Under the pieces are notes generated by a model that saw nothing but the letters and a program-made list of their open reading frames with translations, was not told where the DNA came from and did not search any database. Shown here piece after piece: positions 1 to 64,000 of a stretch of DNA of 64,000 nucleotides. Numbering within the stretch: position 1 is the stretch's first letter; each line of letters begins with the position of its first letter. The translations under genes were made by a program, and so were the position numbers. Origin of the DNA: Anthoceros angustus (taxonomy: Eukaryota; Plantae; Anthocerotophyta); NCBI GenBank assembly GCA_010909165.1, contig MU008220.1, positions 62,001 to 126,000 on the forward strand, read 5' to 3'.

Positions 1-469
1 AATTGGTGTAGGCCCATTGGCGGCCATACACCCATCCCAATTGGATGTTGTCTTCTTCTGCCCACTGCCGAAAATCCACTAGATCCCCGGGTTGAGCCGC
101 CTCAGTGCAAATTGTGGCATCAAAAGCTCGCCTCCTCTGCGCGGCCGCCTGCTGGCTTTTTGCCCTTTCCTTCTCGCGAGGTAGAGCCTTTGCCCCGGCG
201 GCTCCTTCCCTTGCCTTTTCCTCCTCGAGGCATGGCGCCTTCCTTTCCAAGTGTTTCAAAGGAAGGAATTACTTCCAAACACGGTGTTCCCAAACTTCTT
301 CCCAAACACTTCTCCCTTTGTGGTAGCAACCACTTCACCTCAAAGACACGCTAGCTCCGGGCGCGAGTTTTTCACCGCGCGTCCTCCTCTCGTTGTCCTT
401 CTTCCAGGCGCCGCCACGATTGTTCGCAGCGCCTCCTCCCGCCTCACCCCACACTTTGAGTGCTGCGCT

Positions 470-699
470 TAAAGGAATACATGTGCTAGTTAATGATTGG
501 GGTTTGGGTTATTTAGTCAAGTTAAGCTCTTAGCATTATATGTGTCTTTTCATTAGGGTTACGTCGTTTGGATAAGACACGTTGATTCATAAGTCTCTTT
601 AGTTGTCTTTTCATATAACACATAAGTTTTATGTATGTTCTTGATACAATGTAATTATTATATATGTTTAATTGATCTGTATCTACCTAAATTACGTTA
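470..699 (+). repeat. 5' LTR of c1 (230 bp, TAA...TTA ends)
   Basis: Matches 7216-7442 with 4 substitutions and one 3-bp indel; directly abuts the PBS. Confidence 0.93.
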
Positions 700-1179
700 T
701 GGTATCAGAGCGCTAGATGCAGATCGCATTCTAGTGAATGCACATTGTAAAATGCATTGAAAAAGATGCATTTGCATATAGTTTCTGTTGTTTTTGATTT
801 AGAAAAATGCTTTCTTGATCAAGAAAATAGAAACATAAAGAAAGTGCTTTGTGTTGCTTTATTTATATAGATGCTCTTATAATTTCTAGCGATTAGAGTA
901 ATCCTAGCATCTCCTACGATTTGCTAGCAAAATCGATGAAGTGCACTAGGACAACCACCGATCCGCAGTAGATTATTAGAGGCATATCTATAAAATCAAA
1001 AATGTTGAAACAGACTTTCTAGCAACACATATGAATGGCCAACAATCGAGTGGATTGGCGTCCTCTTACTGATTCCGCCACGTAATCGCCGCAGAGGTCA
1101 AGTTGTCGGTGATGCACGAACTGCACGAGCAACTTCATCGGACACGCTATGCATCGACAGACGAATACAAACGGGCCTG

Positions 1180-1542
1180 TTGATGCGTGGAAATAAGAGA
1201 TTCCTTCACCAACTTGATTGGATCCCTCTTCCTGCACGCCAAGGTGCCCTACCACAAAGAAATTACAATCAGAGAGGTTTTCTAACAACACATGCTTCCC
1301 ATACATCTAGTGTTGATCAGCTAATAAACAGGATTGAGGGACATAGACAAAACGTCGATAGACGTTTCGATAGCATCTCTCAGAGGCTAATTGCAGTAAC
1401 TGTTGATCTGCATGATCTTATAGAAAAGATAGAACATGTGGATTTCAAATTACTAACCTTGTTGAAGCCTACCTTGCTTGCTAACCCTGCAAATAGGGGA
1501 GTAGCTTGTAAGCACGCTAAGAAAACAAGTAGAGCCCATTAA
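1180..1542 (+). CDS. Putative extra sense ORF in the c1 leader, coiled-coil-like, unknown function
   Basis: 120-aa ORF between PBS and gag with a heptad-like segment VDQLINRIEGHRQNVDRRFDSISQRLIAVTVDLHDLIEKIEHV. Confidence 0.35.
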   Translation: MMRGNKRFLHQLDWIPLPARQGALPQRNYNQRGFLTTHASHTSSVDQLINRIEGHRQNVDRRFDSISQRLIAVTVDLHDLIEKIEHVDFKLLTLLKPTLLANPANRGVACKHAKKTSRAH

Positions 1543-1792
1543 TATCCCCAAATTGCCCCTCAACATACGCTACAATAGGTGGCAAATTAGAGACCAAAAT
1601 TGGAAACATTGCAGAGAGGTCAATCGGATGCACTCAGAGAAGACAAAGTTGCCCAACTTTGTTGCTAACATCCTCTGACTTTGTTCGCATGAGAGTATGT
1701 CCCTGAGGTCCTAGAAAACAAACCAACAAAGGTCAATCATCTTAGTATCTTAGTGTTCTAGGAGTAGCTAACCTAGAACACAAAAGAGGAAG

Positions 1793-4700
1793 ATGGCTGA
1801 TCCCTCATCCAGCCATGGTGGGGAAGGGTTTAAGGAAAAGGATAGGTTTGGTGGTCAGGATTACGATATTTGGGTAATCCGCATGAGAGGAGCTTTACAG
1901 AATAGAAAACTCTGGAAGCTTGCTAACGGGGATGATGAATTCCCAGAAGCTACCACCTCTACACCCTCACCTTCTGAAAAGAAAAAACAGGACGAATGGG
2001 AAGCTAAGGATGAAGCTGCCATGTTCCTTATCCGGAGTGGTCTGACCTCAGACATGTTGAGGCAGACATCCGGATGTAAGACTTCAGCAGAAATCTGGAC
2101 AAGACTTCAGGACCTGTACTCAGGCAGCAACACAACTAGTCAGATGACAGCTTTGCGAAATTTGCAAAATTGTAGGATGAAGGATGGAGATTCTGTAGAG
2201 AAACACCTTACTCTATTCAGAACACTTGTCTCCAGACTGGAGAGTGCTTCTAGTGATGCCGTAAAGGATGATATGCTGACTTTGTACTTTCTACTATCCC
2301 TTCCCGATTCCTGGTCACATTTTGTGACGTCGTATAATGCCTCTCAGCTTCAGACTTCAAAGCTTGCGAAGGCTTCAAATGTTACACTTCCAGAAACCAC
2401 CTTCGCAGAGTTAGTGGGAGCATTGCTTCAAGAAGAAGCTACCAGAGGTCCTGGTAGACGCTCTGGAAAACAGCAAGCTCTTTACACATCCAACAGAGGA
2501 CGTGGAGGAGGAAAACCCTACAACAGAGGTGGGGGCAGTACATCTAGGGGTGGTGGCTCACAAGGACAAGGAGCCAACTATAAGAAACCCAAAAGGACAG
2601 GAAACTGCAACTGGTGTAAGTTACCTGGTCATTGGGAACGTGAGTGTAGAAAGAAGCAAGCCGGTGTGCCTCGCAAGGAGGGTTCATCTAGTGCTGAAAC
2701 TCACTTGGTTGTGAAGAAACAACCTACCCCTTCAGCCCTCACAGTAGGTACAAGAGTGTTTGCAAGTTCATACTTGTTTCCATCATGCCTGTCAGCAAAA
2801 TTAGAGGTTAGGCCTGTCGTAGACTGGTATCTAGACACGGGTGCTACAGCCCATATTTGCTTTGACAGAGGCTCTTTTCATACATACCGATCAGTCAAGG
2901 ATCAGTATGTTTACCTGGGCGATGACAGATCCTTGGTGTCTCCTGGTCGTGGCACAATAGATTTATCAGTTCCATCTGGCGTTGTATTAACCCTACATGA
3001 CGTCTATCACATGCCAGACATGACTCGAAATTTGATTTCAGTCAGAAAGTTGAATGCTGACAACAACTGTCACATGCTATTCACAAGAACAGAATGTCAA
3101 GTGCTGGACGCGTTTGATCATAGGAAGATCCTTGCCTATGGTTCAGCAGATCATGACTTGTTTCGTCTTCACATAAATAGTGGTGTTCCAGTTTCTCATT
3201 TGACAAGCGACATCACTACTGCATCTGCACAACAAGTGAGCAAGTCTAAGTTGTGGCATGCAAGACTAGGTCACCCTCACACAGCAAAACTTCAAAGATT
3301 GGCTGTGAGTGACTTTTACCAAGACGGACCAATTGGCAAACTGGCTCCACTTCCACTTTGTGAGTCTTGTGTTCTTTCCAAGAGACATCAGGCTGCTTTT
3401 AAGAACAAGGCACCTCACAGGGCTTCAGAGGTTTTAGAACTTGTCCATACAGATTTGTGTGGACCACTCTCACAGGAGTCGATAGGTGGTGGGAGATACT
3501 TCCTGACTTTTATAGATGACAAAACCAGGTTTGTCACCACCTACATTCTGAAACAGAAAGACGAATGCTTTGGTCACTTTAGGGATTACCTCAAGTATAC
3601 TGAAAGGTGGACAGGAAAGCAGCTTAAAACCTTGAGATCAGACAATGGGGGAGAGTTTACCTCGAATGAATTTCAGCTCGTAGTCAAGGCATTGGTCGCC
3701 ACCTAACGGGTCTGGTCTACACTCCCAATGTAATGGAGTCGAGCTGCCTTAATTTAACTCGCAGGAGACATCTTCCTTGCTACATCATGCTCAGCTTCCC
3801 TTGCCATATTGGGCAGAAGCCATCATGACTTCAACCTATCTCAAGAACAGGTTGCCCACAACTTCAGTTGTTGGCCTAACCCCCTATGAGGCCTTCATGT
3901 GTCGCAAGCCCCGCCTACACTTGCGAACTTTTGGTTGCGTGGCTTATGCCTTCATACCTAAGGAGAAGAGGAAAAAGCTATCAGATAAGGCTAGAAAACT
4001 TCTCATGATAGGATACACAGAAGGAATTAAAGCCTATAAGTTGTATGATGTCCCTAAGAACAAGATTGTGTATGCCAGAAGTGTTACCTTTGATGAAAGT
4101 CGCACTTGGGCATCAGTGGGAGCTGTTGAGGATCCTGTCCTCAATGAAGATGAAGATACAACAGGATTTGTTGATTCACAATTTGATCCAACAGATCATG
4201 GAACTCAGCCTGTTCCACCTGAGGACGTTGCTCCTGCAGGTGGGGATGACAAAGCAGATTTTGAGTTCGTTGACATCGATGCAGCAGGTGTAGTTGAACA
4301 AGAACACGTACCTATGCTGGAAGATCAAAATCAGCAAGTTTTACAGGACCAACATCCTCCTGAACAGAATGCTGATGCAGAACTGGAATTGGATGATACT
4401 CCTATTGCCAACCAACCCGTACAAGATCCCCAGCCTGAAGAACCACCAAGACGATACCCATCTCGTCAAAGGCAACCTCCAGACACACTGCACCGATTTT
4501 AGAGTTACTCTCACAAGTGGAGGTCAATGCAACGCCCCTCGGATTCTCGAGAACCACAATCCTACCAAGAGGCGTTGAGTAGACCGACCACAAAGAGTGG
4601 AGAAAGCAATACAATCGAGTATGACTCCTTAATTGAGAACGGCACATGGAGCTTGCTAATTACCACCGTGCGTAAAATTGGTTTCTTGTAAGTGGGTTTT

Positions 4701-6108
4701 CAAACTCAAAGTAAAGGCAGATGGTACCTTCGATAGGTACAAGGCTCGCTTGGTAGCAAGGGGTTTCTCACAAGTCCCTGGATTGGACTATCTTGAAACT
4801 TTCGCTCCTGTAGTCAAGCTTGCCACCCTTAGAACAATCCTTGCCATATCCACACACTATGATTATGAGTTGCAGATGTATGATGTTAAAACAGCTTTCC
4901 TACATGGAAAATTGGATACAGAGATATACATGCAGCAGCCTCCAGGATATGAGGTGAAAGGAAAAGAAAATCATGCGCTCAGGCTGATCAAGTGCTTGTA
5001 TGGCCTCAAGCAATCACCATGAAATGGAACGCTTAGACAATCGAATTGCCGGAATTAGGTTTCACAAAGAGCACGACAAAAGCCTTTATATCTACATAAA
5101 GGAGATGTAATCTTACCTTGCGTGTACGTGGATGACGATTCTCCCCAAAGAATGCCAAGCTTTTATAACAAGCATCATGTATATGCCGCCACTAAATTCA
5201 AGATGTCTAGCCTCGGCCCTTTACAGTCAGCCTGGATTCATATTCAAAGGAATAGCAGACTGGTGTGATGACATTGACTCAACCACGCTACCTTATGGAC
5301 AAGTTGGTCAATGCCTCAAGGATGCAAAACCCGCTTCTACCCCTCTTCCCACAGGACTTAAGCTTAGTCGAGTATGTCTCCTTCTACACAAGCTGAGAAG
5401 GATCAAATGTCAAAGATCCCCTACAGACAGGGAGTAGGTAAGCTAATATATGCATCGAACACAACGAGGCTGGAGGTGGCCTACACAACGAGTGCCCTAT
5501 CACAGTTCTTAGAAAATCCGGGTCCAGAACACTGGGCTAGCTTGAAACGTGCGTTTAGGTACTTGAAGGGAACACCAACTTTAGGTATTTCCTATGCATG
5601 CCAGATTGAATGACAGACCCTCGACATAGAAGCTTACACCGATTCTGACTATGCTGGAGATGTGGACACAAGGAAATCAGTCTCTGGCTATGTGCTTTGT
5701 TTTGCAGGAGGACCTATATGTTGGTCGAGCAAGAACCGACGGTGGCACTCTCACGTAGAGTAATATAGGGTGTTAATGCAATGCTAAGGAAGTTGTGTGC
5801 GATTACTTTTCAACTTGGGATTCCATCGCCTATGCACGACTATCTACACCGATAATCGTGGCTCGATGGCTTTAGCCAAGAATCCGTGTTTCATTCTGAC
5901 GAAACATGTAGAAGTCGAGTATCACTACATCGTGGAACCGTGGAGCTGGAACCATAGCACTAGTATGTACCAACACAAAGCAACCCGCGACATTCTCACA
6001 AAGGCAATCGAGCGTAGATGCTCATCAGAAACATGTCCAACGTTTAGGGATGGGAGAGTCAGCAGCTCTCTTATCCAGCAGCAGCAACAATCCAAAGTAA
6101 TGCTCTAA
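1793..6108 (+). pseudogene. c1 gag-pol polyprotein; open 1793-3706, then broken by frameshifts and stops
   Basis: Zinc knuckle CNWCKLPGHWERECR, protease WYLDTGA, WHARLGH and LELVHTDLCGP...RSDNGGEF (integrase), CKWVFK...YKARLVARGF (RT), RNase H remnants at 5640-6100. Confidence 0.93.
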
Positions 6109-6111
6109 GGC

Positions 6112-6724
6112 CTAGAAACCCGAGTCAAAGTTGCAATGGTCAGAGGAGTATCCAAAGTCAATAGACTCCCCAGAACGAAGAGACTCGGATTCGAACTCCT
6201 CCTCGTAGGAGTCATGGCCAAAACTATGAACAGAAGAAAAACTCTCATCTGATCTTGGAGAGTTGCGACGACGACGTTCTTCATAAGAAATTCGCTCTTC
6301 AGGCTCAAGATTAGCCTCTTCCTCCAGTCTGAAGTTTGACCCTGCAAGGAGGAAGTGGGAGCGAGAGAGGTTAGCACCACAAACAAAAAAAAAGGAAGAA
6401 CCAGAACAGGAAAGGTTCAGGATGCTTACTGTATATGCTTACGACATGACCAGGGCAAGGGTTGTAGATGCGCACGCTCACACGTTTCATGGTTATCTCG
6501 GTGCAACCTACCCAGACCTTGTACCAAACAGGTGAGCGCGGATACTTCACAGTGCCGTTACTGATGATTCTAGTTTCGGCGTCTCTGTCAGTAGGCTTTG
6601 GATAATTCAAAGGTGGGTCAGGACCATGAGTCTCGCCCTCACGGAAGGCAACAGTCGGAGCTGGGCGTGACTGTTTCACAGTAGCCTTGGGTCTTGGCTG
6701 AGGAGGAGCAGAAGGGCCACCCAT
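6112..6724 (-). CDS. Spliced antisense accessory gene of c1 (exon 6430-6724, intron 6342-6429, exon 6112-6341); N-terminus uncertain
   Basis: Minus-strand donor A|GTAAGC, branch GCTAAC, long pyrimidine tract, TTGCAG acceptor. The phase-1 join is in frame: ...HVVSIY-R-SNFRLEEEANLEPEE...DSGF*. Homologous segments occur in c3 and c5. Confidence 0.72.
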
Positions 6725-7215
6725 TTCAGACTTGAGGCAGCAGATTGGCGAAGCTCAAGAAACTCCTTTGTTGTTCCTTCGCCCACCGACGCCTTGATAC
6801 TGTGTATCTTGATGTCTTGGGAGCGCTTCACGCTGTTGGTAGTTGTCCTAGCTAACGCAAATCTTCCAAGGGCGTCTTGAGGGTTGCGGGCGCTTAGGAG
6901 TCGGCTCATAGTCGGAATCCGAGGAGGCCATGGCGGAGAGAAGTTCAAGATGAGAAATCCTACGCTCCAGCAAGCTGAGAAGTAACTGGCAAATGAATTG
7001 TGCCAAGGTTATATAGCACGCGCACCTCATCATCGTCGCCTTCACACTGGCAGAGTGCATCTTTACCAGACCTGGCAGAAAGGAGAGGACGTAACCAATT
7101 ACTGCAGATGATGTCTATGGAGTTTGAGAGCGAAGACCCAGCTGAACCTTCAGTCCACGGGCAGCTTGCAGTAGAGCCCGGAGACTGTACAGAGATCATT
7201 ACTAGCAAGTGGGAG

Positions 7216-7442
7216 TAAAGGAATACATGTGCTAGTTATTGATTAGGGTTTGGGTTATTTAGTCAAGTTAAGCTCTTAGCATTATATATGTCTTTTCATT
7301 AGGGTTACGTTTGGATAAGACACGTTGATTCATAAGTCTCTTTAGTTGTCTTTTCATATAACACATAAGTTTTATGTATGTTCTTGATACAATGTAATTA
7401 TTATATATGTTTAATTGATCTGTATCTGCCTAAATTACGTTA
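7216..7442 (+). repeat. 3' LTR of c1 (227 bp)
   Basis: Follows the PPT and duplicates 470-699. Confidence 0.93.
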
Positions 7443-8013
7443 TTTTCTGGCTCTTGTTCCACACCTCCTTCTCCAGTAGTTCGAGGCGTGTGGAGAGCTA
7501 TTCCTCTTGCTCGCGGCTTTCACCGCTTTTCACCGGTCGCTTGCGCCTCGTGGCTGGGTCCGGTTCCTCCTCAATGAAGCGCGCGCAGTCTTGCCTCGCT
7601 CCCAGCTCGCTCGCGGTGATGGCAGCTCCTCTTCTCGCAGCGCTGGTAGCCTTCCTTCCTTTTGCGCTTACGCTCCAATTCCAGCTCCAGCTCTAGCTCG
7701 TCGCGAAGTGGAGAAGCGCTGCCCAAAACTGCACTTTGCCCTCCTTAGATGTCTGCCACCTGGCGGCTGCACAACCCTAGATTGAGTTCATCATTCCATA
7801 ATATCGTCTTGCGCATCATAGGCGCATGCATATGGAGATGGAATTGTAAGCAAGAATCGTCGGACGAATGCAAGCACATAAAGGAGGAGTAAACTAGCAA
7901 TTTTGGAGGTGTTCTAAAATTTTGGAAACAACCTTAAAACTGAATTTAGTTCTAGACAAACCCAATTGATAGAATTGTAGAGCATAAATCTTGTTAGAGA
8001 TGTAACTCCCCAT

Positions 8014-8614
8014 TTAAATCATATGAATAAATTGGACGTGGAAGTATTCTTGAGTGGGTACTTGCCTAAACGCAAGATGATCCATTGAGTAGGGATCACT
8101 AAACAAGACATACGCCACGTGCCAAGCGTTGAGAGACGCCTCCGTGGTGGTCGCGCTAACTCGAGAGTTGCAAAGCTCTCGGGCCAAGTCTCTATGCGAG
8201 TAGCAAAAGAGGCCGCAACTGTGGTTTCCTTGAGGCGTAGCCTTGGATGGACTCGGGGTGGTCCCCATCAAAGCGCTTGATCCGGCCGCATGTAGCCATA
8301 GTGGTGGATAGAGTCGTGCACCTATAGCGGTCTATGGGAAAAGCTTGCTTGAAACGATCTTGGCCAAACGAGTTTGTACAAGGTGTACTGCCGTTGCGTG
8401 CCCTAGCGGTCCATGGGGCAAGCTTGCTTGAAAATATCTTGGCCAAACGAGTCATGTCATTTAAAAAAAAAAAAAAGGATTCCATTGAATAAGCACTCAC
8501 TCTCATAAAGGAGAAGTTTGCAAGTGTTGCCATTGTCCCGAGGTCCCATAGTTTACATCGATTTAACGTTGTACTCAGATTAGACCTCTTTCCAAAGTCT
8601 TGCTTTATGTCCAT
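8014..8614 (-). pseudogene. Decayed coding fragment, possibly a Ulp1/C48-like protease from a DNA transposon
   Basis: Overlapping minus ORFs; PQGNHSCGLFC resembles the Q-x-N-x-x-CG-x-F catalytic Cys motif. Other motifs not recognised. Confidence 0.25.
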
Positions 8615-9410
8615 TTACCTAAAGTTATGAACTATATCTTTCTTCTCCAAGTGGGGATGAGATATTTGCATGTAACATAAAAGAGCCTTAGTTTAAGGTT
8701 GGAAGGATATATAATGGACGTTGGAAAAGGGCAAAGCATGCAATGGTGGGGTGGCTGGCGGGGGTCGCACATGGTGGCTGGGTTACCTCACCCACAGGTG
8801 GTGTGCTATTTGATCTCACCATGTTCCGCTGACAAGCTTAAACCCTGAGCGCGAGTCCTCAAATGAGCAGGCCAGGCTATTGAGTAACTGAACTGGAAAG
8901 GCGCTTATAGGTTGGCTTAGGAGGAGCTCATAAAAAATAACAAATATGTGCTGCTGCCCTTGTATTGTCTTGCATACAAATATGATATGCAATATGGTCC
9001 TACCCATTGCTTTATGTTGAGGTAAAGCTACAAGATTGTATAGAAGGTGAAGCTGTACGTCTACGGACATCAAGCTACCACATTGTCCAAAGCGTGAGCT
9101 TCATTGACTTGTTCATGCCTTCTTTGTTAGCACAAGGAGCCTCGGGGAGCTTAGTATTGTATGCACAGGTCAGTCAAGCTAGGCTGATGTGAGGCAAGTA
9201 TGACCAACATTGCCAGTCCACTCTTGTCTCTTCTGCTTGAACTATGGACAATGTGTTGCATAATTCCAATATACAACCAAACTTGACTCACAGTGGCGCC
9301 CACTATTGCAAACTTCGCATTTCCGGTAGCAAGTTTTGGTGTGTTGAATCACCGAGGAGCCGAATTGACCTGCCACCACGAGGCATTTTCACGCATTCAT
9401 GATTCTTAAA

Positions 9411-9551
9411 GCTTAACATTTGAGAAAAGGCGCCACTCCAAAGTCCAAGGAATTCTTACTTAACCTTAACATTGGAGAAAAGTCATTTCAAAGTCCAAGG
9501 AATTGGAAACCTTAACATTGGAGAAAAGTTATTTCAAAGTCCAAGGAATCC
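9411..9551. repeat. Three imperfect ~46-bp tandem units
   Basis: CTTAACATT[TG]GAGAAAAG...CAAAGTCCAAGGAAT occurs three times. Confidence 0.8.
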
Positions 9552-9792
9552 TACACCTTATAAGTGTCTTTGAAGGAATGCTATGGTATTAACATCTCAT
9601 ACATCTTCTTAAAACGAAAAACACCAAAGCCTTTTCAACAACTTTGTCTTGAAGCGAAGATCTCAATGGGCTCAATTTGGAGCAAAGCTAGGATTTATCA
9701 AAGTGCGGCTATAGAAATAAGACTTATTTATATGTTTGTCATGTGGATGATCATCTTGCGCATCATAGGCGCATGCATATGGAGATGCGTAG

Positions 9793-10898
9793 TGTGGCAG
9801 CCTACGATGGTAGTCTGCCAGCCTACCAATCTTTCAGACTGCCCTCCTGTCTGCCTCCGTCTGGGGGTCGTTTTGACCCGTTCTTCTTTCTGGGATATCC
9901 TCTTCACTTCCCTAACAATATTTTACAACTCCAGCTTTAAGATTCTCAGAAGTTTTCCTGGCATGCTCCTCTTCAATCGTTCCTAGCCAAAAAAAATCAA
10001 ACTTGTTCGTCTTTTGGCCACTTTGGACTGGTTGCCCAAACTTTACGCTCCGCGCCGTGAGGGGGCGGCATTGTGGCTGCGCGGACGGTATGGCAGATCG
10101 GTGAAGGGAAGACCCTAGCAAATTCCAAAGACGCGGACGCCACCGCAGCCAAATGTCCGGCCTAGGTCCGTGAGGCACCGCCTATGATCCGAGGAGGCGC
10201 TTCCGGGAGGCTGGAGGGCGCCCAAGGCTGATAGTTAGCTAGGAAGAGTGGAAGAGGTAGATTAGAGAAGAGAGGAGAAGAGAGGAGAAAAGAGAGAAAA
10301 GAGAAAAAGAGAATAGAGAGTGAGAGAGAGAGCGAGAGAGGACGAGAGAGGAGCTAGAGAGGATAGGGAGCAAGAGAGGAGAAGGAAGGAGCAAGAGAGA
10401 AAAGAGAAAAAGACAAAAAGAGAAGAGAGGAGGAAGAAAAGTGTGAGAGAAACCTAGAAAAGAGAGGGAAAGGTGAAATTTCAAGAGCTGTGACAAGAGC
10501 TTGAGGGGGCGGCCCCAAATTTGTCACGAGAAGGGTCTTAGGGAGTGTAGGATTTGCGCTGGTGGGAGGATTGCCCACTGTACGGTGATTTGGGGGGTCC
10601 CCAAGGTCGCCGCTGCAGATTGGGCGGTGCCTCGGAGGGGTCCGCGCGATCCGCGCTGTAGGGTAGGGTAGTGTGACTTACCTAGGGTGGGTCACCCAGG
10701 CGCCGTAGGAGGGGGGGCGCTAGCCGGGCGCCTCGACGAGAGGTCGGTAGAGTCGAGAGGCCGGGCCGGGAGGGCGCACCTCCATCCGCGGGAAGGGCTC
10801 CCCACTCCTTCATGGGAACGAAAACCTCACGAACCGATGGGATAAGTGTGGCTGGCCATAGCTGAGGGTTCCGGGGGTCCCGGGAACCTCCCACCACA
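9793..10898. mobile_element. LTR-like TE fragment with a GA-rich tract (10250-10470)
   Basis: Possible TGTGG...CCACA ends; 9862-10046 is similar to 21414-21605. No TSD or PBS found. Confidence 0.35.
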
Positions 10899-12183
10899 GG
10901 GGAGGAGGATCATTTCATATTTAGGGTGAATTGGTATGAGTGTGAGCAGGGTGGGAGAACTCCATCCCTCAAAGAAGACTTGAGTGGATTCTCTTTAATA
11001 AACTGTAAGTTGCTCTACAACTATGGAACAGAAGATGGGTCAAGGCCCTTTGCATTCCATGAACATGTCACACAAGTTTTTTTCCATGATTCGCCATTCT
11101 CAATGTAGGAAGGTTGGGCTCTAGTTGTGGAGTGCCCATACAAGTATACCATAATCCCCTAAGCAAATCAAAGTAGAGTACTGGAAAGACTTTGGTTCTG
11201 TTAGGGCAGCAACACGGGACATGTGCTGAAAGCAGAGCCATCATAGTGTAGAATCCAGAAGATGCAGATTTGTCCCTTTTCCTTGAGTTGCAATACATAC
11301 GGGAATAACAGATTTGAACTTGCCTCTGCTTCCAATACCTCATGTAGTGCTTCATGGAATAGAAGATTCCATCGGATGTCGATGTCCCTTGTTCCTTGCC
11401 TGTGTTGAATTCCTCAATTTGTTTCCCTAACATCGTCTGGGTAGAAAGGGGTTGCTCTGGCAAAAAAGAGTTTTGGCTAAAATCCCGTCTTTTTTTGGGT
11501 GAAGACGCGTATTCACTTTGTTTTAGGCTTTTTTTTTTAGGGTTTTTGCTAATTTAAATGTGGTGTTCAAACCCACGGCACTACACCCTGCATGTTCATA
11601 TGGTCATAATGTGCTGCATCGATGGTTGGGCACCACAATTTTGAAGGGGTGAAGATAATGAAAACTGTCAGTTGCATGCTATTTCTGCATGTCCGCCGTT
11701 CATCCCAAATAAGCTTTTTTGTTGGAAAATGTACGGAGCAAGATGAGCAAGCTTGTTTGCGCAAAATGAGCAAGAAGATCTAGGTGTGTAAACATGTTTT
11801 TGCACTCAAGTGCAAGAAGACCCAGGTGTGTGCCCCTAGGGGCAAAGGGGCCCTGGTGCGCACACTTGTGCGGGCACCTTGGGGCAAGGGGAACATGGTA
11901 TGCGCACCTAGGATCAAGAAGACCCTAGAGGTATGAACTTATACGGTTCATGCTTCCATGTGCATTCCCTGATGGCTCATTCCCAGCAAAAATGAGCAAA
12001 AAATTAAAAAAAAACATGAAAAAAATCCAAAAAAAATCACTTGTTGGAAGTAAGTGCGTGCATTTGCCCTGAAGTTTTGGCATTTTTTTTCTTTTTTGCT
12101 TTTTTGATGTTTTTATTGTTTTAAATGGTTCCTTTTGGCATTTTTCCGTGAGAACCTTTTGAAGGATCGTGGGGCAGCCATGC

Positions 12184-15100
12184 TGGTGAAAGAGGAGAGG
12201 AGAGGAGGAGGCAAGAGTAGCTCTCTCCCTTTGAGATGAGGCTTGGAGGGTATTTATACCCTCCAATGCCTCCTAGAAGCTCCACAAGAAGCCCTAGGAA
12301 GGAGCACAAGAAGCTTCCTAGTGATTAGCTTAAGCTAAACTAATGATACTTAATCGACACCTAACTTAGACTAAGTGTATTAGTCTAAGTACATTGGGCT
12401 TTAATACCCTTACAACCTCCCACTTAAAGGCCAATTTACCTTCAGGAGAATGGACTATCTCATGCCCATCTGTCCGAGCTTGTGCAAATTGCTCAGAGAG
12501 TCCCTTGGTAAGAATATCTCAGGTTCGGCCGGTGTGTGAACCTTGACAAGTTGTACCCTCTTGTCGTCCAACACCTCTCGAATGAAGTGATACTTCACAT
12601 CCACATGTTTAGTCTTCGCATGAAACAGGATTCTTTGCCAATTGGATAGCACTGCTATCACAATGCAACACCGGCAACTCAACCTTGATCCCCAAGTCTC
12701 CCACTAAACGAGCAAGCCATATGGCTTCCTTGCAAGCCTCGCTTCGCAACATACTCGGCCTCCGTGGTAGATAGCGTAATGCACGATCGCAAACGAGATC
12801 GCCATGAGATCGCCTCCAAAGGCACGTGAAGACATAACTGTGGACCTCCTTTGTCCATATCCTCGCATAATCGATATGTGTACCCAACCACATGCATCTT
12901 CACTACCAAAACATATGCACAAAGCTTTTGTACCATTCGATACCTCATAACTCCTTTTATCGCCTCCCAATGCTTCTTGCCTGGTTTGACATAAACTCGC
13001 TAACCACTCCCACCGCAAAGGCAATGTCGGACGGTAGCAATCATTGCATACATCAAACTCCCTACTGATGAGTATGGGACCTTCTCCATTTCTTTGTCCT
13101 CCTAGCTTGAAAGTTTCACATATGGAGGCAATGGAGTACCCAATGGCTTCCCTTCTCCATGTTGAAACGTTGAAGCACCTAATGTATTCCGTCGAGACAA
13201 ATAAAGCGACGCTTATGTCATTCCGATAATACGCATGCCAAGTATATGGCTCGCCTCCCAAGTCTCATTTCAAAGTGAGCATTCAACTTTGACTTCAATG
13301 AAATCTCATCAAGATCGCTCCAAAGAATTAGCATATCATCCACATAGAGGATCAAAATGAGCAAGCTTTGATCCTTAGCTTGCTTCGTATAGAGGCAATG
13401 ATCCTCATCGCTACACGCTTGTAGCCTTGAGAAAGCATAAATGAGTGGAACTTGTGATACCACTCTGGTGCCTGTTTCAAACCATAAAGGCTCTTCCTCA
13501 ACCCGCACACCGATGCTCTTTGCCCTTCTCAACAAAACCTTCCGTCGCATGTAGACGCCCTCTTGAAGGTCACCATGCAAGAATGCCGCCTTGACATCCA
13601 TCCGTATCAAGTTCCATATCATTCGCAACCAAAGCAAGAACACATCGCAGTTGTCATTTTGACTCGTGAGAAAATCTCATCAAAGTCAATGCCCGGTTGT
13701 TGCTTGAAACCCTTAGCAACCCCGGGCCTTGTACTTTGGTTTGCCATCAAGCGGTATGACCTTCATCTTGTACACCCATTTGCAGTGCCTTCTTATCCTA
13801 GCAACCAACTCCCAAGTTTGGTTCTTATGCATAATTCATTTCGATCGCATGGCCTTCTCCCACTTGTCTTTGTTACTCGCTGATGAGCCTCTTTGTAAGA
13901 AGAGGGTTCCCACAATCTGTCGATAACATAATCCAGATGGATCATACCGCCGAGGGCGTGTAATCCGCCTCGACCTACGGCATGTGCACCTCTATAGGAG
14001 CTTGTTCGACTCTTGGTTCATCTATCGGAGGAATGTGCTCGCACATTACCACGGTCAACCCGCCCATGATGATCATGTCCATCTTCTTGGAAGATCACCC
14101 TTCGCACCTCCACGCTTGGAGTAGGCTTCTGCATCTTGTTCTCATTGAAGAACACGTCTACGAACAACCTTTCTAGCCTCGGATCCCACAAACGGTATCC
14201 CATCTCACGAATCACCATAGCCAAGAAAAATACATTTCTTGGACTTAGGTGCCAACTTGTCCCGAAACTCTTTTGGAACATGGCGATGCCTCACGCCCAA
14301 ACACTCGGATGCTTGTAGGATGGTTTCTTTCGCACCATAGCTCCTCCGAACTCGCTCATCAATTTTATTAGGAGATCTTAATAAGATGAATCAGAGACAC
14401 GCTCGCCCAAAACCCATTAGGCAATCCGAGTTTGACAACAAAACCACGCATCCTCTCCCGAATGGTTCTGCTCATCCGCCGCCCACACCATTTTGTGGAG
14501 GAGTAGGCGAAATTCTCTTTTGATTCCTTGGAATCAATGACCGAAAGCTGAAACATACTTCCACCATTATCCGCCCTTAGACACTTCAATCGGTGATCGA
14601 TTCTCTACAAGGGTGACAAATTTCAAACACGTAACTTCATCCTTTTTCCTCAAAGGATAAACCCACACCTTGCGAGAAATCATCTATGAAAGTGACAAAA
14701 TAGAGGCACCGCCTAATGATGCAGAGGCATAGGTCCACATACATCGCGTGAACCAACTCAAGAGGTTTACTTACTTTTACCTCGTGTTCGATGTGATGAT
14801 TTTGTCTTTCCCATATAAACAAAGGCTCACACATCGAGAGATCGAGAAGTTAAGAACAGGATATAACCGTAACGAGATAAAACCTTCATTCCCTCGAGAC
14901 ATATGTCCTAACCGCAATGCCACAAGGAAACATTTGGTCGCTCACGCTGATCACATGATCTTTGAGGTTTACAAGTGAGTACAAAGTGCCACACTTCGAT
15001 CCACGAGCTAACAAGAGAACCTTTGGAGATCTTCCAAGAGTGATCCCCAAACCAAAGTGCAAAAGATCATCCAACCGCCCGCGCTAATCATGCTTTTGTC

Positions 15101-16340
15101 AACTTCGAACATGCCTAACGCCCTTCATGATGAATGAAGATCCGTTGTCAAACTTGAGTTGCACATCACCCACGCGATCCGCATGCATAGTTATTTCCAA
15201 GCCTAACATCCTTTCCTTGTAGCATCATACGTAAAACCACTCTATGAGGAGGAGTAACATGGAAAGATGCACCGAGTCAATTATCCAATTGCGTAATAAA
15301 TGACTATCCACGGTAATTGTGCAAGATTCAAGTAAGAAGAGATAAGGACATCTCCCTCCTCAACAGAGTTTAACTCTTCCAACTCGATGACAAGTCGCCT
15401 TCTTGTCGTCGCTTCTTCTTTCCTTGGTCCTTTTGAACTTCTCTCTTTTGAAGTGACCCCTGTGACAATAGTGACACTCCACATTCTTGTTACGACTACG
15501 ATTTGCTACGAGAGAAGCTTTCCTGGCTTCCCTTCGCAGTGGACCTCCCTCTCACTATGAGGAACCTTTGGAAGGTTCCATGTTTTTCCTGCTCACCTCC
15601 TCGCCAATGTGCTACCTTCTACATTTACAATGGTAAGACCACTAGCAAAGTGTAATTACTCGTGAGTCACGAAAGGTGTCCCAACTCTGGGTAATGTGAC
15701 CATAAACATAGCTCTCACTAACTGGGAACGTGATACCTTGAGATGAGAGTCGGCTGAAAATGGTATTGAAATCATTCGATGATCGGACATCCTCGTCCCT
15801 TCCTTCATCTTCAAGTCCACCATTGCTTCAACCAATACAGCCGCACTTTGCTTCTATACAGTCACATACCGCCCGTAACTCGTGGTCTTATCTTTCACAT
15901 TGAAGTACACTGCTTTTGACAATGTTAGCATGATAGTAGATCTAGCAAGCTCATCCAGTCCCGCCACTCATCCCGTCATACTATCCGGTTTGACGCCTAA
16001 CAACTTTATGGGCTTGATCTGCTTTTTCTGCACTAGAACATTATACACTTGTTCTTTCCAGAACGGGAAGTTAGTACCATCTAACTTCTCAATATTGAAC
16101 ATGACATTTTTAGATGATGAAGACATCATGACTCAAAAATCGACACAGATAAAACACTCCACTCGCCTTGTCGAAAAGTCAAAGAAGAAAATACCACCGT
16201 CACCGTCTGTTCTTTGCCGTTGACTATTCCAATTCGAATATTTTGCCAATATTTGGGCAACCGCTCACGCTTTGGCACCCACCGGCCGCCAGGTCACCCG
16301 CGGCCATACCGCGCCACTTCGCACGTGTCACCGCCAACGG
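12184..16340 (-). mobile_element. Ty1/copia element c6 (conventional Tnt1/Tork-like), 5'-truncated, heavily frameshifted
   Basis: Gag start at ~16129 (NIEKLDGTNFPFWK); fragments LRADNGG, MDVKAAFLHG, LYVDDML, HAKTKHVDVKYHFIRE. PPT AAGTGGGAGGT at 12415-12425 and a TG...CA 3' LTR at ~12184-12414. No PBS or 5' LTR seen. Confidence 0.85.
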
Positions 16341-16680
16341 CCGCTAGAGTATAGTCTGGATTGAGCATAAAGTGAAAGGTTGGTGTTGCGCATCGTAATC
16401 ACAATGGAGCTAAAAACTCTAAATGTTTTTACATGTTCTATTTGTGAGAATGACCTTCTTTTAGGAAACCTTAGAATTGGATAAAGTTTAAAATCAAATA
16501 CGTTTGTGCACGCGTAAATAAGACCTAAACTCTTCAAAACGGCCGTTTTCAGTGCGGATTTTTCAACGTGCAATTTGGGGTTCGCGGAAGTCCGTATGCA
16601 AAAAAGAGGGTACTGGAGAAACCTTTTTTACCCAGATGTCGTTGCCACTTCTTCTTCTCGATGTTTTCTTGCTGTAGCAT

Positions 16681-18517
16681 TGTGGACCACGAACTCTCCC
16701 CGTGGGTAGGAAATGAGTTAGGTTTTGTTTTTTTCTAGAGGTCAGAAAATAAGGCGAGAAAGAAAATAAGCCCGGACTACTCGATCGCTCCAGAATAAGG
16801 ACCCTGAGTAGGTGGAAGGACTGGAGCACACTCCCAGGAGAGCCCAGACGATGTGGATAAGTCGGACCACACTCCGCATGGAGGAGGCAATTCAACAAAT
16901 CGACTCGGATTTTGGCCTACTACTCACGCCAAGCTCCTCAAGGCGTTGGAAGCCATGCAATCGGACGGACCTCCGAAGGGTCGAGGGAGTGGAGGAAGAA
17001 GGGCATGGGCATGGGCCCAGGCCTTGGTGGCTGTTTGGTGATGAGGCGGTGGAGAAGAGCCTGGGAGGAGGGACTGGCGCCAATGTAAACGCCCTTGAGG
17101 TAAGTCGCGCAACCAGCTGGGAGGATAGGGACGAGGGCCTGAAAGAGGTGAGGAGGAGAAACCAGCACTCCCAAGCAGGAAGGGACATTGGCGAGGGCAG
17201 GCCCCACAACGAGGCGGTCTGGATTGGGGTCCGGGACGAGGACGGACCACAGTAATAAGTTCGACCTCGTGAACCCTAGAGAACGAGACCGAACCTCGAG
17301 GTCCGGACTCGGGAAATAAGGCCGACTCAAGATCGACCCGGAGTCGAGACCCGGACCCCAGGGTCCGGACTCAGAGCTCATTCCGGCGTGCCTCGGGAGG
17401 CAGGTCAACCAAGGGTCCTACGAGGTGGGGACCCGAGAGAGGCTAGGAGAGGATGGTGGTGGTTAGCGGTTGTCGGGCCTTGGCGTGTAACGGCAGGTCT
17501 GGGGAAGGAAGGGGTCACGCCTCATGGATCATCCGATTGCTGTATACTTGCCAGACAAGCCTGTGGGGTCCTTCGGCTTGTCGTGGAACCAAGGAGCATT
17601 CCCAGCCCACCGCCAACGACGGAGATAGGGGCGAAGATGGTAGGCGGCGATTAGAACTGCGAAATGGCCACCCGCCTGAATAGGAGTGTAATAAGGCGCC
17701 GACCTTGGGCGTATAAGAGGGCCGGGTGCCCTAGTAAAGTATCTTTCTCTTGGTGTTGATCACGTCCTTACGAGCCCTTTCGTCTTCTTGCAACGTGAGC
17801 TTGGAGTCCTGAAAGCAGCAACTGACTCCCGGGAGAAGATGATCCAGTCTGACGGACCCTAACATGTGGTGTGTCACAAGGGACTGACGACCCAGGGACC
17901 CTTGCTCGCCCAGCGGAGCCAGAAGCGTTAGGGCGACGGGCAGTGTGGCCGGAGAACTCCGTGAGGCGTGGGGAGCCCACGGAGAGGCGGTGAGCGACGG
18001 AGGAGGTCCGGACCGCAGCCCACCATTTTTCCAAGGGCGATAGTGTCGACGAGAGATGTGGAGATTTAGCGTGAGTGATTTTAGTTGAGTGTAACGGTGG
18101 AGTGGGAGAGGGGCCAATTTGGAAGTGAGGGACGGAATGGAATGATCAGGGCCTTAACGCAGTCCTTAAACGTTTGGCCTCACCGAGGCTGTTAGTGGAC
18201 ATCTACGAGTTAGATAGTAGCGAAACGTTAAGCGTATGTGTTTGAGTCCGAAACGGTAAACGATTGAAACGTAGTCAAACGGAGCCCATCATTCTCTTGG
18301 GAGCGGACTCTTTACTACAAGGCTTCTTGGGATTGTGCGCGCCCGAGGCGGTCAGAAAGTCGCGCCAGCATGCACCTTTTCGGGGTTCACTGAATTCTCG
18401 GACGAAAGTAGCAATAGAACCATGAGTTTTAGGACAGCGTCTCAAAGCCCTCAAGGCTAGGAGTCTTCTCCCTCATCCGCCGAGCTCGGCACCTTCTTAT
18501 TGAATCCCTTCTTATCA
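16681..18517 (+). repeat. Long GC-rich gypsy-type LTR copy (~1.84 kb)
   Basis: TG...CA ends; colinear along its whole length with 22972-24856. Not followed by a PBS; no TSD. Confidence 0.75.
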
Positions 18518-18779
18518 GGCGGCTCGCTTCACCTGTGCCATTTCCTAACTCTTGCTATGATTTATGTGAGGCACAGCAAATTAGTGCGACTTGGGGAACC
18601 GTGGCTTGTGTCTCTCTCTGTGCCGCGGTGGCTCACGTGAATTTGTCAATGGCACTCGCTTACAATGTGAATTTGTCAATGGCTGGAAACCCGGTAGGGC
18701 GTATACAACGTGCAGATCGCTTTGCAATGGACCTTGTGTATGAGACTCGTTGTGAATTTGGTGTAAAAGCGTGCGAGGC

Positions 18780-19010
18780 TGATCCGGCCTTGTCATACAT
18801 TTTACAACATACAAGTGCGCTTTACGGGTGTGTTGTAAATTAGACTATGTTGTAAATTAGGTGGGAGGCCTATCTTGGCCTCTCTTAAGCGTTTTACAAT
18901 GTCTGGTGGTTTGCAATGGATCGTGTTGTAAATTAGATTAGGTTGTACGTATGTTGTAAAACATGAGAGAGGCCTGATCCTGGCCGTCTCAAACATTTTA
19001 CAACGTACAA
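18780..19010. repeat. Array of TGTTGTAAA / TTTTACAAC motifs in both orientations (CACTA-subterminal-like)
   Basis: About seven motif copies interleaved with GGCC-centred spacers. Confidence 0.55.
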
Positions 19011-21829
19011 TTGAATGCTTTGTCTTCGAAGCTGGGAGGAACATCCCCTACGTCAGTTGGATCATCTTATGGAGGTGGAATGGGAGCACCATGGATGTGG
19101 TCTTGGCGAGTGGGGGATAACTGTTCTTCAGGTTCCGAAGAATCTACTGGTTCTGTCTCTACTGGTTCTGTCCATCATAGTGCTATGATGGACAGCTATT
19201 GAACGACGACCCCTACGTTAGATGGATCGTCTTAATTGGCAAGTGGGGGATGACTGTCTTCAGATTTCAAAGAACCTACTGGTTTAGTCTTCACTATGAT
19301 GGACAACTAGTGGTGATTCCCTGACCTCATTTTGTAGTCTTGCTTGCTTTATCGGGATGTGGTGACATGGAATGCCCTTATGGGTGACAAGGGCTCGGCT
19401 GCACGGAGAATGTAGTGGTGGGCACCTACGGTGGACATGTATGCAAAATTTGGTGAAGCGGAAAATGCACAAGTTTTTGATTGAGCGACCCATGAAAGAG
19501 ACGGTCTGCGAAATATGGTGAGCTGGAAGATGCAAAAGGGCACGTGGTGCACTCACAAATTGTGGAAGGAACGCGATTGCACTCATAGATGGTGGTGCAT
19601 GTCTCTTGCCTAAGGGTGTTGTAGAGTCTTGATCGTGGCCACCTCTGCCCTGTTTCCTTGTACTCATACTATGTTTTTTAGGAGAGCTTCATTCCGGCAC
19701 ATATGCTTCCAAATGTTTTCACGATTGCATCACCGGATCTTTGAGTGCATGCATCATGTGGCGACACACGTGCACATGTAATCTATATGTGATGAAGCGA
19801 CCATGTTACTCTTTTGCCTCAAAGCAAAAACTAACATAGTCAGCTTGGCCACATGGATCATGACCATGTTCGATGGCTGGCGAGCGATGTTGGCACTGGT
19901 GTATGCAAAATGTGGTGAGCTGGAAGGTGCATGCATTTTGACCCATGAAAGAGACTGGGCACCTGGTGGACATGTTTGATGAAGTGGAAGGTGGTTCACG
20001 TGTTGGAGTCTGCGATTTCTCCATTCGCCTTCTCGTTTTCAAGTGCGATTCGCACCAATTCCACGTAGTGCAGTACCGGCCGGCGTCGGGGTAAGCATAA
20101 TGAGCAACAGAACCTCGGCAAGATGTAGACACCTAACGACTTGGCACTAACCATTACCTTCCATGCATGCAATGCGCTCCTCCTCCTCTCGATGTTGGAC
20201 TCCAATGCCCCTAACGATGCCTCTGGCGGGCAGAACTGCAAGGCTAGGTCAACGACCCTTTCCGTGGACATTCTCGTCTTGCAAAGCGTGCGATGTCGGT
20301 TGCAACTTTGTTGTCCACTTGCATTTTGCTCTCATCTCTTTCACATTTCACATGGATGCAGCATTTCATGGGAAAGCCGTAGAACATCAACAAGGCGTCC
20401 CATAGCGACAACCAAAAGAGCGAGGAGAAGAGGGCTGGCGGATGGGCGAGATCGGTAGAATAGCTTTAATGGCTCGGTACTCCTTAGTGTATTCATGGAT
20501 GCTAGTTCATATGGCTTCGCATCAAGAAATCACAGTGTCCAATTTTGGTGGAAGTTGTTTGTGACACATGAAGAGGACCATGTCTCTTGCACTGAAGGTG
20601 GTGCATGTCTCTTGCTTGAAGGTGGTGCATCTCTCTTGCAGGGTGTTGTGGAGTCTTTGGTTGCGGCCAGCTCGCTTCTCCGTTTCCTAACTCTTGCTAT
20701 GATTTATGTGAGAGCTGCAAGAGTGCAGCTTGGGGAAGTGGCTTGTGTCTCTCTGGTGCCGCGGTGGCTCTGAATTTGTCAATGGCACTACGCTTACAAT
20801 GTGAATTTGTCAATGTGGCAGCTGGGAGGCGAGTAGGCAGCGTGCAAGATTGCTGCAATGGACCTTGTATGCCTCGAGTCGCCTCCTCTTCTCCTTACGC
20901 CTAGGGTTTCCTCTCAACTGCGCCTGCCCTCCTCACACTATGAAGTACTTGATGGCAATGCAATGAACTGGCTTTTTCTTCTCTTTCTCGCGCTTCCCAT
21001 ACGCTCCGGCTCAGTCTCGAGGTCTTCCGCAGTGAGGCCTCATTTCGAAGAGAGTTGGCCTTTAGCCACTTTGCCTTCTTTGGATAGTACGCCACAGAGG
21101 TTGCACAACCCCTAATTTGGTTCATGTTTCAAAATCCTAAATCCCTATCTAAAACCGCTTATTTTCCTATCCGCCGCCCGCTTTAAGCTATCCCTAATTA
21201 ATCGCCATAATTATTCTGTATTTATTCCCTATTTGGTGAGAGGCATATATAGTGGATATCCCCTATTCTAATTTTTCTTTCCGACTGAGATTTTGTCATC
21301 GACCTACATGAGTTATCTCGCCCTTTCTCTCGATACCCGGTAGTGAGTGGCGATGCCACGAGCCAATGATGTGCCCGACCTACCGTGCTTTGGAACCGCC
21401 GCGCCTCGTAAAGTGGGGGTCATTTTGACTAGTCCATTTTCACCGAAGATATCCTCTTGACTTCCTAACAATATCCTACAACTCCACTTCAAAGGTTCTC
21501 GAGGAAAAAATTTCCACGGTATGCTCCCTCTTCAATCGTTTCTAGCCAAAAAATCAAACTTGTTTGTCCTCCTCGCTCTTTTGACCGGGTTGCCCAAACT
21601 TTTCGTTTCCCACACTGCTATGTGTGGACGGAGATGCCAAAGCGGTTGACCCGTGCCGAGCCAACGAGCCTTTGTACACTCTATTTCGCCCGACCTTTTA
21701 GGATGTACAACCGGATGCGTCTTTGAGGTGGGGCGGGCCGAGGCGTGGAGCGGAGAGCCTTCCAACAAAGGCGGTGAGCGGAGGTAGTAATAAAGGGGAT
21801 GCATGAAGGGCTAGGGTGGTGGACACTGT

Positions 21830-22935
21830 GACGCAAGTCACCACCGTTAGAAGATCTTAGGAAGCTTGACGGATACTAGTGGGCCACTATGTTTTTGAGA
21901 GCGCACCACGTTCGTAAGCGGTGTGATGTCACCCCAGTGGATGGAAGCCTCCCCAACATTTAATGGCATTTGGTGCCCATAATAGCACTTCAACCTTTCT
22001 CGAAAAACGAATTATCGACTTTGTTGGACCAATACAACCTCTGACGAATGAAGCACACACGAGAAGGGTACATCCACGGCTGTGGCGGACTCACTTCCAC
22101 CCGTGGGTGGGGCGGTAGCCACAAGGACGGATTCTACACAGCAAAGCGGCAAAGTTCCTCTATGAGAACATCATCCATTAGTGCGAATTACAGGTGTCCA
22201 TGCAGCGGGTTGGTAAGTTTAGCGATAGGGGGAACCTGTTTCGCAATGATGTGATAGCTACGCAATAGCGGATGACTATTTCGGTATAACTCTAGCCATG
22301 AAAGACGTGCACCATACAACCCAAGGGCCAGTCGGGTTAGCGAGAGAAAGACCATAGCGAGACTTATCATCTGCATCCTAGTAACAAAGGTTTAAGGTGC
22401 TAACTACAGGCTGTAAGGATGGCTTCTGCCACCGCTTCCTCTTGATATGGGCTTGATGGCGGATGGCGGAGAAGGCCAACCACGCATATGAACTCCGATG
22501 TGCCAACCGGCTGGGTGATTCGCCATTGTTGTTATGCGGTGGAAAATTTGAAATCTGGCATCTTGCTCGAGTCGCATGGTGGAGGGGACGCGTTTAAGCG
22601 GTGATAGAGGAAAGCCAAGCTGGAGGCTAGGGTTTGTCCAGACATACGGAGGGCCGAGAAGAAGCGCGGCCTGAGGATGGCAAGCGGTACAAAATCAGTG
22701 GGAAGCTATGCTTACGACCAGCGACTCGAACCCGAGGAGTATGTGAAGGAGGGAGATCTGGCCCTTCTTTACGACAGTCGCCATATGCACTTTCCGGGCA
22801 AGCTTCGCTTGCGGTGGATGGGGCCTTACCAGTGCGTAGCAGCGGTATACGAGAATGGGTCAGATTCGGCTAACGTGGATGGTGACGGCTAACCCGAATG
22901 TAAGCGGGTGGCGGGTGAAGAAAGTACCATGCCTA
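21830..22935 (+). pseudogene. Ty3/gypsy (Athila-like) integrase remnant
   Basis: GDLALLYDSRHMHFPGKLRLRWMGPY (GPY/F module) at 22677-22892, followed by PPT GAGAAGGGGAGT. Upstream part is very degraded. Confidence 0.75.
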
Positions 22936-22971
22936 GTGTTGGCGGAGTGCCAGCGGATGAGAAGGGGAGTA

Positions 22972-24856
22972 TGTGGACCACGGACTCTCCGTGGGTGAAG
23001 AAATGGAGTTAGGTTTTGTTTTTGTTAGTCTAGTGGTGCAAAATGGTGGAAGAAAGAAATAAGCCGGACTACTCAGTTGCACTCAGATAAGGACTCCGGA
23101 GTAGGTGGAAGGACTGGAGCACACTCAGGAGGAGCTCCGGACACATGGGAGTATCGGGATAAGTCAGGACCACACTCGGGCGCATGTGGAGGAGGCAATT
23201 CAACAAATCACTGTTTTTGCCTACTACCGCCAAGCTCCTCAAGGCGTTGGAAGCTTTCCGCTACCTGGACTGACCTCCCAGAAGGGTCGGAGGGAGTGGA
23301 AGGAAGAAGGCATGGGGACATTTGGGGCCTTGGTGGCCTTGTTTGGTGATGAGGCGGTGGAGAAGAGCCTCGGGAGGAGCGGGGGCCAGCCAATGCTGGC
23401 CCTTGAGGTAAGTCGCCGCAACCCCCAGGGAGGATAGGGGACGAGGGCCCCGAAGAGGTGAGGAGGAGGAAACCAAGCCGGACCCCAACCCGGGGAAGGG
23501 GACGGTGAGAGCGGGCCCCCTAACGTTGGGCGGTCGGGATTGGGGTCGGGACTTGAGGGACGGACCACAGTAATCAAGATTCGGACCTCGAGGGTCCGAA
23601 CCCTAGAGACAGACCACGAGGTCGGACTCGGGAAATAAAATAAACTCACGAAGATCGGACCGGAGTCGAGACCCGGACCGAGGTCCGGACTCGGGAGGAA
23701 CCATTCCGGCGTGCTCGGGAGGAGGTGATCAACCCGGTGGTCCTGAGGTGAGGACCCACTCGAGAGCTAGGAGAGGAGGATGTGGTGGTTACAGCGGTTT
23801 GTCGGACCGCCGCCGGTAGCCAACAGCGAGGGTCTCGGGAAGGGAAGGGTCTGCCTCGCGGATCATCCGATTGTGCTGCCCGCGGCAGCAGGCGCAGAGT
23901 GGGGTCATCGGCGTGGCGGAACCAAGGGCATTCCCGAGGCCACCGCCAGCAGCGGAGATAGAGGGCGTAGATGGTGGGCGGTGATTAGGGCACTGCTTGG
24001 GGCCACAGCTCGAATAGGAGTAAAAAGGCCGACCTTGGGCGTAGTATAAGAGGGCCGGAGGTTGCCTAGTAAAGTATCTTTCTCTTGGTGTTGATGGCGT
24101 TTCCTTGGAGACCCTTATCGTCTTCTTGCTAACGTGAGTCTTGAGTCATGGCCGGGCACGGCAGCTCGGAGGCCATCCAGTCCACAGTGACGGACTAACA
24201 TGTGGTGGTGTGTCTGGGGACGAGCAGGGGACCTGCTCGTCAAAGCGGCGAACCGCGTTGGGCCGGCCGGAGCGTGTGAGCCGGAGGAACTCCGAGGCGT
24301 GTAGAGCCCAGACGGAGAGGCCCGGTGAAGCAGCGGAGGTCCGGACCATGGCCCACCCATTTTTCCAAAGGGCGATGAGTGTCACGAGATGTGGAGATTT
24401 TAGCGTGAGGATTTTGGTTGAGTGTAAGCGGAGTGGTAAGAGGGACGAGACGAGGGACGGAATGGAATGATCACGAATGACGCGAACGAGTCCTTAAACG
24501 CGTTTGGCCTCCGAGCACCATTCGGTGGACATTACGGTAGATAGTAGCGGAAGCGTTAAGCGTGTGTGTTTGGTCCGAAACATTCGGCTTGATTGGAGCA
24601 ACAAAGCGGAGCCCATCATTCTCTTGGGGCCGGATATTACTACAACGACACGGGATTGTGCGCGCCGGGCTGGCCGTCAGTGAAAGTCGCGCCACAAGCA
24701 TGCACCTTTCTGAGGTTCACCAGTGAATTCTCGGAACGTAAAGTAGCAATAGGGAACCATGAGTTTCGAGGACAGCGTCTCAAAGCCGCTTCAAGGCTAG
24801 AGCGGTCTTCTCCCTCATCCGCTCGAGCTCAGCTTCTTATTCAGCAATCCTTCTCA
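22972..24856 (+). repeat. 3' LTR of the gypsy remnant
   Basis: Starts TGTGGACCAC just after the PPT; indel-rich homologue of 16681-18517. Confidence 0.75.
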
Positions 24857-27335
24857 ATAGTTGCGCTTTGGTTTGCTTCTCAACTTTTGTGGTGCTCCTT
24901 AACGCATCGCCCTTCCTCTTGTCTGCCATGGTTGTGAGGCTTTCCTCTATTGCCTAAGTTTGCCCTGTGCCCAGAGGGAACCCGCACTGGATGTTATCCA
25001 AGTTTTCTCTTCTTGTGTTCGCCCTTGCTCCAACAACTCACAACTCAAAACCCTCCATCTTTTGATTTTGAAACCCTCACCCTTTTTGGTTAATTTGGTA
25101 TGTAGCTTCTTGGTATGTGGTAGCTCCTTCATATGTAGCTCCTGCCTCAGTAGTGCTTAGTCTGTAGCCCTTTGGTACGTAGCTTCTTGGTTTGTGGTGG
25201 CTCCTTGATTTATAGCTCCTGCTTATGTAGCTAGCTTCGAGTACTTGATTTGAATCTTGCACCTAAGGAACTACGTACTTGTCCATTTGTGGTTGCAAGC
25301 TCGTGCGGAGGTGGACTTGCGATACACTGTAGCTCATCTATAGCTCCCATCTTATCGCCCGTAACTGAAGTAGCTATGTCTCACCCAAACAAAAATGTTG
25401 TTTGCTGAAGATTCCCTTGTTGCCTTGTGGAACTGGCTGTCCATTCCCGGACTACTATTATTTAGAAGACCCGGATGTCACATGATCCAGATGGTCTGCT
25501 GCTGCTTGTGTAGCCACCGTGGGGTCTCTAATAGTCAATACCTTTGACCCCATAAAACCATAGTTAGGGAACTTTGGTGCATCACAATGTTCACCTTCGT
25601 GGGTCTTTGATATGGCGATTATATTTGGCTGACAACGTATGTTTAGCAAAGCATTTATACTTGATGATGGATATTTCAGCAAGCTGTTGAGAACATCAAT
25701 AACATCTTCTTTGCCAGGTATATAAGAAGAATCGAAGAGGCGGAAGTAGAATATGGGCAAGAGCTTTATTAATTGTGGCACAATTTACATGACTATATTC
25801 TTGAAGTGCTTATTGTTGTTGGTTTTACGTCTTGGTCATAGGGGATTTGTGTCCTTGCCTTGGCTCATCTAGAGTCTAGAGCCTTATAGGGCTCAACTAG
25901 CTTAGAGCCCATTAGAGCTCAATTGGTTTCTATTGGAAAAGTACTGTACATATACTTATATACATTAGCTTAATATCTTAGGGTATATGTTAGTTGTAGG
26001 TTGCTTTACCGTTATAATTGTTTTAAGGCTATTTATGTAGGACTTCTTCTTGATAAAGTTAATGTTCATGTGCGTGGGTGTATGAACGTTGTTGATGGCA
26101 CGATGCTCTAAATACCTACATGGTATCAGAGCACCATGTTATGATCCTGCCCTTTTCATCCACCTTGCAATGTATTTTCTAAAGAAAATTATTTACAGAA
26201 TGTTGTTTGTGATGAGGAACGGTTTTCCAATTTCTTGCTCATAATGTCATGTAGAATTTTGTATGATGCCTGCAAAAAATCTTGAGTACAGGCACGGTTC
26301 TCGACTTACGGAGATCCGATACATCTGCTTTCTTGAAGACTTTGAGGGTGTATTTTGATCGATTTACACCCGATCAACGGGAGGGACGTCGCCATTTTCT
26401 AAGCGCTTTTCTTTCAAAGCATTTTGTAGATTCTAAGGCAGTCTCACCGAGACATCACACTGGAGCGTCGTAAATCTTTTGAGATACTAAAGAACATTAT
26501 GAGCATTCTCATCATCCTTCGTTGAAATCCTCTTAAAGATTTGCCTCTAACCAAGAAGTTTTACCAACTCAATCTTGAATGTGCCAAGGAAATACGCGTT
26601 CTTTAGATTACAGTACTGTATGTCTTCCCTTGCAATGTATTTTCTAAAGAAAATTATTTAGAATGTTGTTTGTGATGAGGAGCGGTTTTCCAATTTCTTG
26701 CTCATAATGTCATGTAGAATTTTGTATGATGTAAAAATCTTGAGTACCGAGCGACGGAGTCCGACTTACGGAGATCCGATTCATCTGCTTTCTTGAAGAC
26801 TTTGAGATTGTATTTTGAAGTGACACCCGATCAACGGGAGGGACGTCGCCATTTTCTAAGCGCTTTTCTTTCAAAGCATTTTGTAGATTCTAAGGCGGGA
26901 GTCTCCAGCCCTGAGACATCACACTCTGGAGACGTCAGAAATCTTTTTTGAGATACTAAAGAACATTATGAGCATTCTCATCATCCTTCGTTGAAATCCT
27001 CTTCAAGATTTGCCTCTAACCAAGAAGTTTTACTTAACTCAATCTTGAATGTGAGAAGCACGTTCGGAGTGCACTAGCAGTACTTGATAATCTCGCATGT
27101 AGAGGAGACATCGAAGTTGAGAATCGGAGACTTGGTCACAATGGCCCACTTTTCGAGTTGGTCAGCATGAGATCCAAGGAAGTTCTGACAACAAAACACT
27201 TGCATGGGGTCTTCTGTCTCAGTTTGAGATATCAAATTTTCAAGCGTCATAGCGGCTATCACACGGCCACAGGTGGCTAGGCGCGAGGAATAAGGATAGG
27301 CTTACTCCACGATAGGCTTAGCTCCACTGGAGTTT

Positions 27336-30300
27336 TTGAGTTTAAATGCATTCTTGAGAAAAGTTCGCGTGGAATTGATTATTGATGGGACAATTCCCAA
27401 GAAGGTTGCTGGAGAGGATTCCGGAACCTTCACACCTGGAGGAAGCAATAGTGTTAAGTGGACTCAGAAAGATGAACTTGAATGGAATTTTAAGGACAGG
27501 AAAGCACGTACCATCCTTGTTTCTTATGTCTCTCAAGAGATGATCCCCCACATCAAGCTAACCAAGTCTGCTCATGAAGCTTGGTCCCTTCTCTCTGATA
27601 CGTATGAGTCGAAGGATATTATGACTGAAGTTGCTGCTACCCTGAATTTTCAGAACCTGAGAATGAAGGAGAATGACTCCGTAGAGAGTCATGTCTCAAG
27701 ATTTCGTGCAGCACAAGCGAAATTAGCCTCTTGTGGAGTGATTATACCAGAATCCCGGGCAGCCATACAGCTCCTGGCATCACCTCCACCAAGCTATGAG
27801 CAGTGGAGCTCTAGCCAACAGGCAGCAGCGGTAGTGCCACCAGCAACTTCAACCGAGCCTGCAACAACCAATTTGACGGTTCAGAAATTGGTAGGAGCCT
27901 TGCTTCAAGCTGAAGCAAATAGGAGATACATGCATAAGGGAGGTTTCAGTTCCCACAAGCAAAGCGATACAGCACTGTTTATTGGCCGAGGAAGACTCCG
28001 AGGTCATGGACGTGGCCGTGGTCATGGAAGCTTTGGCCGTGGAAGAGGACAAGCGTTCTATCCAGGAGGTCAGAGCTCCAGCTCACAAAGTGGGAAGAAA
28101 CCCGGTACCTGCAATTACTGTAACAAGCTAGGTCACTGGATTAAAGACTGTCGCAAGCGAAAGTCTTTAAAAGCATCTAAGGGAAAGCACGCAGCGGAAG
28201 CCAATGTTACCAGAGCCTCCACACCGGGTCTGCTGGTAGCTTGCTTAGCCTCTGCAGCTCAGGACAAGGACTCACAGCGATGGTTCCTTGATAGTGGTGC
28301 CTCTAATCACATGTGCTCCCAGCGTAGAGCTTTTGTTACGTATGGCCCTGTCCCAAAGTTTAGCAATAGAGCTGTAGCTTTAGGTGACAACTCTCAACTT
28401 CCCATTAAAGGATCTGGAACTGTAGGAGTCGTTCTTCGAAATGGAAGTTCTTTTCAGTTAGAAAATACATTGCATGTCCCATCTTTGACTAAAAACCTGG
28501 TGAGCACTATGGCTCTTGGTAAAACAGGCCTGTATAGAATTACCTTTGAAGGGCTGGAGTGCTTGATTTCTTTGCTTTCTTCTCCTTCTACAGTAGTAGC
28601 TAGAGGAATGCCTTTGCATGACCTATATTTACTAGACTTTCAGTCCACCTCATATACATCGTCTGTACATTTAACAAATTCATCCAAGTCCAAATCAGCA
28701 CTTGCTTTTAGGTGGCATTGTAGGCTTGGTCACCCAAATCTCCAAGCTATGAGACGTCTACTGAACGAAAGAATGGTCATTGGGTTCTGTGAAGCAGATT
28801 TACCAGATCTTGATTTATGTGTTGCCTGTGTACATGGCAAACAACATAAATCACACTTTGGTAGTGGTAAACCTCGCAAAGTTTCAAAAGTTTTGGACTT
28901 GGTTCATACTGATATATGTGGACCGATGTCTACTCCGTCATGGGGAGGAGCTCGGTACTTCGTGATCTTTGAAGATGATAAGACTCATTTTACTGTCACT
29001 AAACTCCTGCATCAGAAAAGCCAAGTTTTTGATAGCTTTAAGCGCTACTTGGCTTATGCTGAACGAAAAACTGGATTCAAGCTTAAGTGCATTCGATCAG
29101 ACAATGGCAAGGAGTATCTTTCAACAGCTTTTCAGGAGTACTGTCAGGAAAGAGGTATTACTAGGCAGCTTACCATCCCTTATCATTCTGACATGAATGG
29201 AAGGGCTGAGAGAAGGCACAGGACAATACAAGATGTTGCTAGATCACTCCTGTTTCAGGGGAGGCTGCCTATATGATTTTTAATGAAGCGGTGCAAGTTT
29301 CAACATACCTTCAAAAAGGCTATTGTTTCTTCTGCAGGGCTAACCCCTTTGAAGCGTGGGCGGGATCACGGATTTGTCCCATCTTGAGTATTCGGTGTAG
29401 CCTATGCGCATATACGGATAAGCTCGTCACAAATTCGCATTACAAATCTAAGCGACATATCTTCATTGGCTACATGAGAATACTTGGGTACAAGCTTTTT
29501 GAACCGACCTCTCGCAGAGTTGTGCTCGAATCGAGCAGTTTTTGATGAAGAGTCTATTTTACGGCCACCAGATCCAGCTCGTATAGACCTTGTTAGTGTT
29601 CTTGAGTCTGAATCTGTTGAGCTGGCTGACCATGAAGATGTTTCTTCATATGGAGATGGTGTTGTTGATTTTGTTGATTTTCCCGGTTTTGATCCATCTT
29701 ATGCTGATCCTGTTCTTGGGACTCCATTTGTTCCAGATTTAGTTCCACCCATCCCTCCTGTTGGTCTAGACCTTGTTGATACCCCTTCCTTATTACCAGG
29801 GCCGATATGCAGCTACTGTTGATCCAGATACAGTGTATGGATCCCTGTTTTGGTTTTGATGCTTGATCCCCCTCCTCGCATTCCTCCCCTTGACCCCTCT
29901 GACTATGATGACCCTGTCGAGTATGTTATGCCAGTTCCTCAGCCAATTCCACCTCGTCGTTCTACCCGACTACATAGGCCTCCCTCTCAATGGTGTGAGC
30001 CTCCTTATCGTAGTGAGGATTTCCGGAAGGTGCCTCGTCCTGTTGGCTCCGATGCTTGAGACTTTCTGGTAGATGTTTTTGATGATGTGCATGATTTGGC
30101 CAACTGTCATTCACCACAGCTATGAGGCGTCTCTTGAGCGAAAGAATGGTCATTGGGTTCCATGAAGCATTTACGGATCTTGATTTATGTGTTGCTCGTA
30201 CATGGCAAACAACATAAATCACACTTTAATGATAGTAAACCTCGCAGTTTCAAAAGTTTTGGACTTGGTTCATCGATATATGTGGACCGATGTCTACTAC

Positions 30301-33086
30301 ATATGGGGAGGAGCTCGGTGCCGTGATCTTTGAAGATGATAAGACTCATTTCTTGTCACTAAACTCTGCATCGGAAAAGCCAAGTTTTTGATAGCTTTAA
30401 GCGCTACTTGGCTTATCTTTGAGCAAGTGGATTCAAGCTTAAGTGCATTCGATCAGACAATGGCAAGGAGTATCTTTCAACAGCTTTTCAGGAGTACTGT
30501 CAGGAAAGAGGTATTACTAGGCAGCTTACCATCCCTTATCATTCTGACATGAATGGAAGGGCTGAGAGAAGGCACAGGACAATACAAGATGTTGCTAGAT
30601 CACTCCTGTTTCAGGGGAGGCTGCCTATATGATTTTGGGCTGAAGCGGTGCAAGTTTCAACATACCTTCAAAACAGAACTATTGTTTCTTCTCTGCAAGG
30701 GCTAACCCCCTTTGAAGCGTGGACGGGATCAAAGCCTGATTTGTCCCATCTTCGAGTATTCGGCAGTGTAGCCTATGCGCATATACCGGATAAGCTATGT
30801 CACAAATTCGCGTACAAATCTAAGCGACATATCTTCATTGGCTACACAGCAGGAATACTTGGGTACAAGCTTTTTGAACCGACCTCTCACAGAGGTGTGC
30901 ATGCTCGAACAGTTGCATTTGATGAAGAGTCTATTTTACGGCCACCAGATCCAGCTCGTATAGACCTTGTTAGTGTTCTTGAGTCTGAATCTGTTGAGCT
31001 GGCTGACCATGAAGATGTTTCTTCATATGGAGATGGTGTTGTTGATTTTGTTGATTTTCCCGGTTTTGATCCATCTTATGCTGATCCTGTTCTTGGGACT
31101 CCATTTGTTCCAGATTTAGTTCCACCCATCCCTCCTGTTGGTCTAGACCTTGTTGATACCCCTTCCTTATTAGGCCGGCCGATATGCCCACTGTTGATCC
31201 AGATCTGGTGGATCCCGCACCTCGGTTTTGATGCTTGATCCCCCTCCTCGCATTCCTCCCCTTGACCCCTCTGACTATGATGACCACAGTATGTTATGCC
31301 GCCTTCCTATTCCACCTCGTCGTTCTACCCGACTACATAGGCCTCCCTCTCAATGGTGTGAGCCTCCTTATCGTAGTGAGGATTTCCGGAAGGTGCCTCG
31401 TCCTGTTGGCTCCGATGCTTGAGACTTTCTGGTAGATGTTTTTGATGATGTGCATGATTTGGCCAACCTGTCTGTTCACCCTGGCTATGAGCCCCAGTCC
31501 TATCAAGAGGCCATCTCTGGCCCTGAGGCGCATCTGTGGCAAGCTGCGATCTAGTCAGAGTATGATAGTCTCCTTCATAACAACACATGGGAGCTCTGCC
31601 CTCCGCCTCAGGGGAGGAAGATAGTCACCTCGAAGTGGGTCTTCAAGTTGAAGTACAAGGCTGACGGCAGTATCTCCCGCTACAAAGCTCTCCTTGTGGC
31701 GAGAGGTTTCTCACAAGTGCCTGGCCTGGATTATCATGAGACGTTTTCTGTTGTAGTCAAGTCTCAATCTTTGCATGTGTTGTTTTCCATGTCTGCGTTT
31801 TTCTCTCTCTTTATCCATCAGATGGATGTGAAGACTGAATTTCTGCATGGCAAGTTAGAGGAAGAGATATTTATGCAGCAACCGGAGGGCTTTGAAGCTA
31901 AGGGCAAAGAGGACTGGGTCTGCAAGCTATTGAAGACTATCTATGGGCTCAAGCAGAGCCCAAGGGCATGGTATCAATGTAAAGATGAGTTTTTACTAGG
32001 ACTCACCTTTCAGAAGAGTGTGGCAGATTTGAACGTTTATCGTCTACAAGAGGAGCATGGCTTTGTGGTTTTAGCTCTCTATGTGGACGACTGCATACTG
32101 TTGGGTACTGATCTTGATAGAATCGCCAAGGTAAAGGTTCTGCTGTCGGGGCGGTTCGATATGGTCGACATTGGAGAACTCTCTTACTGTCTTGGAACAC
32201 AGCTTCAGCGTGATCCTGCTTCAGGCACCTTGGTTATTCATTAAGAAAAGTACATTCATGACATGCTCTTTAAATATAAGCTGGTTGATGCTAAGCCCGC
32301 CTTAACACCTCTGGCTGCAAACTGTCTAAAGACCAGTCTCCTCAAACGGATTCAAAAAAGCAAGAGATGGCGGATGTACCTTATTCCCAGGCTGTTGGGT
32401 CCCTTATATTCTGCTCTAATGATAGCAGGCCTGATGTTGCCTTACCTGTGAGTATGACTTCTCAATTTCTCAAGGACCCTGAGAGAGCTCATTGGTCAGC
32501 AAGCAAGCGCATTCTTAGATATCTTAAAGGGACCAGCAGTCATGGAATCCACTACACCAAAAAGTCACATGAGGGTCAGTCTCTTACTCTGGTGGGCTAC
32601 TGTGATGCGGACTGGGCATTTGATCCAGATACCCGGAAGTCCATTTCGGCTTATGCGTTTCTTTTAGCTGGTGGTGCTGTAACTTGGTCCTCTAAAAAGC
32701 AATCAACTGTCTCCCTGTCTTCAACGGAGGCTGAGTACTCTGCACTCACTCAAGCGGCTAAAGAGGCAATTTGGTTGAGAAGGTTACTAGAAGACCTTGG
32801 ACAGAAGCAGCTTAATCCTACGGTTATTTACTGCGATAATCAGTCTGCTCTAGCATTAGCCCAAAATCCGATCTTCCATGCAAGGACTAAACATATTGAA
32901 GCTCACCATCATTTTGTTAGGGATGTAGTCGCTACTGGACAGATCAAGCTAGAGTATATTCCCACAGATTCAAACACTACAGACATTCTCACAAAAGCAC
33001 TTCCACGGGTTAAACATTACCAATTTAAGGAGTCTTTAGGGGTTCTAGAGTCTATCCCAATCTCAGTCCAGTTGGGTAACTGTTGA
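27336..33086 (+). pseudogene. c3 gag-pol
   Basis: CNYCNKLGHWIKDC, WFLDSGA, WHCRLGH, RSDNGKEY, YVDD, YCDADWA...RTKHIE. Integrase region duplicated; stops and frameshifts present. Confidence 0.92.
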
Positions 33087-33146
33087 GTGGGAGCCAAGTT
33101 GTAGGGTCTGGTGTTTTTGCCTACACTATCTAAATGTTAATCATGA

Positions 33147-34178
33147 CTAGAATTCCTCATATTCACTGGAGCTTGTTGGGCCGAAGAAAAGTGACCTCTG
33201 GCCCTTATTCTCTCTGAGTAGTGCTAGGAAGTTCAGGTCATATTCAGATTCACTCTCGGTGTGGTCATCGTCTTCAGTGTTATACTCCACACCAGCCTCT
33301 TCACACATGGTTCTCTTGGATCTTGTAGGGACAGAATGGTTTCCCTAGTTAGTATCAACATGTAAGAAGTTGTACAAACCCACGAAACAGTGGGAGTAGT
33401 TAGTGCAAGTGACTTACTATAAAATGAAATGAAGTTTCCTCCTTCACCTCCCCATCTGTACTAGTATTCTCTGATCATTGCAATTCCAGTGCTTTCACAT
33501 GTATAGACATCATGGAGTCATAGGGTCACTGTATCAGCATCTGAAAGCACTCTTACCTCCCTGGTGTGACTTCCTTTTCCTAACTTGAAGTGCCTTGCTT
33601 TGTAAGTCATTGGGAGCGAGCAGTGTGCTCGCTGTGACGCCAGTCTCTCTTGTCCATTGTCCACAGCTCATTGAGTGGGCCCGAGACTTCACAGTGTGGT
33701 TGTCAGCTGAAAAGTCTTGGGTGTCTGGTTGAGACACTCGAGGTGCCCCTGGTTGCCTGTTGTTTGCTTGCAGGCGAAGTTCACGCATCTCATTCTCTAG
33801 CTTGGTCTTCTCATCTTCAAGGCGCTGGACCATGCTTCGCCAATATGCATGGCTTCTACGGCTCTCAGCTCTACTTCTCCGGAGCCAATTTGGAGTGTTT
33901 CCATGCTTCGGACAGCTAAGACTTGCACAGGTGCACTTCGGCGATGGGCTTCCTCATCGAACTCCTGTGCGTGCGCATGGTGCTTCTGGTGACTTCTCCA
34001 GTTTTGAGATCAGATTGTCATTGCCTTGAGTGGCCTCGACTTCCGGCTCTGTCTTTGCCTGCATCATGTGCTTCTTCCTTGTTTCCTTTGCTGAGTAGAA
34101 GGCTTCATCGTTGTCCTCCGACTCAGAGGACACAGCAATTGGAGCTCTGGCTGATCCGCTTGCTCCTCTTGTTCCCAT
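33147..34178 (-). pseudogene. Decayed spliced antisense accessory gene of c3 (intron 33323-33417, last exon 33147-33322)
   Basis: TL*LHDVYTCESTGIAMIREY*YRWGGEGGNFISFY then A|GTAAGT; branch ACTAAC; acceptor apparently CAG>CAA. Last exon is open: SKRTMCEEAG...SSSEYEEF*. Upstream S/E-rich and coiled-coil fragments. Confidence 0.65.
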
Positions 34179-34319
34179 GGCTGGTAGCTGCTGAACTGGA
34201 ATAGAAGCTCGTCTGTCTCTCTGGGTTCTTTGGATGGAGCAGGAGCTTTTATGACTGCGCGTGTGAGAGCTACTTGGACGTTTGAGGAGTAACCCGTGTT
34301 CTCTGATAGCAATGATTCT

Positions 34320-37300
34320 GAGGGCAACGATCATCTTCATCTTGTCTGGATCAACTTCGATGCCTCGTGCTGAAATTCTGTGCCCCAACAAAATCCCCTC
34401 CAGCATGCCAAAGTAGCATTTCTCCGGATGTAGGCAAAGTTGAGTTTCACGACACCTCGCCAAGCACTGCCGCAAGTGATCCAGGTGCTCCTCCACGCTC
34501 CCAAACACACAAAAATCATCTAGGAATACCTCCATGAACTTGTGGAGATACTCCTTGAAGATCTTGACCATGCTCCGCATGAAGGAACCCGTCACCTCGA
34601 AAGCAAACACGTCGATGAACTCAGCAAGGAGCTGTTTCATTCCTTCCTCCAACGTTGGGTCCAGCTGTTGTGCAAACTTCAGCACCTTCCCGGGCAACAC
34701 CTCCACGTCCTTAATCTAAATCTTGTACCCTCTCGCTCCACAGGTCTTTGAACTCTCACCAAACCCTTCCTCCGGTTCACGAGGTCCTCTTCCCTCATGC
34801 CTCCCTAAATAGGTCCTCGAGGTGAATCGAATGATCACAGCTCACCCCTTTCGACTGTTCTTGGTTGATCCCTTCCTTAGCAACCTTTGTTCGAGAATCA
34901 TTTGTTGCTTCCTTGTACCTCGTTAGCAGCGGTTGCTTCCTTAATCGTTAGCAGCGTTCTTGTCACCTCCTTGGTGCGGTCCTCCATGAACCAAAGCGGT
35001 CCACCAAATTGAGGAGTAAGGATATCCCTCCTATACTCCTCCTCATCGACCATGCGATATGTGCAAAGGAAATTTGTCCGGTTCCCTCCTTCTTCCTCCG
35101 GTCGGATGTTTCTCCATGATGTGTATCCTTCCGTTCTTTGTAGGAGTCTCCCACAGTGGTATCCTGCTCCAACTCAAACAAATTCGGCCTCCTTGTCTTG
35201 GGGTCCCAATCCATTGGCTTAAAAGCCACTTCCTTCCTCCCCAAGTCATCTTGCATCTTGAGCCATCTGACAGTCCTTCCCAATAGGATGTCGTACCACA
35301 GGCGCCTTGTCTTGGATAACCACATAGTCCATGAGATAGGGAATGGTCCCTATGATGGTGGTTACTCCTTGATTCTCCACAGTGCATTTTTGACATGTCG
35401 GTCCAATCTCGGCCTGGTGGTATGCTCAATGTCAACCCAAGCTTCCTGCTATCCTTCCGTCATGATGTTCACCGGATCCGGTATCCAAGGGAACCGCTTG
35501 ATGACACGACGATCTCCACTTGCGGCTCGCGGCCCTTGGTCTATCATGGACACTAGGTTGGTGAGTCGGCACCTTGGTCTGGCTTGGGCAATCGCCTCTT
35601 CCTCTTGGGTTGCGCTTCTTGCAAGGCCTCCGAACTTGTTGCACTGCCGGGTTGTCCTTCAATAGTTGACCAAACGTGATGGCTGCGATCCATGATGGCT
35701 TGACAAGGTTAAATGGTCCTCGATCGGTCCCTCCTTCTTCCCATCGCGGTTGCTCCCTTAGCAACAACGTCGGTGTTGCTTATGCGGCCGCCTTAGCAAC
35801 GGCGGTTGCTAACTCGGAGGACTTCTGCGATCTCGAGGATCACGAGCTCGGCGGTTTTTGTCTTGGTCAATTCCTCCTCTATCATCTCCATGACTTCCGG
35901 CGTCGTCCGGTGGAAACTCGGGTTTCCTCTCCCTTTTCTTGGAACTTCTTTTCTCGGCATGGCCCCAGCGATTCACTCCTTGATTCTTCCTTCTCGGGGT
36001 TCTCCTTCTCAAGTGTCTCCTCCGGATCCGTTCCCTCCGGGCTTGGAGTGCTCTCTTGACTTTGTGGTGATTCCACCTCCGTCTCTTTCTTCTTCATGAC
36101 TTCCTCCTAGCTTTTCACTCCTAGTGCGCCTGACCATGGCACCTCTCCGTAGTAGTCTCCTCCACCCCAGTCCATCTAGCTCCCGCAACACCATGGCTTC
36201 CGCATCCTCCCCAAAAGACCATAAGGGCATCCTCCACGTGCATGGGCCACGGCTCCTTGAGGATGCTTGCTGAACCCTCACACGGTGGTTGAGCAATTGA
36301 GCGATCTTCCTCGGTTTGGGCAAGTGACACTCCCGCCACATGACCATTGTTTTCGGTCTTGGCACCGTTCGTAGTCACCATTGGCCTGTCTTGTGATGAG
36401 CTATTTGCATAATGACCAAAGCCCCTATTGTAGCTTGAACCACACCGTTGCTTGGTTAGCAACCACAGGCACTTGGTTGTTACGAATGCCCCCATGGAAT
36501 TTCGCGGCATCGATGGATCTTGGGGTCTGTTGTCCTTGGAAACCTCACGGATCGGTAGGTATCCTCCAGCGATCCTCTTCCTCCTCCTCGTGGCGAGCAT
36601 GTGCACCTTGGCCACATGGCAGTTGGACTTGGTGTGGCTGGCTGGCCACAAGTGGAACAAAAGCAGGTTAGCCCGAGCCTTTGGATGCGCTCTCCTCTTC
36701 TCATGCTCCTTCACGCGTTGAGGTGAAACTTCTCGAATTTGCTCATCATTTCCTCCATCTTCATTTCTTCTTTGCACCTTCTTGTGCGACAGCCTCCTTC
36801 TTGACTTGTTCCACTTCCTTCTTAGCACTAGCAACCTCTTGTTTAATACGGCCAGCTCCCTTGATCCTCGAGCCTCTGGTTTCTTCTTAGCGTCAACCTT
36901 CTTCTTCTTCTCTGCGTCTCGTCTTGGGGATTCTTCCTCCGTCTGCCATCCTCAGGAAGAGTCCTCCGAGTCTGTCTTGAGAGGTCACTCTCCTCAAGAT
37001 TCTTCCTCCGACGAAGATCCCTTGTCCTTCTTCCCTCGCTTGGACTTCTTCTTCTTGCTCTTTTCCTTCTTGTGCTTCTTCTTGTCCAAGGAGTTGGATT
37101 CTTCGTAGTTGAGTGCCGCCTTGATGGCCTTGTCTCGTCCTTCTCCGCTTGCGCCTCACATGTCGGCCCATCTCGGATCTAACCTTAGCAAACCACCGAA
37201 TGGCACATAATCAGTGAGGACCACTACGATCACGCAAGTTAAGAAACCTCTCAACATAAGCTTGCAAGGTCTCCTTCCTTCTTCTCCTCAAAACTCCAAC

Positions 37301-40300
37301 TTTGACAACACGTAGCCTTCTACATCTATTCCCTGAACCTCTCACAAAAGGCTTTCTTGATTCGTTGAAGGTTCTTTGAGTCTTGATAGTACTCCCTCTT
37401 GTACCACTTGGCTGGCCCTCCATGAAGAACTCCGTAGAAGAGGTGAATCTGCGATCCCAGTTCACGATTTGCAATGGTTAGTTGCTCAAAGCGTTCAACA
37501 AACTCTCGGATCTTCATACCCTTCTTCTCTCCATACGGTGGGTATGGGCTTGGTAGTTATTGCAAAAGGCTGAAGTCGCCATGACGTCGTCACTATCCGG
37601 CAACGATTGTTGGTCTAGCAACAGGATCTCTGTTAGCATACTGTCAAAAGTTCTTTGAGTTCACTGCCGCAAGTTGACGGTCGAGAAGACAAGGATGGTA
37701 TCGGTCCTAGGCACTGTTGCTTGCTTCTTGGCTCCTCCAGGACGTTGCTTTCTTGTGCTCTCCTCGCTCTCGATGCGACCCGCCGCCCTCGCTCCACGGC
37801 AGCGTTGTCTTCTTCTTGAGTCTTCTCTTCACGGTGAGTTAACTTTCGAGACTCAATGGGTAGCATCCATGTATCACACTCAAGACTCCCAATACACTAC
37901 TAGACAAGGTTAGTCTACTCTAAGGTCTTGACAACAATGACACTCCCCGGCAACGGCGCCAAAATGTGGAGTGATTTTCTAAACCAAGTGGTCACAAGAG
38001 GCCACATTTACCCTCTTTATAATCGTTGTAGACTTGAGATTCATACCCAAGGGAGTGATTTCGTGTCAAGACAACCAAAACATAGCCAATCCAACCAAAC
38101 ACAGACACACCAAACATCTAGCGATTCTGAGACGCTACTATCCTAACAACACTCGGACACATGGCTATCTTAGCCACGCGACCTTTGCTACCTTAGCAGA
38201 CCCGGTGCTATCTTAGCAACCACCCTCTATTTTAGCGTGGGGTCCACCTTGGGATCAGTGGCTATTAATAGAAGGTGGGACCCACTTGGGGATCCAAGTG
38301 GATAAGGTTGGACACCCTCTCTTATCTATCCACAAAGTTAGATCCACCAATCGAGTTAGCCACGTGTCACCTTTTCCACACACACTTTATGGACAACCTA
38401 AGCGGCCCTAACCTAATCTCTAAACCTAAACCTAGGACAACTCCGGCATAAAGGGTTGCGCTCACACAAACTACCCCTTTCTCTTGCTTCTTGAGACTTC
38501 CTTGTCTCTCCTCCAGCCTTTCTCACCTTCCAAGCTCCATACAGACCTCTCCAGCTCTCACCCTTGAGGTGCCTCTCGGATCCTCCACACTCTCCAAGTT
38601 TCCCCGGCAACTCTCTTCAACTCTCCTTGTTCTCACACCTCACTTTGCCCATTCAATCTCCACTTTCACAGCTCACAGCACCTCTCCGGTCCTTACAAGG
38701 TTCTCATCCAGGCCCTTACAGCACTTCACCAACTCTCAAAATACTTGTTCTACCTCCCAATCATTCCATCTCATCCACTCACGGGATCTTCAACCTCCAC
38801 TCACGGCTCTCTTCTTGACAACACAAACATCACTTACAGACTTCTCAGTCCTTCTTACTCCTCTCAAACAGCCAATCAGCAACTCTCCATGTCCGATTCT
38901 CCACTTCTCTCACAGTTCACTTTTCCTCTCATTTTCCAAACACACAAGCCCACTCCAACTCACTTGACTTCCTTGACTTCTCCTCCTCACACACACGGGC
39001 TCCCGCCTTCTCTTCTCCCACACCCGACCTCCAACACACACACTCAAAACACAAGGTGAGTACTAGACTAGGCTGAAGGGAATGAGGAAGAGTCTGGACC
39101 TCCCGGCTTCACAACCCCTTCCTCTTGACCTTGGAAACTCCCTCCAAGGAGACCTCAAGGCTCCCTCCCTTGCTTTCCACCACCCTTGCGGATCGGCCAC
39201 GGATCTAGGCAACAGTGGTCTTCTTCTTCTCTGTGACAAAGCGTGTCTAGACTTACGACCTTTGGATCTGGTACCCCCAAACCCCGTGCTCATTAACACA
39301 CCAAGACCTTAAACCAACATTGCTTACATTTCATCAAGATGCCTCTTATACCCAAGATCGACCCACAAAAGTAGCTTGGGCTTGCCAAAAATACCAATCG
39401 GTCTTAGCCTACCGGTCCTAGAGGCCTATCTCTTAATTACATCCACTAAGAGAGAAGATAAGATTCTGATCTACTCATAGCACATGGGCCTGACTATTTC
39501 AGGTCACTTACCCTATTATCTCTAGGCCTCCTAGGCCTCCTAGCCCATGCTCTCCTCCCTCTTGGCTGGTTGGGCAAACTCTCCACAAAATCTCCACCTC
39601 CTCGGCTGGACTCCTCCCTCTCTTGTGCTCATGACATAGCACAGTACTCCTCCTCGGTGAGCTCTTGAATCCTGGATGGGTCGGTGAAAGTCTCCTCCAT
39701 AAGAGTCCAACCCATAGGTAGGATCCGGTGCGTCAGGCATGGATCAAGCACCTCCATGTCCCCTTAGCGGCTGCTCTGCAGTACTGTCGACTCGGCCCGC
39801 CACTTGGCCCTATCAATTCACGTGCTCTTCCCAGCTTCTTGCGGCTGATCGCGGGCCCACGCCCTTGACCTCCTCCGGGGCTGCATGGCTGCACTTCCCA
39901 CCAGCTGCAGAGGCGGAATTTCCCCGCCTTTTCATTGCTCGATCCGCGGCATCTTGAGCGTTCTCCACACTTCATGCGGGTCGCTCCGTCACCTCGGCTC
40001 TTTCCAAGCCGTAGCTTTGGGTGCTGCCGCGGCTGACATCTGGCTGCAGCTTTCGGCCACCGCCGCATCCTCCCGAGCGTGCTACTCAAACCAAATTAAG
40101 TTCTTCGGCGCAGCTCTGGTACTCAGCGACTCAACTGTGACCCCGCGCCTTGTGACCCGTCCAGGCGTCAGCTCTCGGTCTCCCGACCAGTCGCACTCAA
40201 GATCGGCGCAGTCTTTCAGTCTGCTGGATTCGCTGAAGATACTCCTTGTCACTTCCCGCCGTTGGACTTAATTGCTAATAGGACCCCAGATTCGGATATT

Positions 40301-40553
40301 TCCTTTTGATTTCGCCCAAATAGGTTTTCAGAATTTATCGAAATAACTCCGACTTAGTCGCTACCAACAACGGGCTCGAGTCGGTTCTTTGTCATAACAA
40401 CAGTCTGTTAACAGCGGCCTAGCATTACGTCCGGCGGTAACCCTCCGAGATTACATCCGGGGATCGGGACTAGACTCTCTTCCTCCTACTAGGCTCTAGT
40501 AGACTTTACTTATTTCCTAACCTACTTCACATTCCAACTCCACGATTCTCACA
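34320..40553 (-). mobile_element. Athila-like Ty3/gypsy element, 3'-truncated within RT
   Basis: PBS TGGCGCCGTTGCCGGGGA (tRNA-Asp type) at 37944-37961. LTR from 37965 to ~40553 (outer end tentative). Gag remnants 37200-37560, knuckle ~36620-36665, protease LDTGS ~35480, RT FMEVFLDDFCVFG...HPEKCYFG. Confidence 0.85.
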
Positions 40554-43500
40554 ACAAACAAAAACAAAAAAACACTCCTTTTGAGAAGTGCAGTACCCAT
40601 GTGGTCACCACATGGGTGTGGTCGTGCGTAATGGATGCGTGGAGGCACGGCGGCGACACATATGTCTTTGTATCCTGCGGTGATGCAATAGTTTTGGACA
40701 TATGCGAGGAAGAAGTGAGGACATCTGAGGTGCAGGAAGGTCGGCGGACTTTGAGACGGTGGATATCGCAGAAGGGCTATGAGCATGGGATGGGCATCCT
40801 TGCATGACCCATGAAGTGACCGCAATCATGGATGGCTGCGTTGCAAGCGGTGGCACATAGCCACATGTGGAACAAAGGCAGCCACCTCGAGCGATGGGCG
40901 GACAAGCGTCGCGGAGTACAAAGGATAGTGCGGTGTGCAAAGTTTCTCATGGTAGGACGGTGGCGGCGACATTGAAGAGGGCGCCCGTTCTCACGGGACA
41001 TAGACAAATACTCGCTGCGGTTCGCATGAGTTTAAGCCAATTTTGTTGAAGGTTAGATGATGCAGTGTCGGCCGGGAGGGACAAGGCCATCGATCTGAAA
41101 GTCGTACCGGTTGACATTGTAAATACGGAGAAAGTTTGCGTCTATAGGGTGCGCTCAATAGATGGTCCGTTTGTGTGGCCATCGCGGTGGATGCATCTTG
41201 CATCCGGAGCGGGGATGAAAACATAGGCTGGGCCATCGCCGTACCCACGGCGGGGATGGAGAGGACGGAGGCGAGTGGGAGAGCCATATAGCGCATGGCA
41301 TGTGGCCTATACGTCGAGGCGGAACCTCCGGACTCTTGAGGAGCGTGTAATGGCTCCAATGGAGACAACAAAACCAACGTCACCGCAAGTACCGTGGTCT
41401 TGATGGCGGTGTTCACATGGCAACGATTATCGGCAATATGCATTGATGACCTTCGGCACTCAATTGTGGGCAAGGGACTACAAGTTGTCGTAATATAAAA
41501 CACTAGTCATTATGGCGAAGGAGAAAGAGCACGTGAGGGGCGATCTCCGTGAAAAATAAAACGGTAGCCAACCACTTTTACAAACAAAGGCTTTCCATAT
41601 GAAGAGCTTTGAATTTTGGCATGGCGACCCTTGGCAACTATCGGAAGGGCAAGCCAATGCCTTGACATGGCGGTGGCGTCCGTGAGCAGGGCAATGGCGG
41701 CGCGTCGAAGGTGAGTTTGCAGACATCGTATACCACCGCTAGGAGCACCAGCATCGGCGCGTCGTGAGCAAATCCGTAGGTGGGTGGGGAGGATGAGAGG
41801 GCAAGCTCGTCTCGAGCTACCTCGCTCATCCACCCCAGCCACCTAACACTCGATCAGGCCGTGCGCACCACCGCGTCCCACATAGACACAGAGTTGTGAG
41901 GGACAGAACATGGCGGCCGAACCAATGGCGGTTGAGGACATGGAGACGTGGAATATCCCAGGCCCGACAGGCGGACTTGGAGCATTGCGTCCGTGAATTG
42001 AACGAAGTGGATGATGATGCTTTGCTGTCACATGAGGTGGGTGTTTCGAGACTAGATTGACAAGAACGTCTTGTTCCGAAATTGTAGACACGTTGATGCA
42101 GTTTGCTTGGCGGACGTTGCGGTGCACCTTGGCATGTTGGCAGCTGTTCATGCAGCATGACATGTGGAGGCAGCCCATGGCAGCACGGGAGGTGGTTGGG
42201 CTGCGAGGCATAAGGCGTGGGCAGGCGGGGCAACCAGCGTGGTGGGCGGCGCCAAGCCTGCCCTGAGCCCCGGATGAGGAATGGCGACGGCAATTTCGGC
42301 GGGGAGGTGTGATGACAAGGGGGAGGTGTCTGCGGTGGATGGTGATGGAGTGGTGTGAGGTGGACAACGATGCAGTGACGACCTTGATAAAAGGAATGGC
42401 GTGAAATGGTGAAGGAGGCAATGCAAAAGCAAAGGACGGGGAAGGGAATCCGATGTTGTTGAAGTGCGAAGCAAGGCCTGAGGCTAGTGAGGACAAAGGT
42501 TGTGAATGAGCGGGGAACATGGCAAGATGGCGCGGCGTTAGGGGAGAAGGCAGTTAGTGAAATCGGTGTCGGAAGCCTTCCCGACAGTGGTGAAGTCCAA
42601 CATAAGCCGACACTTCCTGATGACGCCGCGCAATTCTCGATGTGTGGAGGCGCAAAGCGGCATTAGAGGAAGGGAGCGGAGGGAGGAGGCGGGTAAGCCG
42701 AGCATGGTGGGCGAGGAGGAGTGGGAAGATGCCCTTGCACAGGCTCGGATGGGCTGTGAAGCAGGAAGTTGAGCCATGAGTATGAACTTGCGGCAAGAGG
42801 CTGGCCAAAAGCGGAGGATGGGGCCAAACCCTTGGGGAAGGGAGGCGTCTTTGGATGGGTGCTTGGTTTGAGAAGAAGCATGGTAGGTACCCAACGAAGA
42901 GGAGGCTGAATTTGGGAGGCGAGAGGGCGATCTCCATGCAACCTCTGTGGGCGGTTCGCGATAAGGGGCGGTCATCCCGGAGTTCATACGGGTAAGACAT
43001 GGAATAGCGAACCACCCGGAGGTTCGAGGCTATGCCAGGAGAACAAGGAGATGACAATTTTGTTGAGCGACATGGAATTGGAGATGGATCCGGATCGGTG
43101 GCATTTAGGGCGAAGGATGGAAGGCAGGCGCCCTGCGGGAGGTGGTGGTGTGGATGTGGGGGGATAAGTAGGAGGGCGGTGGGAGTAGAATGCATTGGGA
43201 GAGGAGGCGAGACAAAACGCGGAGGGGAGGGGCGGCGGGCTTGAACCATGAAGGTGGGATGGTGCGGATGGTGGAAGCAGTGTCGGGAGGAGGCTATCAC
43301 GAGCAATGTGATCGTGGTGCGGCGGCGCCACGATCAGAGTGATGGAGCGTCCATGCACGGTGATAGTGTGAATGAAGAGTGTGAGAATGTGTAGGGAGAG
43401 GCGGCGGCGGACTCGTGGGGGGTGCCGTCACCGTCAAGTTGACCATGGCGTAGGCGAGGAGGACTTGGAATCATGTGGCGGGGCCGATTCACGGAAGGAG

Positions 43501-44829
43501 GGTGTGTCAAGAGGGCAGCGGTGGTAAAGGCGTGTGTTGGGAGGTGCCGTCACGCGCCTAGTAATGACCAGCGCACATTGTGGAAGATGGGGTCGGAGGG
43601 AGTGGCGAGGCCGTGAGACATGAGGATGGAATCGGAGGCGGATGTTACATGGCAGAGAGGCAATTGTGTCGTCACCGGCAAGGGGAGGCATGGGTCAGCG
43701 TGGGCTGCGAACAAAGTGGGAGTGGGAGGCGGGTGGCGAATGGAGGAGGGGGGGTCCATGGCGAAGCCATGGTCGTGGTGGGGGCCAAAAGGCGGTGGCA
43801 GCCATGAGGGAATTTTCGAGGGAGGAGAAAGAGGCAGCAAAGGGTACATGTGATGGCGAAGACAACGATGGCGCGAGATGAGGGCGACATTGAGGCGTGC
43901 CTAACCGTGCAGACACATACACAGCGCACTCCGGAAAGCATGGACCTCCAGTGAGGCCCCATTGGAAAGCTGACAAAGGTGGAGGCCGAAAGAGGAAAGC
44001 GGGGAGGTGCGGTGGAGGCATCGGCGGGGCCGTGTGACGGGCACAGGCGCCACAGTGAAAGAGCGAGGATGGAAGGAGGCGGATGGTGGGCAAGAGGTAC
44101 ATAAGAAAGCGGATGGAGGAAGGTAAGCAATTGAAGGTCGTTGTGCACACCTCTATATCTTGCACATGTCTTGAAGGGCATGCTGCGATGTGTGCCGTGG
44201 AGTGCGTGCGGAGGCGGAAGGAGATGGATCACGATGGAAAGGGCAAAGGTCGAGACGCAAGAGGAAGGGAGGAAGAAAATCGCAAAGCAGGGGTTGTAGG
44301 AGGTTTCCTTCTCATGCATACGATGAGGAGTAGGAAATTAGAAATGATGAAGGGCCATGTATGGAGCCAAAAGAACCCGGCGCATAGCCGCTAAGCACGC
44401 GAGAAGGACAAACTAGTAAATCATGCGGTGATAAGAAGGTGGGCGAGCCATGGCAAGGCGCCGATGGGCATGGGGACAGCTGGGCACGTGCGCCCGCTAG
44501 AAGGTAGGTTCGCGACAGGATACACAAAAATAGGCCGGTGAAATGTGGGATGTATGTATCCTGAGGTTTTCGAATGATGAATACAAAGTATAGTATCACG
44601 GCGTGTACAATTATGTATCATTAGCGTATAATGTGTTTTATACAAAATGAAATATAACGTATATCACGAAATTATCGTATATTACATATATCAATACGAT
44701 TATTATCTGTATGTGTACATGTATTTATTTATATGTATTCATACGAGGTAATAAGAAACCAAGTATTCTATATGGTAAATGTAGTAAAGGAGGAAGGTAG
44801 ATGGGGAGGAGGTTCGGTGCAAGCCTCCA

Positions 44830-45093
44830 AAAGTGTTACAAGACTTTTCTTGTAACACTTTATATTGTCGTGTTGCAATCTTGAGAGAGGACAAAAGCGC
44901 CTCTCACTTCATCTCAACATAATTGCAACACCTTGCAACATGGTTGCAACAAACACTCGGTTTGGTTTCCAAGCCAAAGTGTAACAAGCGGCCCAAAAAG
45001 TGTTACATGACCCCAAAATTGCAACATAAGTGTTACATCCAGGGGTCCAAATCTTAACATAAAGTGTAACATGGGCTGCCTTTTCTAGTAGGG
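44830..45093 (-). mobile_element. CACTA/CMC-type transposon terminus (CCCTACTAGAAAA) with subterminal repeats
   Basis: TTTTCTAGTAGGG at 45081-45093, preceded by many TGTTACA/TGTAACA/TTGCAAC motifs in both orientations. c4 integrase sequence stops exactly here. The other end was not found. Confidence 0.7.
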
Positions 45094-45578
45094 AAGCATC
45101 ATGTCTGTCTCTGCACCATGGGGAGCCATTCCTGGAATACTACGAAGGTATCCGACTTCATATGGATTGGGTAAGTCCAAGAATATCTACTAAAATGATC
45201 AGTGATTGTGAGATAATACTGTGCTCCATCAAGTGAGGAGACATGGATCTTGCCTGAGATATCGGAATGTACTAACTTTAAAGGTTGAGTAGCTCGATGA
45301 GCCATTTGCTTTGGAAAGGGCATTAATGAAATGTTTAATTATATAATATGCTTATAAACAGACTTACGGTTACATTAGAATAACCGTTAATGCCCTTGTA
45401 TATAAACAATTAGTTTTATCAATAATAACTGTTCTCTCTTTTTCTCTTGCGCGCGTCTGCCTCGCATCCGCTCTCGTGCCCCCTGGCACGGATCGCTTTA
45501 TGGTATCAGAGCCATGGATTTGATCTAAGCTTGGTGCGGCGGTGCAGTTGGATAGCATCCCATGCCCAATCTTCAGAC

Positions 45579-46265
45579 ATGCCGAGGCGCAGAGTTGTGA
45601 CTCATTCGTCACGCCGGAGCAACCCGATTCCCCATCCTCAAACGAATCGCGGCGTCATTTGCTCAGGCTGTCTCATTAAACGGAGCACACAACTTTGGCG
45701 AAAGCCTGAACACCAGCAGGATTGTGAGATCATACCTGACCTTTCCTGCTGTGAGTTCGGAGACAAGGGCGCGAACGCGAAGGGATCAGATCTCATATCT
45801 GATCTGACCACGGAGCTTCATCGGCGTCAACAGTTGACTCGCAAGCCTGAAGAACTCAAGGAAGCCCACGAGGTCATCCGCAGGCAATCCTCACTGATTC
45901 AGGGCCTGAGTGAAGCTATTAAAGACCTTTACCTTACTTGCGAGGCTCATAACATCCTGGAGCAAGGGCGTGTTCGGAAGGCTGGGTGTGATGTCTCTAA
46001 CCGCGTGAAAGCGCATCAGTGTCTCTGATTGAGCGCAGGCATGCCAAGCCCTGAGGATGATGTAGATGACGAACTCAACGATGCAGATGCGGGCTTCGTG
46101 AGTGAAGATGTTGGGCAATCTTATCTCCTCAGCTGGTCGACTTACGGACTTGGCGCATCTTCGCCGGCTCGGGCTTGGAGGGCTTGCGCTTCCTGCGAAT
46201 CTTTGGTTTCATCGGATATCCAGGTTACAGGGTACAGCAGATTTCTTTGGGTCTCTAGGCTTTGA
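45579..46265 (+). CDS. Putative extra sense ORF in the c2 leader (one in-frame stop at 46026-46028)
   Basis: ORFs 45447-46028 and 46029-46265 are contiguous in one frame, with a Cys cluster (CSGC...DC...CC), a coiled-coil-like segment and an acidic EDDVDDELND patch. Confidence 0.45.
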
Positions 46266-46387
46266 CAGTGCATGCAACACGGTAGCGTCTTCACATCGAG
46301 GCAGAACCACACACACACTGGTTCGATTGGGCGTAGATTTCGACTTTTGCCTCCAATCCTCTTGGAGCGGTTTCTTCATTACAACCT

Positions 46388-49300
46388 ATGGCTGGAACGA
46401 TTGTCCCTGGCACTTTGAAGATTGAGTTCAAAGACCGGGATCGTTTTAATGGCACGGACTATAGTGTTTGGGCCATGAGGATCTCACAGATCCTGGAGGA
46501 ACATGAACTTATGTCGGTGGTGGATGGTTCAGAACCGATGCCTACACCGACTAATCTTAATGCTGCAGATGTTCTTGCCTGGAAGCGTAAGGATAGGCGA
46601 GCCAGGTCTATCCTTATAGGCTCTCTGGACCGCAATATGATGCCTCATACACTAGAAGCTGCAACCTCTGCAGCAGTATGGAATAATTTTATGTTGATTT
46701 ACAAGGACAGGAGCTCAGCATCACTCATCCACGCCTTTAGGGACTTCTTCACTATGCGCATGAAGGAGAATGATACGGTTGAATCTTATATCAACAAGTT
46801 TCGCACTAAGCGAGCAGATCTTGCATATTGTGGCACAACACTCGGCACGAACAGTGGCCACTCTTGTGCTGCGAGAGCTATAAGCATTTTATCAGCTCAC
46901 AGTGCCATAATAAGAGCGGCGGGGACAGTGCTGCGGCGGAGTCAACCATCATCCACATTGGAAGAGGTCTTCGGTGCCTTACTTTCTGAGGAGCGACAAC
47001 GAGGCCTACAGAAGAATAAGGCATCTACACCTAACGACACTAGAGTGTTATACTCCTCCAGAGGGAGAGGCGGAGCCTTTCGTGGACGTGGACGTGGTAG
47101 AGGCTCTTCAATGGCGGCTAAGCAGCCCAACTTGCAGAGGAAGACATTTACATGTAACTGGTGTAAAATACCTGGTCATTTCGAGAAGGATTGTAGGAAG
47201 AAGAAGGCAGGTGAGCCACGTAGGGAATCACCTCCTGGAGAGTCCATCTACCTAACCACCAAGAATGGTGTTCCTCAAAGATCTCCTTCTATTTTAGCTG
47301 TGTGTCTTTCCTCCATACAGATTCAGAATGATATGTGGTTTTTAGATTCAGGGGCTACAAGTCATATCTGTTTTGACAGGAGAGCATTTAGTGACTTTGT
47401 ACCCTCCCAAGACAACAAACAATTTGTTTTGCTGGGGGATGATAGTGGCTTGGCCATCAAGGGAACCGGTACAGTGAGTGTGGTCCTCCCAGATAGTTCC
47501 TATCTTGTGCTGACTGGAGTCCTTTTCGTCCCTGCTATGACTAAAAACCTCATGTCAGTCCTTAAGCTTTCTCAAGAGCATGGCTGTCGAATCTGTTTTG
47601 ATCACAATGGTTGTTCAGTCACCAACTTATCTGACTGGGGAGAGTTATTTACTGGCACACCTTATAATGACCTGTATCTCTTAGATGTTCGTACCTACAT
47701 CACAGTGCCCACAGCTCAGTCTGTTAGTTCATCACCCTTTTCCCCTACTCAGCTGTGGCATTGTCGTTTAGGTCACGTTAATTTCCAGAAGCTCTCCTCT
47801 CTTGTCAAAAGTGACAGTTTTCGAGATCCTTTAAGCTTCTCGTTTGATGAGCATGCTTTCTGTGATGCCTGTCAGACAAGCAAAGCTATCTCACAGCCTT
47901 ACAAGGATAAGAACCTGTCCAGAGCTCCTTGTCTCCTTCATACGATCCACAGCGACATATGTGGATCTATGTCCACCTCATCTTTTGGTGGAGGTTTGTA
48001 TTTTATAACCTTTATTGATGAGTGGAGCAGATATACTACAGTCTACATTCTACAACACAAGAGCGAAGCACTGTCAGCCTTTAAACAATACCTCCATGCT
48101 GCTGAAAGGCTGACAGGTGCCAAGGTTAGAATACTACGTACAGACAATGGAGGTGAGTACGTTAGTCATGCATTCAGAGAGTTTTGTGTGACAGAGGGAG
48201 TTCAACACCAGTTTACGGTGCCTTACACACCTGCCCAGAATGCCTTTGCAGAGCGGAAGAACAGGACACTGCAAGAGGCCACATTGTCCAGTTTGTCTTT
48301 TGCTGGACTGACTCGTGGATACTGGGCAGAGGCTCTTGTAGCCGCCAATTATGTGCAGAATAGGTTACCCACCAAGGAGCTTGGTTTGGTGACACCTTAT
48401 GAAAGGTGGACGGGGAAGAAGCCGCGTATTCAACATCTTCGGATATTTGGTGCTCCAGCTTATGCTCTTGTGCCTTCAGCATTACGCACAAAGCTTGACC
48501 CCAAGGCTGTCCGACGTATCTTCGTTGGCTACTCGGATGACGTCAAGGGCTATAAGCTGTTTGATCCTCGCACATGCCAGATATCCTTTGCACGAAGTGT
48601 GGTATTTCATGAAGCAGCTCTTCTTCGTCGCCATCACGCCATTTTATCACCTGCTGCTCCTCCTCCTCAGATCTCTGTACATGGTGTTGATGATTCGGCT
48701 GACTTTGGTGATGAGGCTGATATCTCCTTCTTTGATCTTGCTTTTACGGAGGATTCAGGTTCTACTTCTTGACGAGAACCCAACACAGCAACAAGCTGTT
48801 AGTCAATGATGAGTCACTGCACCACCTCACCATCACCTTTCTTCCTCACCTCCAGTTCCATCAGCAGCCTCCCCTTTATCAGATGAGTCTTCTCCTTTTG
48901 TTGTTGAGCCTGCTGTTGAGGAAGCCATTGAAGTTGCTGAACCTCCTGACTCACCACCTCCTCTTCGCAGGTCCTCGCGTATACGTCGTCCTATGTCAGA
49001 GTGGGCCGAGCCACCCTTTGTAGCTGGTTCTGTTTCCCAGTCTACACCTCAGGCTCGAGCCTATAGCATTGTCAATTCCCTCGGGGAACCTGCTACATAC
49101 CAGGAAGCTATAACAGGTCCTGAGTCTGCACACTGGCGTAAGGCCATTGAGTCTGAATACAACTCTCTGATTGACAACAAGACATGGACTTTGGTAGATT
49201 TGCCCCCAGGTCGCAAGCCTGTAGCTTGCAAATGGGTTTTCAAGAAAAAGCTAAACACTGATGGCAGTGTGGGTAGATACAAAGCTAGGCTAGTTGCTAA

Positions 49301-50647
49301 AGGGTACAGCCAAGTTGAGGGTCTAGATTATAACGAGACCTTTGCCCCAGTAGTAAAGTCTACCTCAATTAGAAAACTCCTGGCTTTAGCAGCCCAGTTT
49401 GATCTCTTGGTGCATCAGCTAGACGTTAAAACAACTTTCCTTAATGGATCCTTAGAAGAAGAGATTTTTATGGCTCAGCCAGAAGGGTATGTTGTTGATC
49501 CAGCCAAAGTTTGTAAGCTACTAAAAACTCTTTATGGCCTGAAACAGTCTTCCAGAGCCTGGAATGAGACTTTTCATGCCTTACTTATAGAGCTGGGCTT
49601 TACCTGTTTAACAGCAGACACAAGCGTGTACATACTATGGGATGGTGATGACTTTATAATCCTGACGGTGTATGTTGATGATAACTTCCTTTTTTGTACC
49701 TCAGCAGCGCTTATGGAAAGGATCAAAAAGGTTCTTTTATCTAGATTCGAGATGACTGACCTTGGACAGCTTTCCTTTTCTCTTGGTGTACGATTCCACT
49801 TTGACAGTAGGAATCATTGTATCGACATACATCGAGCATTTAGGTACCTTGATTACTAGAGCAGCTTCAACATGGAGGATTATGGCTTTATCCCTCCCAT
49901 GTCTACTGGCGAAAAGCTTTCAAAGGCGATGTCCACCACTCGAGCAATGCAAAAAAGCCATATAGGCGCGATTGGTTGTCTTATATACCTGGCTGCTTGG
50001 ACACGTTTAAATATTTCAAGGGCAGTAAGCAATGTTTCACAGTTCCTTGAAAATCCAGGAGAAGCGCATTGGTCTGCCGTGAAAAGGATATTCCATTATC
50101 TTAAGGGAACTCCACGATATGGCCTGCGATATGCAAAGCGAGGCGATGGGCTACGCCATCGGCTCGTGATCTTTGGTGGTAGGACCCAGACACACGTAGA
50201 AGTGTAGCAGCCTATTGCAACATGTTAGGTGGATCAGTGATATCTTGGAGCAGCAAGAAACTTGCCACCATATGCTTGTCATCTACGGAAGCGGAGTATG
50301 GGGCCCTTTCACAGGCTGCGAGGGAGATTTTATGGATAAGGTCCTTTCTTAGAGGTTTGCAACAACTCAGTCCTGGAGCAACGAAGCTCTGGTGTGACAA
50401 CCAGTTAGCTATTGCGCTATCCAGGAACCCAGTTTTTCATGCACGAAGCAAACATATAGAGATCACTCACCATTTTATAAGGCAAGCTGCAGGCACGGGT
50501 GAAGTTACAGTTGAGTACATACCTACTGGAGAGAATGTAGCCGATTTGTTGACAAAGGCATTGCCCAAGCCTTTACATCAGAAGCATATGGCGTCTACAG
50601 GTTTACATCTAGTGCCTGCTTCTACAAAACATGGTAAAGCTCATTAA
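46388..50647 (+). pseudogene. c2 gag-pol (794-aa open gag-PR-INT; RT/RH frameshifted)
   Basis: CNWCKIPGHFEKDC, WFLDSGA, WHCRLGH, RTDNGGEY, YKARLVAKG, YVDD, RSKHIE. Confidence 0.95.
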
Positions 50648-50670
50648 CACTTGCTCCCTTGCTGGTTGGT

Positions 50671-51537
50671 TCAGTCAAAGGGGAACCTATTACCCATCTT
50701 CTCTTTGAGCTCTAGGATCAAGGCTCCCACCTTTCTTGTTTCCTGCAGTACTGTATACCAGCCAAAGCAGACATGTTAGGGTCACAGTGTTGTTGAGTAT
50801 GTGCAGGCTAAATGGCAGAAAGACAAGTGGATGAAGCATCATTGCTTACATGAAATCGTTGTCTCTTCTGCGTCCATCTCATCCTCATCTTCAGGTAGGT
50901 TAGCAAAAATGTCACGCATATCATCTGCAGAGGGAGTCACAGGGATACTGAATGGTGTAGCTCGGAGCAGAATTCCAGTCTTCTTTCCTTTCACTGCCCC
51001 CTGACTCTCACGAGAGATGATGTACTCCCCGTAGTATGCATGCTCGCCCTCTTCCTTGGGAAAAGCTCTCAGCATCATCTCCTTGTACTCCTCCGTGCTG
51101 ATTCTTCTGCTCAGGTCACCAGGCTTACCAAAGACAATCTCATGAGGAGTCTGCCATACTTCTTGTTTGGTGATCTTCACTGGAATCATAGTCACAGCTT
51201 TGTGTGCCACTTTTCTGCACTGTTGTTCTTGTGTCTTGTCAGGGTCGTCGATGTCGATCGGGTGTGCCTGATGAACCATGTGGAGCACCATTCTTGAGGG
51301 TATGCTTAGTTCTTTGGCACCCATTGGCGCCCTATGTATGCACTCCATTCCTCTGGTACAGGGCGCCATCACGATCGACAATGGTGGCACCAGCCGCAGG
51401 CGATTATCGGGACCTTGCGGCCGGGAAGATGGCCAACTGCGCCGGCACCGGCTGAAGGACAAGATGCGAGCTTGGTGTGGAGGCCATGATTTTATAGCTG
51501 GCGCGAACTCTCTCTTGGAGCGCAACTCTATCTTCAA
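50671..51537 (-). CDS. Spliced antisense accessory gene of c2 (exon 50850-~51537, intron 50751-50849, exon 50671-50750)
   Basis: 232-aa minus ORF whose stop falls just inside a T|GTAAGC donor; branch CCCTAAC; TACAG acceptor. The phase-1 join gives ...EETTIS-L-LQETRKVGALILELKEKMGNRFPFD*. Start codon uncertain. Confidence 0.62.
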
Positions 51538-54500
51538 GCGTAAGTTCGCAAGGCGTAGAACACTGGAGTGAGAGCTGTGTTAACAGCAGAAGGCGTACAG
51601 GAGCATGCAGAACCTCTGACGGGTCCGTAGCATTGTGGAGCCCGTTTCTATGATGGTCAATTAAGAGCAATTAAAGTTTGATTCTGTTCATTGCGCATAA
51701 GAGGGAGTAATGAAATGTTTAATTATATAGTATGCTTATAAACAGACTTACGGTTACATTAGAATAACCGTTAATGCCCTTGTATATAAACAATTAGTTT
51801 TATCAATAATAAATGTTCTCTCTTTTTCTCTTGCGCGCGTCTGCCTCGCATCCGCTCTCGTGCCCCCTGGCACAGATCGCTTTAGGCATCTCCTTCTGCT
51901 TAGCTACCACACAAGTATCGCAAAGTGGGAGATCCTTGAAGCACTTCAGAAGAGGTTCATGATAATAAGATAAATTGTACATCTTGGTAAGTTTATCTTT
52001 GTTGGGGTGACCTATTCATGCATGCCAAAGACTGGCTTGTGCAGCTTGAGATTTTTCAGCAATATATGAGGCTCTTTGGGGGAAGACACTGCAAGTCCAG
52101 TTTATACAAGTCATGAGTAAGCACCCCTTTTGCTATGACTTGGCCTCCTGCACCTCGAGTTTTAAGCAAACAGCCTGCTAAGGTAATGAGCAAATCGTGA
52201 AGTCGGAGTCCCATAAGTTGGCTAACAGAGATGAGATGTTTGGCCATCTGTGGTACATGCAGCACATTGTCCAAGCGGAGCACAAATCCTTCATCAAGCT
52301 GAAAGCTGCAGCAGCCTGTCCCCTGAATGAGAAGTCCGGTATGTGAAAGCTCATCTCCCAATAACACTCTGTCAGAACTATGTGAAGGTATAAAGTTGCT
52401 GAACATAGATCTGTTGTTACAAATATGGGAAGTAGCTCCAGAATCTAAGTACCATTGGTTGGAATTGGGTGCAGAAGCAAGGCATACAATCATCATCATA
52501 ACAGGATGTCTAGTGTTTGATCTAGACTGTGGTGATTTCTCCTTGGCGACAGCATGAGCTTCAGCCTGTTCAGAGGGTTCTCAACTTGTCTTGGATCGCT
52601 AGCCTTCTTCTTTTTGCGTTCGCCCTCCCAGTGGCCTTGTATATTGCACAAGTTGCATGCTCCGATCACTTAGAGGAGCCAGTGAAAACCCAGGTCTTGA
52701 TTAACGCTTCTACAGATCTTCCCTTTGTGAAAAGCACTTTGTCATGCTTGGTCTTGGAAGACTGGCTAGAACTAGCATGGCTTTGCTCCTCTGATGCAGG
52801 CCGACACGCCTGAGACTAATCCGGTGTTGCGCAGATAATCTCGTTCAGACGGTACCAGGATAGTCGGTGTCCACATATAATCATGTGGTTCCACTTATCT
52901 TGTTCGTCTTGTGGTGTGGTTGATGCAGGCTATGCGAGTGTGCCGTCGACCACCAACCATACGTGCCAGGCTTCAAGGGCGGATTTCATCCGCACATGCC
53001 AAACCTCATACTTCAAACCATTGAAGCGATCACGCTCTTTAAATTCAATAAAGGAAGAGAGTTGTTGAAACAGTGGAGCTTATTGGATTGGAGTAGGCGG
53101 ATTGGAGCTAGAGGTTCCTAACATCTTGATCTCTTGCTAATAGCGGCAACTACTGATGCTATGCAATGGGCAGTAGTTGCTTCAACAGGGGATCTAAATG
53201 TAAGGAATGGCCAGTATTGAACTTGAAACATTGTCGTTTTGTGTGAGCAGGTGCGCCGGCAACTATGCAGGAAGCTGAGAATGCCTGCAAGAGCGAGATC
53301 CTGTTGCTAATGGCTCACAGTGGTTGGTATCTCGAGGGAGTACTCGAGGAAGCTGCCATGTCATGGCGCCTGATCTCGTCAACGAGCAGAGTGCGCTCCA
53401 TCAAAGAAATTAATCTGGCCTGCTGAGCAGCAAAGTTGCCAAGTTGGGCGAGAACAATGTCTTGGTTATGGAGACTAAGGAGAATCCATTCTTGAACCAG
53501 AGCCGCACGAGCAGATTTATCAAAACGCCAGTATGTCTAGAAATCACCTTGGCTATCTTGCGACTCTGGGTAGGATGTCCTTGTTTCTTTGATGAAATGT
53601 GCAGAAGAACGTCGATCATGAGCTGCGCAGATCAGTGCTTCAGCACTAGGAGCTATTCGCGTCCGTCCAGGTGAACTTAAATGTCATGGAATTCTAGAGT
53701 AGGAGTGCACATTCTTCTGAGCTGCTAAGCTTGCTTATGTTCACATTTCAGGGTCTGCATAGCGGAAGTTTGTAGTAGGCCGAATGAGCCATAGTGGGAA
53801 TATTTTCTTTTGATTATTCTTCCCCTCCTAGGCACACGATCCTGGCCTCATCAAGAAATGGGTACATGGTCTAGTGACCAGTTGGATGTCTCACCATCAG
53901 CAGAGTAGTGTGAGCACACTCACAACTTTGACATGTCTTAGACTTAGGCTAGACATAGATGTGCGGCTCTGATACCATAAGAAAAGTCAGAGCCGGGAAG
54001 CAGGGAAGCAGAGACTCAATGTACAAAATGAACAAGTAAGTAAGTTAAACACAGGGCTTGGCTGACATACCAAATCTTTTAGGGTTTGTTCATGTAACTT
54101 AATGTAACCTAACAACTCTATAAGTATAGACCACCTATACTTTCTTTGGTATGCTCAACTAGAGGCAAGCCTCTCAACACGCCTTGGCTTGTTTGGCAGC
54201 ATCAAACCTCGACGCAGCAAGCCCTGAAATTGCTCACACTATGAGTCAGTCAGGATCCATTAGTGGTACCTCTCAGTCGTGAGTTGGGATGCGGGGGTTA
54301 TCCTTGGTGTGTTCATGCTTTTCATGGGGCTGGGCTGTAACTCCACATCGTGTAACTCCTCATCTATAAAGCCCCGGAAACGTCTCTAAAAAAAACCCTG
54401 CACATATATTTTCGGTAAGATTTTTTAATTAAAAATTTACGAAATTGGGCAAATGATGCAATCTTCCTGGTACCTACCGTAATGAATGACGCCGATTGGC

Positions 54501-54735
54501 AAATGTCTGTAGCTGGAATGTTAAACTTATCTATCCCCGTTTAGGCGCTCAAATGAATGAGTGGGTAAATAAGCAACGGGGAGTGCACTCTCTTCACCCT
54601 CTTCCCCTCTTTCAGCCTTTGCCCTTGTTCCTCAGCATCCCGTCCCCTTGCAGGCAGAGGCAGCGAGCGCTAGAACAAGTTCCCACCGCATTGCTGTTCC
54701 CCCGTTGCTACCGAGGGCGACGGTGAGGGAGGGCC

Positions 54736-58047
<3,312 letters not shown>

Positions 58048-58432
58048 AGCACGGATTTGAGTCGCAAGAATATGAGCGCCCACCAGCGTCAATTGCTGGT
58101 CTGTTTTTGTGCCTGAGGTCTTCCTTCTTCGAGACTGTTTTGAAATAATGCCTACGATGCCCAGCATCGGTTTCTTCACGTTTGATAGTGTGAGAAACTA
58201 GATTCACCCCGGGATGACGTGAATCGGTGTGCGGATTTCAGGACTCAGCAATGCACGTCAGTGTAGATTGCTTATTCGTTGATCGCTGATTTGTCATTTG
58301 AGCAAATTTTGCAAGAGAGTAACGCCCCTCACTACGTAGCTGGTAAGGAAGTGACAAGTGCTGGATTCCCAGCAGTCTAGGACCACGCCAATTCACTCTT
58401 GCACGAATCTCCGTGCCCTCAATCTCGGCGCT

Positions 58433-59445
<1,013 letters not shown>

Positions 59446-59825
59446 AGCACGGATTTGAGTCGCAAGAATATGAGCGCCCACCAGCGTCAATTGCTGGTCT
59501 GTTTTTGTGCCTGAGGTCTTCCTTCTTGAGACTGTTTTGAAATAATGCCTACGATGCCCAGCATCGGTTTCTTCACGTTTGATAGTGTGAGAAACTAGAT
59601 TCACCCCGGGATGACGTGAATCGGTGTGCGGATTTCAGGACTCAGCAATGCACGTCAGTGTAGATTGCTTATTCGTTGATCGCTGATTTGTCATTTGAGC
59701 AAATTTTGCAAGAGAGTAACGCCCCTCACTACGTAGCTGGTAAGGAAGTGACAAGTGCTGGATTCCCAGCAGTCTAGGACCACGCCAATTCACTCTTGCA
59801 CGAATCTCCGTGCCCTCAATCTCGC

Positions 59826-60467
59826 TCTCAACCTCGTGACACAGCACTAAGCTCCAAGTAGCCTGCCTCTTCTCAACCTCGTGACACAGCACTAAGCTCC
59901 AAGTAGCCTGCCTCTTCTCAACCTCGTGACCTGACACTAAGCTCCAAGTAGCACCTCTTCTCAACCTCGTGACACAGCACTAAGCTCCAAGTAGCCCGCC
60001 TCTTCTCAACCTCGTGACACAACACTAAGCTCCAAGTAGCCCACCTCTTGCTGACGACTCGCAGACAACCTTCTCGAGGTGCCGCCCTCTATTGAAAGAA
60101 TACAATGATGGAGTCTATCTACACCCAGACAACCTTCTCGAGGTGACACTCTCTATTGAAAGAATACAATGATGGAGTCTATCTACACCCAACTGGCTAC
60201 TGTCCTTGACCCCATGATAAGCTTACTAGCTAGCTCTCCACAGCTCTCTCTCAACACAGGGCTTGCAGCCTTGACTCTACAAGAAGCTTACTAGCTAGCT
60301 CTCCACAGCTCTCTCTGAACACAACGCTTGCAGCCTTGACTCCACGACAAGCTTACTAGCTAGCTCTCCACAGCTCTCTCTCTCAACACAAGGCTTGCAG
60401 CGTTGACTCCACGACAAGCTTACTAGCTAGCTCTCCACAGCTCTCTCTCTCAACACAAGGCTTGCAG
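59826..60467. repeat. Second copy of the composite tandem array
   Basis: Same three unit types as 58433-59049. Confidence 0.9.
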
Positions 60468-61778
60468 CGCACACTTTCCTGCTCTCTCAATGAGTGATTG
60501 TATGACACTCAAAGCCCTTGCTCTAGTCCTTATATATCCCGCAGCCTGACCTCAATTAGGCAGCTGTTAACTCAGGGGATTCTTATAGAACACTGATAAT
60601 TAAGAGTCCTCTCTAGGCAGCTCTTCATTAGTGGCTGTAGCAATTTCTCTCTAATAAGAGATTGCATGAAGCATGCAACACAAACAGCTACTAACTTAGC
60701 TTTTTACCTCTTTTAACTTTTCACTTCTTTTCACTTTTCATTTCTTTTCACTTTTCACTTTTCACTTCTTTTAACTTTTCACCTTTCTACCTTATTTCAC
60801 CAGTGCCATTACTGTCTTGCCAAATAGTTCATTAAGACCAGAAATAAAAGACAAAGCTGGGAAGAAACAAGGAACTGAAGACTCCTAGATCAATGTGGCT
60901 TTTGATTGTATCTACAGGCCTCGGAATCCTAGGGACCTGGTTATCGCCGCCCTGTCCCAGCAAGTCGACTCATCAAGATGCTCTTTCAATTCGGAGAGCC
61001 ACTTTCCAACGGCCACAATGTTTGGCGTCCATGCACGCTTAGGGCGGATTCGTATGTCACTCTACTTGGTCCGGTTTTGCATTTAGTCGTGACTTACGAT
61101 GGGTACTAGATTCGATGATGGCTGAGGGAAGGCACGATAGACGTCTTTGAGGGCGGCCTCGCATGCTTCCGAATACGGACGTGGCACCGGTCACCCGAGA
61201 ACCAAGTTACTTGGTTGTTTGGCGACCCACTAAAAATATATTCGGTGGTTTTTTTTAATTGAATTCGAGACTTTATAAATATGTTTAAGTATACCTACAT
61301 CGAAGTCCCCCACTGGGATTTTGATCTGGAGTAACCCCGTAGGACACTAACAGCTAGTGGTCCCGCTTGCTACGAAGACGAAGGTATAATGTTGATAACA
61401 AGTAGATCCAAGAGGCCATGAAGTTGGGAGATAGGTGGCATCCCATCTGAGCACTGATCCGAAGAATGTTTAACTAGGGATTTCCAATGAACTCATGTCT
61501 GGATGTAACTCCTTGGAAGGAGGACTACTCGGTGGTGTTGGCCGGGTCAGGATAATAGATTGGTAAGTTGCAATGAACAAATTTTGTTGCATACTCGAAG
61601 AACCCGAGTGATGAGCAAGTTGAGTGACCATGCGAACTCAACCTTAGTCCCACACACTCTGTGTTCTTTTGTCCTATTCTCAACAAATAGTCATATTATT
61701 TGCCACCTCATATATAAGTACTTGAAGAATGACGTTGTCACGGATAGCACCTTGCAGGATGATATCCATAACAAAATA

Positions 61779-64000
61779 TGTAATAGGTGCATATCAATTA
61801 CGTATTGAGTAATTACATTGTTATGTATTCATAGAAGAATAGAGTACATAAAACAAGCAAGCAACTGAACTTAACTTAATTGCGAAAAGGCATGACCTTT
61901 GGCTAACGGACGTAACCTAATGAAAAGGTAAGTAGCTAAAATAAGACTAGATATACATACACACTATATATCGGAATATAACTAAACCCTAAGTAATGAC
62001 TCAACATTCTATCTCCAATACTCCCACTTGTTGATCATTGCATAAAAGGACAGTCTTCTTCTCCGCGCGCTCCTTGTGAAAGCTGCTGCTTTTGAGCTTG
62101 AGTGTGTGTGTACCAGATTGGCAGCTCCAGGCAACCGACTTCATAAGAGCGTAATGGAACAGCTCAGTGTGAAGGCGATCCCTTACAGGTGTGCCATAAG
62201 CATAATAGCCGCTTACGTCCGTTTTCATTACATCACGGCTTTTGGGCGTGACTCTAAGCAAGATGTCTGCTTCTGAGTCTGAAGACCTCTCCTTACCTGC
62301 CAAACATCGTGTCTACCATAGGGATGCTCTAGGGTTTCTGCAACTAAAACGATTGCCTCTTCTTCTCGTGAGAAGGAAGGAGCGGCTCGAGCGCAAGCGG
62401 TAGGACTTCTGGCGGGCGCCGCCTAGAGGCGGCCAAGGGGACAACGAGGGCAGTGCTTGAGCAACGCCGCTGAGCGCTGCGGCCGGCAGAAGAAGGCAGC
62501 GGCTAAGCAGCCAAGAGCGGCATGGGGGCACCATCCCGTCGTTCTACACCGCCTGAACCTGTAAGACAGACATTCTCATGAGCTTCATTTGATGCCCACA
62601 GATGTGAGGGGTGAATTCTAGTACGCCTCCCGTGAGCCACATCCTCCTGCGCCACCCAAATTCCCTGAGCCCAAAGGAGTTCGCCGACAAGTTGTCACCC
62701 TCGGCTCGTTTGGAAATACATTTGGTATAGGTGTGCAGCCTCAGGGCTGAAGATGGTCCGCGTTCGCGTCCAAGATTGCCCAGGTTTTAAAGACCATGTC
62801 ATCAGCTTCTACAGTAAGTTGCTTAAACTGTTTGTGGCAATCTTCCCTGTTGCATTTTTGCTGTGAGCAACATGTTTGAGCAGCCCCCTGCTAACTTGCG
62901 TGTATCGACCTTGTTCATGTGTGTTGCTCCCCTCACTCCCAGCGTCAAGAACTGGAGGAAGAGAGAGCTGGAGACAAAGAGAGGATTTTCATACCAGAGA
63001 GAAAGGCGGAATTCCCCTGTTACGGTGGAGAAACGTTCACCTCCAAGTCAGATAGTCTTGCTTCCTGGGAGAAGATTTCAGACTCTTCCCCTTCAGTCAG
63101 CATGGGATCCTTGAGGTCTGCTGTGGATTACAGTACCAATGACTCGGACGATGACAGTAATGATTGGGGCTGCACCTAGCTGTTAGGCTAGGTTTTGGTA
63201 GGTGGGGCCTCTGGGTAGCCTTCATGGTTGCCCATGCCAAGACTTTTCATGTGTCTGTAGTGTACATCCCTGCTGAGGGACTTAGTGAACACATCTGCTG
63301 GATTCTCTGCGGTTGGTATATATTCCAGCATGATTTGACCAGACTTGATGAGGTCCCTGATGAAGTGATACTCCACCTCCACGTGTTTCGTGCGAGAGTG
63401 GAATACGGGATTTTTAGCCAAGTTCATTGATCCATGGTTGTCTGTTTTTATCGTGGTGCAGGTTGGGAGTGGCAGCCCTAGTTCCTTGAACAACAATTTG
63501 CACCAAGCAATCTCCTTGGCTGAAACACGATACTCAGCCTCGATGCTTGATGTGGCAACGGTGGGCTGTTTTTTACTGGACCAGCAAATAGGTCCACTGC
63601 TACCATAACGACGTGCCACAGGCGATCTTGTGTATCAACATCTCCGCATAGTCAGTCGTGTATACATCCAACTCGATGTACGCCATGAATAATGTCGAAC
63701 TTGATCCCTATGTTTGATGTTCCTTCAAGTACCTAACGACTCTCTTAACTCCTGTCCAGTGTTTTTGTCCAGGATTTTCAAGATATTGAGAGTACGCTTG
63801 TGGTATAGGCAACATCGGTGTGTGTTGGTGCATAGATAAGTTTGCCAATGCCCTTCCTGTAAGGGATTGACCTCATCTCGTCTTTATCGCTTTGTGTTTC
63901 AGGACTCATGGACTTGCTAAACTTCAGTCCACAAGGTAGTGGGGTAGCTGTTGGTTTTGCATCCTTCAAGCCAAGCTGTTCAGCACATTCTAACAGGTAG
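61779..64000 (-). mobile_element. 3' end of Ty1/copia element c5 (runs off the window)
   Basis: RT/RNase H fragments 63188-64000 (WSSKKQPTVA, RTKHVEVEYHFIRD). PPT CAAGTGGGAG at 62021-62030; the LTR starts TATTGG at 62020, resembles the c1 LTR and ends at ~61779-61781. Confidence 0.9.
62522..63179 (+). pseudogene. Spliced antisense accessory gene of c5 (intron 62814-62942), frameshifted
   Basis: MGAPS... at 62522; PRLVWKYIWYRCAASGLKMVRVRVQDCPGFKDHVISFY then A|GTAAGT; GCTAAC at 62890; CCCAG acceptor. Last exon LEEERAGDKERI...SLRSAVDYSTNDSDDDSNDWGCT*. Confidence 0.68.

Follow-up and report, generated by a model that had tools for sequence, protein, structure and literature searches.

A putative spliced antisense gene between pol and the 3' LTR of Ty1/copia retrotransposons in Anthoceros angustus

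Elements of the window and their antisense frames

The DNA analysed here, 64,000 nucleotides of contig MU008220.1 from Anthoceros angustus (the window), is a nest of LTR retrotransposons. Three of its elements, c1, c3 and E46, are Ty1/copia elements by domain order and Pfam families, with PF14223, PF22936, PF13976, PF00665 and PF25597 preceding PF07727 in each of them. An identical 12-mer, the putative PBS, follows the 5' LTR in four elements of the window and is found at 701 in c1. The gag-pol region of c1 is interrupted at least five times by stops or frameshifts. No target-site duplication is present at 465-469 and 7443-7447, on the two sides of c1, which may reflect recombination between two copies or mutated flanks. 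Coordinates of all features are collected in the table.

Long spacers behind pol had been described in a sequence-only reading of this DNA and were found again, with 1,107 nt in c1, 1,060 nt in E46 (probably the element called c2 in that reading), about 1,150 nt in c5, if the predicted LTR border is used, and at least 1,200 nt in c3. In c1 the spacer ends in a purine-rich tract at 7207-7215. The same reading had proposed that the c1 spacer encodes, on the antisense strand, a two-exon gene starting at Met 6724, with a donor at 6429, an 88-nt intron, a CTAAC branch motif and an in-frame product of 174 codons, and a base-by-base check recovered every one of these features. The ATG occupies 6724-6722 and is followed by an open frame down to 6431, after which the A at 6430 forms the first base of a split codon directly before the GTAAGC donor. 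The CTAAC motif is located about 30 nt ahead of the acceptor AG. By arithmetic the splice is in frame, 98 codons, one split codon and 75 codons adding up to 174, and the second exon lies tail to tail with pol, separated by a gap of 3 nt from the pol stop that ends at 6108.

Judged by composition, the predicted c1 product begins with a basic half rich in Pro, continues with a short motif containing aromatic, Cys and basic residues, and ends in an acidic, Ser-rich tail. The conserved motif lies at about 6570-6431 and thus comprises the last 45 or so codons before the donor. Exon 2 is purine-rich on the antisense strand and of low complexity; in the region 6105-6386 (minus strand) two antisense frames are open, the 75 codons of the spliced frame and an ORF of 93 codons. 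As a background for ORF length, 47 unrelated copia loci from metagenomes were used; their longest antisense open stretches behind pol reach up to 143 codons, with a median of 80. The c1 antisense ORF is ordinary in length and falls inside this range.

Table. Positions of the c1, c3, c5 and E46 features within the window
Feature	Position	Strand	Remarks
Ty1/copia element c1	470..7442	+	231-bp LTRs at 470-700 and 7216-7442, 97% identical
c1 gag-pol	1793..6108	+	domain order gag, protease barrel, integrase, SH3-like, RVT_2
c1 spacer	6109..7215		pol stop to 3' LTR, 1,107 nt
c1 antisense exon 2	6112..6341	-	75 codons (6341-6115) and TAG at 6114-6112; acidic, Ser-rich
c1 intron, phase 1	6342..6429	-	88 nt; GTAAGC donor, T-rich body, CTAAC at 6374-6370, AG at 6343-6342
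c1 antisense exon 1, minimal model	6430..6724	-	Met 6724, 98 codons and one base
Possible 5' extension of c1 exon 1	6725..6931	-	putative; ATG 6931, frame shared with Met 6724
TATA-like box (TATATAA) in c1	7009..7015	-	putative; some 80 nt ahead of ATG 6931
14-nt block identical in c1 and c5	7036..7049 (c1); 62165..62178 (c5)	- (c1); + (c5)	upstream of the TATA-like box
c3 antisense-gene copy, pseudogene	33147..34180	-	motif about 33529-33418, donor 33417, stop 33149-33147
Copia element E46	45324..51884	+	LTRs 98% identical, target-site duplication GGCAT, spacer 50648-51707
E46 antisense open frame	50839..51537	-	232 codons, first ATG at 51369
c5 antisense-gene copy, pseudogene	62242..63179	+	motif 62678-62813, donor 62814, last-exon stop 63177-63179

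Two further copies of the antisense gene are found in c5 and c3. The c5 element lies on the minus strand and continues past the right end of the window, so that its 5' end is outside. Its pol stop is at 63188 and the last antisense exon ends 8 nt from it. In the 83 codons before the donor the c5 motif frame contains four in-frame stops, and the stretches resembling c1 show two changes of frame in exon 1 and one in exon 2. The intron ends at 62942 or at 62949, and the splice is in frame only if the AG 7 nt further on is used. In c3, which has an intron of about 94 nt and a last exon ending 60 nt from the pol stop at 33086, five in-frame stops fall within the 150 codons that precede the donor, and the splice is out of frame. 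Unless the later AG is used in c5, the splice is in frame in c1 only. Only the c1 copy is open, and only from Met 6724, the copies in c5 and c3 being pseudogenes; the copies of the antisense gene in the window are old.

No LTRs were detected for c3. Its putative PBS is at 26122 and its 3' side adjoins a gypsy RT fragment. Because a 3' LTR of c3 could not be found, its 3' end is taken to be truncated or rearranged at 33954-34706. On the minus strand of this interval, one uninterrupted open frame leads from the Ty3/gypsy RT fragment (RVT_1) into the 5' portion of the antisense gene of c3. Two more rearrangements were noted in c3, namely a repeat in the leader between the PBS and gag (26163-27053, two tandem units of about 420-437 bp that are about 91% identical) and a tandem duplication of 1.4 kb, about 92% identical, at 28739-31491 within the coding region.

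E46 resembles the other elements in layout only. A TATA-like box is present at 51490-51496, a GTAAGC at 50849 at the end of the open frame and a CTAAC at 50779, together with possible acceptors, and the antisense frame of 232 codons exceeds that of every one of the 47 control copia loci (maximum 143). No sequence similarity of this frame to c1, c5 or c3 was detectable. The antisense gene is thus seen in three elements of the window, and in a fourth by layout only. E46 itself was inserted into the integrase region of another copia element on the minus strand (45102-45323 and 51885-53976), which carries the putative PBS 12-mer at 53976 and seems to be truncated after integrase.

Several other repeats share the window. 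For a degraded minus-strand copia element at about 12.4-16.2 kb no LTRs were found, and the spacer of about 30 nt that the sequence-only reading gave for a conventional copia element, c6, was not confirmed. Direct repeats of 1.9 kb, about 77% identical, GC-rich and with a strong G-over-C skew, are located at 16681-18501 and 22972-24841 and may represent the LTRs of a large old element; a second repeat pair lies nearby (18538-18737 and 20680-20868). Satellite-like DNA at 57639-60467 consists of two tandem units of 1.4 kb that are 96.7% identical, each of which holds an array of five 45-bp repeats and an array of four 63-65-bp repeats.

The start of the gene is probably located some 200 nt upstream of Met 6724, at ATG 6931, as short resemblances between the copies indicate. 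ATG 6931 is the first ATG past the TATA-like box of c1, which is placed some 200 nt inward from the border of the 3' LTR, and in c5 and c3 Ser/acid-rich starts like that of c1 also come after TATA-like boxes. The resemblance of these N-termini among c1, c5 and c3 is not significant, and no significant protein-level conservation was found in the 5' half of exon 1. A start at ATG 6931 suggests an ancestral first exon of 167 codons. The c1 stretch 6725-6931 contains two in-frame stops, while another frame is open across it, so the c1 copy would be broken as well if the gene did begin there. The 14-nt block shared by c1 and c5 is the longest exact word common to their spacers; it precedes the TATA-like box by about 20-30 nt and might serve as a promoter element.

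Conservation of the antisense frame between elements

All comparisons are made on three or four copies from this single 64-kb window, two of them pseudogenes. For the motif, the antisense frame pair of c1 and c5 scores 75, the next pair 22 and the best sense frame 26; the null is 24±3.7 and none of 1000 dinucleotide shuffles reached the observed value. The motifs of c5 and c3 score 42 against 21±3.3, again with 0 of 1000 dinucleotide shuffles reaching the score, although there is no similarity between the two at the DNA level (z = 0.8). The motif alignments of these two pairs are hence better than their shuffled controls, and each is so in a single antisense frame pair only. The score of c1 versus c3 by itself was reached by 101 of 1000 shuffles and is not significant, so that c3 is linked to c1 only through c5. 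Of the claim that three elements encode alignable peptides, the pairs c1/c5 and c5/c3 were borne out and the direct pair c1/c3 was not.

When the whole spacers of c1 and c5 were compared in all frames, one antisense frame pair scored 99 against a null of 41±4 and the sense frames at most 44; read in sense, the spacers show no conservation. At codon positions 1, 2 and 3, c1 and c5 differ 23, 11 and 28 times, the second position being the best kept. Their pN/pS is 0.58, with pN of 0.40-0.57 and pS of 0.68-0.81, synonymous sites being near saturation. The four residues that precede the donor are the same in c5 and c3, yet their codons contain six nucleotide differences, including a switch between the two serine codon families. 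That the conservation is at the amino acid level and restricted to a single frame implies purifying selection on a protein in the period when the lineage was replicating.

This conservation follows the exon structure. At the DNA level, c1 and c5 are similar in the motif (z = 6.5-7.2) and in exon 2 (z = 5.9-7.7), and much less so in the intron (z = 2.2-2.3). Outside both exons they are clearly conserved only in the pol C-terminus (z = 17.9), and the pol C-termini of the motif-bearing elements are only 43-52% identical. The common phase-1 donor and branch motif proposed earlier were seen as described: in c1, c5 and c3 an A|GTAAGY donor in phase 1 comes directly after the motif and each intron contains a CTAAC, the introns ranging from 88 to about 136 nt. 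For comparison, the background density of GTAAGY is 0.5 per kb and strand, and only 17% of the sites in the window have a CTAAC 30-130 nt downstream. No intron sequence is conserved between the elements, the donor phase and the branch motif being what is kept. An acidic, Ser-rich last exon stopping close to pol had also been proposed for all three; the stops at 3, 8 and 60 nt from pol are there, and homology of exon 2 is supported for c1 versus c5 only, that of c3 being alike in composition only.

Taken as comparative evidence, this pattern is the signature of a spliced coding gene and not of a conserved DNA or RNA element, and it points to a conserved antisense coding region with a common intron position in at least three diverged copia elements.

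Searches for related sequences

For the database searches, each antisense exon was used as a separate query. Neither c1 exon 1 nor the E46 ORF gave a match in word-index searches of proteins. Using HMMER, c1 exon 1 was compared with 1.84 billion representative proteins without yielding a true homologue, and only two matches were returned, both of them repeat proteins whose scores add up many weak stretches. The first, P0001, is a surface protein of bacterial origin that carries Ig-like repeats, and the second, P0002, contains an 18-residue chance match repeated ten times and is not matched by c5; both were rejected. In Pfam no family was obtained for the c1 and c5 antisense pieces at E ≤ 1, and the FANCI_S1-cap match of the E46 ORF was discarded as being at chance level (E 0.063, 13.6 bits versus a cut-off of 28). 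The antisense pieces found no match among PDB sequences, and Rfam none over the window. Single-sequence AlphaFold models gave no fold and no secondary structure for c1 exon 1 (pLDDT 47) and were too poor for the E46 ORF (pLDDT 38).

Neither exon 1 nor the pol C-terminus, when used to scan metagenome and viral contigs, revealed a copy of the gene. In 80 metagenome copia loci (L001-L080), the nearest relatives of the pol C-terminus among those contigs at only 42-54% identity, the antisense peptides were absent by tblastn as well as by motif profile. Many of these loci come from a few sample series, and the record of L020 is named 'plant metagenome'. The best RT relatives of the window elements are 50-56% identical and spread over many taxa. 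An exact look-up of five ORFs from the window in the protein collection found none of the five, and no paralogue outside transposons was found in the searched collections, which do not include the source genome. Because the source genome is not in these collections, the blanks in the protein databases constitute weak evidence.

Interpretation, alternatives and relation to known systems

We consider it fairly probable that the post-pol spacer of this group of Ty1/copia elements carries, or once carried, a small antisense protein-coding accessory gene under selection. In this gene a TATA-like box would be followed by a first exon ending in the motif of about 45 codons, a phase-1 intron and an acidic, Ser-rich last exon. 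Transcription would start from an internal promoter within the spacer and would give a protein of 174 residues in c1 from Met 6724, perhaps of about 243 codons ancestrally from ATG 6931. Such a protein would be mostly disordered, with its basic Pro-rich half, short motif and acidic tail, and might act as an accessory factor on the expression or replication of the element itself, in analogy to what has been proposed for the antisense gene of Grande. An intron that is antisense to the genomic RNA is not spliced before reverse transcription. Every new copy would inherit the intron because it stays in the genomic RNA.

The selected accessory protein put forward in the sequence-only reading is thus upheld as far as the motif is concerned, which is conserved as amino acids and indicates past selection; conservation of the intron does not extend to its sequence. 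For the anti-silencing or VANC-like function suggested there, no support was obtained, no search having returned a named match. A wider version of our proposal, in which a deep-rooted and clade-defining spliced antisense gene of Ty1/copia elements has its own promoter and encodes an orphan protein that acts in trans on the life cycle of the element or on silencing by the host, seems doubtful to us.

A different origin of the conservation would be that an ancestral element captured a gene of the host, or part of one, in antisense orientation, in which case the former constraint on the donor gene and shared descent would account for it, without any role in the element. Gene capture by LTR retrotransposons is documented, although captured genes are usually sense-oriented (PMC7264820). 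An intron and a TATA-like box would be expected from a captured, host-derived gene, and all copies but one are broken. What makes this explanation unlikely in our opinion is that the motif was retained between elements with such divergent pol C-termini, implying long maintenance inside elements; the lack of a homologue outside elements in the databases searched points in the same direction but weakly, as the source genome is not in them.

One might also suppose that the antisense RNA, or a DNA or RNA cis-element, regulates the element, for example through double-stranded RNA formed with the genomic transcript, and that the reading frame is incidental. The antisense transcript would be complementary over its whole length to the 3' portion of the genomic RNA, the 14-nt block and some promoter-like features are conserved and most copies are not open. 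A regulatory RNA would however not explain why conservation is frame-specific and at the protein level, with c5 and c3 lacking DNA-level similarity, why the second codon position is best kept or why synonymous codon families are switched, and we hold it to be distinctly improbable as the whole explanation. If the accessory gene is real, its mRNA would have this same complementarity to the genomic RNA, and an effect at the RNA level may coexist with a role of the protein.

It is very improbable that the unspliced transcript is the message, which would yield in c1 a read-through protein of 117 residues with a hydrophobic tail and leave the acidic 'exon' noncoding. The tails are indeed hydrophobic in c1, c5 and c3, but this follows from the T-rich composition of the introns, and the sequence of the tails is not conserved. 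Likewise, the homology of exon 2 is weak beyond c1/c5 and c1 exon 2 is open in two frames; on the other hand, donor, branch motif and acceptor are all kept, and exon 2 of c1 and c5 is conserved at z = 6 when the intervening intron is not. Chance, in the form of random open frames and a meaningless alignment of peptides from spacer DNA with a balanced AT/GC content, would fit the ordinary length of the c1 ORF and the insignificant c1/c3 comparison, but is refuted by the whole-spacer test and the motif shuffle tests (0 of 1000 shuffles reaching the c1/c5 or the c5/c3 score) and by matches that agree in position, strand and splice phase, and its probability is practically nil.

Antisense ORFs between pol and the 3' LTR have been described for the gypsy elements Grande, RIRE2, Retand, Ogre and Boty (PMC7264820). 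The best comparison for the putative accessory gene is with this class, named aORF-3R or eORF-3'R (Grande gene23, RIRE2, Retand, Ogre; PMC7264820, PMC6317226, PMC11963269), which occupies the same place on the opposite strand and which, as seen here in the collections searched, is without relatives outside elements, is common to related families and probably has its own internal promoter. There are, however, clear differences. The host here is Ty1/copia and not a gypsy element of the Tat/Retand/Ogre type, the product is much smaller and interrupted by an intron, and it does not match the Pfam domains reported for that class, among them the plant mobile domain and Transposase_28. Neumann et al. 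surveyed additional ORFs of at least 250 codons, a cut-off far above the size of our product; among copia elements these are typical of SIRE only, where they occur in 74% of elements and in sense orientation, and in each copia lineage the reverse-strand 3' class either does not occur or stays at a few per cent (PMC6317226, supplement 5). The env-like eORF-3'F of SIRE/Maximus (PMC6317226) likewise adds a gene behind pol and ahead of the 3' LTR in a copia lineage, but it is long and in sense orientation, whereas the gene proposed here is antisense, short and spliced.

In full-text searches of the literature, no antisense gene with an intron was found for copia elements, in agreement with the novelty claimed earlier. 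The layout is known from gypsy-type elements; in copia a spliced antisense gene appears to be new, as far as the searchable literature goes.

Three other systems are alike in principle. Retroviruses have spliced antisense genes, for instance HBZ of deltaretroviruses, which encodes a bZIP protein from a promoter inside the LTR. The likeness, by analogy and not by sequence, is that a reverse-transcribing element has at its 3' end an accessory gene that is antisense and spliced; the host kingdom is another one, HBZ is a bZIP protein and the promoter would here lie in the spacer instead of the LTR. In the cassettes used as indicators of retrotransposition, an engineered antisense intron survives reverse transcription. 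Those cassettes are engineered markers, whereas the antisense-intron arrangement described here is natural. VANC of the VANDAL DNA transposons, finally, is also an accessory protein encoded by an element and with a fast-evolving sequence, but it belongs to a different transposon class, and the Pfam, PDB and protein searches gave no VANC-type match.

Copia elements are usually treated as uniform gag-pol elements, apart from the sense env-like ORF of SIRE. If the accessory gene proposed here is real, accessory genes would have evolved in copia as well as in gypsy elements, and the antisense-intron trick of engineered reporters would occur naturally. Surveys of long uninterrupted ORFs (at least 250 codons) would miss such genes, since a two-exon gene with exons of less than 170 codons escapes selection by ORF length, and annotation pipelines would overlook them because each exon is short. 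Transcript and proteome data could then be searched for a new family of orphan proteins.
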